64,000 nucleotides of DNA, taken from assembly GCA_964402555.1 (NCBI GenBank), contig CAYOCT010000003.1, positions 125,146-189,145 on the forward strand, read 5' to 3'. The notes beneath the pieces were generated by a model, which was given only the letters and a program-made list of their open reading frames with translations, had not been told where the DNA came from and did no database searches. The DNA comes from an uncultured Nitrospiraceae bacterium. Its GTDB lineage: Bacteria; Hydrogenedentota; Hydrogenedentia; Hydrogenedentales; SLHB01. The translations under genes and the position numbers were made by a program. Positions 1 through 64,000 of the stretch are shown piece after piece (position 1 is the first letter of the stretch; every line of letters begins with the position of its first letter).

Positions 1-954
<954 letters not shown>

Positions 955-1216
955 ATGGTTTTCCATTTCTTATCCTCCGTGCTTTCATCGTCGTCTCACG
1001 ACGCAGACTGGGCCTGCTGTCAGACGCCGGTGCGCGCTCGTTCAAGAGAAATCAACGAATGGGTCGACTTTGTCCGCCCATATGAAATAACCTCGCGAAC
1101 GCCAACGTCCTTCTTGAGGCGTTCCGCGCGGCACAAGCTACTCGTTCATGATGGCAGACACTTTGGGGATCTCGGACTAGAACTTCTGCAACACGTGTGA
1201 TAGCCCGCTCTGCGCG

Positions 1217-1672
1217 TCAGCCACCGAGAAGGGCATCGAGACCGGCCGTAGTGCGCCGGAGCGTGTTATTAGCCTGATTGCAGTCGTCGTTATCGAGATT
1301 GCCATCGATGTAGATGTCGGGATCATAGGACAGATAAGCGGAATACGCTTGTGGCTTGAATTCCTCGGCCAAATCCCATTCCCGTTCGTACGAGACTTCA
1401 ATGGTCGCGCCCACATCCAGCCCAAGAAACTCTTTCTTGGCTACCAGCGTAAAGTCTTCGTACAAGTATAGAGCCTGCTGCCCTTTGCCGGATATGAAAG
1501 GCGCCAGTCCTACATTCTGGGCAACAGCCGTGATCTTCACGGTGCCGGCAAACTCAGAGGTGGTCGAAACGAGCTCGTATCGAATCTCCGTAGCCATCGG
1601 ATCCGGCCCTTCGCACGGGCATCCGGCCAAAAGGGGAAGAACTAACAGAAGTGCCCAGGCATTGTGTCTCAT
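1217..1672 (-). CDS. small secreted lipoprotein, hypothetical
   Basis: 151-aa ORF. N-terminus MRHNAWALLLVLPLLAGC is a signal peptide with a lipobox. No recognisable catalytic motif. Confidence 0.55.
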   Translation of the reverse strand: MRHNAWALLLVLPLLAGCPCEGPDPMATEIRYELVSTTSEFAGTVKITAVAQNVGLAPFISGKGQQALYLYEDFTLVAKKEFLGLDVGATIEVSYEREWDLAEEFKPQAYSAYLSYDPDIYIDGNLDNDDCNQANNTLRRTTAGLDALLGG

Positions 1673-1969
1673 TGCATCGTCTCCTCACTGGTTGGGTCCG
1701 CTTTGGGATCGAAGTCCCGGTGCAGACCGTGTTGGAACTGCGTACAAGACATCACGTTACTCCGCCCTACGCTTGGGAACTGCTTACTAAACAAAGACTC
1801 GCAAAGGTGTGTCGCCAATGTGACGGCGCATTACCCGAACCTGCACCTTCGGAAGACTGCGCGCGCGTTGCGCCACCTGCCCCAGATCGCGCGCATTCCT
1901 GCCATCCCAGATGAACACATTATACCACGGGCGCTAATGGCGGTGCGCTCGCTGTAAAACCGAGATTCG

Positions 1970-3541
1970 TTATCTCCCTGATTGACGTATGAGTTGCCTG
2001 AGCGATTTGATTTCGCTCTCTAACGCGGTGATCCGCGCGTCTTTCTCTTCCAGCCGCTGGGCGAGACCTTGTATAGCCGCGAGCGCGATCCCGGACGCAT
2101 CGACCGTGCAGATACCCGTGTCCGAGTCCCCGAGGCCAAAGGCGGCATAAACGTCCTGGGCCATGGGGCCCATATGGCGAACGCCGCCTTGTTCGGCCTT
2201 GTACTTCCACGTGGTCACGGGGATGCACGCAACCTTGTCAAGGACGTCGCACGGGTTGACGGGAACCATATCCTGTTTGGATTCCCGGCTGCTCAAATCG
2301 GTCCAGGCCCCGGAACCTGCGGACAGCCGGGCGCCCGTGTTGGCGTCCGCGTTCGTGTAGAAATAGAATCCACCACTGGCCCGTGCCATGAAGCGATTGG
2401 AGGCATTGTTGTTGAGGTCGCTGTCGGTGGAATCGGCCCACGTAAACGCACCGATAAAGTTCGACTTCGCGCGCCTGCCAGCGGCAAAGCTGTACGTCCC
2501 TGCGGCCTCATTCGCCGATCCTCCCGGAACCGTCGCGGCGATGCCGGAGACCACATTGCCATATCCGCCGGACACCGTGGACTGCGGCCCAATAGCGTTG
2601 TTGTTATAGCCGCCGCCGACGGTTGCGTAATCCCCAATGGCACTGTTAGTGATGCCCCCGGCGACGGTCGAGTCCAAAGCCGTTGCGATATTCGACTCGC
2701 CGCCCCCCACCGTAGCGTAGTCGTCCGTTGCCTCGTTGTATTGTCCTCCCGCCACGGTCGCCGCGGAACCCGAGGCCTGGTTGATGAGGCCGCCCCCCAC
2801 TGCGGCATGAGCGCCCGAAGCAATGTTGTCCTGCCCTCCGGCAACGGTCCCATACGATGTGGGGGCCACGGAATCGCCGGCACGGTTGTTCGCTCCGCCG
2901 CTAACCGTACAGTAGGAGCCTAGTGCGCGATTCCTGGTCGCTGCCGGGTTGAACCCCGGGCTCCTCGGTCCCCCACCTGCCACAATCGAATACTCGCCTT
3001 GCGCCAGGTTGTATGAGCCGCCGGCCACGGTCGAGTAGTTGCCCTGCGCCACGTTGTACGACCCGCCGCCTACCGTGGATAGGGTTCCCGATGCAGCGTT
3101 GATCAGGCCGCCGGCCACCGTGGACCGGATCCCGCCGGCGGAGTTACGGTAGCCGCCGGCGACGGTCGCTTCCAAGTTACCGGCCGTGTTGCCTGCGCCT
3201 CCGCCTACCACGCCGTAGTGTCCCAATACCTGGTTGATCCAGTTCGCGTACCCGCCGCCCGAGATCGCCGCGCCATAGACGGCAGCGCCCGAAACGTTGC
3301 TCGCGCATCCGCCGATCACATTGGGACTGTTTTGCATCGGTTCGAGCCGCAGCGCTTGGATGGCGTTGACTTTGAACACCAGCGCCTGGTTATCGGTGGT
3401 TCCAACGAAGTTCGCGGCAGGCGTCGTTCCCGCATTGCCGGCGAGAGTCCAGTCGCTGTCATTACCCGCTTGTGCGGAGCATGCGGCTACAACAAGGAGT
3501 GCGCCCATGATCACATGTAGCATGTTCTTTCCGTTCCTCAT
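1970..3541 (-). CDS. secreted Gly-rich repeat protein (Hep_Hag/tail-fibre-like repeats) with a C-terminal peptidase S74 intramolecular-chaperone domain
   Basis: Signal peptide MRNGKNMLHVIMGALLVVAACSAQA. Many TVAGGxxNxAxGxxS repeats. C-terminus SSRESKQDMVPVNPCDVLDKV...WKYK...GVRHMGPMAQDV...TVDASGIALAAIQGLAQRLEEKDARITALESEIKSLRQ matches the chaperone-of-endosialidase (Peptidase_S74) pattern. Start chosen at the internal Met; the ORF extends to 3595. Confidence 0.65.
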   Translation of the reverse strand: MRNGKNMLHVIMGALLVVAACSAQAGNDSDWTLAGNAGTTPAANFVGTTDNQALVFKVNAIQALRLEPMQNSPNVIGGCASNVSGAAVYGAAISGGGYANWINQVLGHYGVVGGGAGNTAGNLEATVAGGYRNSAGGIRSTVAGGLINAASGTLSTVGGGSYNVAQGNYSTVAGGSYNLAQGEYSIVAGGGPRSPGFNPAATRNRALGSYCTVSGGANNRAGDSVAPTSYGTVAGGQDNIASGAHAAVGGGLINQASGSAATVAGGQYNEATDDYATVGGGESNIATALDSTVAGGITNSAIGDYATVGGGYNNNAIGPQSTVSGGYGNVVSGIAATVPGGSANEAAGTYSFAAGRRAKSNFIGAFTWADSTDSDLNNNASNRFMARASGGFYFYTNADANTGARLSAGSGAWTDLSSRESKQDMVPVNPCDVLDKVACIPVTTWKYKAEQGGVRHMGPMAQDVYAAFGLGDSDTGICTVDASGIALAAIQGLAQRLEEKDARITALESEIKSLRQLIRQSGR

Positions 3542-3669
3542 CTCCTGTCCCTCCCTGCCACTCAACTCTAGCCACCTAGAACTCGCACTGCGCATGCGCT
3601 TAACGGACTGGCCTCGGCCCGGTACCCGGCAGGCCTTATCTCCAATCTGACCACGCCATGCAAAGCTCC

Positions 3670-4635
3670 CTATTCTTGAGGTTCATAGAGCGCCAAGAAT
3701 CCTGGGCCGCTTAGTCCGGTGTGCGGACCCCGGATCGTCCCGTCCGGCGCTACCTCCCCGTCGCGAATGGCGATATGTCGGTAGATGTAAATAGCGTTTC
3801 GGGTTGCGTCCGTTATATATCCGGTGCCGTCCGAACCAACGATGAGTCCTCCCAACGTCTCGGCGTTGGGAATGGTCAGGACAGCGTCGGGATCCACGTC
3901 TCCCGAAAGTTGGGAAACATGATGATAGATAGCAACGTCATGGGTGGTATTCGTCGCATAGAGATTGTCATCGGCGTCGATGAAGAAACTCCCCACCCGC
4001 CATGAAGGACCGAGCTTGATCGTGATAACCAAGGGACCGGAGTAAGCATAGATGTCGCCGTCAAGCCGGTCTTTCACGTAAAGTCTGGCGCCGGCGTACA
4101 TGGCGCCAGCAGGAATATCCAACTCCTCGTCGGCTGCGGAGGCCGCTGCAAGAGGAACTGGTCCGTCGAACGTATCACCCGTGGGATCGGCGTACGTCTT
4201 GAAGCGGTTGTCGTCGCTGTCGACAAGGAGCAACCACTCCTCCGTGGGGCCAAAAGCCATACCCCCTATGATATCAGAGAGGTCCTCGAGTTCTGCGACG
4301 CGGTCGGGCGACTGGTTGCCATCGGCCTCGGATGCGTTTTCGAAAACGATGACGGACGTGCCCGCTAGAACGTAGAGCGAACCGTGGGAATCCGTCAGCA
4401 AAGGCCCGGCCCATATGCCTATTTCCGTATCTTCACCTTCCAGCCACGTATCCGGACGCACATCCCCTTTGGCGTCAGCGGGTTCGCGAAACGACACGAT
4501 GCGAGCGATCGAGTCAGAATAGTCATCGGACACGAACAAGACCGTTCCCGTGTTTGCCTTGATACAGCCGGACACGAGCACACACAAGGCTGTAATCCCC
4601 AATACCATTATCGAAGAAGTTGTCTTTTGGGCCAT
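3670..4635 (-). CDS. lipoprotein, probable beta-propeller fold, hypothetical
   Basis: 321-aa ORF with signal peptide and lipobox (MAQKTTSSIMVLGITALCVLVSGC). Repetitive Asp/Gly-rich strand-like segments. Confidence 0.5.
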   Translation of the reverse strand: MAQKTTSSIMVLGITALCVLVSGCIKANTGTVLFVSDDYSDSIARIVSFREPADAKGDVRPDTWLEGEDTEIGIWAGPLLTDSHGSLYVLAGTSVIVFENASEADGNQSPDRVAELEDLSDIIGGMAFGPTEEWLLLVDSDDNRFKTYADPTGDTFDGPVPLAAASAADEELDIPAGAMYAGARLYVKDRLDGDIYAYSGPLVITIKLGPSWRVGSFFIDADDNLYATNTTHDVAIYHHVSQLSGDVDPDAVLTIPNAETLGGLIVGSDGTGYITDATRNAIYIYRHIAIRDGEVAPDGTIRGPHTGLSGPGFLALYEPQE

Positions 4636-5460
4636 TCACACTCCCTCCTGAGTGTTGGTCGGCCTCTGCCGGTTAACGGGGGATCACATCTCCACTAACC
4701 TCTCACCGAAATGTATGTCGATGCACGCCATCGAATGGCTTCGATTCTTCCACGCCGTCCGCATGGTCTCCCCTCCCTCCAGTGGTAACTCGGGTGCAGC
4801 GGGACGTCTGAGCAGGCAATGCGGGGATCGGGTCGATAGCATGCCGTGACGGAATGCTATCGCCACCTGCGGCACGATCGTGACTACGGAAGCGTGGCCC
4901 GTTACAGCCTCAGGATGGGCCATCCCTACGATGTCAGCAACAAACGCGCGCGAATCGAACCCCAGGGGGATGACGGCATTACTGGCCAGAGCCAAGCGGG
5001 AATCAAGCGTACTTCGAGAAGAAAACATGTAGGCACTCCTCCCTTGCGCAAGTGCACTCCCGACTCCTCACACTGTATTGTATCATCGAAACAGTCAAAA
5101 GACAATCGCATCCGTTAGGAGGATTTGCTTCGCCGTCACAAGCTGCTGTTGAACCAGGGCGTTAAGCTCGGTCCTGGCCGCATCGTGTCGAATTACGGTC
5201 CGAGTCGCCGGTTGGTAGCAAAAGCCAAAGCCTTTGGCCAAAGATAGCTTCGTGATCTGCCGACTGGTGTCTCGCCCGGCACACGCTTGCATTGGTATCC
5301 GAAGTTGGTTGGCCAGAAGCCTTCTTCCGGAACGCCGGCAAACTCGTGCTCTCGCTTCGAGCCTTCCCGAGAATCGTCCTGTTCCAGATCGTCCTGTTCA
5401 TTTTCCCCCAACGGACTGCCTCGATTGCGCGTCATGGATCTTGCGGCAGATTCTATCCTC

Positions 5461-5490
5461 TTGACATCTACGAAGGTCTTCGTATATAAT
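5461..5490 (+). promoter_or_regulatory. sigma70-type promoter of the blaI-blaR1 operon with an embedded inverted-repeat operator
   Basis: TTGACA at 5461-5466, TATAAT at 5485-5490 (18-bp spacer; TATATA with a 16-bp spacer is also possible). The palindrome TACGAAGgtCTTCGTA at 5469-5484 lies between -35 and -10. RBS AAGGAG at 5505-5510, ATG at 5519. Confidence 0.7.
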
Positions 5491-5518
5491 CCTTCCGCTG
5501 GCATAAGGAGACTACCCG

Positions 5519-5908
5519 ATGCCTAAGAAAGCCCCGCCCAAACCAACCCAGGCCGAACTCGCGATTCTCAATGTCCTTTGGGAGAAAGGCCCGAGTACCG
5601 TGCGGACGGTGTTCGAGGCGCTTCAACAAGCACAGGACGTGGGATACACGACTGTGCTCAAGCTGATGCAGATCATGGCGTCCAAGGGCCTGGTGCGGCG
5701 GGACGAGCGCCAGAAGACGCATGTGTATACGGCGGCGTCCGGGGCGGAGCGCACGCAGCGCCAACTGGTGCGCGACCTGCTCGAACGGGCCTTTGGAGGA
5801 TCGACGGAACGCCTGGTCTTGCACGCCCTGGAGGAAAAGAACGTAACGCCGGAAGAACTGGCCCGCATCCGGAAGATGCTTGACGACTTGGAGGGTGAAC
5901 AGCGATGA
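5519..5908 (+). CDS. blaI: BlaI/MecI/CopY family transcriptional repressor
   Basis: 129-aa winged-helix penicillinase-repressor pattern (ELAILNVLWEKGPSTVRTVFEAL...GYTTVLKLMQIMASKGLVRR). Stop overlaps the start of the downstream M56 peptidase (ATGA at 5905). Confidence 0.85.
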   Translation: MPKKAPPKPTQAELAILNVLWEKGPSTVRTVFEALQQAQDVGYTTVLKLMQIMASKGLVRRDERQKTHVYTAASGAERTQRQLVRDLLERAFGGSTERLVLHALEEKNVTPEELARIRKMLDDLEGEQR

Positions 5909-7914
5909 ACATGCATCTGCTCGTATCGAACGGGGTCGCGCATCGCGTGGGGTGGTGTCTGGTTCACTTTGTGTGGCAAGGGGCGCTGGTAGCGCTTGTG
6001 CTGGCCATCGCGCTCGCGCTGTTGCGCACGCAGTCGGCGCGCCTTCGGTATGCGGTCTGCTTCGGCGCGCTCCTTCTGATGGCGGCAATGCCTGTCCTGA
6101 CGTATGGCGTCCAGACGGCATCGCTCGCGCCGGAAGAAGTCCGGGCCGACAGCCCGGTGGTGAAAGTGGCGCCGATTGCCGCGCCAGCGCAGCCTGCCCG
6201 CGCAGTCGAGACGCCGGTCCAGGCGCATGCCCGTTACCTTGTAGAATCGTCCTTGCCATGGCTGTGCTGGGTATGGCTGTGCGGCGTAGCGGCCTTCGCG
6301 TTACGCAACACCGTAGGCTGGTTCCGCGTGCGCGGTCTCGTCCGCAGAGATACCCGCGCGCTGGGCGAACCTTGGCGGTCTAGGCTGGACGCCTTGTGCG
6401 CATCGCTCAAGATTGAGAGGCAGGTTCGCCTGCTCGAATCCGCGCGCGTGACCATCCCGATGGCGGCCGGCGTCGTAAAGCCCGTGGTGCTCCTGCCGGC
6501 CTCGATTCTGACGCGCCTCGCGCCGGAACAAATCGAAGCCATCCTCGCGCACGAACTCGCCCATATCCGCCGCCACGATTTCCTGGCCAACGTGATTCAG
6601 ACCGTTGTCGAGACATTGCTGTTCTATCACCCGGCGGTCTGGTGGGTCTCGCGCCGGATACGCGAGGAACGCGAACATTGCTGCGACGACGTGGCCGTGC
6701 GCGTCTGCGGAAACAACATGGCGTACGCTCGCGCCCTTGCCTCGCTCGCCGGTCTGGCGATGGTTCCCTCAGGCATGGCCGTCGCCGCAACGAGCGGCCT
6801 GTTTCGGCGCGTGCAACGGATCGTGGGCGCGCCGGAAAAGCGTGCGTTCGGCGCGGGACCGTCGTTCGCCGCTATATCGGCGTTCGCGGTGGTGTTGGGC
6901 ATGGCGCTGGTTCCCCACTTCGGGTGCGCCAGTGGGGACTTGACGGCCAAGGTCGCCAAGATCGACATCGACCACGCGACGCGCGACGACCTGATCGCCG
7001 CGTTCGGGAATCCCGTTCGATATGCGTGGGACGGACAAACCAATCTCGACCCCAACCACCTTCCTTCGAGCTATTGCATCGATTTTCCGCACGGCGTAAA
7101 CGTCTACGTGCCCGACGGCACGATTCTCGAACTGCGTTTCTCGCAGCCCAACTACACGTTTCGCGGGAAGATCCGTGTCGGCTCGACGCTGGACGACGTA
7201 CTCGCTACGATAGGCCAGCCGGACCAGACCGTCGTGGGGCAGCCGCTCGGTTTCTACGACAAGGTCCTGTACAAGGACATCGACGGCAAGCAAGGATATT
7301 GTTATTACGCGCGCGAGGACTGTTCCGTGCGGCTGTGGTTCAACAACTATGAAGTGAGCGCGGTATACGTTACGCGGAGCGATTACACGGACGGCGCGCA
7401 TTCGCCAAGACTGCCCGGAGCGCCGATCAAGGATCTGACACCGGTGGTCGAATCGATCGCCATCGATACCGCGACGCAGGAAGATGTGATCCGCGCCTTC
7501 GGGACCCCGCGGAAATTCTCGATGGGCCAGCGCCGCCTCGATCCGAACAACCTGCCGGACAGCTACACCATCTCGTTCCCCGACGACGTGGATGTGTGGA
7601 TGGTGAATGGGCGTGTTCGATCAATGGGTTTCTGTTCGCCCAACTACACCTTCCGCGGAACGATCCGCGTCGGCTCGACCCTCGACGAAGTCATAGCCGC
7701 GCTGGGCCAGCCATCGGAGGTCGTCACAGGCCAGCCGACCCAAACTCCCGAAGGCCAAGTCGTCAAACGCAAGAGCGGCGTGCTCTACAGAGACCTCAAC
7801 GGGCGTAAGGGAACTGCGTTCTACCGAAGAGACGATGCCCACATCCTGATGAACTTCGAAGATGACAAAGTATGGCGGCTCGCGGTAATGCGAATCGATT
7901 ACGTCGCCCCTTGA
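5905..7914 (+). CDS. blaR1: BlaR1-type M56 family membrane metallopeptidase / signal transducer with a duplicated non-PBP C-terminal sensor domain
   Basis: N-terminal TM helices. HEXXH zinc motif AHELAHIRRHD and downstream FYHPAVWW, typical of peptidase M56. The C-terminal approximately 300 aa are two tandem approximately 140-aa repeats (…PNYTFRGKIRVGSTLDDVLATIGQP… and …PNYTFRGTIRVGSTLDEVIAALGQP…) rather than a transpeptidase-like domain. Confidence 0.8.
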   Translation: MNMHLLVSNGVAHRVGWCLVHFVWQGALVALVLAIALALLRTQSARLRYAVCFGALLLMAAMPVLTYGVQTASLAPEEVRADSPVVKVAPIAAPAQPARAVETPVQAHARYLVESSLPWLCWVWLCGVAAFALRNTVGWFRVRGLVRRDTRALGEPWRSRLDALCASLKIERQVRLLESARVTIPMAAGVVKPVVLLPASILTRLAPEQIEAILAHELAHIRRHDFLANVIQTVVETLLFYHPAVWWVSRRIREEREHCCDDVAVRVCGNNMAYARALASLAGLAMVPSGMAVAATSGLFRRVQRIVGAPEKRAFGAGPSFAAISAFAVVLGMALVPHFGCASGDLTAKVAKIDIDHATRDDLIAAFGNPVRYAWDGQTNLDPNHLPSSYCIDFPHGVNVYVPDGTILELRFSQPNYTFRGKIRVGSTLDDVLATIGQPDQTVVGQPLGFYDKVLYKDIDGKQGYCYYAREDCSVRLWFNNYEVSAVYVTRSDYTDGAHSPRLPGAPIKDLTPVVESIAIDTATQEDVIRAFGTPRKFSMGQRRLDPNNLPDSYTISFPDDVDVWMVNGRVRSMGFCSPNYTFRGTIRVGSTLDEVIAALGQPSEVVTGQPTQTPEGQVVKRKSGVLYRDLNGRKGTAFYRRDDAHILMNFEDDKVWRLAVMRIDYVAP

Positions 7915-8155
7915 CGGAACGACCTACCTTTTCAAACGACAGGATGACGGGATTTCACGGATAACAACGAACGTCGTTGGGCTATTGCCCGTAGCGCTAC
8001 GTGAACAACGGTATCAGAACCAGGTGTCATCGAGATGGGCCATGCTCGGATGATTGCCGCGTTAGTTGCTTCTCTCTATCGTGATAGCTATCCTGAGTAT
8101 CCTGTTATCCTGTCCACACAATTAGACTTGCCCGTAACAAGGGGGAGAAAGCGAT

Positions 8156-8794
8156 GTGAAGTTATCCCACATTACGCATGACGCCGTCGTGTCCGCGATT
8201 GCCGAGTTCGACAAACTCGGACAAGATCGATTCTTGAAACGATACGGTTTCAAGAAGGCTATACGTTACTATTTGATATACGACAACAAATCCTACGATT
8301 CAAAGGCCATTCTCGGAGTGGCTCGCAAGTTCGTCGACAGAAGAGATGGCCCCCTTGGCGCTGGCGACTTCAGCGGCGGCAAATCAACTACAGACCAGCT
8401 CCGCAAGCTGGGATTAGAGATCGCGGAACGATGGGTTGACGCGTCGGCTATGACTACGGAGAAACGACGATACAAGGACTTTGGCAAGGCTCCGAATGAC
8501 AATGTCAACGAACTTCAAACCTTTGCGAGAAGAGTGCGACGCGGGCAGCAGAGATTCCGCGACAACTTGATGAGGGCATACCAATGTTCCTGTGTTGTAA
8601 CCGGGCCCGGCCCGGGCGAAGTACTCGAAGCCGTTCACATTGAACCGCACGCGGAGTCCGGGATTAACAAACTGGGCAATGGTCTGCTTATGCGAGCGGA
8701 CATTCATGTATTATTCGATGCGCATCTTTTGGGAATCGACCCGCGTTCCATGGAGATTGTGGTGAACGGGAAACTGAAAGACACCTTGTACTAG
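8156..8794 (+). CDS. HNH endonuclease (HNH_2 / McrA-like, restriction-type) with an uncharacterised N-terminal domain
   Basis: GTG start with GGGGGAG RBS. C-terminus CSCVVTGPGPGEVLEAVHIEPHAESGINKLGNGLLMRADIHVLFDAHLLGIDP has the HNH C..C…H…N…H pattern. Sits in a lower-GC stretch. Confidence 0.7.
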   Translation: MKLSHITHDAVVSAIAEFDKLGQDRFLKRYGFKKAIRYYLIYDNKSYDSKAILGVARKFVDRRDGPLGAGDFSGGKSTTDQLRKLGLEIAERWVDASAMTTEKRRYKDFGKAPNDNVNELQTFARRVRRGQQRFRDNLMRAYQCSCVVTGPGPGEVLEAVHIEPHAESGINKLGNGLLMRADIHVLFDAHLLGIDPRSMEIVVNGKLKDTLY

Positions 8795-8924
8795 CGGTTT
8801 TCAGGGAAGAAACTCCCCCGTCGCGTCGATGGGCAGTACCCCGATCTCTACTACTTGGAACGGCGATGGAAAGCGTGGTCGCGCAATCCGAACGGATGAA
8901 CGTGATCGTGCCTGCCAATCAAGC

Positions 8925-8953
8925 TTGACACGCGGACCAAACCAAGGCATAAT
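8925..8953 (+). promoter_or_regulatory. candidate sigma70 promoter upstream of the DUF4143 ATPase gene
   Basis: TTGACA (8925-8930), 17-bp spacer, CATAAT (8948-8953). AT-rich context 45 bp upstream of the ATG at 8997. Confidence 0.45.
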
Positions 8954-8996
8954 TCTTACCAAATAAGGTACAAACTGGAAAGATAAGTTACCGGTC

Positions 8997-10316
8997 ATGT
9001 CGCTACTCGATGCACTCAAGTCCATCGTTTTGGATGCCCAGGAGTTGCCTTGGGACACGGGCACGCCCCGTCTGCTCTCCATGGCGCCGGTCCGCGGCAA
9101 GGCGGCTGTATGTATCGGGGTGCGCCGCAGCGGCAAGTCGACGTATCTCCTTCAAGTCATGCAGGGTCTCGTGGATCGTGGAGTTTCCCGAAAGAACATT
9201 CTCTACCTGAACTTCTTCGACGACCGTCTGCACGTGTTGCGCCGTGAGAATCTCGGTCTTATCGCGGAAGCCTACTTCTCGATGTATCCAGAGAAGAAGA
9301 ACACGGAAACGGTATACTGTTTCTTCGACGAGGTCCAGGCGGCCCCGGGCTGGGAACCGTTCGTTGACCGCCTGATGCGGACCGAACGATGCGCCGTGTA
9401 CCTGACGGGTTCGTCGGCGCGCATGCTCTCGAAAGAAATCGCCACGCAGATGCGTGGCCGGGCGCTTTCTTGGGAACTGTTTCCGTTCTCGTTCCGGGAG
9501 TTTCTCGATTTCAAAGGCGTCGAGCGGACGGGCTCATTGTCGACCAAGAGACGCCTCCTAGTTCAAAAGGCCTTCGAGGACTACTGGGAAACCGGCGGGT
9601 TTCCCGAAGTGGCCGGCCTGGACGCGCCGTTGCGCATCAAGATTCACCAGGAGTACTTTCTGACCATCCTGTTCCGCGACCTGGTTGAGCGATACGACAT
9701 CGCCCATCCGAGAGCCGTGAACGACTTAGCGCATTGGCTGATCGACAACGTGGGTTCGTTCTACTCGGTGAACCGGCTCACCGAATACCTCAAGACGCTG
9801 GGCCACAAAGTCCCCAAGTCGGCCGTCGCCGATTATCTCACGTGGTTCGAAGACGCGTACTTCCTCTTTACGGTGCGGATCTTCGACGCGTCGCTCGCGC
9901 GAAGCAATACGAATCCGAAGAAGATCTACTGCATCGATCACGCCATGGTCGCCTCCGCATCTTCTGGGATACTGGCGAACTCGGGACATCTGTTGGAGAA
10001 CTTGGTTTTCGTGGCGCTCAGGCGTCTCTACCCGAACGTCTATTACTACAAGACACGATCGGGGCGTGAAGTCGATTTTGTCGTTTCGCCGCGGGGCCGA
10101 TCCCGAAAGTTGATTCAAGTCTGCGAGTCGCTGGCGGCGCCACAGACCCGTAAGCGGGAAGTGGCGGCCTTGGCGGAAGCCATGGCCGAGTTGAATGTCC
10201 GCGAAGCCGTCATCGTAACGCGCAACGATAGCGGCAGCATCGAAGAGGAAAGCGGGACGATTCGCGTGGTCCCGGCGTGGCAGTTCTTGGCCGACATGCC
10301 GGACTCGATCGTGTAA
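8997..10316 (+). CDS. AAA+ ATPase with C-terminal DUF4143 (predicted restriction-endonuclease-like fold)
   Basis: Walker A GVRRSGKST, Walker B YCFFDEVQ. C-terminal region with conserved E/D/K pattern typical of the AAA_14–DUF4143 family. Confidence 0.7.
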   Translation: MSLLDALKSIVLDAQELPWDTGTPRLLSMAPVRGKAAVCIGVRRSGKSTYLLQVMQGLVDRGVSRKNILYLNFFDDRLHVLRRENLGLIAEAYFSMYPEKKNTETVYCFFDEVQAAPGWEPFVDRLMRTERCAVYLTGSSARMLSKEIATQMRGRALSWELFPFSFREFLDFKGVERTGSLSTKRRLLVQKAFEDYWETGGFPEVAGLDAPLRIKIHQEYFLTILFRDLVERYDIAHPRAVNDLAHWLIDNVGSFYSVNRLTEYLKTLGHKVPKSAVADYLTWFEDAYFLFTVRIFDASLARSNTNPKKIYCIDHAMVASASSGILANSGHLLENLVFVALRRLYPNVYYYKTRSGREVDFVVSPRGRSRKLIQVCESLAAPQTRKREVAALAEAMAELNVREAVIVTRNDSGSIEEESGTIRVVPAWQFLADMPDSIV

Positions 10317-10556
10317 GCTCGCCAGCGCCGGCCGAGTACACGGAGTGAGGCGTCAACCGGATCCTGAATATCCCAGCGCCGATCGACATTAGTGCGGCAC
10401 GTCGAGCCGGAACACCACGCGCCGGGCCTGAGGAAATCGGCGTCATTCTGATTCCCTCATTCTTTTCGCCGCGACAACTCCCCGGCGCGCCCATTGCGTG
10501 CGAAAACGAGGGTGCACTATAATGCTAAAAACTAGTTCCTTTCAGCACGCAGATCA

Positions 10557-11837
10557 ATGGGTGGATTGATACCGAAGAGGGATATACAGATGCGGCGGGC
10601 CTGTTTGTTTCTTGCGTTCACGGCGGGGGTAAGTGTTGCAGTCGCGGCGGGGGCCGTGGCGGTAGTGTTTCCGGATGCCAATTTGGACGCGGCAATCCGG
10701 GCGGCGCTGAACAAGCCCTCGGGCGATCTCGACGACACAGAGTTGGCGACGCTGACCTCGCTGGACGCGAGCGACAGGGGCATTTCGGATTTGACCGGTA
10801 TCGAGTACTGCGTCAATCTGCAGATGCTGCTGCTGAGCGCCAATAACATCAGCGACATCAGCCGCCTGGCGGGGTTGCACGCGCTTTCGCAACTCATGTT
10901 GTTCAGTAACCACTTGGCGGATATCACGCCGCTGGCGGGATTGACTTCGCTGACGTCGCTCCATCTTCACAATAACCAGATATCGGATGCGCATCCTCTG
11001 GCCGGTTTGACGCAGTTGACAGAACTGGACCTCCAAAACAACCCGCTGATGACCGCAGGCGAACTGTCGGCACTCGTGAACCTGGAATACCTTTCGCTAA
11101 GCGGCTGCCAATTGACGAGCATTACCCCGCTCGCGGGCATGACCACGCTGACGGCGCTCTATATCTCCAATAATCAGATTGCGGATATGAGTACGCTCGC
11201 GTTGCTGGCCAATCTCGAACGCCTGGACATCGGTAGCAATCCGATTGGCCATCTCGACGACGTGGCAGGCCTCACGAACTTGGTGTCGCTGGATGCGTAT
11301 GCGAGCCAATTGACCAGCCTATCGCCCGTGGCAGGGCTGCACAACCTGCATGTGCTCAACGTCATGGGGAACGCGATCGAAGATCTGTCCCCCGTGGCGG
11401 GCCTCACCGGACTGACCGATCTGAATGTGGGGTACAACCAGGTGCGTTCGCTCGCGCCGCTCGCCGGCCTGGCTAACCTGCTCGCGCTCCTGTTCCCAGC
11501 GAATCCGGTACCCGGCCTCGAACCGCTACGGGGGCTTGCCGAGTTGCGCAGCGCCGTGTTCTACGACTGCGGCGTGTGCGACTTGTCGCCGTTCGTCGGA
11601 TTGCCTAACCTGCAGATGATAGACACGGCATGCAATCCCCTCGGCGACGAAAGCATCGCGACGGTTATCCCGCAGTTACAGAATGCCGGCGTAAACGTCA
11701 ACTACGGCAATCAAGGCTGCCCCCAGGTCCCATACGGAGGACCATGCCAGGAAGAGGGAATGCCCGCGGCAGGCGCCATGGCGATGCTGGCGCTGGCGGC
11801 ACTGACGGCGGCGTCCGGGGCGCGACGGCTGAGGTGA
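10557..11837 (+). CDS. secreted leucine-rich-repeat (internalin-like LRR) protein with a C-terminal sorting-signal-like tail
   Basis: Signal peptide. About 14 LxxLxLxxNxIsDisPLagL repeats of 22 aa. C-terminus …EGMPAAGAMAMLALAALTAASGARRLR (hydrophobic helix plus basic tail). Confidence 0.75.
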   Translation: MGGLIPKRDIQMRRACLFLAFTAGVSVAVAAGAVAVVFPDANLDAAIRAALNKPSGDLDDTELATLTSLDASDRGISDLTGIEYCVNLQMLLLSANNISDISRLAGLHALSQLMLFSNHLADITPLAGLTSLTSLHLHNNQISDAHPLAGLTQLTELDLQNNPLMTAGELSALVNLEYLSLSGCQLTSITPLAGMTTLTALYISNNQIADMSTLALLANLERLDIGSNPIGHLDDVAGLTNLVSLDAYASQLTSLSPVAGLHNLHVLNVMGNAIEDLSPVAGLTGLTDLNVGYNQVRSLAPLAGLANLLALLFPANPVPGLEPLRGLAELRSAVFYDCGVCDLSPFVGLPNLQMIDTACNPLGDESIATVIPQLQNAGVNVNYGNQGCPQVPYGGPCQEEGMPAAGAMAMLALAALTAASGARRLR

Positions 11838-11949
11838 CTGCCGCGCGCCGCGTAGCCGCAACATCCGAATCTTCCAGACTCGGTTCCGTGTCACCTTTTC
11901 GGATACTTTCGCGACTGATATATGCTGGACAACGCGAAAGGATCCGACA

Positions 11950-13635
11950 ATGGAAGTCGAGACGTTAGTTGAAGCGACGCGGACAGGGGATACCCGCGCC
12001 TTTGGCCGCATCGTTGCCGCGTATCAGGGGTTGGTGTGTTCGGTCGCGTACAGTCTGACCGGCGACCTGCATCGAAGCGAAGATATCGCGCAAGAGACGT
12101 TTGTCGCGGCATGGCAGCGCATCCGCGATTTGCGCGACCCGCGCAAGCTGCCCGCGTGGTTATGCGGTATTGCGCGCAATCGCGCGCGATCCGCGGTCCG
12201 CGATGCTCAACACGACCCGTTGCGCGGCGCTGCCTCGATTGACGACCGGTCGGAAGCGGGCGCATCCGTCGAACCGGAGACGATGGAGGAGCCGGAGCGG
12301 CTCGAATTGGTCTGGCGGACCTTGGAGGAGATTCCCGAGGAATACCGCGAGCCACTGGTCCTATTCTATCGCGAAGGCCAATCGGTCCGCGACGTATCGG
12401 AAGCGCTCGAACTCTCCGAAGACTGCGTCAAGCAGCGCTTGTCGCGCGGCCGGAAGATGATGAAAGAACGCGTGGCGCGCCTGGTCGAGGAAACGCTCGA
12501 ACACACCCGGCCCGGCGAGGCGTTCACGGCAAGCGTCATGGCCGCGCTGCCTCCGCTGGCCATGCCTGCAAGTATCGCCGCGGCGGTCTCAGGTAAATCC
12601 GTGTGCGCGCTCAAGGCGGCTGCGGCCCTGGCGTGGCTTGCCGGTCCGATCATTGGCGTCACGGGCGGGTTCTTCGGCATGTGGGCCGGCATCCGCAACA
12701 GCCCGACGGTCCGCCTACGCCGCATGATGCTCCAGTGCGCATGCGTGACCTACGCCTTCATCTGGCTGTTCTTCGGTTATGAAGGGTTGTGCGGTGTATT
12801 CTTCTGGCGAGAGCCGCGAACGATGTACGCCCTGTGCGGCCTGGGCTGGGCCGTCTACATTCCCGCGTTGTGCGCGTTGATCTGGCACTCGAACCGGTGG
12901 TGGCGCCGCGTCGCTATCGAGGACGCCGGCGAACTCCCCGCGCCCGCAACGCCGCTCGAAGAATCGTCGCTCGCGCGTTCGCGCGTGCAACGCTGGTTCG
13001 CCGTGTCCCTGGCGCTTGCCGTTGCCGGATCGGTGGGCACGGTGATTTGGATCCACTCGATGCCATGGACGCGCGTTCTATGGCCGGCAGCGTTGCTTGG
13101 TGCCGCGCTCGCGCACTATGCCTTCTTCACCCTCTTTCGCAAGGGCATGGCGATCGCGCACGACGAGGCCGCGGTACGCGAGAACCCTTCGCCCCACACG
13201 CTGGACGAAGCCCTTCATCCCGCCCGCAAAGGCTCTCCGCCGAGCGAACGCGCCCGGTTCCTCAACGACCTTGCTGCGTTGGCTGGGAGCCTCTTCGGAC
13301 CGATGGCCCCTGCCTTCAGCGCCGCCCTCGGCGCGGGGCGTTATAGGTTCTGCGCAATCACAGGCGCCCTGACCCTGTCCGCATTCCTCTTCGGAATCTT
13401 CCTGCGAAGAACCCCAAACGGGCGTCGCTGGGGGTTCTTCGGGATCTACATGGCCATGGGCGTCATCTGCGGCGTAAGCACGGCCATGGCCGGTCCGTTC
13501 ATGGACGCGCCCGGTATCAGCCCGATGGCTGTCCGCCTTATCGAAGGCGCGGTCCCGCTTGCGCTCTACTGGGGCCTCGCGCTGGCCCTATGCTTCATCC
13601 TCGAACGCCCGGTTTCGCCCGCTGAGGAGAAGTAG
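11950..13635 (+). CDS. ECF (sigma-70 family) sigma factor fused to a C-terminal polytopic membrane domain
   Basis: N-terminal sigma2 region (DIAQETFVAAWQRIRDLRDPRKLPAWLCGIARNRA) and sigma4 region (EIPEEYREPLVLFYREGQSVRDVSEALELSEDCVKQRLSRGRKMMK). Residues from about 200 to the end contain at least 6 hydrophobic helices. Confidence 0.8.
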   Translation: MEVETLVEATRTGDTRAFGRIVAAYQGLVCSVAYSLTGDLHRSEDIAQETFVAAWQRIRDLRDPRKLPAWLCGIARNRARSAVRDAQHDPLRGAASIDDRSEAGASVEPETMEEPERLELVWRTLEEIPEEYREPLVLFYREGQSVRDVSEALELSEDCVKQRLSRGRKMMKERVARLVEETLEHTRPGEAFTASVMAALPPLAMPASIAAAVSGKSVCALKAAAALAWLAGPIIGVTGGFFGMWAGIRNSPTVRLRRMMLQCACVTYAFIWLFFGYEGLCGVFFWREPRTMYALCGLGWAVYIPALCALIWHSNRWWRRVAIEDAGELPAPATPLEESSLARSRVQRWFAVSLALAVAGSVGTVIWIHSMPWTRVLWPAALLGAALAHYAFFTLFRKGMAIAHDEAAVRENPSPHTLDEALHPARKGSPPSERARFLNDLAALAGSLFGPMAPAFSAALGAGRYRFCAITGALTLSAFLFGIFLRRTPNGRRWGFFGIYMAMGVICGVSTAMAGPFMDAPGISPMAVRLIEGAVPLALYWGLALALCFILERPVSPAEEK

Positions 13636-13780
13636 GCCCACTTCGTCCACAACGTCCACGCCGTCCCTTGCGAGAATGTTTTCCCGCCTCTTTTGTGCTA
13701 CTATGCTTCGGCGAATCGGGTCCGCGATTCGGGACCGGATCTCGTGGAACCTCATGGAAGGTTAACTCAGTCCATGGCTG

Positions 13781-16336
13781 GTGGAAGCCCGCCGCGGGAA
13801 GAGGGGTGCGACGCATATGGCCGGTACGGAAGCGAGTAACGACGCGAACCGTTTAAGCATGGAAGACTTGAACGCCGGAGGGCGGTTCAAGGTCAAGAAG
13901 TATCTCAAGAGCGGCGGCATGGGCGACGTGTATCTCGCCGAGGACGACCTGCACCGCCGCGTGGTCCTCAAGACGATCCGCTCGGATAAGAACATGGACA
14001 CCGAGTTCCAGAAGCGGATCGAGCGCGAATGCCAGTTGCACGCCAAGGTCGGCACGCATCCGCACATCGTCACGCTGTACGACCGCACGACCATCCGCGA
14101 TCAGCAGGTCCTCATCATGGAATACGTCGACGGCGAGACCCTGCAGGAGCGGCTCGAATCGTACAAGAACCAGGGCAAGATCATCCCGTTGCACGACGCC
14201 CTGCTCATCGCGGCGCAATGCCTGGACGCGCTGTCGCGCATTCACGCGCACAAGATCGTGCATCGCGATATCAAGCCGGCGAACCTGATGCTGACGGTGG
14301 ACGAGGACAGCCAAATCTGCGCGAAGCTGATGGACTTCGGGATCGCGCGGCGCACGGAAGAGGAAACCCTGGCCACGTTCGCCACGGGCGACGGCAGCCG
14401 CGGTCCCGGCACGCCCGCCTATATGGCGCCCGAGCAGATCGATTCGCGCAAGTTCGGCCAGGTCTCCGAGGCAACCGACATCTATGCCGTCGGCGTCATG
14501 CTGTACGAGATGATCTCCGGCGCGACGCCGTTCACGGGAACGCTGACCGACGTCATGATCGGACACCTGACGCGCCAAGTGCCGCCCCTTCAACCGGCGG
14601 CGGGCGCGTTCGTGCCGGCCGAAGTCACCGACGTCATCAACATCGCGTTGAGCAAGAACCCCAAGAACCGATTCCCGAGCGCGAAAGCGTTTCGCGACGA
14701 ACTCAAGCAATTGCTCCAGGGCCAGGTGTCGCTCGATTCCGTAACGACGCCCGTGCAAGAGTTGAACTCGTTTCAGTTGGACGTCGACAACGCCATGACG
14801 CTGCCAACCTCGGGCCAGGCGCAAGCGCAGACCACGCCCGCGCCCGGACGCCTGGTTGCGCAGGCCCCGGCCGCTCCCGCGCAGCCGGTGGCGGAACGCA
14901 CGATGCTCTCCGGAAGCACGACGAACTGCGCGCCGCCGGCCCGCCGCAAAGGCGTGCTTGTCCCCGCGATCGCAGCCGTCGTGCTGCTCGGGTTCTGCGC
15001 GGTCTCCGGCGTGCTCATCTTCGATCGCCTGCGGCAGAAGCCCGAACCGGCGCCGGCCGCGCCGGCCACGCAGCCTGCGCCCGCCCCCGCGGCATCCGCG
15101 GAGCCCCCGGCGAAGGCGCCTGAAGCGCTATCGGGCGCGGCGCAGATCGAGGCCAGTTCGAAAGCCGAAGCCACGCTGAAAAATGCCAGCACCATGGAAG
15201 CCTCGCTGACACAAGAAGCGCGCGAACTCGCAGCGAAGGATGTCCAGGACGGCCACGACAGCATGGACCGCGGGCATAAGGCCTACGATTCTAAGGACTT
15301 CGTCAAGGCGCAGGAGGAGTACGACGCGGCCCTTGCCCATTTCAAGACGGCGTCCGAAATCCTGGCCAAGCGCGACGAAGCCAGCGTAGCGAAGACAAGC
15401 GCCGAAGCCGCGAAAGCGGCGCTGCCGCCCAATGCCGCGGAGGCAGCATCGAAAGAAACCGCCGACGCCGACGAGGCGTTCAAGAACGCAAACGACGCGT
15501 GGGATAAGCAGGATTTCGGCGCCGCGAAAGAGAAGTACGTGTCCGCCGAGGAGCAGTACGAGGCGGTGGCAGGCTTGGCCAACGGCTACACGGATGCGAA
15601 GGCCGCCAAGACGGAAGCGGAGTACGCCCACGAGAGAGTAGCGGGCAAGACTACGGATGCGGATATTCTCAAGTCGGCGAACGCGAATCTGGATCAGGGC
15701 GCCGAGGCCTGGGAGGCAAAGAACTACGACGCGTCGAAGAAGTTCTATAGCTTGGCCAAGAACCAGTATGACGATGCCGTCAAAGCGGGTGAAGCCCAGG
15801 CCGCCATGGCAGCCAAAGCGTCCGAAGCAGCCGAAAGCGTGAAGAAGTTGCAGGCGTCGGCCCAGTCCGCCAAGAACGCGATCCCGAACGAAGCCAAGGG
15901 CCTCGACGAGGTCAAAGCGGGCGACGCGGCCTTCGCCAAGGCCGAGGAAGCCATGGCCAGGCAAGACCTCCAAGGCGCCGGACAGCAGTATCAGACCGCG
16001 CTAAGCAAGTACGGCGCGGCGAGAAAGAAGATCGAGGCGGCGCGGGCGGCGCAACCGCCTGCCCCTGCCCCTGCCCCTGCAACGGCTCAAGCTGCCGCCC
16101 CGGCTCCATCGACCCAGGGAGGCAGCGCTTCGGAAGCGTTCTCAGCAGCCACGCAGAACCAGCCGCCTCCGCCCCCGCCACCTCAGCCCGCTTCGCCTCC
16201 GCCATCGCAATCGTCGGCTGCTCAGACGGTCACTTCGTCGCAGCCGGCGCCGGCGCCTCCGCCGCCATCCCAGCCCTCGCGCCCATCCGGTGGGAGTTCC
16301 AGAAGTGGCGGTCTTCGTAACAGGGCGGTGGACTAA
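13781..16336 (+). CDS. Ser/Thr protein kinase, membrane-anchored, with an extracytoplasmic Ala/Lys-rich repeat region and a Pro-rich tail
   Basis: Hanks motifs HRDIKPANLML, DFGIAR, GTPAYMAPEQ. TM helix VLVPAIAAVVLLGFCAVSGVLIF. Four approximately 45-aa repeats with a conserved (K/D)xxDFxxAxExYxxA core. C-terminal PAPAPAP/PPPPPQP low complexity. Confidence 0.85.
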   Translation: MEARRGKRGATHMAGTEASNDANRLSMEDLNAGGRFKVKKYLKSGGMGDVYLAEDDLHRRVVLKTIRSDKNMDTEFQKRIERECQLHAKVGTHPHIVTLYDRTTIRDQQVLIMEYVDGETLQERLESYKNQGKIIPLHDALLIAAQCLDALSRIHAHKIVHRDIKPANLMLTVDEDSQICAKLMDFGIARRTEEETLATFATGDGSRGPGTPAYMAPEQIDSRKFGQVSEATDIYAVGVMLYEMISGATPFTGTLTDVMIGHLTRQVPPLQPAAGAFVPAEVTDVINIALSKNPKNRFPSAKAFRDELKQLLQGQVSLDSVTTPVQELNSFQLDVDNAMTLPTSGQAQAQTTPAPGRLVAQAPAAPAQPVAERTMLSGSTTNCAPPARRKGVLVPAIAAVVLLGFCAVSGVLIFDRLRQKPEPAPAAPATQPAPAPAASAEPPAKAPEALSGAAQIEASSKAEATLKNASTMEASLTQEARELAAKDVQDGHDSMDRGHKAYDSKDFVKAQEEYDAALAHFKTASEILAKRDEASVAKTSAEAAKAALPPNAAEAASKETADADEAFKNANDAWDKQDFGAAKEKYVSAEEQYEAVAGLANGYTDAKAAKTEAEYAHERVAGKTTDADILKSANANLDQGAEAWEAKNYDASKKFYSLAKNQYDDAVKAGEAQAAMAAKASEAAESVKKLQASAQSAKNAIPNEAKGLDEVKAGDAAFAKAEEAMARQDLQGAGQQYQTALSKYGAARKKIEAARAAQPPAPAPAPATAQAAAPAPSTQGGSASEAFSAATQNQPPPPPPPQPASPPPSQSSAAQTVTSSQPAPAPPPPSQPSRPSGGSSRSGGLRNRAVD

Positions 16337-16363
16337 GTGGACTGAGTGGACGGGCAGCCGAGG

Positions 16364-17296
16364 TTATGCGTGCGGATGCGCGTCGCGGTAGACCTGCTTG
16401 AGCCGATCGATGCTGACGTGGGTGTAGATCTGCGTGCTCGACAGGCTTTCATGCCCGAGCAATTCCTGGACGACACGGAGATCGGCGCCGGCATCGAGCA
16501 TGTGCGTCGCGAAGGTGTGGCGCAACGTGTGGGGCGATATTTCGTGGCGTCCTGGCAACGCCTCGCGCGCATACCTTTCGATCACGCGCTGGACGCTGCG
16601 CGTCGTCAGTGGGCCGCCGCGCCAGTTCACAAACAGCCGGTCATGCGAGGGACGGCCGAATTCCAGCCGCACGCTTAGATAGGCGCGAATTGCCGCCACG
16701 GCGTATTGCCCGAGATGCGCGATGCGTTCCTTCTTGCGTTTGCCCATGACGGCCATCGCCATGCCCGCCAGGTCCAAATGGCCCAGCCGCAGCCCGCAGA
16801 GTTCGCTCGCCCGGATCCCGCTCGAATACAACGTTTCGATAATCGCGCGGTCCCGGACGCCCAGCGGTTCCGAGACATCCGGCGCTTCGATCAGCGCCGT
16901 CACCTCGGGGATGCTCAACACGTCGGGCAGGTTGCGATCGAGCTTCGGCGACTTGACGGTCTGCGCGGGACTGTCTTCGAGTTCGCCCATGCGGACGAAG
17001 AACTTGTACGCGGCGCGGACCGCGGCCAGCTTGCGCGCCGAGGTGCGGGACGTCCCGCCGGTGGTCTGGACGTGCGCAAGAAACGCGCGGATGTCGTTGC
17101 GCGTGGCGCGCTGCAGCGCCCCGAACGAGGCCGGGGGCCGTTCCTCGTCCGGCGCGCGCTCGAAGGCCTTCGGGCCGTGGAGGGCGTAATCGCAGAACTG
17201 ATCCAGGTCGTTAAGATACGCGCGGACCGTGTGCGCGGAAAACCCGCGCTCGACTTCAAGGTACTTGACGAACCGCTCGATTTCGGCAGGATACAT
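16364..17296 (-). CDS. xerC: tyrosine recombinase XerC/XerD family
   Basis: N-terminal core-binding domain (FVKYLEVERGFSAHTVRAYLNDL). C-terminal catalytic region HTLRHTFATHMLDAGADLRVVQELLGHESLSSTQIYTHV (R..H..R..Y). An alternative upstream start exists at 17308. Confidence 0.85.
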   Translation of the reverse strand: MYPAEIERFVKYLEVERGFSAHTVRAYLNDLDQFCDYALHGPKAFERAPDEERPPASFGALQRATRNDIRAFLAHVQTTGGTSRTSARKLAAVRAAYKFFVRMGELEDSPAQTVKSPKLDRNLPDVLSIPEVTALIEAPDVSEPLGVRDRAIIETLYSSGIRASELCGLRLGHLDLAGMAMAVMGKRKKERIAHLGQYAVAAIRAYLSVRLEFGRPSHDRLFVNWRGGPLTTRSVQRVIERYAREALPGRHEISPHTLRHTFATHMLDAGADLRVVQELLGHESLSSTQIYTHVSIDRLKQVYRDAHPHA

Positions 17297-17363
17297 AGGC
17301 GCGGGCAAGCCGTTCCGTCCACTGCGTCCACAACGTCCACTTCGTCCACCGTCGCAGGGGCAG

Positions 17364-17510
17364 CTATTTCTTCTCCAGAATGATCAGGAAGTCGTTGTAG
17401 CTCTTGCCATGGTTCGCCACGATCGACACGACGGTCCATCCGTCGGCCAGCATCGCGTCGAGTTTCTCTTTTCCGGAACCGTTCGATTCGATGATCAACG
17501 CTTTTTGCAT
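17364..17510 (-). CDS. small hypothetical protein (48 aa)
   Basis: ORF MQKALIIESNGSGKEKLDAMLADGWTVVSIVANHGKSYNDFLIILEKK, immediately downstream of the symporter gene. Not in the ORF track. Coding status uncertain. Confidence 0.3.
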   Translation of the reverse strand: MQKALIIESNGSGKEKLDAMLADGWTVVSIVANHGKSYNDFLIILEKK

Positions 17511-17593
17511 CGTCCTTCCCTTTCGCGTTTTCAGTCGCTGTATCGTAGTCTCGATCGGATTCTAACTCGAACCCGCGCCGGATTCCCAGTCCG

Positions 17594-19357
17594 TCAGGCG
17601 GCGCTGCCGCGCGCCTGCCGCGCGAGTAGCGCCCCGGCACAGGCCAGCCCCACGCCCAGGATCGCGTCGAGCGCGAGAGCGGTCGTCCCCGCGGCCCACG
17701 GCAGCACGGCGATCATCATCAGGCCGATGGCCGCGATGCAGATGCCCACGATCCGGAACGGCGACATCATCGCGGCGTGGCCGGACGACTTGTCGGCGTC
17801 TTCGTCCAGCCCGCCGATCGGCGTCGCGAGCCGATTGAAGAACGCCTCGACCCGGGCGCGCGCGGCGGCGTCGAATGGGCTCAGCACGCTGGCCAGCGCC
17901 ATCGCGGCCAGCGTCACGACCGAGGTGCTCGCGAACAACAGGATTTCCGTCTTCACCGCAAACCCGCGGAATAGGAGTTCGTCCTTCTCGGGATTCCACT
18001 CGATCCCGGAAGCCGTGAACGCAAACATCCCGCGCGAGAGGAAGAACAGGACAAGTCCCACCGAAACGCCACACAGGAACCCCGCGATCGCGCCTCCGTT
18101 CGTGACTCGTTTCGACACCAGGCCGAGCAGCATGGGAATCGCCACGGGCGCCGTCGCCACTCCGAACAGAGTAACCATGATCCGGAACAGGTTCTCAGCC
18201 TTGCCGCGCGCCATGACGAACGCCGCGGCCAAGCCTATCACACCGATCAGCAGGGTCATCGCGCGGCCGACAAACACGAGTTCGCGTTCGGTGGCCCTGG
18301 GCCGGATCAGGCGTTTGTACACGTCGTTGGTCAGCACGCTCGCGCAGACGTTGTAGTCGCCGCTCAACGTCGACATCGTCGCGGCAAACATCGCTGCGAT
18401 CGCGAGGCCAAGCATGCCCGCGGGCAGCAGTTGCGCGCACAACGTCGGGTAGATGTCGCCTGCATCGGCGAGCGCGGGGATGAATTGCCGCCCGGCAATC
18501 GCCGGGAAGAACATCAGCGGCGGTCCGACGATATACAACGCGATCACGAGCCAGCCCACCTTCATCGCGTCGCGCTCTTTGGGCACGCAGTAGTAACGCT
18601 GGATGAGCGACCAGTTGATGCTGCTCCACGCGAGCGCGTAGAGCGCGATTACGGGGATCACGTAGGACCACCCGAACTCGTCGTTCGTGGGTCGGAAGAA
18701 CCCTTCGGGCGATTGCGCGATAACCGCGTGCAGCCCGCCGGCCTTCATGACCGACAGCGGCAGGATGACGAGTATCCCCGCGGTCAGCACGACGAACTGG
18801 ATAAAGTCCGTCACCGAGACCGCCCACACGCCGCCCAAGAACGTGTACACAAGCATGATCCCGCCCGCGCCGAGGATGCTCTCGCCAATCGGCAGTCCCG
18901 AGCAGATCGCGATGAACTTGCCGGTCGCGTACAGCTTGATGCCGTCGTCCACAATCTTGACCGGCACGCCCTGCCACGCGAACAACTGGCGCAGCAGCGC
19001 GCTGTAGCGTGTCTCGATATACTCGACCGGACTGTCGATGCGCGCGCGCCGCCAGCGTTTGGCGAAGAACGTCACGCTGAACAGGGTCGCCGGCACCGCG
19101 ACCCACAACAGCGTCACGCCGACCCAGCCGTAGCGGTAACAAAGCGACGGGTAGAACACGAACGCGGCGACGCTGAAACTCGTCATGTAGAACGACACGC
19201 CGCTGAGCCACCACGGGATCGCGTTGCGGCCCGTGAAGTAATCCTTCATCACGCGCATGTGCCGGTAGAAGTACAGGCCGATGCCGAGCATCAGCACGAA
19301 GTACCCCGCCAGCATAGCGAAGTCGGGGAACTGCAGATGCCCTTGCGCTCCGCTCAT
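17594..19357 (-). CDS. sodium:solute symporter family (SSF) transporter
   Basis: 587 aa with 13-14 predicted TM helices. The N-terminus (GYFVLMLGIGLYFYRHMRVMKDYFTGRNAIPWWLSGVSFYMTSFS) is typical of SSF/PutP-like symporters. Confidence 0.85.
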   Translation of the reverse strand: MSGAQGHLQFPDFAMLAGYFVLMLGIGLYFYRHMRVMKDYFTGRNAIPWWLSGVSFYMTSFSVAAFVFYPSLCYRYGWVGVTLLWVAVPATLFSVTFFAKRWRRARIDSPVEYIETRYSALLRQLFAWQGVPVKIVDDGIKLYATGKFIAICSGLPIGESILGAGGIMLVYTFLGGVWAVSVTDFIQFVVLTAGILVILPLSVMKAGGLHAVIAQSPEGFFRPTNDEFGWSYVIPVIALYALAWSSINWSLIQRYYCVPKERDAMKVGWLVIALYIVGPPLMFFPAIAGRQFIPALADAGDIYPTLCAQLLPAGMLGLAIAAMFAATMSTLSGDYNVCASVLTNDVYKRLIRPRATERELVFVGRAMTLLIGVIGLAAAFVMARGKAENLFRIMVTLFGVATAPVAIPMLLGLVSKRVTNGGAIAGFLCGVSVGLVLFFLSRGMFAFTASGIEWNPEKDELLFRGFAVKTEILLFASTSVVTLAAMALASVLSPFDAAARARVEAFFNRLATPIGGLDEDADKSSGHAAMMSPFRIVGICIAAIGLMMIAVLPWAAGTTALALDAILGVGLACAGALLARQARGSAA

Positions 19358-19498
19358 GGCAACTCCTCGTCATATGGAGTGCGGTGGCTTGACACCGCCC
19401 TGTTAAGGCGCGGCTTGACGCGCCGGGTCATGCATGCAGGTCTCGGTGCGTCAAGCCGCACCGAAGTATGGCGGTGTCAAGCCACCGCACTCCATACG

Positions 19499-20359
19499 CT
19501 AGACAAACGTTCCTATTCTGCGCAGATACGCGACCGAATCGGCGATAGCCTGCTTTGTCTGTTCCTCGTTCAGCTCTACCCCCTTGACGCCTTCGAACTC
19601 GATCGTGAACGGTCCCGCGTAACGATGCTCTTTGAGCACCTTGAAGACGCCGGGGAAATCGACCTTGCCCGTGCCCAGCGCAGGAAAAGTCCACGATTCG
19701 AAGTTGGCGTCATGGTCTTTGAGTTCGACCGTCGCGACGTAATCGACGATCTTCTTCAACTCGTCCACGGCGGTCGTGTTCTTGTTGTAGAACGTGATGT
19801 TGCCTGTGTCGAAATTGATCCGCACGTTCGGATGATCGATGGCCTTCATCGTTTCGAGTTGCACGTCGCCGTTCGTGCACAACTCCGGATGTGTCTCGAG
19901 CGAGATCGTCACGCCATGTTGCTTCGCCGCTTCGCCTGCACGGCGCAACCGCTCGTACACGACGGATTTCTCCGCCCCGTTGCACTTCGCGCTCAGGAAC
20001 ATGTAGTCGACGCCCATCTTCCGGCAGATGCCCGCCTGCGCCGCGAGCTCGTCCACACACCCATCCTTGGACAGGTCCGTGTTCCCGCGAATCACGAGCG
20101 GCTTCAGATGGCTGCTCTCGAGCTTCTTCTCGATCTCGGGCAACTGTTCTGGCGTCGGGACGGGGAGAAACAGGTAGTGCACACCGATCGAGGGCAGGTG
20201 CGTCCACGCGGCGTCGGCGAATTTCCCGTAGCTCGCGGTGCGGCACCCCAATCGCCATCCTTGGAGTTCCGCGTGCGCGCCGCGCGCCAACGCCAGCGCC
20301 GCCGCGGCCATCCCGGACTGTTTAAGAAATCCCCGGCGTGTCGATGTCGAGCCAGCCAT
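19499..20359 (-). CDS. sugar phosphate isomerase/epimerase (xylose-isomerase-like TIM barrel) with a TAT signal
   Basis: Twin-arginine motif (TRRGFLKQSGMAAAALALARGAHA) at the chosen internal ATG. TIM-barrel AP-endonuclease-2 family pattern (…ISLETHPE…INFDTGN…). The ORF extends to 20566, but that upstream part is low-complexity. Confidence 0.65.
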   Translation of the reverse strand: MAGSTSTRRGFLKQSGMAAAALALARGAHAELQGWRLGCRTASYGKFADAAWTHLPSIGVHYLFLPVPTPEQLPEIEKKLESSHLKPLVIRGNTDLSKDGCVDELAAQAGICRKMGVDYMFLSAKCNGAEKSVVYERLRRAGEAAKQHGVTISLETHPELCTNGDVQLETMKAIDHPNVRINFDTGNITFYNKNTTAVDELKKIVDYVATVELKDHDANFESWTFPALGTGKVDFPGVFKVLKEHRYAGPFTIEFEGVKGVELNEEQTKQAIADSVAYLRRIGTFV

Positions 20360-20433
20360 ATCCTTGCCTCCTTTTCGGTCCCAAGCGAGATTCGCGTCAT
20401 TCAGAATGCCAGGTGGTCCGGCGTCACACGCGC

Positions 20434-21465
20434 CTACGCATCCCAATCGGTGAAGCGCCGCCGCATGAGCAAATAAAGGAAGAACGGGCCGCCAAACAAC
20501 GTCGTGACGATCCCGATCGGCGTTTCGCCGGGAAGGATCTTGCGGGCCAGGATGTCGCAGAAACATAGAAATCCCGCGCCCACCAGCATGCTCACCGGCA
20601 TCAGCAGGCGGTGCCGCGATCCCGTTATACTACGCACCGCGTGCGGCACGATCAATCCGACAAACCCGATCGTGCCCACAACCGAAACCGCGATCGCCGT
20701 CAATAGCGAACCGACCAGGAAGGTGATTACTTGAAGCACGCGGACGTTCACGCCGCGGCCCGCGGCTATCTCCGCGCCGAACCCGAGTTGATCGTACTTG
20801 GGCGCCTGGAGCAATAGAACTACCGCGCACGGCAGCACGCCCACGAACAGCTTGGATACGGGCGTGTAGCCGAGGACATCGACGCCGCCCATCAGCCAGC
20901 GGTCCATCATCACAACCCGCTCCGGGTCCGCGAAGTAGCGCATGAACATGATCCCGCCGTTTGACAGCATGCCCATGGTCACGCCGCCCAGCAACAGGAC
21001 CGACGGCGAGATGCGTTCCTTGCGCGCGGCGAGCAAGTACACGATGACGATATCGATCTCGGCGAACAGGAACGCGAAGACCTGGATTGTCGGAAGCCCC
21101 AACAAGCTCGCGCTTAGTCCGTAGCCCGCGGTCAAGACGGTCGCCGTCCACGCGCCGAACGCGCCCGCGCTTGCCACGCCCAGGGTGTACGGTTCCGCAA
21201 GCGGGTTGCGCAGCATCGCCTGGAACGCGCACCCCGCCAGCGCCAAGCCGCTGCCGACGATCAGCGCTGCCAACGTCCGCGGGAGGCGCTGCTGCATCAG
21301 AATGCCGAGCATCGGGGCCTGCGACGGCGGCAGGCCCGCGCGCCACTCCGCCCACGCTTGTCCCACGCTCACCGATTCCGTGCCCACGACAAGGGTCGAC
21401 ACGATCATCGCGACGCTCGCAAGCGTCAGCGCGACAACCAGCCAGGTGTGGGTTCGACGAACCAT
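20434..21465 (-). CDS. ABC transporter permease, FecCD/BtuC family (iron-siderophore or cobalamin type)
   Basis: MVRRTHTWLVVALTLASVAMIVSTLVVG… with about 9 TM helices, as in FecCD permeases. GAGGA RBS 8-12 nt upstream. The heptamer repeat tract begins directly upstream. Confidence 0.8.
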   Translation of the reverse strand: MVRRTHTWLVVALTLASVAMIVSTLVVGTESVSVGQAWAEWRAGLPPSQAPMLGILMQQRLPRTLAALIVGSGLALAGCAFQAMLRNPLAEPYTLGVASAGAFGAWTATVLTAGYGLSASLLGLPTIQVFAFLFAEIDIVIVYLLAARKERISPSVLLLGGVTMGMLSNGGIMFMRYFADPERVVMMDRWLMGGVDVLGYTPVSKLFVGVLPCAVVLLLQAPKYDQLGFGAEIAAGRGVNVRVLQVITFLVGSLLTAIAVSVVGTIGFVGLIVPHAVRSITGSRHRLLMPVSMLVGAGFLCFCDILARKILPGETPIGIVTTLFGGPFFLYLLMRRRFTDWDA

Positions 21466-21961
21466 CAGCAAGTCCTCGTGATTTTGGATTTTGGATTTTG
21501 GATTTTGGATTGATGCACCGCCTCTGCGTAATCCGGCCTGAATACTCGAATTCGCGGGCATACCGAGAAACGTAATGCCGAATCGTGATTGCAGCGTTCT
21601 TCTTCCACCGCGAGGCAATCCAAAATCCAAAATCTAAAATCCAAAATCCCCTGCTTATTCCCCAATCTTCTCTGCCCAACTACCCCATGAACGGTCCTTG
21701 ACAAGACAAGCCAATTGCAGCGAGCGTGATGCTGAATCGTGGCAATGTACTCGTCCACCACCGCAAGGCAATCCAAAATCCAAAATCCAAAATCCAAAAT
21801 CCCCTGCTTACTCCCCAATCTTCTCTGCCCAACCGCCCCATGAACGGTCCTTGACAAGACAAGCCAATTGCAGCGAGCGTGATGCTGAATCGTGGCAATG
21901 TACTCGTCCACCACCGCAAGGCAATCCAAAATCCAAAATCTAAAATCCAAAATCCCCACCC
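21466..21961. repeat. intergenic tandem repeat block: about 3 copies of a ~150-bp unit, each terminated by a (GGATTTT)4 heptanucleotide microsatellite
   Basis: Near-identical units around 21651-21798 and 21804-21958, plus a diverged copy at 21513-21650. Heptamer tracts at 21481-21512, ~21616-21650, ~21768-21798 and ~21927-21957 (bottom strand GGATTTT, top strand CCAAAAT, with occasional CTAAAAT variants). Confidence 0.85.
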
Positions 21962-22849
21962 TCATTTCCCTGCCTTCTCCGCCCAGATCAACGGCGCTCC
22001 CGTGACCGGATTGCGATGCACGCGGATCGGCGCGCCGTAGGCCCGCGAAAGCAGGTCCTCCGTGAAGACCGATTCCGGTTTGCCCGACGCGATCAGTTCG
22101 TGCGTCGACGCGAGCAACAGCACGCGGTCGCAGAATTGCGCCGCGAGATTGAGGTCGTGCGTGACCACGGCGACTCCGTAGCCCTCCGAAGCCAGGCGTT
22201 CGAGCAGCGCGAAGATCTCGATCTGGTGATGGATATCGAGCGCGGACGTCGGCTCGTCGAGCAGCAGGATGTTCGGTTCCTGCGCGAGGATGCTCGCGAG
22301 CAATACGCGCTGCCGTTCGCCGCCGGACAGCGTCAGGAAGTCGCGCGCGCGGAGGTCGTCGACGCCGGTGTCGCGCAGGCAGCGTTCCGCGATGTCCTTG
22401 TCTTGCGGACGTAGCGCGCCGAACGCGCCCATGTGCGGATACCGCCCGAGGCACACGACCTCGAACACGTTGAGCGCGAACGCAGGAGTCACGGATTGCG
22501 GCAGAAACGCGAGGACGCGCGCGCGTTCCATGCTCGCAAACGAGGCGAGCGAGCGCCCATCGAGCGTGACGCGGCCGGCATGGGGTTTCAACAAGCCGCA
22601 CAGCACGCGCAACAGCGTGCTCTTCCCCGATCCGTTCGGGCCGACCAGCCCCACCATCTCGCCGCTGTGCACCATCGCGTCGACGCCCTTGAACAAGGGG
22701 CGGCCCGCTTCGTAGGCGTAGGCGAGGGATTCGGCTTTCAACGCATGAAGCAGAGGCGGCTTTTCCGAAACCGTCCCAGGCATTGTTTCCGGCTCACGAT
22801 CCGGGACGGCTTTGGAGGAACCGCCCCCACTGTCATTGCACTCGCTCAT
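21962..22849 (-). CDS. ABC transporter ATP-binding protein, FecE/BtuD family
   Basis: Walker A GPNGSGKST, signature LSGGERQRV, Walker B ILLLDEPTSALD, H-loop. Start overlaps the stop of the upstream binding-protein gene (ATGA). Confidence 0.85.
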   Translation of the reverse strand: MSECNDSGGGSSKAVPDREPETMPGTVSEKPPLLHALKAESLAYAYEAGRPLFKGVDAMVHSGEMVGLVGPNGSGKSTLLRVLCGLLKPHAGRVTLDGRSLASFASMERARVLAFLPQSVTPAFALNVFEVVCLGRYPHMGAFGALRPQDKDIAERCLRDTGVDDLRARDFLTLSGGERQRVLLASILAQEPNILLLDEPTSALDIHHQIEIFALLERLASEGYGVAVVTHDLNLAAQFCDRVLLLASTHELIASGKPESVFTEDLLSRAYGAPIRVHRNPVTGAPLIWAEKAGK

Positions 22850-23727
22850 GATGGCGGTAAGAGTGCCTCAGGATGCAGATCCTTCGCAACTATCCGCGCG
22901 ATTTCCGCAACGCGCGGACCGGGCCGCGCCGCATACGATTCGAGCACGAGGTAGATCCGGCCCTTTTGTACCGCGGGCAGCATCGGGAGCTGCTGCCAGT
23001 CGGCGATGTATTGCGCTTGTTCCGATTCGCTGAGTTTCTCGCCCGCGTGCAGTTCGAGGATGACTTCCGGCTCGCGCACCACCACCGTCTCTTTCGAGGC
23101 CTTCAAGTAGTTCATCTCGGCATCCGCGAAAAGGTTGTCGCCGCCCGCGCACTCGACGACTTCCGAGATGAACGACGTCCGGTTCGCGGTATACAGGTTG
23201 TTAAGCGTGTGCTCCGTGCGCATCGTGATTATCAGCACCTTCGGACGCGGAAGACCCGCGACGGCCTTCCGCACGGCGTCGAGTTCCGAAGTGATCCGCG
23301 CCCGCAACGCATCCGCCTCACGCTCGCAACCCAGCGCCTTGCCGATCGTCGCGATGCCCGCGTCGATCGAAGCGAGGCTGTCCATGTTCACGTTCAGCAC
23401 GGGGATGCTCTTCAGCGCCGCGAAGTCGGTGACCTTCTGATGTTTTCCGGGAAGGATCAACAGCTCCGGCGACAACGACGCTATCTTCTCGAGATTCGGA
23501 TCGACGTAGCCCCCGGCTTTCGGCAGCGCCGCGGCCTCCGGCGGATAATCGTCGAACGATCCGACCGCCACCACGCGAGCGCCTTGTCCGAGCGCAAACA
23601 CCGTCTCGGTCAAATGCGGCGCCATGGTGATGATCCCCTTGCGCGGCGCAGGCGGATTGGCGGGATTGCTGCAAGCTTGGAGACAAACGGCCAAGATGGC
23701 AACGGATAGGTTGATTGAAATCTTCAT
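22846..23727 (-). CDS. ABC transporter periplasmic substrate-binding lipoprotein (BtuF/FhuD-like, class III)
   Basis: Signal peptide plus lipobox (MKISINLSVAILAVCLQAC). Fold pattern typical of iron-siderophore/cobalamin binding proteins. Confidence 0.75.
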   Translation of the reverse strand: MKISINLSVAILAVCLQACSNPANPPAPRKGIITMAPHLTETVFALGQGARVVAVGSFDDYPPEAAALPKAGGYVDPNLEKIASLSPELLILPGKHQKVTDFAALKSIPVLNVNMDSLASIDAGIATIGKALGCEREADALRARITSELDAVRKAVAGLPRPKVLIITMRTEHTLNNLYTANRTSFISEVVECAGGDNLFADAEMNYLKASKETVVVREPEVILELHAGEKLSESEQAQYIADWQQLPMLPAVQKGRIYLVLESYAARPGPRVAEIARIVAKDLHPEALLPPS

Positions 23728-23990
23728 GCGTCCGCTGCGGGTGCTATCATTTCCTGCGAATGCCCAAAAGCCGTCAAACCCGCAATCATGCGCACAGTTA
23801 CACGCGCGCCGGGCATACAGGGGCTGTCCCCCATAGTCTGCGAATCAAGCTTCGCGCGTGTTGCCGATTTCATGCCTCACTTCTCCTGAACGACTTCGAA
23901 CTATGATACCACAGGTCAAGGCCAGCGCGTCGTTCTCGATTTCCGGAGTAAGGCGGGAACTCGTCCGCAAGCGCCGTGCGCCGTAATGCG

Positions 23991-24668
23991 TTAGCGCGTG
24001 GCGTGCCCATGAAAGAAGAACTCCCCTGTCGAACGAACGCAGGTGTTCCACCCCAAGTCCTGAAGCCGCTTCTGCAAAGCTGTCGGATCGTAAAGAATCT
24101 TTACAATGTCGTATTCGGAACCGTCATTCAGTTTTCGCCGCGCAATTCCCGAGTTCTCAAGAACGGCGTGATCGCGAGCCGTGGAGAGTGGGGTGGCAAG
24201 GCTATCGACGAAGAAGACGGCGCCCTCTGGAACCAGGCATTCGGCGAGGAAACGCCAAAACGAATCGAAACGGTCCTCAGGGACATGGGAAAGCCAGAAC
24301 CCGAAGAAGATGAAGTCGTATTTCATGCGAGGCCGCCACTCGAAGAGGTTGGCCTGGACATACTCGATTCGTTGATCGCCAACCCGTTTCCGGCATAGGC
24401 GCAGCATCTCCGGCGAGGCGTCCACCGCCGTCAAACGATCGGCATGAGGAAGAAGATACTCCGTCCAAAGTCCCGTGCCGCAGGCCAGCTCGAGAATCTG
24501 TCCGTGCGGGAGGGCGTCCGCCAAGGCTCGGCGAAGTTGCGCCACCTCGTCGAACCATCGTGCTCGCTGTTCGGCGCCACGGTCGTACCTTCCTTGCCTC
24601 AAGAACCACTCGTCATACTCATGGGCGCGCGCCTTGTAGTACGCGATCTGTTGGTGCAGAAGGTCCAC
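23991..24668 (-). CDS. class I SAM-dependent methyltransferase (small-molecule/protein type)
   Basis: Motif I ILELACGTGLWTEY, motif post-I RLTAVDASPEM, motif II/III …DFIFFGFWLSHV. Start taken at an internal GTG, 24 bp after the upstream gene stop; the ORF extends to 25019. Confidence 0.7.
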   Translation of the reverse strand: MDLLHQQIAYYKARAHEYDEWFLRQGRYDRGAEQRARWFDEVAQLRRALADALPHGQILELACGTGLWTEYLLPHADRLTAVDASPEMLRLCRKRVGDQRIEYVQANLFEWRPRMKYDFIFFGFWLSHVPEDRFDSFWRFLAECLVPEGAVFFVDSLATPLSTARDHAVLENSGIARRKLNDGSEYDIVKILYDPTALQKRLQDLGWNTCVRSTGEFFFHGHATR

Positions 24669-24691
24669 CGGGATGTCATGCCTCGTTCGGG

Positions 24692-25543
24692 TCAGGCGAG
24701 CAGTTTTCCGATACGATCCTTCACCTCGCCTGCGAACCGATCGATATGTTCTTGCACAAACTCGGCGAGACTCTTTGCCGGGTCCTCGATGAGCGGCGTC
24801 AGGTCCATGCCGAAGTTGAGGCCCTGCGTCGCGTCGACGCCGTGCGATGCGTGATACGTCGCGTGGGCTTTGCGGCGGCCCATCGTCGCAAGGTCGTAGC
24901 GCTTGCCGCCGGCGATCTGCGAATCGAACACGCCCAATAACGCCGCCTGGAGATTCTCGTGGCCCGTGCAATCGAACGCGACCTTGTCCTCGTCGATCAT
25001 CCAGTCGAGGTCGCGCCACACCTCGCAGCCGTACAGCTTCTTCGGGCGCGCGTCCGCGGGCAAACCGCGGATGGCCTCGATAAGTTTGACCGTGACGCCC
25101 ACGTGTGTGTCGTGCTTGTCCGCGGGGTTGTGCGTGTAGACAATCTCGGGGCGCGCGGCGTCGAGAAGCATCGCGATGTCCGCAACGGGGTCCTTGTTCG
25201 CGCCGTCTTTGATCGCCCCGCTCGTGTAATCCAGCAGCGCCTGCGCCGCGTACTCGCCCACGACCGCCGCCTTCTTCTGTTCCTTCCGGCGCACGACACG
25301 CATCGCGTCGTCCGTGTACTCCTTATACACGTCGTCGCGCGGCGACCCGCTTCCATTCGTTACGATGACCCCCGTGAACCACTTGTCCGCCTGTTGGAAA
25401 CACGCGAGGATTCCGCCGTAGGCCATGATTTCGAGATCGTCCTGATGCGCCCCGAACGCCATATGCGTCGTGCGCGCCAACGCCGCGTCCTCAGGCACCC
25501 CATCCGGCACATACAATTCCGCGGTGTCCAGCTTGAACTTCAT
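24692..25543 (-). CDS. PIG-L/LmbE family (GlcNAc-type) deacetylase
   Basis: MKFKLDTAELYVPDG… HMAFGAHQDDLEIMAYGGILAC (the AHPDDE-like zinc-binding motif) and a downstream H…D pattern of LmbE-like hydrolases. GGAG RBS. Start overlaps the upstream gene stop. Confidence 0.75.
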   Translation of the reverse strand: MKFKLDTAELYVPDGVPEDAALARTTHMAFGAHQDDLEIMAYGGILACFQQADKWFTGVIVTNGSGSPRDDVYKEYTDDAMRVVRRKEQKKAAVVGEYAAQALLDYTSGAIKDGANKDPVADIAMLLDAARPEIVYTHNPADKHDTHVGVTVKLIEAIRGLPADARPKKLYGCEVWRDLDWMIDEDKVAFDCTGHENLQAALLGVFDSQIAGGKRYDLATMGRRKAHATYHASHGVDATQGLNFGMDLTPLIEDPAKSLAEFVQEHIDRFAGEVKDRIGKLLA

Positions 25544-26256
25544 CCAACTTCTCCTTCGGATTTCCCCAACGATTCCAGACGCGCCAGCCATTGCCCAAAA
25601 TGCGGGCACGCCGCGCGCAGATGTTCCAAGCTAATGGCTTTGAGTGCATTTGCGGCCGCCGCACCCTTCATAGCAGCATATTCGGGAAGAAGACGTTCGA
25701 TGCGTTTGGAGGGAGCGGAATCGGGGCAATCGTCGATGCCTTCAGGATTGTCCCCCTCTATCTCGCGTTTGAGATTCTCGACCGCCTTTATCGCATTTGG
25801 AAACACGGCGAGTAGCGCTTCGGGTTTCGACAAGACCAATGCCTCGAATTCGTGAAGAGACACATACGGGATGAATCGTTCCGCGATGGATTCGTCGAGA
25901 AGCGACTCCCGAATACTCGTGAGCATGCCGGATTCTACCGAGGAACTTCGCTGGGGTTTGGGCAGGGCGGACGAGGTATTGCGATTAGGCCAGTCCGTTG
26001 GGAGCGCGTAGTAATCGACCATGGTAGTTACGTATAGCTGATAGGAGGCGGAGGATTGTCGCAGCGCGCGCTCCAATTCCATGCGCGCGCCGCGTTTCTC
26101 TTCCCAAACGCGCGTGCCGCCCGACGGCTTTCTCCCATAGTGGCCCATGCGCGCGGGCCGCGCGTAGACACCCATTGGTCCCAAGTGCGGCGTAAGCGCC
26201 TCTTCCACAAAACGGAATTCGCCACTGCCCTCAACGTAGATTCTCAGGCTAACCAC
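25540..26256 (-). CDS. DUF4276 family protein (TOPRIM/OLD-nuclease-like), partner of the upstream ABC-type ATPase
   Basis: Conserved N-terminus RIYVEGSGEFRFVEEALTPHL resembles the OLD-family TOPRIM start (hVEGxtE). Acidic GIDDCPD later. GTG start overlapping the ATPase stop by 8 bp is preferred; an alternative ATG lies at 26415. Confidence 0.6.
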   Translation of the reverse strand: MVSLRIYVEGSGEFRFVEEALTPHLGPMGVYARPARMGHYGRKPSGGTRVWEEKRGARMELERALRQSSASYQLYVTTMVDYYALPTDWPNRNTSSALPKPQRSSSVESGMLTSIRESLLDESIAERFIPYVSLHEFEALVLSKPEALLAVFPNAIKAVENLKREIEGDNPEGIDDCPDSAPSKRIERLLPEYAAMKGAAAANALKAISLEHLRAACPHFGQWLARLESLGKSEGEVG

Positions 26257-27445
26257 ACGTGGGGCCTCCGCCGATGATGTTCTTCTCCCATAACTCCCCG
26301 GTGGAGTACTCTTCAAGCCACTCACAGTAAGCTGCCGGATCGAGTTCGAGTATGACGGAACGTCCGCCGCGGTGTTCGATCGGGCGAATTCGATCCAAAT
26401 CGAACTGATCCACAAGCTGCGGAGACTGCGTGGCCACGAGGATCTGCGTTCCGTGGAAGGCAGCGCCTTTAATCATCTCCGCAAGCAATTCGATAGCGCT
26501 TGGATGGAGGCCCAGTTCGGGCTCGTCTAAAACGACGAGCGGCGGCAAACGGTCCGGGGATTGGAGGAGCAGCGCCGCGATTGCGGCAAAACGCAACGCG
26601 CCGTCCGAAATCTGATGCGGACCGAACAAGTAGCTATCGTCCGCGCGTGAACGCCAATTCAACAAGATATACCGCTCGTTCTCGGCGCGCGGCTCCAGCA
26701 CGAAGTGGCCGAATTGCGGAAAGGCCAACTGAACGGTGCTCTCTATCCTTCGGCAGTAGGGCTCCGTCTCCGCCCTCGCCTTCATGCCATGCAAGAACGC
26801 GGCGAGGTTGCCGCCATCGCTTCGCAGGGCATAGGCGTCCTCGATGTAGCCGCTCTTGCGAAACCCCGATTCGCTGGAGGTGTCGTGAAAGTGATAGGGC
26901 CGGCCGCTCTTCAAGATGCCAAAGACATCCTTCAGTATGGCATCATTCAGAAAGGTCTCTTTGAAAAGGTCCGATTCGGAGGATCCAGAACCGTTGCCGC
27001 CGAGAACATAGCCATCGGTAGCTTTCTCCTGTCCTTCACCGTACCTCACGAGCGATTCGTCGGTGAAGACCACCCCATCCCCGGCGTCGGCCGCCAAGTG
27101 AAACTCGTACTTGTAAACGCCATCGCCGGGATCTTGCGTGCCAAATTCCATGCAGGCCGCCATCTGAGGCGTCTTTTTCGAACCATAATGGAGAAGCGAA
27201 TCCGCGAAGCCGGAGCGTGCCACGTACTCCCGAAACGATCGATCCATCATGGCGGATACCATACGGAAGAACGAAACGATATTGCTCTTGCCTGCGCCAT
27301 TCGGTCCAACGAGAACCGTCACGTCTCCAAAGGCCAAACGATTCGTCACTCGGCCTCGTCCTGGAAGTCCCGGGAGATCCTGGCTGGAGAAATCGGCGGC
27401 GAATGACTTGAAGCCTTCGAGCGTCAAACCTGTCAGTTTCAGCAT
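26249..27445 (-). CDS. ABC-type AAA ATPase (AAA_15/AAA_21, OLD/AbiLi-like)
   Basis: MLKLTGLTLEGFKSF…, Walker A GPNGAGKSN. C-terminal LVVLDEPELGLHPSAIELLAEMIKG…ILVATQSPQLVDQF (Walker B plus the HP motif of the AAA_21 family). Strong GGAGGAGGAG RBS before the ATG at 27445. Confidence 0.8.
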   Translation of the reverse strand: MLKLTGLTLEGFKSFAADFSSQDLPGLPGRGRVTNRLAFGDVTVLVGPNGAGKSNIVSFFRMVSAMMDRSFREYVARSGFADSLLHYGSKKTPQMAACMEFGTQDPGDGVYKYEFHLAADAGDGVVFTDESLVRYGEGQEKATDGYVLGGNGSGSSESDLFKETFLNDAILKDVFGILKSGRPYHFHDTSSESGFRKSGYIEDAYALRSDGGNLAAFLHGMKARAETEPYCRRIESTVQLAFPQFGHFVLEPRAENERYILLNWRSRADDSYLFGPHQISDGALRFAAIAALLLQSPDRLPPLVVLDEPELGLHPSAIELLAEMIKGAAFHGTQILVATQSPQLVDQFDLDRIRPIEHRGGRSVILELDPAAYCEWLEEYSTGELWEKNIIGGGPTCG

Positions 27446-27475
27446 GGCCGCTCCTCCTCCCGCTTTCCGCAATGA

Positions 27476-28876
27476 CTATCCCGCCAGGGCCGGCAAGCTC
27501 GCCGCGGCGATGGACTGGCCTACGCGGCGGCTCTTTTCGTCGGGCAACTGGATGTTGACACTCGCGGCGATCTCGGGGAACTCGGCTTGAAGGACTTCGT
27601 TCGCGCCGTCAAGGATCAGTTGGCCGCCGCGCCCGGATGTGCACCGCCCGAGGATCAGCACGTGTTTCAGGTCGTAGAAATCGGCGTAGTGCGCGACGCC
27701 GTAGCCCATGTAGTAGCCCATGCTTTGCCAGATCTTCGTCGCGCCGTCGTGGCCGGCTTCGAGTTTCTCTTGGACGAGCTTGAGACGTTCAGCGTCGGTG
27801 ATGTCTTTCGGCAGATCGATCCCGGCCTTGGGCGCGAGGCGGAACACGCATTGCTGCGAGAAGTACAGCGCGCCGGTCCCGCGGTCGCCGGACCATTCGT
27901 CGACGGGCGCCTCGGCGCTGTAGTCGATCGGGCAGAACGCGAGTTCGTTGAGCCAGCCCGTGATGTTGCCGTCGAGCGTCACGTAGCCGCCGGCCTCGCT
28001 CGAACCCAGCGCCACGCCAAGCACGCCGTTGTCTTCGAGCGACATCGATCCCGCGAGCGCGGTCACTTCGCCGTCGTTGACGACTTCGAGCGGCACGCCG
28101 AGTTCCTGGCGAATGCGCGGGAAGATCTCGTGGACTTCGTGGAAGCGATCCTTCGGGACGCCGCGGAACAGCGACGCGATCATGACGCGGCTATTGATGA
28201 TCACGCCGGCCGAACTCCCGCCGATCGCGTCGACGCGCGGCAGCTTGGATGCGGCGGTCTTGATGCCTGCGAGGATCTCATTGTAGTGATATTGGGGATC
28301 GGAATGTTTGCGCGGTTCCCAGACGACCTCTTCACTGAAGATTGCTTCTCCATTGACCACGGCGGACACTTTGCGATCCGACGCGCCGAGATCGAACCCG
28401 ATGCGGCACCCGTCGAGATGGCGTCCGAGCGGCTGCGTGGTTTCCTTTTCGCGCGGGGCCTCGAACGGTTCGCACGACACGACCGTGAACGTGTGTTCGT
28501 ACACGTCCTCGCCCATGAAATGATAGTCGAACTTGCGCTCGCCCTCGGGACTGTACACGCGCGTGAGGTGTTCGCCGACCGATCGCGGCCCGCCCACGTA
28601 GAGCTTCCATCCCCCACGCTGCCACAACAAGAATTTCACCAGGCGTTCCGCGTAGAACAGATTGGCCTCGGCGCGCGGATGCCCGTCGGGGAACGCGCGC
28701 GTGTCGAAACGCGAAACGGAACCGTCGGCGCGTTCGAGCGCCAGCACGAGCGGCACGCCCACGCCGGACGCGTCCACTTCCTTCAAGAACGCTCGGTTGG
28801 CAAGAATCGCCGGACGAAACGAGGCGTCCAGCGGCGGTACAAAACGCGGTTGGGTGAGATTGAATCCTGCGGCCAT
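27476..28876 (-). CDS. ROK-family (sugar kinase/regulator fold) protein with an approximately 140-aa N-terminal extension
   Basis: ROK/glucokinase-like ATPase core (IGFDLGASDRKVSAVV… DAIGGSSAGVI… VNDGEVTALAG… GSSEAGGYV) preceded by an uncharacterised N-terminal domain. Same strand as the ATPase gene and 30 bp upstream of it. Confidence 0.6.
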   Translation of the reverse strand: MAAGFNLTQPRFVPPLDASFRPAILANRAFLKEVDASGVGVPLVLALERADGSVSRFDTRAFPDGHPRAEANLFYAERLVKFLLWQRGGWKLYVGGPRSVGEHLTRVYSPEGERKFDYHFMGEDVYEHTFTVVSCEPFEAPREKETTQPLGRHLDGCRIGFDLGASDRKVSAVVNGEAIFSEEVVWEPRKHSDPQYHYNEILAGIKTAASKLPRVDAIGGSSAGVIINSRVMIASLFRGVPKDRFHEVHEIFPRIRQELGVPLEVVNDGEVTALAGSMSLEDNGVLGVALGSSEAGGYVTLDGNITGWLNELAFCPIDYSAEAPVDEWSGDRGTGALYFSQQCVFRLAPKAGIDLPKDITDAERLKLVQEKLEAGHDGATKIWQSMGYYMGYGVAHYADFYDLKHVLILGRCTSGRGGQLILDGANEVLQAEFPEIAASVNIQLPDEKSRRVGQSIAAASLPALAG

Positions 28877-29091
28877 CGCCAGCCCTTTCTGTTACTGCTC
28901 CCACCAGACTGGGTTCGAGTTGAGGCCAGACTATACCACAACGCGCGAAAAAGACGCCACGAGGGATCGCGCGGCGCAGGCCATGTTTGTCGTAGCGAAA
29001 CGCCAGCCTCCGGCATCGAGGCCGCGGGTGAAGAAGAGCGACAAGAGTAAAGGTTGCGCAACCGAAATAGAGCGCCGTATGCTTGGCTGGG

Positions 29092-30366
29092 ATGAACGCC
29101 ACGGCAACAAAGCGATGGCTACTGAACGCCTTGGTGTGCGCGCTGGCCATCGGCGCGGGCTATCTTCTGATCGAAGGGGGCCTCCGGCTCTATCTGTTTC
29201 ACAGCCTCATGTGGCCCCATGCGGGTTTGCCTCCGTTACGCATGCCGCCGGATCCCGTGATGGGCTGGAAGCCCGCCCCGAACCAGTGCGCCGTCGATAA
29301 CCGCATGGAACATCAGGGCCTCGTGCGCACCAACTCGAAGGGTCTTTGCGACGGCGAACATGCGTACGATCCGGCGCCGGGCGTGTTCCGGATCGTCATC
29401 TTGGGCGACTCATTCATGCAGGGCGCAAGCGTCGATCCTGAGGAGGCCGTTCCCGCGCTGTTAGAACAGCAATTCGCCGGCCGCCGCGTTGAAGTCATCA
29501 ATCTCGGCGTCAAAGGATACTCAACGGTCCAGGAACTCCTGTATCTCAAAGAGGAAGGCGTCAAGTATCGGCCGGACCTCGTGCTCGCGGTCGTCTATGC
29601 CGAGAACGATGTCTGCGACAATGTTCGCCCGCTCGCTGAGCGCCTATACGGGAAAGATGCGTTGTCCTTCTACGCGAGACCCTATGGCACATGGGACGAC
29701 GAGAAGCGTGTGCTCGAGATTGTTCCGGGCGATATCGGCCGTGCGCGAAACCACAGCGCCGCATCCACGCTTCAAGACCGGCCGTTCGTCCGAAAACTGG
29801 CCTCGCTGAAAAAGAGCCTTGCCGGCCAGGTTTATCGGCAGACGCTACGGTCGGTCAGGCAGAAGGTGTTCTTCACGGGCGACGACCCGAATGTGTTCCT
29901 GGGAGCGCACATGCCGGAGTTCCATCCCGTTCAAGGCCGCGGGACAGCATGGACGCAAGAGGATTACTCCCGGCACTGGGAAGAGGCGTGGACGGTTACC
30001 GAACAGTCGCTCCGGGCGATAAACGGCATTGCCGAGTCGATCCGCGCGCGCTTCGGTATAGTAACGGCGCCCTCGAAACTGCAGGCCGAGGCGGAATACT
30101 TGGGCGTTGTCCGGAAGCGCTTTCCGGGAGTGGACCTCGATCCCAATTTCGCCGAAGAGCGCCTCCGGGTCATAGCCGAGAACGCGAAGATTCCCTTTCT
30201 CGGACTTGTTGATGCGTTTCGATTGGCTCATGAAAAGGACAAGACCGTGTTGTTCTACGGTCTCGACGACACGCACTGGAACGCCGAGGGACACCGCCTC
30301 GCGACGCGATGTATTGCCAAATGGCTGAATGCCGCGGGCCTCATCGCCCATCCGGATTCGCCGTGA
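29092..30366 (+). CDS. membrane-anchored SGNH/GDSL-family hydrolase
   Basis: N-terminal TM helix (WLLNALVCALAIGAGYLLIEG). GDS block VILGDSFMQG. Distal DDTHWN block. A TTG alternative start is at 29083. Confidence 0.65.
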   Translation: MNATATKRWLLNALVCALAIGAGYLLIEGGLRLYLFHSLMWPHAGLPPLRMPPDPVMGWKPAPNQCAVDNRMEHQGLVRTNSKGLCDGEHAYDPAPGVFRIVILGDSFMQGASVDPEEAVPALLEQQFAGRRVEVINLGVKGYSTVQELLYLKEEGVKYRPDLVLAVVYAENDVCDNVRPLAERLYGKDALSFYARPYGTWDDEKRVLEIVPGDIGRARNHSAASTLQDRPFVRKLASLKKSLAGQVYRQTLRSVRQKVFFTGDDPNVFLGAHMPEFHPVQGRGTAWTQEDYSRHWEEAWTVTEQSLRAINGIAESIRARFGIVTAPSKLQAEAEYLGVVRKRFPGVDLDPNFAEERLRVIAENAKIPFLGLVDAFRLAHEKDKTVLFYGLDDTHWNAEGHRLATRCIAKWLNAAGLIAHPDSP

Positions 30367-30473
30367 ACGGCCCTCGACAGCGTCCCCCGATATCGAGTGT
30401 ATCGCGCTACGTATTGCAAAATTGTGGCACTTTGGACTATAGTTAACTGAGTCGACAGCCAGGGGGCGACGAC

Positions 30474-31721
30474 ATGCCTGCGGATGATCGAGTTCGTTTC
30501 GAGCGGAAGGTGAACCATCTCCGTCACGTGATCGTCGCGGGATTCTGCTGGTTCTTCTTCGTGATCGTCGTGCCCGATTTCATCTCCGGAATGGCGCGCT
30601 ACTCGAACCCGAAGATGCATGCGATTCTGGACGCAATGTCGATGGTTGTCCTCGGTTCGGCCACCGTGTACCTGATGGTCCAGATTTGGTCGCTCACCAA
30701 AGTGATTCTTCCGGTCCTGATTGGCGTCGCCTTGCTGCTGATCTCACAGGCCTTTCGAATCTTGGGCACAATGGCCCTGACTGAGCAGTGGGTGCCCACA
30801 GGATGGTTCCATCTCTTCTATCATCTCGTCATCGAGGCCTTCAATGGCATGGGCATGGTCCTGTTTGTGGCAGGGCTGTTCTACGCCATCGTCGAGTTGA
30901 TCGCCGCCCGCCATGCGGCCGAGACGGCCCACGAACAACTGTCGCGCGAGATGGCCGAGCGCCAGCGCGCAGAAAGGGCCGTCGCCGAACAACGCATGCG
31001 CACCGTGGCCGCGTCGCGCCTGTCATCGCTGGGCACGATGGCCAGCGGCGTGGCCCACGAAATCAACAACCCGCTTGCCGTCATATCCGGCACCTGCCAG
31101 CAATTGGAGGCGCTCGTCGCCCGTGGCGATATGGACACCGACAGGGCAACGCGGCTGACGTCCGTCCTGGCTCGAAACGTCGGGCGTATCGAGCGTATTG
31201 TTCGCGGCCTGCGCCGGCTATCGCGCGATGGCGAACGGGAGCCCTTTGTTGCCGTGCCGGTCAAGACGCTCGTCGAAGACACGCTGGAGTTGTGCCGCCA
31301 GCGTTTCAAAATACACGGCATCGCATTGACCGTGCCCGAGGTCCGAGAGGACTTGATGATCGAGTGCCGTCCGACGCTCGCGGCTCAAGTCCTGCTCAAT
31401 CTCCTCAACAATGCCTTCGACGCTTCGGAATCCGCAAGCGAGAAATGGGTCCGGCTCGAGATCCTCGAGGGTCAGAATTCGGTCGATCTCCGAGTGATTG
31501 ACAGTGGCGTTGGGATTCCCAACGACCAGCGCGAGCAGGTCTTCGATCCTTTCTACACCACGAAGACGGCAGGCCAGGGGGTAGGAATTGGGCTGAGTAT
31601 TTCCAGGAGCATCATGCAAGCGCATGATGGCGATCTGCTGCTCGATGCCACGAATCCAAACACGTGCTTTGTGGCTAAATTCCCTAGAAACCATCCTTTA
31701 CGCGAATATGCCGTTCCATAG
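30474..31721 (+). CDS. sensor histidine kinase (orphan; no response regulator adjacent)
   Basis: N-terminal membrane domain. H-box LGTMASGVAHEINNPLAVISG. N/G1/G2 boxes …NLLNNAFDAS… DSGVGIP…DPFYTTK…GQGVGIGLSIS. Confidence 0.85.
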   Translation: MPADDRVRFERKVNHLRHVIVAGFCWFFFVIVVPDFISGMARYSNPKMHAILDAMSMVVLGSATVYLMVQIWSLTKVILPVLIGVALLLISQAFRILGTMALTEQWVPTGWFHLFYHLVIEAFNGMGMVLFVAGLFYAIVELIAARHAAETAHEQLSREMAERQRAERAVAEQRMRTVAASRLSSLGTMASGVAHEINNPLAVISGTCQQLEALVARGDMDTDRATRLTSVLARNVGRIERIVRGLRRLSRDGEREPFVAVPVKTLVEDTLELCRQRFKIHGIALTVPEVREDLMIECRPTLAAQVLLNLLNNAFDASESASEKWVRLEILEGQNSVDLRVIDSGVGIPNDQREQVFDPFYTTKTAGQGVGIGLSISRSIMQAHDGDLLLDATNPNTCFVAKFPRNHPLREYAVP

Positions 31722-31901
31722 CTGACCTTACGCCTTTCAAGTCAATCTAATTCTCTTGTCTAATCCAATTGTTAAAACTAGTATGCTCATTAATAAGGGT
31801 ATCTGTGCAGACGTTGGTAATAAAGTACCGAAAACTTCCTATTTACATCCGCAGAATTCATGCTGTGCGTTGTATTCGTGTAAACTACGTGAAGAATTCT
31901 C

Positions 31902-31930
31902 TTGACGAAATCCACGCGTCAAGGTATACT
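31902..31930 (+). promoter_or_regulatory. near-consensus sigma70 promoter in the AT-rich region upstream of the giant lipoprotein gene
   Basis: TTGACG (31902-31907), 17-bp spacer, TATACT (31925-31930). Implies an approximately 490-nt leader before the ATG at 32424. A second weaker candidate is TTGACC(32111)-17-TAGACT. Confidence 0.5.
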
Positions 31931-32423
31931 ACTTATGCGATAAAGATTTCTTTTCAGGATAGGCAATGCGCCGCGCGATATGGGGTCGGGGGCGTGGCGC
32001 GGGAGATGGAAGTTCGTGGGCCGCGCCGACGGAGATAGCAGACATCCTTTACATCGATCGGCATGCCCTCTCTCCGTCTTGGTCGCCACCTGGATAACGC
32101 CCGGTTACCCTTGACCGGCTTGGGATAGCGGGTTAGACTATTTCTACGGTAAAGTCTGCATGGCAAAATGGGCTTAGCCGCGCGAGCTTTGGGTGCGGCT
32201 CGGATTGTGGGAGACGGCGCAGCGGCCTTCCGGCGCGCCGGAGGACAGGTGAATAGAGGAATAGGGCCACCCATGCAGACATACATGGCGTGCGCTCCGG
32301 CAAACATGAATCGTCTGCTATGCCTCGGAATGCGCGGAGGCCGGGGTCTAGAGTGATATACGTGCAGGGAGGCCCGTGTTCCGCGGGCGCCCGAGGGCAG
32401 GTTGTTGCCGAGGAGGAAAGGTC

Positions 32424-35400
32424 ATGCGTACGTCATCAGTGTTCCGTGGGGCGATCCTTGTCATTCTAGCGTCGATCGGGGGCATCGGATGCCCCTGGAT
32501 AGCGCCCAAAGCACAATTCGCGGCGTACCCGCAAAGCGGTATGGCCCCGCTCGAGGTCCAATTCACGGACCAGTCCGTTCCAGGCGTCGTTCCAATCTCG
32601 CAGTGGGCATGGGACTTTGGCGATGGCGGAACGAGCCGCGCTCGCAATCCCAAGCACACGTACTCCGCTTCGGGATCGTACACGGTCTCGCTTACAGTCA
32701 AGGGTTTCCTGGCCCAGAGCACGGCGGCCATACAGGACCTCATTCAGGTTTCGGGCGAGGGCGAAGGGGAAGGCGAGGGTGAGGGCGAGGGCGAGCAGCC
32801 TGTGTATTTTGTGGTCGGCGATCCGCTGAGCATCGCCCATGGCGCCTACGTGCTGCCGTTGACCAACGCGGACGATATCGCCCACGCGCGGGACGTTATT
32901 GCGGACCCGGCCAACACGGACATGCACATCGTGGTCGCGCGCATCGATCGCGGGGGAACCGAGGGAGAGTATACCAACTGCGATCCATACCATCCCGGAA
33001 ACGTCTGGTCGTGGCGCGTGACGGAATTCGTCGGGTTTGCCGACAACACCATCGAGATCCTGGATGGTTGGCCGCAATATGTCGAGGACAATCTGGATGC
33101 GTGGATGCAGGCTACCGGCGGCGAGATCGGATTCTGGAACTGCCGAGTCTTGTACGAATTGACGGACGGATGCCCCGGCGCCGAAGGCGAAGGCGAAGGC
33201 GAAGGCGAAGGCGAGGGCGAAGGCGAGGGTGAAGGTGAAGGCGAAGGCGAAGGCGAGGGTGAAGGCGAAGGTGAAGGCGAAGGCGAAGGCGAAGGCGAAG
33301 GCGAAGGTGAAGGTGAAGGCGAGGGTGAAGGTGAGGGTGAGGGCGAAGGTGAAGGTGAAGGTGAAGGTGAAGGCGAGGGCGAAGGTGAAGGTGAAGGTGA
33401 AGGTGAGGGTGAGGGTGAAGGTGAGGGCGAAGGCGAAGGCGAGTTGTTCTTGATCGGCGTCTTCCCTGCGGCGGGTTCCGGGGCCGGCGGTACACTTGTC
33501 TATATCCCCGGTGGCGGATTTGTTAGCGAGGGAACCACGCGCGTGCTGTTCGGCGACGCCGACGCGACCAACGTGCTTGTGGGTTCCTCCGATGGTGTCG
33601 ATTATGTGCAGTGTGTGACCCCGCCGCACGCGCACGGTACGGTGGATGTCACCGTCATCAATCCCGATGGCGCAAGCGCCTATCTGCCCGCCGCCTTTAC
33701 GTATCAGGACGCGCCTGCGGTGGCGTTCATCGAGCCGAATGCGGGGTCGTCGTTAGGCGGGCAGCATGTGACCGTCCGAGGCTCGGGTTTCATGAGTTCC
33801 GGCGCAACCAGGGTTACGTTCGGTGGCGCTGACGCAACGGAAGTTACCGTCATCGACGACGGTTACAATCCGCCGTTTGTCACGTGTGTCGCGCCACTGC
33901 ACGCGCCAGGCGTCGTCGACGTCACGGTCATCAATCCTGACGGGTTGCGCGGGACGCTCGCGAGGCGCTTCACGTATTTTTCACCGGTTTACATTCAACG
34001 CGATGGCCGCTATGTGACGAATGCGTCGGTCGGATACGAGGGCGGGCCGTTCTATCCCGACAAGGTGCCCTATGGCCTAAGGAATAGCCACACGGCAGCG
34101 CTAATGTACGACCTGAAGGTCACGAATGACATCCTGCAGATCGAGTTCCCGATGGGGCTTCCGCCCGTGCCCGGAATAACCGGTACCGTTGCCAGGGATA
34201 GCTATGGCACAACCTTCTTGGCGGATCTCGCGGACGATGTCGTCAACCGGCTCACTCCCGGAACATACCCGACCGGACTCCAGTTAACGAACGTCACGTT
34301 CCAGCAATTTGCTCAAGCCGAAGACATCTACCTGGACGTCCTGGATCGGAGCGAGCCGGGGCTTGAGGTCACTCCGAGGGAGGATTTCTATGCGGCGGGA
34401 CCTGTCGGCGGGCCATTCGAGCCCCTGGCGAAGATCTACCGATTCTACAATCCGGACCCGACACCGGTTGCGGTCAGCGCGTTCCTCGTGAACACGGACC
34501 GGTATCTCTCGCTTGACCCGTCGCGGTACGTGCAGGGCGTCGAAACAACCCTGGATGCGTTCCAGGCCATCGACGTTGGCGTCTATGTCGATCAGACGCT
34601 GACCGGCAGGCTCGATGCAACCGAACTTACCAACCAGCTCCGGTTCTACAACGCAACGCTGGGTAAGGTGGCCGCCGCCCGGATGATCTATGTGACCGTG
34701 TCTGAAGACGACTTCAGCGGCCTGTCGTTCGTCGACGTGCTTAACAACATAGGACAGAACACGGCATTGCTGGGCATCGCTCCGGAACCCGGTCTCCCCG
34801 AAGATGCCGACTACAATGGCCCAGGATGGTCTCCTGGGGATGCCCTGTCCGTCCATGTCAGCGGCAATGGAATGCCCGACGCAACCACGGAACTCAAGTT
34901 GATCGAGAATGTCCTCCATGATCGGTCCTTCTCCCTGCCGAACGGACTGACCCACGCGCGCGTGGCCAGCGCATGGCATGCCAATCGGCAGCGTCTTGCG
35001 CAGGACTTGGCCCCTGTGTGGGACATGTTCGAGGTCTTGCTGCCGGGGTTCCAGGATTTCCTCACCGGTATGATGATCATTGGCGACGGAGAGATGGATC
35101 TTTCAGACCCAAGCGTCGTGCGTTGGACCGGTTCGGCGGGCTTCGTTCAGGGGCTCCTGCATTCGTTCCGAGAAGTCTTCGGTATCGAAGACATCGACCT
35201 CAGCCATTACATTCGCATGCCGGAGTACTTCGCGTTCTATGGCGACGCGGACGGCGACGGCTGCAAGAACTACTTCGAGTACGTACGGAACTCGTGGGAC
35301 TTTCCCTACGATGTCATCGCGCTCGATCCCGCGTTTAACAGTGAGAACCTCTGCATGATCGATGTTGTTCCCTCGTCTAGGGCAGGAGGCACTTTCATCG

Positions 35401-38400
35401 GCTATCCGGAAGGGCCTTTCGAACCTGAGTCGTATTCGTACACGTTGACCAACCTCGCTGCCTCAGCCAGGACGTACGAGATCCGAAACAACTCTTATCT
35501 TGGGTTCAGGATGCCGGGGACGGAGATTGGAAGCCACTTTGTCCAGGGAACGCTGGAAGCCTATCAGGCTGTCGCTATCGAGGTGTACGTGGATGCCAAT
35601 GTGGCACGCACTCTGTCGGCTGGACGAAGTCACTCCGATTCCGTCCGCGTGATCAGTTCGGGCGGTTCGCTGTTTATCGGCGATAATCCCCCGTTCTTCC
35701 TCGACCTACTTGCGCCGGGAACAAGTTCCTTGCGCGTCACACCCGAGACCGATTTCCAGACCACGTTTCAGGCGGGCAGTTCGCTGGCGAGCACGTGCGC
35801 AACCTATGCGCTCGAAAACGTGACGTCAGCGACGATACGGTACGCGGTAAACCGCGACCATGCCGGAATCGCGTTCAAGCCTAGCCCGGGCGGCGTGCTT
35901 ACCAACGTCCTGTCGGGCGCCTTGGGCGCGATGCAATCCGTCGATATCCGCGTGTATCTCGATCCGTCGTCGCCGAATTGGAACTCGCCCGGGGAATACA
36001 GCAACGCCGTGACGTTCGTAGACGGGACGTTGAACGCCGTGGCGGCCACGCGGGGCGTCTATGTGGAAGTGACGCCCGCGCAGCCCGTGCTCGATTACGA
36101 TTTCACCGACTACTTCAACCGGGTACGCAACAATTCATTCGTCGCCTTGCTGCCCCCCGAGTATGGAAGCATCATGCTGATGCTGGATCCGAATACCGCG
36201 GACTTCAACGGCCCTTCGTCAATGAAGCTGAGTCCGCTCCAGCTCAATATTCAAGGCAACGGCATGCTGGATTGCCTGCACGAACTGGCGCTTGTCCAGG
36301 CGGTGCTAAATGACCCGAACTTTTCGCTGCCGAACGGCCTCACGCATCAGCGCGTCATCGACGCTTGGAACCAGAATATTGGCCAGTTTGCTGCGGATGT
36401 CGGCAGCTACTGGCCGATACTCGGTGCGTTGATGGACGGCCTGCCTCAGATTCTCAACGGCATGATGATCCTGGGAGACGGATCGGCGCAGACCTCGGAT
36501 CCCAACATGGTGATTTGGGACGGTTCCGCTGGATTCATCCAAGCGTTGATGAGCCTTCTCGGCGGGTACATCACGAATCCGACGATCGACCTCGACACCT
36601 ATGGCCGGTTGCCGGAGTTCTTCTCGAAAGATGGCGATGCCGATGGCGATGGATGCTCGAACTATGAAGAGTTCCTCGCCTACGGGTCCAATCCCGCGGT
36701 CTATGTCGCCAACGCGCTGAACCCCGACGTTCATCCGAGTGACTGTGCCGGTGAGGGCGAAGGTGAAGGTGAGGGTGAAGGTGAGGGTGAAGCCGCGTTC
36801 TGCGATTTCTGGCCGCTGGCAGTCGGGAATCAGTGGAACTGGAATGATGGCCAGGACAACGCCGAGACCTTCGAGATAGTCGATTTCTTCGTGGCGAACG
36901 GGTTCCGTGCGTGGCAGATGTACAACATGTTCTATGGGTTCGTCACAACGACCACGGTGCAGAATCTCGTCTTCGTGGACGGGTGGCTGTACGTTACGCC
37001 GGACATTGCGGACCTCGATGCGCTGCCCGCGATCACGGGCAGTCTCAAGGGATGGGTTCCCGAGGTCATGACGTGTGGCCAGTCGTTCTACTCGCCGTTG
37101 TTCGGCAAGACGATTACTCCGATGTGCTCGGGCGATACACTCTCCCTGTCGGTCGAAGGTGTGCCTGAGCCGCTGGTGCTCGAGCGCGGTCTCGGTCCGA
37201 TGAACTTCGGCGGGCTGGGCGGCACATACTCGCAGACGATTGTCGGCGGATGCGACACGGACACGGAGGACTTCAGCGCAGACCCCGGCGAGCAGCCGTT
37301 GAGCGGCGGCTCGTTTCCGATGGTCCAGTGGGTAAGCGGCGAGACGAGTACGGGTACGATCGATCTGAAGCCCGCAAGTCCCACCGTTCAGGATGTCCTC
37401 TACTTCAATCTTCCCACGAGCGTGTTCGGGCTTGCGGGTCTTGCGGAAGCCGCCGCGGGCGGCCATCCGAACCTCGTAGTCGACGCGCTTACCCATCGCG
37501 TCGAGTTGCGGTTCGTTCCGCCGGCCGCGCCGCCGGCAATTACGCTGTGGGATCCGGTGTGCGGTATGGAAGGCCACTTCGGCCCCATCGAAGCGGGCGA
37601 CTGGGAGTTCTTCTGCGACAATGCCCTTGTGCCCTTCTCGATGACGTTCCACGTCAATCCGGCAGAAGGCCAGGGCCAAGTCGCTTGGATTCCGGGAGAA
37701 ACGAGTCCAGGCGCATGGATGGTTCTGCCTCCGGCGCCCGTCGAATCGAGTCCGGTACGGTTTGAAGGCCCCATTCCCCTTCAAGGCAACGCGTGCCTCG
37801 CGACGGTCGCGGCGGGAGGACGTCCCGAACTCCATATCGATCAGGCCGCGCACACCATCGAATTGTGGTACCGCCCGCCCGCGCCGGACGCCTGCATCGA
37901 GGTCTTCGATCCCGTGTGCGGCCTGCGCGGCACGTTTGGATACTTGGAGGCCGGCACGTGGACTTTCTATTGCACGAGTCCGTTCTCGACGTTCAATCTT
38001 TCGTTCGAGGTCGCGCCCGCGGGCGGCGGTCCACCGGCGCACATGTTCTGCGACTACCTGCGCAGTCTCCTGAGCAATCAGCTCGTGGCGATGCTGCCCT
38101 CGGAATTCGCTGGCTCGATATGGCAACTTACGCCGGAGAATGTGGACTGGAACGGGGAATGGTCGATTAGCGCGGACGGCATTGCAACCTTGGGCTACAA
38201 TGGCAACGGCTTGCTCGACTGTTACCACGAGATGAAACTCGTCGAAATCGTCCTGAACGATCCTAACTTCCGGCTGCCCAACGGACTGACGCATGCACTC
38301 GTGCAGCAGGCTTGGGACACGAACGAAGCGCAGTTTGCCCGCGATGTAGGTTCGTACTGGGCGTTGATGCGGGCTCTGGTCGACGGATTGCCGCAAATCG

Positions 38401-41400
38401 CTAACGCCTACATGATCCTGGGCGACGGTTCCGCCACGCAAGACCCCGTTACAGGCGAAATCGTTTCCGAAGGTTCCGCGGGCCTGGTCCAGGCATTGAT
38501 GTTGACGCTCGGCTCGAACATTACGAACGCCCACATCGACCTCGCCAACTACGGGCGTTTGCCGCAGTACTTCTCGAAGTATGGCGACGCGGACGGCGAT
38601 GGATGCTCGAACTACGAAGAATTCCTGGCCTATGGTTCTGATCCCGATCGGTACGCTGCCAACGCGCTCAATCCCCGCGTGCATCCCATTTCATGCAGTG
38701 GGGAAGGAGAGGGCGAGGGAGAAGGAGAAGGCGAGGGTGAGGGTGAGGGTGAAGGTGAAGGTGAAGGTGAACCGCAAGGACTGTTCTGCGGCTACATCGA
38801 TCAGCTTCGCTCGAACTCGCTGCTTCAAATGCTCCCGGCCGAGTACCAACCGTTCCTGAACCTGATCGTGCCGGAAGCAGTCGATATCAACGGCAGCGCG
38901 TGGCTCGATCAGAACGGCAGCGCCACCTTCGATCTCCAAGGCAACGGCATGTTCGATTGCGTCTACGAGTTGCGGCTTGTCGAGGCAGTCATGGCTGACC
39001 CGGCGTTTGCGTTGCCCAATGGCTTGACCCACGCTTTGGTCCAACAGGCGTGGAACACCAGCGAGGCCCAGTTCCAGGCGGATATCGGCAGCTACTGGAG
39101 CTTGGCCGGCGCGCTTGTGCCCGGGTTGAAGGAACTCCTCAAAGGCTACATGTTGCTCGGCGATGGCTCGGCCGATCTCTCCGATCCGAATCACATTACG
39201 TGTCAAGGTTCGGCCGGGTTGATCCAGGCGCTGGTTTTCCTGATTGGCGACTATGCGATGAATCCCAACATCGACCTGAGCCAGTATGGGCGTCTGCCGG
39301 AGTACTTCTCGAAGGACGGCGACGCCGATGGCGACGGATGCTCGAACTACGAAGAGTTCCTCGCCTATGGTTCGGACCCGTTGGTCTACGTGGCCAACGC
39401 GCTCGATCCGAACGTTCATCCGGCGCTGTGCAAAGGCGGATCCGAAGGCGAAGGCGAGGGAGAGGGAGAAGGTGAAGGTGAAGGCGAGGGAGAGCCGCAG
39501 GGACAGTTCTGCGGCTATATCGATCAGCTTCGTTCGAACTCCCTCGTCCAGATGCTTCCCCCGGAGTATCTGCCCTATCTGGATCTGATCGTGCCGGAGG
39601 CAGTCGATATCAACGGCAGTGCGTGGCTCGATCAAAACGGCAGCCCGACCTTCGACCTCCAAGGCAACGGCATGCTCGATTGCGTTTACGAGTTGCGACT
39701 CGTCGAAGCCGTCATGGCTGACCCGGCGTTTGCGTTGCCCAATGGCTTGACCCACGCTTTGGTCCAACAGGCGTGGAACACCAGCGAGGCCCAGTTCCAG
39801 GCGGATATCGGCAGCTACTGGAGCTTGGCCGGCGCGCTTGTGCCCGGGTTGAAGGAACTCCTCAAAGGCTACATGTTGCTCGGCGATGGCTCGGCCGATC
39901 TCTCCGATCCGAATCACATTACGTGTCAAGGTTCAGCCGGGTTGATTCAGGCGGTGGTCTTCCTGATCGGCGACTATGTAGCGAATCCCAACATCGATCT
40001 GAGCCTGTACGGCCGCCTGCCGGAGTACTTCTCGAAGGACGGCGACGCTGATGGCGACGGCTGCTCGAACTACGAAGAGTTCCTCGCCTACGGTTCGGAC
40101 CCGCTGGTCTACGTGGCCAACGCGCTCGATCCGAATGTCCATCCGGCGTTGTGCAAAGGCGGATCGGAAGGTGAAGGCGAAGGCGAGGTCGTCCCGCTGT
40201 GCGACTTTCTGCCCCTCGCCGAAGGGAATGAGTGGAACTTCAATATACCTCTGATGGTGGGATCTGGCGGGCGCTTGGCAGTGACGGACCAGACCGAGTG
40301 GAATGGCGTCCGCGTGTGGGAGGTCGAAGAGGACACCTACGGCGACTTGACGACTTCTTCGTCGCTCTTGTACATGGCCTTCGTCGACGGATGGCTTTGG
40401 GCAACGAGCGCCGCCAATGACATCTACCAGCTTCCCGCGATCACGGGCAGTTTTCGACAGATGCTTCCCGAGACTGTTGTCAGCGGACAATCGTATTATC
40501 TTCCCGCGTTGTCCGTGACCGTCACGACGGCCCTGGAAAGCCCCGATGTCCTGAGCGCCCAGGTGCAGTACATGGGGCTGACCTTGAGCATACTCCTGGG
40601 CCGAGGCCTTGGATTCATCGACAGCGCTGTCATAGACGTGACCAGCGCGAGCATTGTGGGCGGCTGCGGCGACGGATGGAGCGGCAGCGGTGAGGGCGAA
40701 GGAGAGGGAGAAGGCGAAGGCGAGGGCGAGGGAGAGGGAGAAGGAGAAGGAGAAGGAGAACTTCCCAAGACGTTCTGCAACTACTTCCAGATGGTCCACG
40801 ACAACACCCTGCTCCAGGTGCTCCCGTCCGAGTATTTCTTCATCACGAACCTGTTGTCGCCCGATCAAGCTGATCTCAACGGAGACTCGTACGTGCAGTT
40901 GAATCCGTCGACCGAGTTCGGCATCAACGGCAACGGTATGCTCGATTGCGTCTACGAGATGAAGCTGATCGAGAAGGTCCTCAACGATCCGGAATTCGAC
41001 CTGCCCAACGGGTTGACCTATGCGCTCGTCCAGGCCGCATGGAACAAAAACGCTGCGCAGTTCGCGGCGGATGTCGGGCAATACTGGGGCTTGCTCGGCT
41101 CGCTTGCGAACGGCTTGCCGCAGATCCTCAACGCGTACATGATTCTCGGCGATGGTTTCGCGCAGCAGGATCCTTCGACCGGACGGATCGATTGCACCGG
41201 ATCGGCGGGATTGATCCAGGCCATCATGCTGTTGCTCGACGGCCAAATCGCCAACAGCCACATCGATCTCGATACGTACGGGCGCCTGCCGCAGTATTTC
41301 GCGAAGGACGGCGATGCCGACGGCGACGGTTGCACGAACTACGAAGAGTTTCTTGCGTACGGTTCCGATCCGGCGCTGTACGCAGCCAACGCCCTCGACC

Positions 41401-41942
41401 CGAACGTGCATCCCGATGCGTGCTCCGGTGAAGGCGAAGGAGAGGGCGAGGGTGAAGGTGAGCTCCTTGCAGTGTGCGACTACTGGCCTCTGGCCAAAGG
41501 CAACTACTGGCGGTGGCACACCGGTATGATTGACGCGGATGGCGGCGAGATTGCCGTGACCGATTCGAGCGTTGTCAACGGATTCAAGACGTGGGAAGTG
41601 AAGCTCTACGCTGACACAATCGCCGGGTTGTTGCCTCAACTGGACGTCTTTGTCGTCTTCGTCGACGGCTGGCTCTACGGCACGGATGTGCGCGCCGACC
41701 TCGACGGCTTGCCCGTCGTCGGTGGCGGGATGCAGCGCATCTGCCCGCAGACCATGCAATCCGGCCAAACGTTCACGTCGGATTACTTCGGCTGGCCAGT
41801 GACGGTCAGCGGCGGCGCATCTACGGTCCTGGTTTCGGTCAGTGGGTTCGGACCACTGTTCATCTTGTCCCAAGGCCAGGGACCGACAGCCGGTATACTC
41901 GGCGCTTTCGATCCTCCGGTTATCGTCGGCGGGTGCGAGTAG
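32424..41942 (+). CDS. giant (3172 aa) modular cell-surface lipoprotein: PKD domain, two IPT/TIG domains, repeated Ca-binding (DADGDG) modules, (Gly-Glu)n linkers
   Basis: AGGAGG RBS then ATG at 32424 ([23 protein letters not shown], lipobox). PKD-like segment (WAWDFGDGG…HTY…GSYTVSLTV). An 88-codon pure (GE)n run at ~33178-33443 and about 8 shorter GE linkers. IPT-like domains ([17 protein letters not shown]…[10 protein letters not shown]). Six copies of an approximately 215-aa module ending …[21 protein letters not shown]…NALNPxVHPxxC. Three copies of an approximately 160-aa module ([16 protein letters not shown]…). Two copies of an approximately 90-aa module. The ORF track starts at an upstream in-frame Met at 32376. 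Confidence 0.85.
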
Positions 41943-41966
41943 CGCGGTCAAGAGTCGCGACCATTT

Positions 41967-42011
41967 GGAGTGCGGCGATGCTTCGCCGCTTTGGCTGCGG
42001 CCGGTACAGTG
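41967..42011 (+). repeat. REP element (hairpin GCGGCGAtgctTCGCCGC) immediately 5' of the RAYT gene
   Basis: Perfect 7-bp-arm hairpin followed by TTTGGCTGCGGCCGGTACAGTG. A near-identical copy lies at 42719-42765 on the other side of the RAYT gene. Confidence 0.7.
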
Positions 42012-42015
42012 ATCC

Positions 42016-42591
42016 ATGGGCAATGCTGACAACTTGAATGTCGTGCCATGGCCGCATGCGCCGACACACCAATTGTCGGACGCCGGAACCTATTTCGTGA
42101 CCTCCGGCGCCTATCGTAAAGATCACTTCTTTCGCGGCGGTAAACGCCTTTCGGTGCTACAACGTGGGCTTCTTAAGCTCGCTGCCCGTTTCGGATGGCG
42201 GGTCGAAGCGTGGGCCGTCTTTTCGAATCACATCCACTTCGTAGCGCATTCACCAGAGGACGGAGCGGAAAGCCTAAGGGAACTTCTCACTATCCTTCAC
42301 CGAGAGACAGCGATTTGGGTCAACAAACTCGACAAGTCCCCGGCCCGCAAGGTATGGCACAACTTTCGTGAGACTCGCCTGACCTTCGAGAAGTCCTACC
42401 TGGCCCGTCTCAACTACGTCCATCAGAATCCGGTCAGGCATGGCCTCGTGCCGATTGCTTCACGATACCCCTGGTGTTCCGCGACATGGTTTGAACAGGT
42501 GGCCACTCCGGCCCAGGTACGAACGATTTACAGTTTCAAGACCGACTCGCTCACGGTCTATGACGAATACGATGTCTGCGACGAATGGTAG
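42016..42591 (+). CDS. REP-associated tyrosine transposase (RAYT; IS200/IS605 TnpA-like, Y1 HUH family)
   Basis: 191 aa with an HxH motif (FSNHIHFVAH) and a distal catalytic Tyr region (…SYLARLNYVHQNPVRHGLV…). Flanked on both sides by REP hairpins. Confidence 0.75.
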   Translation: MGNADNLNVVPWPHAPTHQLSDAGTYFVTSGAYRKDHFFRGGKRLSVLQRGLLKLAARFGWRVEAWAVFSNHIHFVAHSPEDGAESLRELLTILHRETAIWVNKLDKSPARKVWHNFRETRLTFEKSYLARLNYVHQNPVRHGLVPIASRYPWCSATWFEQVATPAQVRTIYSFKTDSLTVYDEYDVCDEW

Positions 42592-42600
42592 TAGCAGGAA

Positions 42601-42765
42601 CCGCTGCGATGATTCGCCGTTTGGCTGGGTTGTTCAGGCGTCGCTACGAGCTTTCATCCAAAGCGCCGAACAGACGGCGCACTCCATAGAACGCGCTCTC
42701 GATGGCGTGTTGACCCTTTGGAGTGCGGCGATGCTTCGCCGCTTTGGCTGCGGCCGATACAGTGC
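42601..42765 (+). repeat. two adjacent REP-type elements 3' of the RAYT gene (a ~110-bp composite element plus the REP hairpin copy)
   Basis: 42601-42709 is about 90% identical to 60031-60150 (…GGCTGGGTTGTTCAGGCGyCGCTACGA…CATCCAAAGCGCCGAACAGACGGCGCAyTCCATAGArCGCG…). 42719-42765 repeats the REP at 41967. Confidence 0.7.
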
Positions 42766-42801
42766 TTCATGAATAGCGCGGACGGTTCGCATGGTACTCG
42801 A

Positions 42802-43950
42802 TTACTCCGCTTGGACCGTTCGTTTAAGCCATCCGTCAGGATTGCAGACATGGACTTCCAGATTGGAGTAGGTCTTGACGTAGCCGTCGACGCTCAGCGG
42901 GCCGACTACGTAGTTGCTGCCGTTCGGGTAGTATGAACGGAACACAGCCAATCCCGCTGGATCGAACTGGCGGGGATCCCATTTGCACTCGATGACGTCC
43001 ACGTGGTCACGGTTGCGTGCGATGACGAAGTCCACCTCGTGCCCGGAGGCGTCGCGCCAGTATTGAACTTGCCATTCATGGCCGTGCGCCAGCAGGTACT
43101 CCAGCACGAGATGTTCCCAGAGCGTGCCGTAATCCGAAGGGCGCAACGGATCCCAACCTCGGCTGAAACTGACGAATCCTGTATCGAACGCATAGGCCTT
43201 GGGCATCTTCACGATCTCGCCTTGCCCGCCGCCGTGGAATGGACGCACGACCGTAAGGGCATGGGTTGCCTCCAGCGCGCGGACATGGCTGTCGACGGTC
43301 TGGCGGCTGATACCAAGCGCGCGCGCCACGCCGGAAACCGCCAAAAGACCCCCGCTCTGTTTCATCATATACTCAAACAGCGAACTGAACTTGTCCGGAT
43401 CGCGAAAGGCGAAGAGCCGCTGCATGTCCCGGGCGTAGAACGAGTCCATCCATTCCCGGTAGAAGCTGGGGGATTTCTCTTCCGCCAGCAACGCATCGGG
43501 AAGCCCCCCGTGATAGAGCCGTTTCAGCAGGGATTGGTCGAATGCGCCAAGCTCGTCCCAGAGTACCGGCGTCAGACGGACGAGCCGTTTCCGCCCCGCC
43601 AACGTATCCCGGAACTTTCGCGATGCGGCCAGCGTCGAAGAACCGGTCGCCAGAATCCTCAAGTGCGGGAAGACGTCGGCTCCTATCTTCAACAGCCGGC
43701 TCGGGTCCGGAAGCTGGTGAATCTCATCGAACACCACGATGGGCCGTTCGACGTTTCGAAAGAACAGCTCCGGGTCGGCGGTCATCTCCGCGACCACGGG
43801 CAGGTCGCAGTTGACATAATGGACGCGCTCATCGCCAAGGCTTCGCGCTAGCGTCGTCTTTCCAACGCGCCGCACCCCTGCGAGCCACACGATCGGCGCG
43901 TTCGCCCACGCGCTGTGAATTCGATCAATCCAGAATGGCCGTTCAATCAT
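42802..43950 (-). CDS. AAA+ ATPase with C-terminal DUF4143 (second, divergent paralog)
   Basis: Walker A GVRRVGKTT, Walker B VVFDEIHQ. Same architecture as the 8997 gene. Confidence 0.7.
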   Translation of the reverse strand: MIERPFWIDRIHSAWANAPIVWLAGVRRVGKTTLARSLGDERVHYVNCDLPVVAEMTADPELFFRNVERPIVVFDEIHQLPDPSRLLKIGADVFPHLRILATGSSTLAASRKFRDTLAGRKRLVRLTPVLWDELGAFDQSLLKRLYHGGLPDALLAEEKSPSFYREWMDSFYARDMQRLFAFRDPDKFSSLFEYMMKQSGGLLAVSGVARALGISRQTVDSHVRALEATHALTVVRPFHGGGQGEIVKMPKAYAFDTGFVSFSRGWDPLRPSDYGTLWEHLVLEYLLAHGHEWQVQYWRDASGHEVDFVIARNRDHVDVIECKWDPRQFDPAGLAVFRSYYPNGSNYVVGPLSVDGYVKTYSNLEVHVCNPDGWLKRTVQAE

Positions 43951-44135
43951 GATAATATACTTATCAAATTATCAGCAAATTTGTCAAGTACGATTATGCA
44001 CGGGATCTCGCTTTGGCCTTGCGAAACTGGGCACACTATTGCTGACGTCAGCATGGAAACGCTGCGATTGATGCTGCGTAAGAACAAACGGCGGATTCCG
44101 CTACGGAACCCGCCGAAGTATTCTATTTGAAACGA

Positions 44136-47100
44136 CTATGGGCGATGCCGCGCAACGGCGCGAGCGCCGATCGCGCCGGCCAGCATCATCGCCGCGATCA
44201 GGGCCGCCAGCCCTCCTGCCGGCAGCGCCGGCCCGACCATGAACGGCGCGCCAGGCCCGACGCCGGGAGCCAGGTGGCCTTCCGAGTCGGAAGCGGTCGC
44301 GGGCTGGATTCCGACGCTGATGTTGCCTTCACCGGCGATCGCTTCGATGCTGATCACATAGGTATTCGCGTCGATCATGGTGACGGCCGGAACACCCGTG
44401 GCGGTGCCGGTGGCGTTCAGGATCACATCGGAAGCATCAAGCGTCACGGTCTCGGCGCCCGTATACGTGACCAGGTACGTGACGGGGCCTGAGGTCGTGT
44501 AGTACGCCGAAGGCGGGCTGAGGCTGACCACCGGACCGGTAGATACAATCGTAAATACCTCGCCGCCGGTGAATGTACCATTGCCCGGGCTGAACCCTCC
44601 GAGGACATGGCCGCTGAAATCGAGAATCGAATCGTTGTCGATGACATCGAGCCGGATCGTGCCTTCCCCTGTGCCTCGATCGACGTTAACGATGAAGCTG
44701 TGGAGGCCGCCCGACACGCTCGCGACAAAGGCGCCGCTGACGTCGCCGGTGGTCGTGAGCGCGAAATCCGAATACGGCCACGACGTATCCACGCCGAAAA
44801 CATTGTCGGTAAATGTAACGAGGAACGTCACATAGGGCGCGTTGGTCGGGCTGGCGCCGAGCCGCGTTACGGAGGCGACCATGGGCGGTACGAACAGGCC
44901 CCAGAGTTCGCGGCCGTGAATGTACTCGGCCGCGCTGAAGTACAGACGGCCACCCGCCGCAGCCAGGTTGCGCGGCGCGGAACCCGCCGGACCGGCGTTG
45001 ATGTCCGTTACCAGCGCAGTGCCTTCCTCCGTATTGTTGGTCTGCCACAGCTCGGTGCCGTGCGCGCCGTCATCGGCGGCGAAGTACACGAGTCCGCCGA
45101 GAGTCGCGAGGTTCCGGGGCGCCGAACTGCCTGGGCCGGCGTTGATGTCTTTCAGCAACAGGGTCCCGTAGGTGGTGCCGTTGGTGTGCCACAGTTCGCG
45201 GCCGCTGACGCCGTCGTTGGCCGCGAAGTAGATGGTTCCGTCGATACTCAACAGCCCTTCGGGCGCCCCGGAATTCGATCCCGGCCAGATATCCTTGACC
45301 ATGACGGTGCCATAATCCGTGCCGTCGCTTTTCCAAAGCTCGATGCCGTGCACGCCGTCATTCGCGGCGAAATACGGCTTGCCGTTGCGTTCGACCATGC
45401 CTTGGGGCGACGAGTCCGCCGGCCCGGGGTTGATGTCCATCACGAGAACCGTGCCTGGGGTCGTGCCGTCCGTGCGCCAGAGTTCGACGCCGTGGGTCGT
45501 GTCGCGCGCGGAGAAGAAGACCATCCCGTTCGCCAAGGTGAACAACTGCGGCAGGGAATCCCCGGCGCCCGTGTAGATGTCTCTCAGCATGAACGTGCCC
45601 GCGTCGGTGCCGTCGCTTCTCCAGGGCTCGATACCGTTCGTACGATCGTTGGCCGCGAAGTACAGGACGCCGCCGCACGAGGCCAGCAACTGCGGACTCG
45701 ACGACTGCCCGGCGGCCGGAGCGATGTCCTTGACCAGCACCGTGCCCTCCGGAGTGCCGTCGCTCTTCCAGAGTTCGTAGCCCGCGTTCGTGTCGTAGGC
45801 GCTGAAGAAGAGCTGATTGCCCACCACCGTCAGATAGGTCGGGAACGAATCGCTGGTCCCGGGCCGGATGTCCTTGACCAGCACGGTGCCGCTCTGCGTG
45901 CCGTCGCTCTTCCAAAGCTCCGCGCCTCGCGTGCCGTCGTTCGCGGTGAGATATAGCACGCTGTTCATGACGACCAGATAGTTCGCGTTCGAACTGCTGG
46001 AGCCGGGATAGATGTCCTTGACCATCGTGGTGCCGCCGGCCGTGCCGTCGCTTCGCCACAACTCGACCCCGTGAACGCCGTCGTTCGCGCTGAACATCAG
46101 AATTCCGTTCAGGTCGGTCAAAGACTGCGGCAAGGAATCCGAGGTCTCCGGACGGATGTCCGACACGAGGACCGTTCCGCCCGCCGTGCCGTCCGTGCGC
46201 CACAGTTCGATTCCGTGGGATCCATCGTTCGCGCTGAAATACATGACCCCGTTCATCGGGGTAAACTGGCGGGGAAGCGAATTGCCGGAGCCCGGCAGGA
46301 TGTCGCGGACCTGCGCCGTCCCTGCGGCGGTGCCGTCGCTCTTCCAAAGTTCCGTGCCCGCGGCGCCCGTGCTTGCGCTGAAGTAAAGTTCCGAACCAAG
46401 TGCCTCGATGCCTTGCGGATCGCCGTTGGCGGTGCCCGGATCGATATCGTACACGAGCGCCGTCCCTTCGGCGGTGCCGTCGCTCTTCCACAACTCGTAC
46501 CCGGTGATGCCGTCCGTGGCATTGAAATACACGGCCCCGCCGATCACCGCTAGATCGGACGGATTGGAATCGGGCACGCCCGCGTTAATATCCGCGACAA
46601 GGACCGTGCCCTCTGCGGTGCCGTCGCTCTTCCAGAGTTCGACGCCCTCGGTGGCATTCAGCGCGGCGAAGTACAAATTCGCTCCGGCCACAACGAAGTA
46701 CTGCGCGTCGGAGCTCTCGCTGCCTTCATTAATATCCTTGACCATCGCCGTACCGGCGTCGGTGCCGTCGCTCGTCCAGAGTTCGTAGCCGTGCGCGCCA
46801 TCGTCGGCTTTGAAGTAGGCCTTGCCGTTGAGCTCGGTGAGGTACTGCGGATACGAGGACGCCGTCGGATGAATGTCTTTGACCATCGTTGTACCGGCCT
46901 CAGTGCCGTCCGTCTTCCAGAGCTCGAAGCCGTGCGTGCCGTCGTTGGCCACGAAGTACAACACGCCGCCAATCACGGTCAGCGAACGCGGGGACGACGA
47001 AATAGGACCCGGATTGATGTCTTTCACGAGCGCCGTGCCCGCATTGGTGCCATCGCTCTTCCAGAGTTCGTAGCCATGAACCCCGTCCGTGGCCATGAAG

Positions 47101-47648
47101 AACACAAGGCCGTTATACGCTTCCAGGTTCTGCGGGAAGGACCCGGTGCTTCCGGGAGCGATGTCGCTGACTTGCATGGTGCCTTCAGGGGTTCCGTCGG
47201 TCTTCCACAATTCCTGGCCGCCCACCGCGTCGATAGCCCTGAAGTACATTGTGGATCCCACCACCGTGAATTCCCACGGCTCCGATCCGTTAACGCCGGG
47301 ATTGATGTCTTTCACGAGTTGCGTGCCAAGCGCGGAACCGTCAGAGCGCCATAGCTCTGTTCCGGTGATGCCGTCCGTCGCGCTAAAAAGGAGGAAGCCG
47401 TTCATCAATGTCATCAACTGCGGATTGGCCGGCGCGGGCGCGGCGGCGCCGGAGTTGATGTCCTTAACGATGTCCGCCGCGGTGATTGCTCCACCAACCG
47501 ATGGGAGCAGCGTCAACAGGAGCACACATGCCGCCACGGCGCCACGCCGCAGGCGAAGTTCCTTCTTGCCAGACCATACCGGGATCTCGCCATGCCGCTC
47601 TCGCGCGCTCGTGACCGACTTCATCATTCGAACTCCTGTGCTGACCAT
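44136..47648 (-). CDS. ELWxxDGT-repeat protein (about 20 repeats) with signal peptide and C-terminal sorting-signal-like tail
   Basis: Repeats of the form …ELW(K/R)(S/T)DGTxxGTxLVKDIxPG… of about 50 aa, throughout. N-terminal signal (AVAACVLLLTLLPSVGGA). C-terminus GPALPAGGLAALIAAMMLAGAIGARAVARHRP. The exact start (47648 or the Met at 47627) is uncertain. Confidence 0.85.
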   Translation of the reverse strand: MVSTGVRMMKSVTSARERHGEIPVWSGKKELRLRRGAVAACVLLLTLLPSVGGAITAADIVKDINSGAAAPAPANPQLMTLMNGFLLFSATDGITGTELWRSDGSALGTQLVKDINPGVNGSEPWEFTVVGSTMYFRAIDAVGGQELWKTDGTPEGTMQVSDIAPGSTGSFPQNLEAYNGLVFFMATDGVHGYELWKSDGTNAGTALVKDINPGPISSSPRSLTVIGGVLYFVANDGTHGFELWKTDGTEAGTTMVKDIHPTASSYPQYLTELNGKAYFKADDGAHGYELWTSDGTDAGTAMVKDINEGSESSDAQYFVVAGANLYFAALNATEGVELWKSDGTAEGTVLVADINAGVPDSNPSDLAVIGGAVYFNATDGITGYELWKSDGTAEGTALVYDIDPGTANGDPQGIEALGSELYFSASTGAAGTELWKSDGTAAGTAQVRDILPGSGNSLPRQFTPMNGVMYFSANDGSHGIELWRTDGTAGGTVLVSDIRPETSDSLPQSLTDLNGILMFSANDGVHGVELWRSDGTAGGTTMVKDIYPGSSSSNANYLVVMNSVLYLTANDGTRGAELWKSDGTQSGTVLVKDIRPGTSDSFPTYLTVVGNQLFFSAYDTNAGYELWKSDGTPEGTVLVKDIAPAAGQSSSPQLLASCGGVLYFAANDRTNGIEPWRSDGTDAGTFMLRDIYTGAGDSLPQLFTLANGMVFFSARDTTHGVELWRTDGTTPGTVLVMDINPGPADSSPQGMVERNGKPYFAANDGVHGIELWKSDGTDYGTVMVKDIWPGSNSGAPEGLLSIDGTIYFAANDGVSGRELWHTNGTTYGTLLLKDINAGPGSSAPRNLATLGGLVYFAADDGAHGTELWQTNNTEEGTALVTDINAGPAGSAPRNLAAAGGRLYFSAAEYIHGRELWGLFVPPMVASVTRLGASPTNAPYVTFLVTFTDNVFGVDTSWPYSDFALTTTGDVSGAFVASVSGGLHSFIVNVDRGTGEGTIRLDVIDNDSILDFSGHVLGGFSPGNGTFTGGEVFTIVSTGPVVSLSPPSAYYTTSGPVTYLVTYTGAETVTLDASDVILNATGTATGVPAVTMIDANTYVISIEAIAGEGNISVGIQPATASDSEGHLAPGVGPGAPFMVGPALPAGGLAALIAAMMLAGAIGARAVARHRP

Positions 47649-47941
47649 GTAAATGCCCTCTAGTCATGACGCAACAGCTCACCCCCTGGCCGCCGGTGAG
47701 ATGAGACCACAATGAAAAATGTCAACATATTATATCACCTAATACAAAAAATGTCGACAAGATTCTAAGTTCAACACAACACATTGCTATATAATCACTT
47801 AGTATCTTCGACCCGCTCTTGCCCAAGCGGTAATTTCACGAATAGCAATGAAGAAGATCCAGATATATAGAGGACAGAATTAGGAATGGTGCGAATACGG
47901 GATTTTTCGATACTCTTGCCGCACGACAAGGAGCCGAAACC

Positions 47942-49057
47942 TTAGTCCACCAATTGAAGGCCGATCTCGTTGTTCATCTCGAAGCCCAACGCAGTAGGAC
48001 GAATCGCCAGCCCATCGTCCTCGATGAGACCGCGGGCGGCGAGCGTGGCGAGGTCAGTTCCGAAGTCCGAGAGGAGTGCTGTGCCGAAACGCCGCGCGTA
48101 AGCCGAATGGCGAATGCCGTCCCGAAGGCGCAGATGCTGGATCACGGTCTCGACGCGAATCTCGCGCGGGCTTAAGCGCAACGCTTCCATCTTGCCGCCG
48201 GGATCGCGAAGGTACGCTTCAAGCGCGGCGTGGTTGCGCGCGCGCACGCCGTCGAGAAACGAGTAGGCCGCGGGACCAAGTCCCGCGTAGGCTTCGTTGT
48301 GCCAGTAGATCAAATTGTGCCGGCACGTGTAACTGGGCCGCGCGAAGTTCGAGATCTCGTAGCGTGTGAAACCCTCGAGCAGCGCGTCCGCCCGTCGATA
48401 GAGCGCAAGCCACGTGGCCTCGTCCACGGCCTCGCCCGCGCGATCGCCGAAGGGAGTTCCTGACTCATAGGTTAATCCATAGGTGGAGATATGCGTAGGT
48501 TGATAATCCTGCGCCTCGATCAACGTTGCGTCCCAGGCATGGACCGGCATTGCGCCGAAGATCAGGTCCATGCTCCAATTGTCGAAACGTTCTGCGATAC
48601 ACGCGCACGCGCGGCGGGCGGTGTCGGCATCGTGGCGCCGGCCGAGATAGCGAAGCGCGCCGTCGTCGAAGCTCTGCACACCGAGACTCACGCGGTCGAT
48701 CCCGAGCGCGCGCCACGCTTGCGCCAGAGGCGCGGTAACGTCGTCGGGATTGGCCTCGATCGTCTTTTCGGCTCCTTCGAGATCGAAGCGCGCATGCAGG
48801 GCATCGAGGATGCGTTCGAGTTGCCTCGCTTCGAGGAGCGAGGGCGTCCCGCCTCCGAAGAACACGGTTCCGGCCTCGCGCGGCCCCTCGAACGCCGCGA
48901 TCTCGTTGCAGACCGCTGCGACGAAGGCCTCAGGCGGCGCTTCGGGCACGGCCTGGCTTACAAAATCGCAGTAAGGACAGCGCGTCCTGCAAAAGGGAAT
49001 GTGAAGGTACACGCCGAGGCGATTTTGGATTTTGGATTTTGGATTTTGGATTGACAT
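47942..49057 (-). CDS. hemW: radical SAM heme chaperone / coproporphyrinogen-III-oxidase-like HemW(HemN) family protein
   Basis: CxxxCxxC radical-SAM motif in LHIPFCRTRCPYCDF, then a HemN-like core. N-terminal codons 3-12 (SIQNPKSKIQN) are encoded by a (CCAAAAT)4 heptamer tract at 49021-49052. An alternative TTG start is at 49087. Confidence 0.8.
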   Translation of the reverse strand: MSIQNPKSKIQNRLGVYLHIPFCRTRCPYCDFVSQAVPEAPPEAFVAAVCNEIAAFEGPREAGTVFFGGGTPSLLEARQLERILDALHARFDLEGAEKTIEANPDDVTAPLAQAWRALGIDRVSLGVQSFDDGALRYLGRRHDADTARRACACIAERFDNWSMDLIFGAMPVHAWDATLIEAQDYQPTHISTYGLTYESGTPFGDRAGEAVDEATWLALYRRADALLEGFTRYEISNFARPSYTCRHNLIYWHNEAYAGLGPAAYSFLDGVRARNHAALEAYLRDPGGKMEALRLSPREIRVETVIQHLRLRDGIRHSAYARRFGTALLSDFGTDLATLAARGLIEDDGLAIRPTALGFEMNNEIGLQLVD

Positions 49058-49149
49058 CGGGTCTATCCGGTCGCGCTGCCGAGACAACGGCGTAGTTCTA
49101 CATAAGCAGGAGAAGCTAAAAATAGAGCAACTGGCAGAAGCGAGAAGAG

Positions 49150-49220
49150 CGAGCGAAAAACGGGGACTGACTCGCTTTTCGTCGGTTTGAAAAGCGTGTC
49201 TGTCCCCGCTTTTCGCGGCG
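49150..49220. terminator. repeated hairpin element between the cimA 3' end and the hemW 5' end; likely intrinsic terminator
   Basis: GCGAAAAACGGGGACTGACTCGCTTTTCG…AAAAGCGTGTCTGTCCCCGCTTTTCGC has stem-loops followed by T-runs. A related copy in inverse orientation is at 55985-56050. Confidence 0.4.
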
Positions 49221-49261
49221 TTTCGCCGCAGAATACGATACCGTCAGAACGATTCAGTTTG

Positions 49262-50848
49262 CTACGCGCGGATGCCGCGGACGCGCAAGAGCTTGTACTC
49301 GATGCTGTCGACGAGCGCCTTATACGAAGCGGAGATGATGTTCTCGGACACGCCGACGGTGCTCCAGGATTCCTCGAGGTCGCTCGACTCGATCACGACG
49401 CGGGTCTTGGCTCCGGTCGCGGCCCGGGCGTCGACGATGCGGACCTTGTAGTCTTCCAGGTGCACGTCGCGCAGCTCGGGATACACCGCTTCGAGCGCTT
49501 TGCGTAGCGCGTTATTCAACGCGTCGACCGGACCGTGGCCTTCGGCGACGGTATGCTTGGGCGCGCCATCGGGCATGGTCAGCAGGATCGTCACGACCGA
49601 AACGGCGGACGGCGCGGACGGCTGCTGGATGACCGTGACGTGGAATCCGTCGAGATTGAAGAACACGGGGAACTCGCCTTTGGCGCGGCGGAGGAGGAGT
49701 TCGAGCGAGGCGTCGGCCCCTTCGAATTCGTAGCCCTGCCGTTCGAGTTCCTTGACTTGTTCGAGAATGCGTTTCGTCTCGGGGCTGTCCGGATCGAGAA
49801 CGACGCCGAGTTCGGCGGCCTTGTGCAGCAAGCTCGCGCGGCCCGCCATTTCGCTGACGGTGATCCGCGTCCGGTTGCCGACGAGGTCGGGGTCGCAGTG
49901 CTCGTAGCTCGTCTTCTGTTTCTTAACCGCGTCGGCGTGCATGCCGGCCTTGTGCGTGAACGCGTCGCGGCCGACGTAGGGATCGGAGTCGCGCGGCGGC
50001 ATATTCGCAAGTTCGGACACGAGGTGCGAGACGTGGGTCAGGCTCGCGAGTTGGTCGGGGCGCAACACGGGGATGCCCATCTTAAGCTGCAAATCGGGGA
50101 TGATGGTGCAGAGGTTCGCGTTGCCCGTACGCTCGCCGAATCCGTTGATCGTGCCCTGCACCTGAACCGCGCCGGCGGCCACGGCCACCAGGCTGTTAGC
50201 GACGGCGCACCCGGAATCGTTGTGCACGTGAATGCCGATCTGCGCGCCCGGGATGCGTTCGCGGACGGCTAGCGTCGCGGTGCGGATCTCGTCGGGCAGG
50301 CGGCCGCCGTTCGTGTCGCACAAGACCAGGACTTCCGCCCCGGCGCGCGCGGCATGTTCGAGGGCCGTGAGCGCGTACTCCGCGTCCTCGGCATAGGCGT
50401 CGAAGAAATGCTCGGCGTCGAGAAATACGCGGCGGCCTTGCGCGCGAAGAAACGAGACGGATTCGTCGATGATGACGAGGTTGTTGTCGAGCGAGGTGCG
50501 CAGGACCTGGGCAACGTGGCGCGGCGAGGTCTTGGCGAAGATGGTGACCACGTCGGTGTTCGCGGCGACCAGGCCCTTGAGATTGGCGTCGTCTTCGACG
50601 GCCGACTTCGTATGCCGCGTGCTGCCGAACGCGACAACCGTAGCGCTGGCCAGTTCGAAGTCGCGCACGCGGACGAAGAACTCGGCGGCCTTGGGATTCG
50701 AGCTAGGTTGGCCGCCCTCGATATAGCGCACGCCGAGGCCGTCGAGCGCGCGCACCACGCGCAACTGGTCCTCGGACGAGAACTTGATGCCGGGACCTTG
50801 GGCGCCGTCGCGCAAGGTCACGTCATAGATATCGACGAGCGATGACAC
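49262..50848 (-). CDS. cimA: (R)-citramalate synthase / 2-isopropylmalate-synthase family (LeuA/CimA)
   Basis: N-terminus (V)SSLVDIYDVTLRDGAQG matches the HMGL-like DRE-TIM start. Approximately 528 aa with the C-terminal LeuA-dimer regulatory domain typical of CimA. GTG start with a GGAG RBS; the ORF extends to 50908. Confidence 0.75.
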   Translation of the reverse strand: MSSLVDIYDVTLRDGAQGPGIKFSSEDQLRVVRALDGLGVRYIEGGQPSSNPKAAEFFVRVRDFELASATVVAFGSTRHTKSAVEDDANLKGLVAANTDVVTIFAKTSPRHVAQVLRTSLDNNLVIIDESVSFLRAQGRRVFLDAEHFFDAYAEDAEYALTALEHAARAGAEVLVLCDTNGGRLPDEIRTATLAVRERIPGAQIGIHVHNDSGCAVANSLVAVAAGAVQVQGTINGFGERTGNANLCTIIPDLQLKMGIPVLRPDQLASLTHVSHLVSELANMPPRDSDPYVGRDAFTHKAGMHADAVKKQKTSYEHCDPDLVGNRTRITVSEMAGRASLLHKAAELGVVLDPDSPETKRILEQVKELERQGYEFEGADASLELLLRRAKGEFPVFFNLDGFHVTVIQQPSAPSAVSVVTILLTMPDGAPKHTVAEGHGPVDALNNALRKALEAVYPELRDVHLEDYKVRIVDARAATGAKTRVVIESSDLEESWSTVGVSENIISASYKALVDSIEYKLLRVRGIRA

Positions 50849-50914
50849 GTGTTCCAGCTCCTGATCTCCAAATGCCGAAGAGAGGCGTCTGCCGTTCGAG
50901 AACGGCAATCTACA

Positions 50915-52143
50915 TCATCCGTCTACGCGATTCAAGGTGGGGAAATCGATCGTGGGCGCATGGATCATGTGTTCGACGAGCGTATGGCCATGGACGAGCA
51001 GGATGCCGGTGTCGTGCGCGGCGCGTTCGGAGTACGAGTCGCATGCGTTGGGCTTGACGTCCTCGCCGCACAGGGCGAACGGCACAGGGCCTTGGGCATG
51101 CGTGCGCGTGCCGATCGCGGTGACGTGGTCCGGCGCGACGAGCAGGCGGCAATTGCGGTGTTTCCGGACGTGTTCGAGGACGGGCGCGACGACGTAGGCA
51201 TCGAAGTCTTCGATAGCGCGTATCTTGAGATCGACGCGGCCCTGGTGGCTCGTCTCGTCGGGGGCCTCGACGTGAAGGTAGACGAAGTCGACCTCGCGCA
51301 GGGCTTCGAGCGCGGCGGAGACTTTGCCCTTGTAGTTGGTGTCGAGATAGCCGGTCGCTCCAGGGACTTTGATTACGTTAAGTCCGGCGCAGACGCCGAT
51401 ACCATTGACGAGGTCGACGGCCGAAATCACCGCGCCCGTCAGGTTGAACTTCTGCTTGTACGTGGGCATCGAGGGCGATTGGCCTTGGCCCCAGAGCCAG
51501 ATCGACGTTGCGGGGAGCTTGCCCGCGGCGATGCGCGCGGCATTGACGGGGTGCGCCGCCAGGATGGGCTTCGAGGCCTCCATCATATCAAGGAGCATTT
51601 GCGACGAAGCGCCCTGAGGCAGGTACGGGGCGAAGGCCTGGCCGGTGATATCGTGCGGCGGCGTACAAGGAACCTTGCCGAGTTCGGCGACGGCTTCGGG
51701 CGGCAGCGTGATTATGGTAAGATGGCGGTAGCTTACGCCGGGCGAGAAGAACGCCGGGAATTGTCCGAGGCCCTCGTTGAGCGCCGCGATGAGTTGCGCC
51801 GCTTCTTCGCTGCTGATATGGTCAGCCGTAAAGTCCTGCATGACGCCGTCTTGCAGCGTGACCAAGTTGCAGCGGAAGGCCATCTGGTCCGGCTTGAGCA
51901 GAATGCCCTGGTTGGCGGCCTCGAACGGGGCGCGGCCCGTAAAGGCGGTTGCGGGATCGTAACCGAACAGGGACAGGTTGCCGATATCGCTCCCGGGAGG
52001 AAGTCCTTCCGGGATGGGACAAAACAGGCCACAGACGCCGATGCGATGGAAGGTGTAAATGCGACTTCGATAGGCGTGCGGCCGTCTAATTCGTCAAGCG
52101 GAAAATCGGCCATGCCATCACCAAGAAGGATAATGTACTTCAA
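50915..52143 (-). pseudogene. apgM: cofactor-independent phosphoglycerate mutase, archaeal type (ApgM), interrupted by a +/-1 frameshift near 52040-52050
   Basis: N-terminal part (TTG start, GGAGAAG RBS): MKYIILLGDGMADFPLDELDGRTPIEVAFTP…. C-terminal part in another frame: …GVCGLFCPIPEGLPPGSDIGNLSLFGYDP…MAFRCNLVTLQDG…YLHVEAPDETSHQG…. The frames meet around the TPSIAS / HRIGVCGL junction (top strand ~52039-52055). Confidence 0.7.
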
Positions 52144-52259
52144 AGGACTTCTCCGTGTAGTATGATTAGAACTGCCGTGAGCGAAGATAGCACACGACTT
52201 GAGGGATGTCAAGGAGAGGCGATTTTGCGAAACAAGGGTGCTCAGTCTGATTCATAATT

Positions 52260-52910
52260 ATGAGTAATCATATAATACGTATATTGGAAGGGCTTCCGGC
52301 TTGGGCATTGCTTAGGTCAGAGGCAATCGAAGTGGACGGACGCTGTCTGGAGCGTCTTGTGGCTTACGTAGAGTTGCTCCATGAGTGGAATGCGTTTGCT
52401 TCGCTGATGTCGCGCAACGACCTTGAAGAGAACTTGGGGGCGCATGTCGCGGATTCGCTGAGCCTGCTTCCGGTGATACGCCGCTGCTGCCCCGATCCAG
52501 GGCTGCTTCTTGATATCGGCAGCGGAGGGGGCTTCCCTGCGCTCCCTCTCAAGATGGCCGCGCCGGAGTATGACATGGTATTAGTGGAACGCACCATGAA
52601 GAAAGCGGGGTTCCTTCGGAAGGCGATCGGCGCTATGGGTCTTCAGGGGATCACCGTATTCACGGGGACCTTTCCTGATTGCGCTCGGAGTGTCGAACCG
52701 GACTTGATTACCGCGCGCGCCGTCGAACGACGAGGTGACCTGCACGAACGGATTCTAGACTATCTTCCTGCTGGAAGCACCTTCTTGTGTCCTGCCGAAC
52801 CGCATCCATCGAGTATCCAGCCGATGTTCCACGTGGAACGTGTGGAGGACGAATGGGCGGCAAAGGGATTAAGGCGAGGGGATCTGTTCACCATCACGCG
52901 ATTAGCGTAA
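52260..52910 (+). CDS. rsmG: 16S rRNA (guanine527-N7)-methyltransferase RsmG (GidB)
   Basis: 216 aa. SAM motif LLDIGSGGGFPALPL and overall GidB pattern. Confidence 0.85.
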   Translation: MSNHIIRILEGLPAWALLRSEAIEVDGRCLERLVAYVELLHEWNAFASLMSRNDLEENLGAHVADSLSLLPVIRRCCPDPGLLLDIGSGGGFPALPLKMAAPEYDMVLVERTMKKAGFLRKAIGAMGLQGITVFTGTFPDCARSVEPDLITARAVERRGDLHERILDYLPAGSTFLCPAEPHPSSIQPMFHVERVEDEWAAKGLRRGDLFTITRLA

Positions 52911-53110
52911 TGGCCACAAAGCGCGCAGAGAACACATAAGGCTGAGACTTCGGGCCGGGGTTGGGAAGTCTACAGTACGTTGTGAGGACACTTGGGGGAA
53001 TGGCTAGCCCTGATTGTTCACACGGTGTCTTGACGAAACGAGAACAACACTTGATCGGCGAAAGACTTCTATCTCAGAACTTGGCGTGAACGCTGCAACA
53101 CCTTTGTCTC

Positions 53111-53218
53111 GTGTCATTGCGAGGAGGGGTTCAGCCCGACGAAGCAATCTCCCGGCCTGTTGTGCGCAGAAGAACAGGGGATTGCTTCGTCGGGCTGAAC
53201 CCCTCCTCGCAATGACAC
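53111..53218. repeat. 108-bp perfect-palindrome repeat element (approximately 42-bp arms)
   Basis: GTGTCATTGCGAGGAGGGGTTCAGCCCGACGAAGCAATC…GATTGCTTCGTCGGGCTGAACCCCTCCTCGCAATGACAC. A second copy is at 62352-62459 and a partial arm at ~55557-55600. Confidence 0.85.
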
Positions 53219-54112
53219 CACAGACTTGTGAACAATACGGGCTAGGTGCGCTCTTAACAATCCAGTGCAAAGGTGCCATCCAGAGCCCGGGAAATGCTGC
53301 GTCGACTCTTGGTGTTGGCACTCTCTGTGTCTCTGCGTCTCCGTGTGAAGAGAAGTCTCTTCTGTTCTCACACAAAACACGGGGAGCGATGGATTATAGA
53401 AGGTTGCTTCGCTATGCCGTAAGGAACGAACCCGATGTCTCTTCTATGCACGACACGAAGAAAGACAGGTCAGAAGTCTGGTCTCCGATAGGTCTGAATT
53501 CCTCTGAACACCGGGGGGCGGCCTAGAAATCCTATAATCGGAGGGAAAGAGACAAGAAAGCAATTGGCCCACGCTCATGCGTCAGTATAGGCCATCGGCT
53601 CACAATTGTTGACCCTACACATGAGATGCCTGACAGGACCGCCAAGCCGCTGTGAACGTACAGGGCAGCAGTTCGAGTTATGAAATCATGTTTGAGAGAA
53701 GTCGATGGATGCCGGCCTCTCTGCGAACTCACTATACTCCTTACATGCTTGCGACCAAGAGACGCACTGGACAGTCTAACTCAGGAGGCTATCCGTAAGG
53801 AACCCTCCTAGGGCATTAAGCGGCTACGCTCTTTTGTGATTGTTGTGCGCTCTGTGGCAATTAGGTCTGAACATCTTCAAATCACGTTCCACGTGGAACA
53901 TGAGTTGAATTGCCTCGGGCGGCTGAATCACAAATTGTCAGCGAAATGTCGCTGCTCTATTTTTCTCGTTATATACATATATCCTCTCATCACACATCAC
54001 GTGCTGTCCGCCCTCGATGCTTTGCCAAGCGCTTGAATCGCGATTCAATGCCCGCTACAATTCTACTGACGTTTGGGCGCGAGCGCGGTTGAGGGAGGTC
54101 TTTTCATTCATT

Positions 54113-55366
54113 ATGCCTGAGGTCTTTGGTTTTTGCGGATGGCGATTCGATCCCGCAGTAGTGGGAAGTTTGGATTGCGTGGTCACGCCTCCTTACGATG
54201 TGATCACGCCGGACGACCGCCGTCATCTCGCGAGCCAGAATCCGCATAGTCTCGTGCACCTGATCCTGCCCGAAGAACGCGACGGCTTGAATCGGTACGA
54301 GGCGGCGGCGGACACGCTGCACTCGTGGATGCGCCAAGGCGTGTTGAAGCAAGATGCCGAGCGGTCGTTCTACTTGCTCGAACAATCGTTCACCGATCCT
54401 GAGGGCGTGGCGCTGGTGCGGCGCGGGTTCCTCGGCGTAGTGCGTTTGCCGGAGACAGGCGGGCGCACGATCCTCGGCCACGAGCAGACCTTCCCGAAAA
54501 CGGTCGAGGACCGCTTCCTGCTCACGCAGGCGACGCAAGCCAATCTCGGGCCGGTCTTCGCGTTGTACGCGGATCCCGACGGCGTGCTGACCGCCTTTCT
54601 GAATCAGACTTCCGGACGCGCGCCGGACCTCGAAGCGCGCACGTTTGAAGGCGTCACGCAACGCGTGTGGCGCGTGCCGCATGACGATCGCGTCACGGCG
54701 TTCATGCGGGACCGTCAGTTCTACATCGCCGATGGCCATCACCGTTATGGGACGGCGTGCAGGTATCGCGACCTGATGCACGAGCGCGAATGCCCGGACG
54801 GCGAACGCCTGTACGACTTCGCGCTGATGGGCTTTGTATCGCTCTCGGACCCGGGACTCCGGGTGTATCCGACGCACCGGCTGATTCCGATGCCACGCGA
54901 ATACGACCGCGCGCGGTTCTTTAGACGCCTCGCGAAGTGGTTCGAGGTCGAGCGCGTGGAGTCGGACCTCGAAGCGCGCGTGGAGTCGGAACCGGGCTGT
55001 GCGATCGGCATGGTCATCCATGGCGACGGCGCGCATCTCCTGCGGTTGCTCGACGTCGACCGCGTGGCGCTGCTCGGGTCCGACCGGTCGGCCTCGTGGC
55101 GGGATCTCGATGTGGCGATCCTGCATCGCGGCGTGACGGAACGCTGCCTGGGCCTTCCTGCCGAGACTTCGTTTACCTACGAGCGCGAGGCCGCGAAGGC
55201 GATCGCGGCGGCGGAGCGCGGCGACTCTGGGATGGCGTTCATTCTGAAGGCAACGCGCGCGGATCAGATCCAGGCCTGCGCCGAAGCGGGCGAGGCCATG
55301 CCGCACAAGTCGACGTATTTCTTCCCCAAACTTCCCTCGGGCGCGGCGATCTATCGGCTGGTTTAG
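54113..55366 (+). CDS. DUF1015 family protein
   Basis: MPEVFGFCGWRFDPAVVGSLDCVVTPPYDVITPDD… matches the conserved DUF1015 N-terminus. GAGGGAGG RBS upstream of the internal ATG; the ORF track starts at 54017. Confidence 0.7.
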   Translation: MPEVFGFCGWRFDPAVVGSLDCVVTPPYDVITPDDRRHLASQNPHSLVHLILPEERDGLNRYEAAADTLHSWMRQGVLKQDAERSFYLLEQSFTDPEGVALVRRGFLGVVRLPETGGRTILGHEQTFPKTVEDRFLLTQATQANLGPVFALYADPDGVLTAFLNQTSGRAPDLEARTFEGVTQRVWRVPHDDRVTAFMRDRQFYIADGHHRYGTACRYRDLMHERECPDGERLYDFALMGFVSLSDPGLRVYPTHRLIPMPREYDRARFFRRLAKWFEVERVESDLEARVESEPGCAIGMVIHGDGAHLLRLLDVDRVALLGSDRSASWRDLDVAILHRGVTERCLGLPAETSFTYEREAAKAIAAAERGDSGMAFILKATRADQIQACAEAGEAMPHKSTYFFPKLPSGAAIYRLV

Positions 55367-56030
55367 CTATCGCGACGCGTGGCGTGAGGGAAGGGCCTTA
55401 TCCAACGCAGAGCCGCGGAGAATCGCGGACGTCCGCAGAGGAAGCATTGCGTTAGCCCAGATGGGTCACGCTATGTCTTGATGAGAAGAGGCCAACTCTT
55501 GAACGGAGCCATGCTTCTGTCTCAGGTCCTGGCCCGAACTCAACAACAGCCTAGTCCGTGTCATTGCGAGCGCCGGACCGCCTTTGGCGGCGATTCGTTG
55601 TGGAAAGTGAGACTCCTCGTAAAACCGCGAATGAACGCAAATTGACGCGAATGTGCGACTCTGGCAAGACGATTTAAGGGCAGGACGATTGAGCCCATGC
55701 TGGGTACGCGCGCGTGGTGTCGCTGCAATCTTGGGAGTGCCATTGCCGACACTCTTTCATGGAAGACGAGATTTCCCCTTGTTCATAGTGCAAACATCAA
55801 TTACTTTGTTCGCAGCAGCGGCTTCGGCACGACGTACGGCGCTTAGGATACTCATCGAGAGCTTCTCTAATCTTCCTCTGCGATGCTCTGCGACTCTGCG
55901 TTGGTTTAAGACACGACATAACACGTAGGATATACCTCGTGGAGTAGCGACTTTGATGGTGTCTTAGTTTGCTCGCTGAATGCCGCTAAAAGAGTGGACA
56001 GACACGCTTTTCAAACAGCCAAAACGCGAG

Positions 56031-56993
56031 TCAGTCCCCGTTTTTCGCTGAGTTCCGGCGTTTGGCGGCGACGTAGGCCAAGCCTTGTGCGCCGATGCGG
56101 ACGTCGATGGCAAGCTGATGCTCGGCGCCGTCTTCGAGCGTGACGCCGCAGGCTTCGATGCTTTCGCGGAAGGCGCGTTCGGCCCGGGCCTCGCAGAAGC
56201 GTTGCAGGGCATCGCCTTCGAGGCCGGACGCTTCGGCGTCGTTCAGGATCGCTTCCATGGCGTCGATCGAAGCGAACAACACCTCGGCGCCTTCCCTGAC
56301 CCGTTGCAGTTCGCCGTAATGCGCGAGGTACACGCGCTGGGCGCCGGTATCGAGAATGCGCTGGATGCTTCGCCGGGCCTCGCCAGGATCGAAATCCGTG
56401 GGGGCCGTCGAGTAGAGGATAAACGGCAGGACCGTCGGCCGTTTCGCTTTGTAGTTGACGCCGAAGGTGTCGCCGCTGAACACGCCGTTCGATTTCGAAT
56501 CGTGAATGCAGATGTGATGATTCGCGTGGCCGCGCGTCTGCATGAACGTGAACGTGCGTTCGCCGAACGCGAGCGTCTCGCCATCCTCGACGCCGCGGAC
56601 GCGCGATGCCTCGATGGGCAGGATCGGCGCGTAGAGCCGCTCGAACTCCGCCTCGCCGTAGACGGCCTTCACGCCGGCGATCAGGCGTTCCGGTTCGCAC
56701 AGATGGCGGACGGCGCGCGGGTGGGCGAGGACCGACGCGTTCGGGCAACGTTCGACCAGCGCGGAAGTCCCGCCGCCGTGATCGAGATGGAGATGCGTCG
56801 GGATGACATAGCGAACGGCGGACGGGCCGAGTCCGTAGTGTGCGAGCGCATCGAGCAGGAGCGGCACAGCGTGGACGGTGTTATTGTCGATGAACACGGC
56901 TTCGCCGTTTTCGATGAGCAGATAGGCGGCGGCGTGTTCCGGTTCGAGATACTCGCAGTCGACGGTGACGACGGCAGGGATAGTGGGGGCCAT
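56031..56993 (-). CDS. MBL-fold metallo-hydrolase
   Basis: Metallo-beta-lactamase fold motifs: HLHLDHGGG (HxHxDH), downstream H and D ligands (…HANHHICIH…FSGDT…). Confidence 0.8.
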   Translation of the reverse strand: MAPTIPAVVTVDCEYLEPEHAAAYLLIENGEAVFIDNNTVHAVPLLLDALAHYGLGPSAVRYVIPTHLHLDHGGGTSALVERCPNASVLAHPRAVRHLCEPERLIAGVKAVYGEAEFERLYAPILPIEASRVRGVEDGETLAFGERTFTFMQTRGHANHHICIHDSKSNGVFSGDTFGVNYKAKRPTVLPFILYSTAPTDFDPGEARRSIQRILDTGAQRVYLAHYGELQRVREGAEVLFASIDAMEAILNDAEASGLEGDALQRFCEARAERAFRESIEACGVTLEDGAEHQLAIDVRIGAQGLAYVAAKRRNSAKNGD

Positions 56994-56999
56994 GGGCGC

Positions 57000-57476
57000 T
57001 TACTCCGTTTCTTCGATGATCTTTCGGAACTTCTCGTAGCGGCGCAACGGTTCGAAGCGCGCTTCGTTGCGCAGCAGGTTGCGGACGTTAGGCGATTCGG
57101 TGACGGCGGTTGCAAACGCGTCAATCGCGTCTTCGGCGCGGTCCGGCGCGCACAACGCGAAGAAGTAGCCGAGGTCGATGAACCCGGCTGGATTGCGTGG
57201 CTCAAGTTCCGCGCCGAAACGGAGACGTTCCTCGGCTTCGGCCAGTTTACCCCGCCGCGCGAGGACACCGCCCAGCGCGCGATGCGCCGGGCCGGCGGTC
57301 GGGAGTATCTTGACGCACTCGCGGAACGCGGCCTCCGCCGCGACCATGTTGCCTTCCTGGAGTGCGGCCTGGCCACGGCTCCATCGCTTGAGCAACCGTT
57401 TCGTACGGTACCGCGACCAGCCCCATTGTCCCGCAACGAGGAGGATCAACACTGCCACGCCAAGATATGTCGTCAT
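57000..57476 (-). CDS. membrane-anchored TPR-repeat protein
   Basis: MTTYLGVAVLILLVAGQWGW (TM helix) then TPR-like helices (AEAAFRECVKILPTAGPAHRALGGVLARRGKLAEAEERLRFGAELEPRNPAGFIDLGYFF). Immediately upstream of the MBL gene on the same strand. Confidence 0.65.
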   Translation of the reverse strand: MTTYLGVAVLILLVAGQWGWSRYRTKRLLKRWSRGQAALQEGNMVAAEAAFRECVKILPTAGPAHRALGGVLARRGKLAEAEERLRFGAELEPRNPAGFIDLGYFFALCAPDRAEDAIDAFATAVTESPNVRNLLRNEARFEPLRRYEKFRKIIEETE

Positions 57477-57528
57477 AGCGCGTAATCTTACGCCATCGCA
57501 GGCCTGATCCGAAAACGAACCGCCGCGA

Positions 57529-58962
57529 TCACTTGGACAGGAAGCCTTTCGGGAACGGCTCAGGGTGCTCGTACTTGAAGGGCAGCACATCGGGGAAGAC
57601 GCGGACCGGCGTCGTGAAGGTGAATGGAGCGCCGGTCGCGCCCGGGAACGTCAGCTCCACCATGAACGCGGTCCAGCCCTTTTCCGGTTTCTCGACATGG
57701 CCGACGTACGAGCCGTCGGGCTGGGCGGTTAGGCCGGTCGATTGCCAGATCTTACCGACCTTGTCGATGCGGAAGTCGCGCGCATCGGGATTCGTGGCCT
57801 GCCACAGTTTCACCGCCGTGGGTTTCGAAGGCGTCTCGACACGCGTAGTCGCGTCGTCCGGGAACGACCAGCGATACTCGGGGATCGGCTTGTTCTCCGC
57901 TACGGCGTCGAAGAAAGACTGGACGCTGGCTACGGCGGAGACGTCGAGTCCGTGGCCGGTATTGGGCACCGCGCGCAGATACGTGGGGCCCTTCAGATCG
58001 TTGAGGTAGAATTGCCACGAGTCCGGACAGAAGAACTGATCGCCGCAGGAATGCATGATGAGCTTCGGCATGGTGAGGCGGTCAAGGTAGCTGTACGGTT
58101 CGACGATCTTCATGAGGGCGTCGTATTCCTTCGTGCCCATCCAATCCATTATGTGCATTTCGGTGTAATCGTCGATCGCCTCGGCCCAGAATCCGTAAAC
58201 CGCTTTGTGATGTTCGAACGACGGGACGATGTTGAGCATGTCGATCACAATCGGCACGCACGCGACGACGCGTTTGTCGACGATCGACGTGGTCCAGGTA
58301 GTCCAGCCGCGTTTCGACGCGCCGGTGACCATGAAGTGCTCGACCTTGTGTTTGCCGCCTTGCTTGCTCGCGCAGAATTCCTGGATGGTGTCCATGGCGC
58401 GCACGACCGCCTTCGTCATCGGGAGGCGCAGAGGCCATTCTTCGTCGCCGGTGCGCATGTACTTGTCCCACGTGTAGGCGATGATGGAGTCTTCGGAGCG
58501 CCGTTTGTTGTCGTCGGAGAAGGTGAGGGGTTCGTTGGGAATCTGGCTGACGGACGCGACAATCGCATTCGTGGCGCGGGCGATGTTATTGAGCATCACG
58601 TCGCCGCCCTTCGGGGCCTCGCCACCGTTCTTGCCGCCGTTGATGAGCAACATGGCCGTTTTGCTCTTGACTTTGGCTGGAACCGCGATGGTCATCCAGT
58701 GCGTCCAGATGGGCCGGTCGACCTCGGCGGCGGTGCGCCATTGTTGCGAAGTAAGTTCGATTACGTAGCCGGTCGTGTCCTTGCCCTCGAAGGTGTTGAC
58801 AAGCTTGTAGGCGTAGTTCGCGTCCGGCTTCGCGACGTAGCGGTCGAGCGCGGTCTGGTTCGCGGTTTCGCGGAGATTGTTGGGTGGGGCCGCCAGAGCC
58901 TGCGCGCTAGAGACGACAACGAGGATAAGAAGCAAAACGTTGTAGCGGGTTATCTTCGACAT
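57529..58962 (-). CDS. secreted PhoPQ-activated pathogenicity-related (PqaA-type, alpha/beta-hydrolase-like) family protein
   Basis: Signal peptide MSKITRYNVLLLILVVVSSAQALA with a GGAAGGA RBS. Approximately 475 aa. GxSxG-like GASKRGW and overall similarity to the PhoPQ_related family. The ORF track starts further upstream at 59109. Confidence 0.55.
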   Translation of the reverse strand: MSKITRYNVLLLILVVVSSAQALAAPPNNLRETANQTALDRYVAKPDANYAYKLVNTFEGKDTTGYVIELTSQQWRTAAEVDRPIWTHWMTIAVPAKVKSKTAMLLINGGKNGGEAPKGGDVMLNNIARATNAIVASVSQIPNEPLTFSDDNKRRSEDSIIAYTWDKYMRTGDEEWPLRLPMTKAVVRAMDTIQEFCASKQGGKHKVEHFMVTGASKRGWTTWTTSIVDKRVVACVPIVIDMLNIVPSFEHHKAVYGFWAEAIDDYTEMHIMDWMGTKEYDALMKIVEPYSYLDRLTMPKLIMHSCGDQFFCPDSWQFYLNDLKGPTYLRAVPNTGHGLDVSAVASVQSFFDAVAENKPIPEYRWSFPDDATTRVETPSKPTAVKLWQATNPDARDFRIDKVGKIWQSTGLTAQPDGSYVGHVEKPEKGWTAFMVELTFPGATGAPFTFTTPVRVFPDVLPFKYEHPEPFPKGFLSK

Positions 58963-59081
58963 GTCGAAATCCTTCCGTGTGTTCGTAGACCGACCATTGG
59001 ACGCGCGAAACGCCGATCCAGTTTCCGCGCCGGGAGTACTTTGGCCGCGTTGTGTGTATAGTTCATTAAAGGGACGGGTTA

Positions 59082-59972
59082 ATGCAATCGAAAGGGATCG
59101 ACATGGCAATGCTGAACCGGCGCGATTTCATGAAGCATGCCGCGGGCGCCGCGGCTGTGGCGCTGGCGGCGCCCGGGCTGGCCGCCGAAGAAACCCCGAA
59201 ACTCGCGGCCACGACCTTGCGCACGCTCGGCGGCACAGGGATACGTCCGACGCTGCTGGGCGTGGGGATGGGCGTGAAGGCGTGGGGCGGGCATTCGGAA
59301 CTGACCCGCAAAGGGCATGATACATTCATGGCCGTGCTGCGGCACGGGTACGAAAAGGGGATTCGCTATTTCGACATGGCCGACATGTATGGGGCGCATC
59401 CGTACGTGCGCGAGGCGCTGGACACCTTCATGGATCGCGATAAGGTCGTCCTGTTGACGAAATCCGACGCGCGCGAGCCCGAAGCCTTGCGCGCCGCGGT
59501 CGAACAGTTTCGCAAGGAACTCGGGACCGACCGGCTCGACGTCGTGCTCTTGCACTGCCTGCAAAAGGGGGATTGGCCGGAAACGCTGAAGCCGTGTATG
59601 GACGTGCTGTCGGAGTTCAAAGCGAAGAACGTCATTCGCGCGCACGGGGTCTCGTGCCATCATCTCGATGCGGCCGAACGCGCGGCGGAATCGCCGTGGG
59701 TCGACGTGTTGCTCGAACGGATCAATCCGTACGGTCTCAAGATGGACGGACCGCCGGAGAAGGTCGTGCCCGTGCTGCGCAAAGCGCATGAGAACGGCAA
59801 GGGCGTCGTAGGGATGAAGATCGCCGGCGAAGGGCAATGCGCGGACCGGCTCGTCGAGTCGATGAGGTTCGTGCTCGGCCTGGGGTGCATCGACGCGATG
59901 CCGATCGGGTTCCTGGACCCGTCGGAGATCGACAGCGCGTTCGCGCATATCGAATCGCTCCAGATCGCTTGA
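59082..59972 (+). CDS. aldo/keto reductase with twin-arginine (TAT) signal peptide
   Basis: TAT motif NRRDFMKHAAGAAAVALAAPGLAA. AKR motifs GIRYFDMADMYG, …LDVVLLHC…, …NVIRAHGVSCH. Confidence 0.75.
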   Translation: MQSKGIDMAMLNRRDFMKHAAGAAAVALAAPGLAAEETPKLAATTLRTLGGTGIRPTLLGVGMGVKAWGGHSELTRKGHDTFMAVLRHGYEKGIRYFDMADMYGAHPYVREALDTFMDRDKVVLLTKSDAREPEALRAAVEQFRKELGTDRLDVVLLHCLQKGDWPETLKPCMDVLSEFKAKNVIRAHGVSCHHLDAAERAAESPWVDVLLERINPYGLKMDGPPEKVVPVLRKAHENGKGVVGMKIAGEGQCADRLVESMRFVLGLGCIDAMPIGFLDPSEIDSAFAHIESLQIA

Positions 59973-60030
59973 CCGGGATTCGGCCGCAAGCACAATCGAC
60001 GCAGAGTCCACGAAAGCAAGTGGCGACGAT

Positions 60031-60150
60031 ATGGACTGCGGCGATGCTTCGCCGCTCTGGCTGGGTTGTTCAGGCGCCGCTACGATACCTCATCCAAAGC
60101 GCCGAACAGACGGCGCATTCCATAGAGCGCGTCTTCGAGAGCGCAACCGC
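60031..60150 (+). repeat. REP-type composite element (copy of 42601-42709) including the GCGGCGAtgctTCGCCGC hairpin
   Basis: Direct sequence similarity to the elements flanking the RAYT gene. Lies between the AKR gene and the 3' end of the large membrane-protein gene. Confidence 0.7.
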
Positions 60151-62288
60151 AGCGCTACGTGATAGGCGACTGCGACCGCGAGGGCCGCAATAGTAATCCA
60201 AAGGCCGAGCGTGAAGCTTCGCGGTTGGAAACGAAGCGTCACTTCGTGTGCGCCCGGCTCGATGATAACCCCAATGAAATCGCCGTACGCGGGAACGACG
60301 TTGCAGGCCGCGCCTTCGGCCCGCGCCGTCCGACCCTCGTGATAGCGTTCGTTGACAATGAGCAACTGGCGCGTGGGCGCGTCCACGGCGATGCGGATTA
60401 GTCCGGGACGGTCGTCCACGATCGACGCGCGACCCGGCGTACCTTGGGGTAAATCGAGTGGGGCTGCAATGAGCGCGGTTGTCGCAATGTCGATGCGCTC
60501 GATGTCGTCGTGCGGATTGGCGCTGACCTGTGTCTGCGTGACGAGCCGCGCTCTAGGCATCGGATCGGAGACTTCGTACCACGCCTTGCCTTCACGCGCG
60601 GCTTGGGTAAGCTCGGGGATCGCGCCGTAGCGCGCCTTTCGCCAGCGCACGCCGGCCAGGCGCAATGCGGCAGTTTGGTTGTAGTAGTCGAGACGGCTCT
60701 CGGGGATCAGGCCGCAGTACCCTTGCGGCACGGAGACGCCCTTAAGCGTCGCGCAGGAATGCGCGTATAGCGGGCGTAGATCGGGGTCGGCTCGAAACCC
60801 GGGACTCGGCGGCGGGACCTCGATGCGATTGACGAACGCATCGAAGCGTTCCCATTCCGGATGGCGCAATCCGTAGAGCGCGAGATCGGCGATCGTAAAC
60901 GCCAGCAATGCCGGCAGCGCGAAGCGTCTTCCGCGCGCGGCTGCTATGACCAGAATGGTCGCCACGGCAAAGAGTGCCGCGCCCATGAGGATGTTGCGGG
61001 TGGATGCGAAGACGAACGGGGGTTCCGGCCGGCCGCGAGAGGCGATTGCGGCGGCCGCGACGACCAGACTGGCCAGGAACGGCAGCGCGAGCACGGCGGC
61101 ACGAGGCCACGGCATGCGATTGTTGTCGCGCAACCGCGCGAACAGGTCCGCGCACGCTACGGCCGTTACGATGGCCGTCGCGAAATGCAACCAGAAGAGG
61201 TGCCGTTGCGCGGCGCGAAACGAACGGACGATCGGGAGCAGCGCCCACGCGCGATAGACATAGCCGTATTGTCCAAGGGCCAAAACGACACCGATTACTG
61301 CGAGTCCCGTTGCGGCAGCCACGAGCGGGCGGTACGTTCCGAGGTCGCGGTAGCGAAGGAGCGCGTAGACCCAAAGCACGGCGGCGGCCGCGCCCATGTA
61401 AGGTGCGATCTCCTGTGCGCCGCGTTGCTCGAACACGTACGGACTGAACCATTGAATGAGCATCAAGGGACGAAGCGACCAGCCCATGCGAAACGCGAAC
61501 GACGGATCGGCGCGGTAGGAATGCGCCGCCGCGTCGAGCGTGGGCAGGATCTGAATCGCGCCGATGGCGAGTCCCAACAGTTTGGCCACGACCAGCATGA
61601 CAAGAATCTTGCGCGATCGGATCGAGCGCAGACGGTAGAGGACGTACAGCGCTTCGACGATCACAGTGAGGTAGACCATCTGCGGATGGCCAAGAAGCAG
61701 TTGCGACGCGGTCAGCGCGGTGATCGCGAGCGACGCGCCGGCGGCCTTGCGCGGCGTGGGCTGGTTGAGCGCGGTGTCGATGGCGAGCAGAAGCCAGGGA
61801 AGATGCGCGACGATGGCGGTCATGTGCATGAACTCGTCTTTGCAGAACCCGCACCACGTAAAGACGAACGCGCCGAACAGCGCGGCGAACGCGGGAAGCG
61901 TCCATCGCCGTAGGAGAAGGTACATGCCCGCGAAGAGGAACGCGTAGGCCAAGAGGCCCTCGAGGTTGTACGCGACCGTGAACGGCAGCGTGCCGTAGAG
62001 GAGCAGGTGCAGCGGGTGGCACATTCCGACCTCGCCGATCCCGTGTAGGTAGAACCCGCAGAACATGCCGGGCATCCAGAGAAAGCTGTCGCCGTGATGC
62101 AGGCATTGCTGGTAGAACCAGCGCGCGGGGAGATGAAATGTGGAGAGGTCCTGGCGGAGATCGACCGTGCCCGCGAACATCGGATAGCTGACCACGGCAA
62201 AGAAGAACAGCGCGCCGGCCGCTACGATCGCGGCCAATGGGCGCGTTCGCGACTCCGATTGCATAGGCCAGCCTCCCGAAAGCAGCAT
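60090..62288 (-). CDS. large polytopic membrane protein (YfhO/PMT-like putative glycosyltransferase fold) with a C-terminal soluble domain
   Basis: 732 aa. About 14 TM helices over the first ~480 aa, then an approximately 250-aa soluble region. Family assignment is tentative. Confidence 0.4.
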   Translation of the reverse strand: MLLSGGWPMQSESRTRPLAAIVAAGALFFFAVVSYPMFAGTVDLRQDLSTFHLPARWFYQQCLHHGDSFLWMPGMFCGFYLHGIGEVGMCHPLHLLLYGTLPFTVAYNLEGLLAYAFLFAGMYLLLRRWTLPAFAALFGAFVFTWCGFCKDEFMHMTAIVAHLPWLLLAIDTALNQPTPRKAAGASLAITALTASQLLLGHPQMVYLTVIVEALYVLYRLRSIRSRKILVMLVVAKLLGLAIGAIQILPTLDAAAHSYRADPSFAFRMGWSLRPLMLIQWFSPYVFEQRGAQEIAPYMGAAAAVLWVYALLRYRDLGTYRPLVAAATGLAVIGVVLALGQYGYVYRAWALLPIVRSFRAAQRHLFWLHFATAIVTAVACADLFARLRDNNRMPWPRAAVLALPFLASLVVAAAAIASRGRPEPPFVFASTRNILMGAALFAVATILVIAAARGRRFALPALLAFTIADLALYGLRHPEWERFDAFVNRIEVPPPSPGFRADPDLRPLYAHSCATLKGVSVPQGYCGLIPESRLDYYNQTAALRLAGVRWRKARYGAIPELTQAAREGKAWYEVSDPMPRARLVTQTQVSANPHDDIERIDIATTALIAAPLDLPQGTPGRASIVDDRPGLIRIAVDAPTRQLLIVNERYHEGRTARAEGAACNVVPAYGDFIGVIIEPGAHEVTLRFQPRSFTLGLWITIAALAVAVAYHVALRLRSRRRALWNAPSVRRFG

Positions 62289-62527
62289 CGTAATCGATTG
62301 CGAACGCCAATGCGATAGGAGGGGCTAGCCCGCGTTCTTTATGAGCCTACGGTGTCATTGCGAGGAGGGGTTCAGCCCGACGAAGCAATCCCCCGGCCTG
62401 TTGTGCGCAGAAGATCTGGGGATTGCTTCGTCGGGCTGAACCCCTCCTCGCAATGACACGAGACAGAAGTACTCCTCCGAGCACGCGTTGGCCTCTTCTT
62501 CTCAAGGCATGGTGTGAACCATCTAGA

Positions 62528-63949
62528 TCAGTCGTAGGACTTGCGGAGGGACGTTGTGAGGATGCCGAGGGCTTCGCGATATTTCGTCACGGTGCGGCGC
62601 GCGATATTCAGCCCTTGTTCCTTGAGCATGTCGGCGATCTTCTGATCGCTGAGCGGCTTGCTCTTGTCTTCTTCGTCGATGATCTTCTTGATCATCGACT
62701 GGACGCTCTTCGAGGACTGGGCCTCGCCACTGTCGCGGCGGAGTCCGGGCGAGAAGAAGTACTTGAGTTCGAAGAGGCCCTGCGGCGTCTGCATGTATTT
62801 GCCGCGGGTGGTGCGGCTGACCGTCGCTTCATGGACGCCCACCTTGTCGGCGATCTCCTGGAGCGTAAGCGGTTTGATGAACTCGACGCCTTTGTCGAGG
62901 AACTCTTCCTGCACATCGACGATGGCGGTGGCGATGCGCAGGATGGTGTTTTGGCGCTGCTCGATGTTGCGAATGAGCCACTTGGCGGACTCGACTTTTT
63001 CGCGGAGGTATTGTTTGTCCTGGCGGCAGATCTTCGTGTTGCGCGCCATGGCCTGATATTGCTGGCTGATCCGCAGTTCGGGGATGCGCTCATCGCTGAG
63101 ATAGACGATGTACTTGCCGTCGATCTTTTCGACGATCACATCGGGCGTGACGTACTGCGCGGGGCTCGAGGTGTATTCGAATCCGGGCCAGGGATTGAGT
63201 TTCGCGAGCATCGCCGTGAGTTCTTCGATGCGCTCGGGCGCGACGTTCATGGCCTTGGCTATCTTGGGAACCTGGCGGCGTTCGAGTTCGACGAGGTGAT
63301 GCTCGACCAATTCGCGGAGTTGATCCTCGTCGGGATACTCCATATTGATCTGGAGCAATAGACATTCGACAACGTCGCGCGCGCCGACGCCCGTCGGCTC
63401 GAACTTCTGAATCAGGTAAAGCACGCGCTCGACGGCCTCGACCGGGACGTCGAGTTCGCCCGCAATTTCTTCAAGCGATCCCGTGAAGTAGCCGCGGTTG
63501 TCGATGTCGCCGATGATGTACTCGCCGATCTGATACGTGCGGTCGTCTTTGGCGGCAAGACGCAATTGCGTGAGAAGCCGCGAGCTGAACGACTCGCCCT
63601 GCGTGATCGAGTCCTGGTAGTACTGGCGGCGGTCGTCGGCATCGGGATTGCGGCTGAGATCGGTGCCTTCGCGATGGCGGCGGTCGTACTCCCATTCGCG
63701 GGCGAAATCGTCGAGATCGAAACTCTCTTCGTGATCCTTTGCGTACTCGGTGGCGGGCTCGGTGGGCGGGGGCGTCATCTCGAGGACCGGTTCCTTCGCA
63801 ATCTGTTCGAGAACCGGATTCGTCTCCAATTCCTGCTGGACATATTGGTCGAGTTCGATGCCCGAGAGCTGCAGGATTTGAATGGCCTGCTGCATCTTCT
63901 GGGTAAGCATCAGACGCTGTTGTTGCGTCTGAATCAACCGATGTTCCAT
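62528..63949 (-). CDS. rpoN: RNA polymerase sigma-54 factor
   Basis: N-terminal Gln-rich activator-interacting region (LIQTQQQRLMLTQKMQQAIQILQLS). C-terminal HTH and RpoN box (ARRTVTKYREALGI). Confidence 0.9.
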   Translation of the reverse strand: MEHRLIQTQQQRLMLTQKMQQAIQILQLSGIELDQYVQQELETNPVLEQIAKEPVLEMTPPPTEPATEYAKDHEESFDLDDFAREWEYDRRHREGTDLSRNPDADDRRQYYQDSITQGESFSSRLLTQLRLAAKDDRTYQIGEYIIGDIDNRGYFTGSLEEIAGELDVPVEAVERVLYLIQKFEPTGVGARDVVECLLLQINMEYPDEDQLRELVEHHLVELERRQVPKIAKAMNVAPERIEELTAMLAKLNPWPGFEYTSSPAQYVTPDVIVEKIDGKYIVYLSDERIPELRISQQYQAMARNTKICRQDKQYLREKVESAKWLIRNIEQRQNTILRIATAIVDVQEEFLDKGVEFIKPLTLQEIADKVGVHEATVSRTTRGKYMQTPQGLFELKYFFSPGLRRDSGEAQSSKSVQSMIKKIIDEEDKSKPLSDQKIADMLKEQGLNIARRTVTKYREALGILTTSLRKSYD

Positions 63950-64000
63950 GCCCATCATGATGGGAGAATGCCTCCTAAGGGTGCGCAGGAATTATACCAA

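Follow-up and report, generated by a model that had tools for sequence, protein, structure and literature searches.

The staphylococcal SD-repeat proteins (Clf/Sdr) carry a long, pure acidic dipeptide stalk that leads from the anchor to the ligand-binding domains, the DNA behind it consisting of short, imperfect repeats; they are Gram-positive proteins with a C-terminal LPXTG sortase anchor and a single, Ser-glycosylated SD region. The RTX adhesins, such as LapA, SiiE, and MpIBP, are very large and very acidic proteins with Ca2+-dependent Ig-like stalks and distal ligand-binding modules; they leave the cell by type I secretion, bear RTX repeats at the C-terminus, lack a lipobox, and have rigid Ca-bridged Ig junctions. 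Cellulosomal scaffoldins are surface-anchored, multi-module proteins characterized by cohesin/dockerin modules and by low-complexity linkers rich in Pro and Thr.

We describe a giant gene of 9.5 kb in a window of 64,000 nucleotides, that is, the whole stretch of DNA that was analyzed; its carrier is an uncultured bacterium that probably belongs to the Hydrogenedentota. Its product is familiar in kind when compared with these systems, and is unusual in its linkers and its domains (here named modules A, B, and C and unit D). Like the Clf/Sdr proteins, it uses a pure acidic dipeptide repeat as a stalk, with short and imperfect DNA repeats behind it; unlike them, it has a probable N-terminal lipobox-type anchor, its dipeptide is Gly-Glu (GE), with no hydroxyl to glycosylate, and its eight runs serve as a general linker. 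In contrast to the RTX adhesins, its GE linkers are disordered and its C-terminal end is a B module, and no RTX/HemolysinCabind match was found with Pfam or NCBIfam. In module A, the putative Ca loops are similar to the EF-hand-like ones of dockerins, and relatives of this module carry dockerin-like tails. The protein nevertheless differs from scaffoldins in its linker chemistry and in module A itself, a domain of ~220 aa with a large, predicted helical core between two loops; in this respect module A also departs from EF-hand and TSP3 repeats, its Ca loop being one element of a larger domain. Pfam searches for Dockerin_1 and Cohesin were negative for the giant protein (E ≤ 0.1) and for its modules taken singly (E ≤ 10), the sole cohesin found being in a distant, B-containing protein.

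Architecture of the Giant Gene and Its Product

The giant gene (32424–41942, on the forward strand, as are all features below unless noted) comprises 3,172 codons plus a stop within an uninterrupted reading frame (32376/32424–41942). A Shine-Dalgarno sequence, GAGGAGG, can be read directly at 32410–32416, 7 nt upstream of the ATG at 32424. The product (3,172 aa, 337.8 kDa) has a pI of 4.05 and contains 437 acidic residues against 115 basic ones. A halophile-type proteome was rejected as the source of this acidity, since the cytoplasmic proteins of the window have an ordinary pI. The low pI, the Cys kept in the A and B modules (conserved in each copy of both), and the presence of PKD and TIG domains together point to an extracytoplasmic protein. 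A reading frame of this length with domain matches, a dN/dS of 0.08 between modules A4 and A5, and homologues elsewhere is beyond what chance could produce. The long antisense reading frames opposite the gene were rejected as real genes, and weak matches labeled 'TrAA12-like' and 'serine-rich protein' were rejected as low-complexity artefacts located on the GE runs. Scanning the window for Rfam families and tRNA genes returned nothing, promoter and terminator scans gave chance-level hits only, and no functional hint was seen in the gene's neighbourhood.

From the N-terminus, the parts of the protein are a signal peptide with Cys23, a PKD domain, (GE)7, a BP74_N domain, (GE)43, two TIG domains, the series D-D-A-D-D-A, and (GE)7, followed by B-C-C-A, (GE)12, A, (GE)8, A, (GE)3, B, (GE)12, A, (GE)6, and B. 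Some three quarters of the protein's length is without a Pfam match. Pfam and motif searches bore out the modular architecture, the GE linkers as pure runs, and the PKD and TIG assignments of the original prediction, and self-BLAST and profile HMMs recovered its six copies of a ~215-aa module, three of a ~160-aa module, and two of a third. The parts that it named are present; BP74_N and the four D units had been overlooked. It had also recommended domain searches and structure prediction, and these returned Pfam matches to PKD, TIG, TSP3_bac, and BP74_N and a model of module A4 with a pLDDT of 90.3. The Pfam calls given here are scores above the curated gathering cut-offs.

The signal peptide (32424–32492) ends in the lipobox-like GGIGC. 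The lipobox that had been proposed satisfies the PROSITE pattern PS00013 (Arg2, Cys23) and fails the strict consensus [LVI][ASTVI][GAS]C, as the box reads G-I-G-C with Gly at position -3; in the closest relative (locus L003, below), the box is L-V-G-C and fits both. The giant protein is probably lipid-anchored, judging from this motif. The PKD domain (32502–32753) matches PF18911 with 54.6 bits against a cut-off of 27 and a second model, PF00801, with 38.7 bits against 23.5. Between the first two GE runs lies the BP74_N domain (32796–33185; PF23621, 60.1 bits versus a cut-off of 27), whose match spans profile positions 2–112 of 114; a search of PDB sequences with this domain gave nothing significant, and a metagenome scan with it found no match. 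The two IPT/TIG domains (33444–33983) match PF01833 in two stretches, with 78.6 bits against a cut-off of 20.9, and are 57% identical to one another.

Glycine-Glutamate Linkers

Eight pure (GE)n runs are present in the protein, with n = 7 (32754–32795), 43 (33186–33443), 7 (36750–36791), 12 (38700–38771), 8 (39447–39494), 3 (40170–40187), 12 (40689–40760), and 6 (41427–41462). The pure long run that had been reported is real, at 86 codons rather than 88, and is accompanied by seven shorter runs rather than about eight. In total, the giant protein has 98 GE dipeptides and a paralog at the start of the window has 37, in runs that no other amino acid interrupts. At the DNA level, the runs mix three to six synonymous hexamer types (four in the 86-residue tether), and the same hexamer is repeated at most five times in succession. 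Because the protein-level repeat is perfect despite such scrambled synonymous codons, the purity of the runs looks selected, and slippage is less likely than had been suggested; the earlier idea of slippage-prone, polymorphic linkers is weakened accordingly. No paper was found that describes pure (GE)n tracts as repeated inter-domain linkers or membrane tethers, and literature searches on GE linkers, Hydrogenedentes surface proteins, and BP74 yielded nothing relevant. The sole natural Glu-Gly repeat found in the searchable literature was that of human RPGR.

Module A Defines an Undescribed Family

The six A modules lie at 34689–35357 (A1), 36066–36749 (A2), 38034–38699 (A3), 38772–39443 (A4), 39495–40166 (A5), and 40761–41426 (A6). 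They were confirmed by motif search, self-BLAST, and profile HMM as copies ending in a shared 11-residue motif, with domain i-E values from 1e-98 to 1e-119 (1.3e-98 for A1). The copies are 60–77% identical at the nucleotide level, the exception being A4 and A5 at 91.8%. This pair differs by 42 synonymous and 13 non-synonymous changes and has one common stretch of 225 nt with zero differences; its dN/dS shows that the A copies are maintained by purifying selection. The structure predicted for A4 is confident, with a pTM of 0.88 alongside the pLDDT given above.

The family is defined here as domains of ~220 aa with DxNG, NGxxDxxxE, and DxDxDGxxNxxE motifs, and comprises 290 cluster representatives at E ≤ 1e-3. 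Module A has no Pfam or NCBIfam model and no solved structural relative; its domains are an undescribed family. A single A copy occurs in 107 of the 108 proteins with a near-full-length domain, and 55 of 109 A domains begin within 60 aa of the N-terminus. In relatives, PKD or Ig I-set stalks come after the domain, or it is fused to C25, reprolysin, or M6 peptidases, and the C-terminal tails of A-family proteins are of a TM-plus-basic type in 72 of 150 cases and dockerin-like in 26 of 150, many of these proteins terminating in duplicated dockerin-like Ca loops.

Across 110 domains, the columns conserved at 80% or more are D38, N40, G41, N58, G59, D62, E66, L74, G84, A93, N97, G106, G130, D131, and the block D184-A-D186-G-D188-G189-x-x-N192-x-x-E195. 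Nearly all are Asp, Asn, Gly, or Glu within the loop motifs, and none is His, Ser, Cys, or Lys. Since the conserved columns lie in these motifs, they suggest Ca loops rather than catalysis. The D-x-D-x-D-G-x-x-N-x-x-E pattern is itself 93–100% conserved across the same domains, and DADGDGC.NYEE fits a 12-residue EF loop, with D, D, D, N, and E at ligand positions 1, 3, 5, 9, and 12 and helices predicted on both sides. We infer from these motifs that module A binds Ca2+. The giant protein has no Pfam EF-hand match, and the C-terminal loop of module A aligns with calmodulin EF loops weakly and without significance (E 0.017). TSP3_bac (PF18884) is matched by the whole giant protein with 48.1 bits against a cut-off of 25, and by a single A module with 18.8 bits, below it. 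The TSP3_bac match and the weak calmodulin alignments thus back the EF-hand/TSP3-like character previously ascribed to DADGDGC.NYEEF. The accompanying description of a protein built from Ca-binding modules fits module A and is overstated as a whole, since the Ca-loop motifs are found in module A only.

Modules B, C, and D

Module B is a ~160-aa, all-beta module in three copies at 36795–37256 (B1), 40188–40688 (B2), and 41463–41939 (B3, at the C-terminus), with profile HMM i-E values of 1e-62 to 1e-67. Each copy has Cys near both ends, at residue 3–5 and again 1–9 residues before the C-terminal end. Module B found no match in a search of 5.8 billion proteins, whether with three or seven aligned sequences, and none among PDB sequences. 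The two C modules (37323–38027; residues 1634–1749 and 1753–1868) are 41% identical (E 4e-18), and gave no Pfam match and nothing significant in a PDB sequence search. Unit D is a ~115-aa beta unit in four copies, paired ahead of A1 (D1 and D2, 33993–34685) and of A2 (D3 and D4, 35379–36065); D1 and D2 have no Pfam match, and their comparison with PDB sequences gave nothing significant. The sole Pfam match of the D, C, and B modules at E ≤ 10 was DUF6923 on B2 (E 0.016), below the cut-off of that model. No characterized homologue of modules A, B, C, or D was found.

Relatives Sharing the Leader and Linkers

The family of proteins with a common signal peptide-Cys-PKD-(GE)n start, which had been proposed, does exist, being represented by the window paralog and by L003. 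The 5' part of the paralogous gene lies on the reverse strand at 1–966 (ATG at 966 or 954) and runs off the window. It encodes a signal peptide with Cys (VFVGC), a PKD domain, (GE)37 at 415–636, a CHRD domain at ~94–399, and, last, the beginning of an FGE-sulfatase-like domain. Between the leaders of this paralog and the giant protein, identity is 46%. The FGE-sulfatase assignment is based on recognition of an 18-residue motif and on L003, which has an equivalent domain; the truncated part that lies in the window had no Pfam match.

Locus L003 is an unannotated ORF of 2,784 aa in the Candidatus Hydrogenedentes MAG MJ-time_bin-1056 (contig CAIYET010000485.1, 1698–10049). It has the same type of leader, 51% identical to that of the giant protein, seven GE linkers (n = 19, 24, 9, 7, 5, 7, and 4), one A module (47% identity), two B modules (31–37%), one of which is C-terminal, and one D-like unit. 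It differs in having one A module against six, in having neither TIG nor BP74_N, and in carrying mostly recognizable cargo, namely a rhodanese domain, GLUG repeats, an FGE-sulfatase, and a right-handed beta-helix. The presence of such enzyme-like domains (rhodanese, FGE-sulfatase, and beta-helix) on this chassis indicates that GE-linked architecture is not specific to adhesion. Module B is found without module A at two metagenome loci, L024 and L025, and at L024 it adjoins a Pfam Cohesin domain (29.1 bits versus a cut-off of 24.1) and a TSP3_bac motif.

Proposed Function and Alternative Explanations

The giant protein is best explained as a membrane-tethered, polyanionic, multivalent, Ca-dependent binding protein of the cell surface, of an adhesin-like type, and we give this reading about an even chance of being correct. 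From the signal peptide and lipobox pattern, the protein would be exported by Sec and lipidated at Cys23, its N-terminus being held in the membrane. The PKD domain, (GE)7, BP74_N, and the 86-residue (GE)43 would, by their composition, make up a pedestal and a flexible, strongly negative tether, ~30 nm long if fully extended, that might keep the remaining protein off the anionic cell surface. The two TIG domains assigned by Pfam and, presumably, the four D units would form an Ig-like stalk. The six A modules would then be the working heads, each a helical domain around two EF-hand-like Ca2+ loops, and, strung out in series along with the beta modules B and C, with shorter GE spacers between them, they could together bind with avidity to a ligand that is repetitive or particulate, for example a polymer, detritus, or the surface of another cell. 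A head function for module A is suggested by its relatives, in which it is mostly single-copy, often N-terminal, stalked or fused to a peptidase, and anchored. Counted against the adhesin-like reading are the large share of the protein that matches nothing in Pfam, the non-canonical lipobox, the enzyme-like cargo on the same chassis in relatives, the uninformative gene neighbourhood, and the need for a lipoprotein of 338 kDa to get to the outside of a diderm envelope.

The cargo of the relatives raises a different purpose for the same chassis, namely a covalent display scaffold for nutrient acquisition (a 'covalent cellulosome') in which the leader and GE chassis hang out working domains and modules A, B, and C are substrate-capturing or enzymatic cargo. 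L003, with its rhodanese, GLUG, FGE-sulfatase, and beta-helix domains beside one A and two B modules, fits such a scaffold, as do the window paralog, with its CHRD domain and FGE-sulfatase-like start, and the fusions of module A to C25, M12B, and M6 peptidases in other proteins. The giant protein itself, however, contains no enzyme domain recognizable by Pfam or NCBIfam, and the conserved residues of module A are those of the Ca loops only, and we consider this scaffold unlikely; it overlaps with the adhesin-like reading, the main difference being which ligand is bound and why. In a self-assembling envelope or matrix protein, the dockerin/EF-hand-like A modules would bind cohesin-like B modules of neighbours to give a Ca-dependent network or an S-layer-like coat. 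An A module has a B module as its neighbour at three places in the giant protein (A2-B1, A5-B2, and A6-B3) and at one in L003, B stands next to a Pfam Cohesin and a TSP3_bac motif in L024, and duplicated dockerin-like Ca loops terminate many A-family proteins. Nearly all of the 290 A representatives nevertheless lack B, L024 and L025 have B without A, and the giant protein matches neither Cohesin nor Dockerin in Pfam, which leaves such a network quite unlikely.

Rather than linking domains, the GE runs might be where a secreted polyprotein is processed, perhaps by a Glu-specific endopeptidase, so that single A, B, and C modules are released or displayed. The runs join unrelated domains in L003, their purity is conserved at the protein level, and the Cys near both ends of module B could staple a free-standing domain; yet no nearby protease gene was found, no GE runs occur inside the D-D-A and B-C-C-A blocks, (GE)3 is too short to be a likely dedicated cleavage site, and the literature searched offered no precedent, all of which makes a polyprotein highly improbable. 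A broader proposal, in our estimate very unlikely, is that the GE runs are functional elements of an undescribed, Hydrogenedentota-like surface-display system, with interchangeable cargo on a conserved lipobox-PKD-(GE)n leader; the tracts would be either precursor cut sites of a secreted bacterial polyprotein or Ca2+-responsive polyanionic springs that extend and collapse, and module A would be a new Ca-binding fold. Finally, repeats and low-complexity runs may have led the assembler to chain smaller genes or to miscount copies, as the probable metagenomic origin, the low complexity of the GE-run DNA, and the 225 nt without differences between A4 and A5 might suggest. An artefact of this kind is exceedingly improbable given that the frame is intact across 9.5 kb, the copies are distinguishable, A4 and A5 show a low dN/dS, and an independent MAG carries a similarly designed ORF; errors, if any, would be confined to the number of A copies or the lengths of the GE runs.

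Implications

With 290 representatives, a confidently predicted structure, and neither a solved relative nor a database model, module A is well suited to structure determination and to the founding of a new Pfam family. If GE tracts are a habit of the Hydrogenedentota and some Nitrospirales MAGs, they would constitute a new natural linker chemistry that is polyanionic, flexible, and hydroxyl-free, and would be of interest to protein engineers and to cell-envelope research. The Hydrogenedentota are an uncultured group whose surface biology is essentially undescribed, and a multivalent surface protein of 338 kDa would offer a handle on how these bacteria attach to, or harvest, particulate matter.

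Architecture and genomic setting of the giant protein

The giant gene occupies a single unbroken open reading frame (32376–41942, forward strand), with an ATG start codon at 32424 that lies 7 nt 3′ of a GAGGAGG sequence (32410–32416), and encodes a protein of 3,172 residues (337.8 kDa, pI 4.05) with 437 Asp and Glu residues versus 115 Lys and Arg residues. The cytoplasmic proteins encoded in the window have a normal pI, so this acidity belongs to the giant protein and not to the proteome. Domain order was derived from self-comparison, profile HMMs, and alignment of unassigned regions: a signal peptide with Cys23, PKD, GE7, BP74_N, GE43, TIG, and TIG, followed by D, D, A1, D, D, A2, GE7, B1, C1, C2, A3, and GE12, and finally A4, GE8, A5, GE3, B2, GE12, A6, GE6, and B3 (A–D, repeated modules; GE, pure Gly-Glu runs with the number of dipeptides). 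Four Pfam domains scored above curated cut-offs, namely PKD (54.6 bits), BP74_N between the first and second GE runs (60.1 bits), TIG over two stretches (78.6 bits), and TSP3_bac (48.1 bits), which together with the unbroken frame upholds the original prediction of a giant modular ORF; its inventory of six A, three B, and two C modules was likewise correct but had overlooked BP74_N and the four D units of ~115 aa. Modules A–D have no Pfam match even at E ≤ 10, a short TSP3_bac motif inside A excepted, leaving about three quarters of the giant protein unannotated, and profile HMMs detected no further A or B modules elsewhere in the window.

The giant gene is solitary and lies 3′ of a 700-nt intergenic region, with histidine kinase and GDSL lipase genes upstream and a small basic ORF and an AAA_14/DUF4143 gene downstream; no functional clue was found among these neighbors. 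Three long antisense ORFs opposite the giant gene (792, 412, and 699 aa; 36306–42032, reverse strand) were rejected as genes, since they match relatives only through sense-strand conservation and lack independent support. Beyond this neighborhood, the window is ordinary chromosomal DNA that encodes several more acidic secreted proteins, and the genome appears to be rich in surface proteins. Secreted products include a fibre-like protein with a Peptidase_S74 chaperone and UspA1-like repeat motifs (1970–3595, reverse strand; pI 5.5) and two clearly acidic proteins, one with LRRs (10557–11837, forward strand; pI 4.4) and one of 1,170 aa with weak beta-propeller matches (44136–47648, reverse strand; pI 4.4). 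In an 851-aa protein (13781–16336, forward strand), a Ser/Thr kinase domain and a TM segment are combined with a long helical repeat region rich in Ala, Lys, and Glu and with a proline-rich tail; its gene accounts for an AT-skew spike of 0.28 at 14–16 kb. Tandem heptamers GGATTTT/AATCCAA, in 4–5 copies each, constitute an intergenic repeat family with five sites (window 21480–21511, 21605–21957, and 49021–49052), three of which sit within a 153-nt repeat unit (2.3 copies, 97% identity) and one of which lies at the 5′ end of a HemN-like ORF.

Pure Gly-Glu tracts

Eight pure (GE)n runs (n = 7, 43, 7, 12, 8, 3, 12, and 6) contribute 196 residues, or 6.2%, of the giant protein. The predicted long run is present at 33186–33443, although it comprises 43 dipeptides (86 codons) and not 88 codons. 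At the DNA level, each longer run is a mixture of three to six types of synonymous hexamer, at most five identical hexamers stand in a row, and TRF reports 81–90% matches; this DNA is less slippage-prone than a perfect array would be, and the earlier suggestion of slippage-prone linkers is weakened to that extent. Amino-acid interruptions are absent from all 98 GE dipeptides of the giant protein and all 37 of the truncated paralog at the window start. Since the runs are unbroken at the protein level despite their mixed synonymous hexamers, their purity looks selected rather than left over from a very recent expansion. Linker length varies widely among paralogs and relatives, the leader run (within signal peptide-Cys-PKD-(GE)n) having 7 dipeptides in the giant protein, 37 in the paralog, and 19 in L003, a Hydrogenedentes MAG locus. 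Upstream of the giant gene in L003, another ORF (L003 2–1309) opens within a (GE)24 run and ends in (GE)12, a Cys-Cys motif, a hydrophobic helix, and a basic tail; thus, GE linkers also precede C-terminal anchors.

Module A and its relatives

One relative of module A emerged from a word-indexed search across 5.8 billion proteins. With a profile built from the six copies plus this relative, a full HMMER scan of 1.84 billion cluster representatives recovered 290 relatives at E ≤ 1e-3, 152 at E ≤ 1e-10, and 52 at E ≤ 1e-30; neither Pfam nor NCBIfam covers the module in the giant protein or in twenty relatives. Among 110 near-full-length domains, columns conserved at ≥80% were D38, N40, and G41; N58, G59, D62, and E66; L74, G84, A93, N97, and G106; G130 and D131; and D184-A-D186-G-D188-G189-x-x-N192-x-x-E195. 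The last segment is a predicted canonical EF-hand loop, alignable with calmodulin loops without statistical significance, and D38-N40-G41 plus N58-G59-D62-E66 resemble a second loop that a hairpin interrupts. No His, Ser, Cys, or Lys reached ≥80% conservation in these domains, which argues against an enzyme and for a Ca-stabilized domain with a binding or structural role.

Module A is single-copy in 107 of 108 related proteins, and about half of the domains (55/109) begin no more than 60 aa from the N-terminus. A PKD or Ig I-set stalk comes next, or the module is fused to C25, M12B, or M6 peptidases. Among the 150 best family matches, 72 have a TM-plus-basic tail at their end and 26 a duplicated dockerin-like tail. 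From sequence, this layout would be that of the distal working head of an anchored surface protein. Six full A copies per protein is the family extreme; one relative, P0002, carries about ten shortened A-like units. Many module A proteins (among P0001–P0060 and at loci L006, L008, and L018) end either in a duplicated, dockerin-like Ca-loop tail, ‘D.D.D..I.LSELLRVIQFFNSGGYH.C..EDGFCPG’, or in a TM helix with an Arg/Lys tail, preceded by a ‘GSLP’ motif. NCBIfam and Pfam covered neither type of tail in any member tested; the two are possible anchoring signals not described so far.

Module B is very rare: outside the window it was found only in L003 and three metagenome loci, and database searches with its alignments gave zero matches. 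All three window copies have Cys near both ends, at residue 3–5 (CDFWPLA) and in a terminal IVGGC, 1–9 residues from the C-terminal end. At the metagenome locus L024, module B adjoins a Pfam Cohesin domain (29.1 bits).

Proposed function and alternatives

With about even confidence, we propose that the giant protein acts at the cell surface as a polyanionic, lipid-tethered binding protein that is multivalent and depends on Ca; its lipidation and exposure at the surface, like Ca binding and a ligand, are what we infer for it. The leader would be the membrane anchor, (GE)43 a charged stand-off tether of an estimated 30 nm or so at full extension, and the TIG and D units a stalk, with the six A heads plus the B and C modules conferring avidity. 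A display scaffold for nutrient capture seems unlikely, a coat self-assembling through A:B contacts is more doubtful still, and a polyprotein cut at its GE runs is highly improbable. Least probable is an assembly artefact, because the A copies share only 60–77% nucleotide identity, A4 and A5 excepted (91.8%, with a period of 723 nt), and because the differences between these two are 42 synonymous and 13 non-synonymous (dN/dS 0.08); at most, the A copy number or the GE lengths could be wrong. One 225-nt stretch without any difference between A4 and A5 suggests gene conversion.

Giant modular surface proteins of the proposed kind are well known. What is new in the searchable record is the recurrent use of pure Gly-Glu tracts as both tether and universal linker, for which the literature searched offered no bacterial example, and the module A family, whose fold is confidently predicted and for which no solved structural relative was found. 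Two Hydrogenedentota genome papers make no mention of adhesins, lipoproteins, PKD domains, S-layers, or the outer membrane.

An apparently lineage-restricted family

The paralog (reverse strand, ATG at 966 or 954) runs off the window start and encodes a signal peptide with Cys (VFVGC), PKD, (GE)37 (415–636, reverse strand), CHRD (81.8 bits), and the start of an FGE-sulfatase-like domain recognized by motif, Pfam giving no match on the fragment. When one genome per GTDB species was scanned with the module A alignment, 21 loci matched: 14 in Hydrogenedentes/Hydrogenedentota MAGs, six in MAGs labelled Nitrospirales or Nitrospiraceae, and one in an unclassified MAG. The window itself most probably comes from a member of Hydrogenedentota. 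The best, L003, contains an ORF of 2,784 aa whose lipobox is canonical; it has seven GE linkers (19, 24, 9, 7, 5, 7, and 4), a single A module, two B modules, and one D-like unit, and its cargo comprises rhodanese, GLUG repeats, FGE-sulfatase, and a right-handed beta-helix. Leader identity to the giant protein is 46% for the paralog and 51% for L003, bearing out the postulated protein family with a common leader. In Nitrospirales MAGs, proteins with tandem A modules (L005 3–2537 and L009 6848–10030) include a region 43–46% identical to the CHRD part of the paralog, and a second A-containing gene comes after each.

GE runs of 17–27 dipeptides occur 3′ of module A in three more Hydrogenedentes loci (L006, L008, and L018), whereas the longest run does not exceed five in any of the 150 best A-family cluster representatives. 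The leader and GE-linker design thus looks like the chassis of a restricted lineage for varied cargo.

Follow-up and report, generated by a model that had tools for sequence, protein, structure and literature searches.

Does an error-free tandem repeat of a seven-nucleotide unit, set into the first codons of a housekeeping gene, act as a switch on that gene? The question arises at hemW, in the 64-kb stretch of DNA analysed here (the window), where an earlier note had placed a (CCAAAAT)4 tract inside the reading frame and had proposed that gain or loss of a unit might make the gene phase variable.

The hemW cassette and its copies in the window

The gene occupies positions 47942–49057 of the minus strand and encodes a radical-SAM haem chaperone of 371 aa that starts MSIQNPKSKIQNRLGVYLHIPFC. 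The product is HemW: it scores 211.8 bits against TIGR00539, whose cut-off is 205.4, it contains the Pfam domains Radical_SAM (PF04055) and HemN_C (PF06969), and it carries a CxxxCxxC motif at C23, C27 and C30, three cysteines that are invariant. The AlphaFold model shows a confident fold (mean pLDDT 94.4). The closest relative among 5.8 billion proteins is 68% identical, and the protein cluster of this HemW (P0001) has a single member.

Directly 3' of the ATG at 49057, and in frame with it, lies a 33-nt cassette of the form CAAT(CCAAAAT)4C (49021–49053, minus strand; ccgATGtCAATCCAAAATCCAAAATCCAAAATCCAAAATCgcctcggcGTGtaccttcacattcccttttgc), which covers codons 2–13; as had been noted, its four full units lie in codons 3–12 of the frame opened by this ATG. 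Tandem Repeats Finder reports the array at 49021–49052, with a period of 7, 4.6 copies, 100% matches and GATTTTG as the unit on the plus strand. The same letters can be read in the equivalent register AAT(CCAAAAT)4CG (49020–49052), or else as five AATC cores with CAA spacers. A short segment further inside the gene, GCGATTTTG (48961–48969, minus strand; codons C30-D31-F32-V33), is the exact reverse complement of the 3' end of the cassette, CAAAATCGC (49018–49026), and a 9-bp stem is predicted between the two. This segment also includes a TTT codon that is rare, the relatives having TTC in its place.

The same tract was reported, correctly, from an ABC-transporter locus of the window, so that the 33-mer occurs there and at hemW in five copies, all with four units and of equal length. 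The second copy (21480–21512, minus strand) lies 14 nt upstream of the ATG at 21465 of a FecCD-type permease gene, with a GAGGA motif between them, and is therefore a 5' leader. The third (21616–21648), fourth (21769–21801) and fifth (21922–21954) are on the plus strand. The third is inverted relative to the ABC operon; the fourth has no mismatches and is fully complementary (100%) to the copy at 21480–21512, with which it forms inverted repeat I1; the fifth shares with the third a CTAAAAT as its third unit. Copies three to five are held in a 153-bp tandem repeat of 2.3 copies (21598–21957), between the ABC ATPase and permease genes. Comparison by eye found no flanks common to this repeat and the hemW copy, only the cassette being shared. 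With up to one mismatch, CCAAAATCCAAAAT has 15 matches in the window against 0.03 expected, and the 25-mer has 10 matches with up to three mismatches against 0.00 expected, which excludes a chance origin of the repeats. The tract is absent from the hemW loci of relatives (L228–L230), which show instead the synteny recO-lepA-lepB-lepB-hemW.

Probable start codon and translation of the tract

Besides the ATG at 49055–49057, which the earlier note had called the only ATG with a sensible HemW N-terminus, a TTG at 49087 upstream and a GTG at 49010–49012 (V16), 8 nt after the cassette, are also in frame. We consider the ATG the most likely start of hemW, and its position agrees with the N-termini of orthologs once the cassette is taken out. 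Exact removal of the 33 nt leaves ATG TCC CTC GGC GTG TAC..., translated as MSLGVYLHIPFC, an N-terminus of the HemW family type M-x-L-G-V-Y-L-H-I-P-F-C. Among 120 HemW orthologs, 76 start with M-x-G-x-Y, and P0113 starts MKLGVY. The earlier note had asked whether the N-terminal extension is conserved; a PKSKIQN-like N-terminus occurs in none of the 120. In the AlphaFold model, residues 1–10 have pLDDT values below 50 and strand beta-1 comprises residues 14–20, within which G15 is at least 90% conserved.

The alternative of a downstream start, already raised for this locus, would have HemW begin at the GTG at 49012 (M-Y-L-H-I-P-F-C), the cassette being an untranslated 5' leader that replaces a Shine-Dalgarno sequence and the upstream ATG being fortuitous. 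Many members of the CCAAAAT family are arranged in this way: a long ORF usually has its first ATG 3–9 nt after the tract, a pattern that the GTG, 8 nt beyond the cassette, fits, and ATG-initiated ORFs of at least 80 aa that start between -3 and +40 nt from the tract are found for 37 arrays in the sense direction and for 6 in reverse. The FecCD copy of the same window is itself a leader, published heptamer families likewise sit just before start codons (TAACTGA, PMC4679880; Nostoc heptamers, bioRxiv 10.1101/2022.06.06.494920), and the TIGR00539 profile alignment begins at V16. However, a start at the GTG would remove L14 and the conserved G15, and with them the beginning of beta-1. None of the 120 orthologs starts so near to the Y-x-H-x-P motif, their minimum offset being 6, and it is improbable that chance would provide an in-frame ATG at which a 33-nt deletion restores the family N-terminus. 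The GTG is, moreover, inside a predicted RNA stem-loop and has no Shine-Dalgarno motif, nor has the ATG, although many genes in the window have one. Because of the fit of the 33-nt deletion, the ortholog N-termini, the conservation of G15 and the start of beta-1 at residue 14, we regard initiation at the GTG as improbable. Sequence comparison and structural modelling together make it most likely that the tract is read as part of the HemW protein, with the ATG at 49057 as the start codon that would be in use.

Translation from this ATG would run through the cassette, so that HemW would gain about 11 hydrophilic and disordered residues (IQNPKSKIQN-R) at its N-terminus, before beta-1. As a side effect, a fully unstructured A-rich stretch would be placed beside an AUG that lacks a Shine-Dalgarno sequence, which may help initiation, and the cassette may in this way be of benefit to the translation of hemW. 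The folding energy of the sense strand of the cassette is 0.0 kcal/mol, and the cassette is largely unpaired in the predicted fold of the hemW leader. We also considered pairing of its AUCCAA with the 3' tail of 16S rRNA, and discarded it: the duplex energy, calculated with an assumed 16S sequence, was -7.0 kcal/mol, a value equalled by 42% of shuffled cassettes. An Rfam scan by E-value of positions 48500–49600 retrieved no family, with sub-threshold microRNA-like matches only, on a hairpin at 49153–49217.

Length, orientation and stability of CCAAAAT arrays

CCAAAAT tracts are present at more than 120 genome loci, in cyanobacteria, Chloroflexota, Acidobacteriota, Planctomycetota, Verrucomicrobiota, Bacteroidota/Rhodothermales, CPR lineages, Omnitrophota, Poribacteria and others, and also in IMG/VR contigs; several single source genomes contribute more than one locus. 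The 143 arrays for which units were counted, from at least ten phyla, have mostly four units (95 arrays), with 23 arrays of three, 17 of five and 8 of six or more. Their ends are also in a preferred phase, AAT preceding the first full unit in around 90% and C following the last unit in 57%, and the exact 32-mer is found at 43 of 120 genome loci. The family is thus capped in length at about 33 nt, while control heptamers of matched composition show long tails, of up to 80 nt, without fixed phase. The idea that CCAAAAT is uniquely abundant had to be given up: the viral contigs of IMG/VR contain 39 loci with (CCAAAAT)3 and 42 with the composition-matched (CCAATAA)3, other such controls reaching 14, for (CACAAAT)3, and 13, for (CAACATA)3. 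What sets the cassette apart is, therefore, its length and phase and not its abundance. The array sequence was not found in any paper of the searchable literature.

The arrays are strongly oriented with respect to genes. Deep inside coding sequences, in genomes with GC content below 0.55, there are 20 forward arrays and no reverse one; at the 5' ends of genes the figures are 18 and 2 in each GC class. The co-directional arrays either lie 3–9 nt before a start codon or are in frame inside ordinary genes. For instance, Pfam domains span the in-frame tract in TrmD, in an AMP-binding enzyme and in MnmE, with peptides of the PKSKIQN type, and in a xanthine-dehydrogenase-like protein the tract is within a linker. 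The N-terminal layout of hemW has analogues at three other loci (L046, L092 and L095), where an ATG lies 4–6 nt upstream of the tract. With a 7-nt unit of this sequence, the sense strand is without stop codons and all three of its frames give one and the same PKSKIQN-type peptide, whereas translation of the antisense strand would give the hydrophobic ILDFGFW. Loops, linkers, N-termini and 5' leaders would for this reason tolerate copies in the sense orientation, and it is these copies that persist.

The proposal of a switch, in which slipped-strand mispairing of the 7-nt units would toggle HemW between ON (4 or 7 units) and OFF, has to be judged against these data. Its premise is sound, since the unit is not a multiple of three, the tract inside the ORF is free of errors, and the predicted shift of frame is borne out: with three or five units, the ORF would reach a stop after 30 or 44 aa. 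There is also a precedent in neuO, of the E. coli K1 prophage CUS-3, a gene with a 5'-coding heptanucleotide VNTR, (AAGACTC)n, that is ON only at repeat numbers that are multiples of 3 (PMC13001214). As with hemW in our frame test, its 7-nt unit lies in the first codons and a change of one unit abolishes full-length translation. Yet neuO has 3–53 repeats, with a mode of 20, its alleles are OFF in 65.6% of cases among complete genomes, and mixed populations are measurable (PMC13001214), whereas the hemW tract has only four units, 28–33 nt in all, and its family peaks sharply at that number, with a fixed end phase. Besides, neuO is a phage-borne surface-modification gene, while hemW is a housekeeping gene for a haem chaperone and is not one of the contingency genes, which act in surface structure, in host or phage interaction, or in restriction-modification.

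The copies in other genes argue in the same direction. Housekeeping genes carry copies in frame; in genomes with GC below 0.55, 15 in-gene tracts are in frame and none is frameshifted. In the mnmE gene of Nostocaceae, the block is ancestral and erodes through point substitutions, with the same length at each of 31 loci. Two further ideas about this block were rejected: nucleotide-level selection, because its synonymous identity (0.78, against 0.67 in the flanks) ranks 11th among 144 windows and is no outlier, and a simple insertion of 11 codons, because the loop of distant cyanobacteria has nearly the same size (31–34 aa, against 35 aa); the mnmE tract took the place of sequence already there and was not a pure addition. 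Arrays of three and five units do exist elsewhere in the family, a point in favour of slippage, and they indicate that unit changes, or different block sizes, arise over evolutionary time. At hemW, however, an out-of-frame allele could still permit some expression from the GTG at 49012. With four units in all five copies of the window, and with the family counts and the constant mnmE length, phase variation of hemW seems very improbable, and the other loci and genomes suggest that copy number would be stable at hemW itself.

An operator array, in which the five AATC/GATT cores at 7-bp spacing would bind a putative DNA-binding protein and could co-regulate hemW and the FecCD-type ABC transporter, is scarcely credible: both tract-bearing loci of the window are related to haem or iron, some divergent intergenic regions contain tracts in inverted pairs and tandem heptads are known operator architectures (ctxAB TTTTGAT, SARP heptameric repeats), but the sense-strand bias and the copies within coding sequences of unrelated genes in many phyla point to a constraint on RNA or protein, the genes that follow the tract in other genomes have varied functions, the analysis yielded no candidate for the binding protein, and a scan of 48900–49400, which covers sigma-70-type consensus only, found no sigma-70-like promoter around the hemW copy.

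In all, the hemW tract is probably a stable and tolerated in-frame 33-nt cassette that follows the ATG at 49057 and is translated, without serving as a slippage switch.

Relation to other heptamer repeats and possible origin

Although dispersed heptamer repeats have been on record since 1990, how they arose and what they do is, to our knowledge, not understood. The hemW cassette belongs to this class, CCAAAAT showing tandem 7-nt units, dispersed copies, a mode near four units, biases of strand and position, and a patchy distribution among phyla. Heptamers are reported to be the over-represented class of long SSRs in many bacteria (Mrazek 2007).

A close parallel is with the TAACTGA direct repeats of marine Beggiatoaceae, cyanobacteria and Bacteroidetes, which are dispersed in sets of 2–6 copies and phylogenetically scattered. 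They run forward and end within a few nt of the start codon downstream, where they overlap the position of the ribosome-binding site, and neither a transfer mechanism nor a binding partner is known for them (MacGregor 2015, PMC4679880). CCAAAAT arrays follow the same rules of copy number, orientation and proximity to start codons. They differ in the sequence of the unit and in their wider range of phyla, and also in that TAACTGA cannot be read through, because it has stop codons in all forward frames, whereas all frames of CCAAAAT are open and tracts within genes are often translated in frame.

Likewise, the GGGNATC heptamers of Xanthomonas and Nostoc have their G-rich strand antisense to the gene, at 50 bp or less upstream of ORFs (Rehm et al. 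2015, PMC4692102), and the G-rich strand of the CCAAAAT tract (GGATTTT) is also antisense. The preference of GGGNATC for four units is explained by a G-quadruplex, an explanation that we rejected for CCAAAAT: ViennaRNA run with G-quadruplexes enabled gives the G-rich strand a hairpin of -2.6 kcal/mol and no quadruplex, and the sense strand is unstructured. The cyanobacterial STRR and the heptamers of Nostoc PCC 7120, such as (TTCAAAA)3-4 and GAC(C/T)AAT, are contiguous in 3–8 units, within 30–100 nt of the start codons of a dozen or more genes, some of them overlapping the start codon, and it has been proposed that they act in translation or regulation (bioRxiv 10.1101/2022.06.06.494920). They resemble CCAAAAT arrays in being contiguous and near start codons, but differ in their units and come from descriptions of single genomes. 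In the ctxAB promoter of Vibrio cholerae, TTTTGAT heptads are arranged in tandem upstream of the gene and their copy number reportedly affects expression. The unit is nearly identical to that at hemW (GATTTTT against GATTTTG), although it forms a promoter operator for transcription factors at a single locus, while the CCAAAAT tract is transcribed, strand-biased, dispersed and, in many genes, translated.

As to origin, one possibility, which we hold to be doubtful, is that the cassette is a discrete block of 32–33 nt and not a microsatellite grown in situ. A putative templated or recombinational process would copy it into or over the sense strands of genes and spread it within and between at least ten phyla, after which it would be frozen in length, and either co-opted as a leader that dispenses with a Shine-Dalgarno sequence or tolerated as a frame-independent PKSKIQN linker. 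If this is true, no smaller protein-compatible mobile sequence module would be known, and block copying would offer a concrete mechanism for the long-unexplained excess of heptamer repeats in bacteria.

For hemW itself, the unsupported idea of a phase-variable haem chaperone is replaced by a testable annotation, with the start at ATG 49057 and a repeat-encoded tail of 11 residues. For the class at large, CCAAAAT offers several handles on the origin and function of heptamers: its length of 32–33 nt and its end phase, both fixed across phyla, its strict sense-strand orientation, and its frequent translation in frame, due to a 7-nt unit that gives the same peptide in every frame. With these properties it can be asked whether arrays are inserted as blocks and whether they act as Shine-Dalgarno substitutes. 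In genome annotation, heptamer tracts should not be taken by default for frameshift hot spots or for signals of pseudogenes.

A heptamer cassette in the first codons of hemW

The minus-strand ORF that opens with the ATG at 49057 and ends at 47942 encodes a 371-amino acid protein starting with MSIQNPKSKIQNRLGVYLHIPFC. Its product is HemW, scoring 211.8 bits against NCBIfam TIGR00539 (cut-off 205.4) and matching the Pfam families Radical_SAM and HemN_C; its top homologues are annotated as Candidatus Hydrogenedentes, and the nearest non-self protein in a search of 5.8 billion proteins is 68% identical. The earlier note had placed a heptamer tract within the first hemW codons, which the repeat, the strand reading and the ORF confirmed: positions 49021-49052 of the plus strand are (GATTTTG)x4.6 with 100% matches, and the minus strand reads ...gacccgATGtCAATCCAAAATCCAAAATCCAAAATCCAAAATCgcctcggcGTGtaccttcacattcccttttgc.... 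The cassette, CAAT(CCAAAAT)4C (49021-49053), is 33 nt long and lies in frame after codon 2, the protein being otherwise intact beside its added N-terminal tail, with invariant catalytic residues.

We found five copies of this 33-mer in the window, all with four units and two of them with one C-to-T change, including, as previously noted, in an ABC operon (Peripla_BP_2/ABC_tran/FecCD). One copy (21480-21512, minus strand) is a 5' leader: 14 nt, with a GAGGA motif among them, separate it from the downstream ATG of a FecCD-type permease gene. The other three (21616-21648, 21769-21801 and 21922-21954, plus strand) belong to a tandem repeat of 153-bp units, 2.3 copies in all, that lies between the gene for the ATPase and that for the permease, within 21440-21960. 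Chance is excluded as the origin of these matches, because two CCAAAAT units with up to one mismatch occur 15 times in the window (0.03 expected) and a 25-mer with up to three mismatches 10 times (0.00 expected). The sense-strand cassette RNA is predicted to be unstructured (0.0 kcal/mol). The three antisense copies match the sense copy of the permease leader with 97–100% complementarity. For the operon RNA, a duplex of ca. 33 bp is predicted (-88 kcal/mol for 231 nt, z = -5.9), which could tie up the leader or attract a double-strand-specific RNase. The window also contains long hexamer arrays at 416-630, 33182-33442 and 32424-41942 (TCGCCT x35.8, CGAAGG x43.5 and many GAAGGN), unrelated to the heptamer cassette; at least those within 32424-41942 are inside an ORF of 3172 codons, where they would code for repeats rich in Gly and Glu.

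The tract is most likely translated, and we are rather confident that hemW starts at the ATG at 49057, with the cassette read as an 11-residue in-frame addition. This codon had been considered the sole sensible start; the position of the tract behind it was correct, and it is not unique, since TTG 49087 and GTG 49012 are also in frame. The alternative that the tract is a 5'-UTR preceding a downstream start fares poorly, because starting at GTG 49012 (V16) removes L14 and G15, the latter at least 90% conserved in an alignment of 44 sequences. Strand beta-1 comprises residues 14-20 in the AlphaFold model (mean pLDDT 94.4), where residues 1-10 are disordered (pLDDT <50). Among 120 HemW orthologs, 76 start with M-x-G-x-Y-x-H-x-P-[FY]-C and none starts nearer to the Tyr. 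In the predicted mRNA fold, GTG 49012 is within a stem-loop and the tract is mostly unpaired. The lack of a Shine-Dalgarno motif upstream of the ATG, seen also at GTG 49012, counts against the ATG start, given that many other genes in the window show GGAGG-like motifs about 8 nt upstream.

The usual Met position of the orthologs is occupied by a CGC codon directly 3' of the tract. Deletion of exactly 33 nt, possible in two registers, AAT(CCAAAAT)4CG (49020-49052) or CAAT(CCAAAAT)4C (49021-49053), leaves ATG TCC (or TGC) CTC GGC GTG TAC CTT CAC, translated M-S/C-L-G-V-Y-L-H-I-P-F-C, at most one residue off the family norm (compare MKLGVY in the ortholog P0113). Conservation of the N-terminal extension, raised earlier as a check, was not found, with a PKSKIQN-like N-terminus in none of the 120 orthologs; likewise, the hemW loci of relatives lack the tract and differ in gene neighbourhood. 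The cassette would be a tolerated, stable addition. Next to an AUG that lacks a Shine-Dalgarno motif, it may favour initiation by holding its surroundings single-stranded, as has been suggested for heptamer leaders elsewhere (PMC4679880; bioRxiv 10.1101/2022.06.06.494920).

At the cassette's 3' junction, the final nine bases, CAAAATCGC (49018-49026), are the exact reverse complement of GCGATTTTG (48961-48969), within hemW codons C30-V33 (TGC GAT TTT GTA). The Phe codon here is the rare TTT (3/17), and three relatives use TTC; the predicted stem encloses GTG 49012. This complement may reflect chance or selection.

As to its surroundings, hemW lies outside the recO-lepA-lepB-lepB-hemW order found in relatives. 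Between it and a citramalate/isopropylmalate-synthase-like gene (49262-50908, minus strand), there is a strong, terminator-like hairpin with a T-run behind it (49153-49217); its Rfam hits were all microRNA-like and below threshold, and a simple terminator scan made no call. Downstream of hemW, an AT-rich intergenic stretch (47650-47940, GC 0.37–0.45) holds strong sigma-70-like elements (TTGTCG...GATATAAT and TTGACA) facing a gene for an ELWxxDGT-repeat protein of 1170 aa (44136-47648, minus strand).

Phase variation and the long-term record in mnmE

The tract had also been proposed as a phase-variable switch of hemW. It is true that gain or loss of one unit shifts the frame: with three or five units the ORF stops at 30 or 44 aa, and it stays in frame with one, four or seven only. 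A validated parallel, also with its repeat in the 5' coding region, is the phage-borne E. coli K1 gene neuO, whose AAGACTC repeat ranges from 3 to 53 units (mode 20), with OFF alleles in 65.6% of complete genomes and, in one strain with 21 repeats, a mixed population with ca. 7% of cells at ±1 unit (PMC13001214). None of these hallmarks was seen at hemW, a housekeeping-class gene, which counts against a neuO-like switch: its tract has four units, all five window copies are of one length, and unit counts across the CCAAAAT family peak sharply at four. Among the listed arrays, carrier genes in low-GC genomes were in frame in 15 cases and frameshifted in none, and the four frame exceptions, all in high-GC genomes, may be gene junctions. 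With the mnmE copy also invariant in length, the phase-switch idea is not supported, and we consider it quite improbable.

The mnmE gene of Dolichospermum (locus L019) carries the identical 33-mer (CAA TCC AAA ATC CAA AAT CCA AAA TCC AAA ATC), in frame within the part that codes for the MnmE G4-G5 loop (L019 and L231-L310). Protein searches retrieved LQSKIQNPKSKI, or point-mutated forms, in MnmE all across Nostocaceae, nearly all of these tract-bearing proteins being 464 aa long. In 31 metagenomic mnmE loci, whose uniform loop length is an effect of their selection for a 35-aa loop, the tract varied solely by synonymous and non-synonymous point changes. Synonymous identity was 0.78 in the tract versus 0.67 in the flanks, ranking 11 of 144 windows and thus no outlier. 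More distant cyanobacteria lack the tract and have loops of similar length (31–34 aa); one example, VQYPKSINHIVK, has a PKS core in common with the tract peptide. The mnmE block is accordingly old, ancestral to Nostocaceae and of frozen length; it decays through point substitutions, as ordinary coding DNA does, and it took the place of existing sequence instead of merely lengthening the gene.

A family of CCAAAAT arrays

A search for (CCAAAAT)3 across genomes, one per species, that required three error-free units retrieved at least 120 loci, counts that are lower bounds biased to intact arrays. Those listed are from cyanobacteria, Chloroflexota, Acidobacteriota, Planctomycetota, Verrucomicrobiota, Bacteroidota/Rhodothermales, CPR lineages, Omnitrophota, Poribacteria and others. 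Arrays also occur in IMG/VR contigs, six of which (L121, L123, L140, L145, L152 and L159) are labelled as giant-virus MAGs (GVMAG) and could be either truly viral or mis-binned bacterial DNA. When one mismatch per unit was allowed, the matches listed comprised 143 arrays, with 3 (23 arrays), 4 (95), 5 (17), 6 (4), 7 (2), 9 (1) or 10 (1) units. AAT precedes the first full unit in ca. 90% of listed arrays and C follows the last in 57%, then G in 43%, so that the element is effectively five AATC cores spaced by CAA; of the 120 genome loci listed, 43 contain the exact 32-mer. In viral contigs, composition-matched heptamers gave 14, 42 and 13 loci versus 39 for CCAAAAT, with broad length distributions that tail out to 80 nt and without a constant phase at the ends. 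The family is, then, set apart by length and phase, not by abundance. Short tandem arrays in the listed loci were dominated by period 7 (229, versus 2, 23, 6 and 3 for periods 5, 6, 8 and 9), in line with the excess of heptamers among long SSRs that is already on record (Mrazek 2007, as summarised in PMC4679880).

CCAAAAT arrays often abut other heptamer arrays (CAATCCG, CAATCGT, GGCAAGT, AAACCCA, AATTACC and AACTCCT), forming composite blocks in ten loci (L006, L015, L022, L040, L052, L060, L075, L105, L110 and L118). The contig of a Hydrogenedentes relative (L229) has no CCAAAAT array within the 16.6 kb examined and has a different four-unit heptamer array, (AGACCCT)4, at 16396-16423.

The arrays are oriented with respect to genes. 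An ATG-initiated ORF of at least 80 aa starts -3 to +40 nt downstream of 37 of the 123 listed arrays in the CCAAAAT direction, and of six in reverse. Because ORF-based classes are noisy in high-GC genomes, we relied on genomes with GC <0.55, where listed arrays were 18 forward versus 2 reverse at gene 5' ends and 20 versus 0 deep in long ORFs. Typically, the tract either ends 3–9 nt before a start codon, in the position of the ribosome-binding site, or is in frame within a gene and translated ...NPKSKIQNPKS.... Pfam confirmed tract carriers as bona fide genes: one domain match runs across the tract in each of TrmD (residues 23-230), an AMP-binding enzyme (22-382) and MnmE, and in a xanthine-dehydrogenase-like protein the tract lies in the linker from the Fer2_2 to the hammerhead domain. 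Three loci (L046, L092 and L095) are N-terminal analogues of hemW, with an ATG 4–6 nt before the tract. Whichever frame is read, a 7-nt unit yields one and the same periodic peptide: the hydrophilic PKSKIQN from the sense strand, which is free of stop codons, and the hydrophobic ILDFGFW from the antisense strand. Such stop-free, hydrophilic and frame-independent coding would explain the survival of sense-strand copies.

Relation to known heptamer repeats

Formation of a G-quadruplex by the tract and its pairing with the 16S tail were tested and rejected, and an Rfam scan around it found nothing relevant. The cassette is closest to the dispersed heptamer direct repeats, all of whose defining features it displayed when tested; STRR sequences and other cyanobacterial heptamers are of this kind, as are the TAACTGA and GGGNATC repeats. 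TAACTGA repeats occur in 2–6 copies, forward, just upstream of start codons and with a scattered phylogeny (PMC4679880); they contain stop codons that make in-frame translation impossible, whereas CCAAAAT is often translated in frame. GGGNATC repeats prefer four units, with the G-rich strand antisense upstream of ORFs (PMC4692102). The CCAAAAT array sequence appeared in no paper of the literature searched. In all, hemW carries one copy of a heptamer cassette that is widespread and fixed in length, and the CCAAAAT family is new in its unit sequence, its breadth across phyla, its fixed length of 32–33 nt and end phase, and its frequent in-frame translation.
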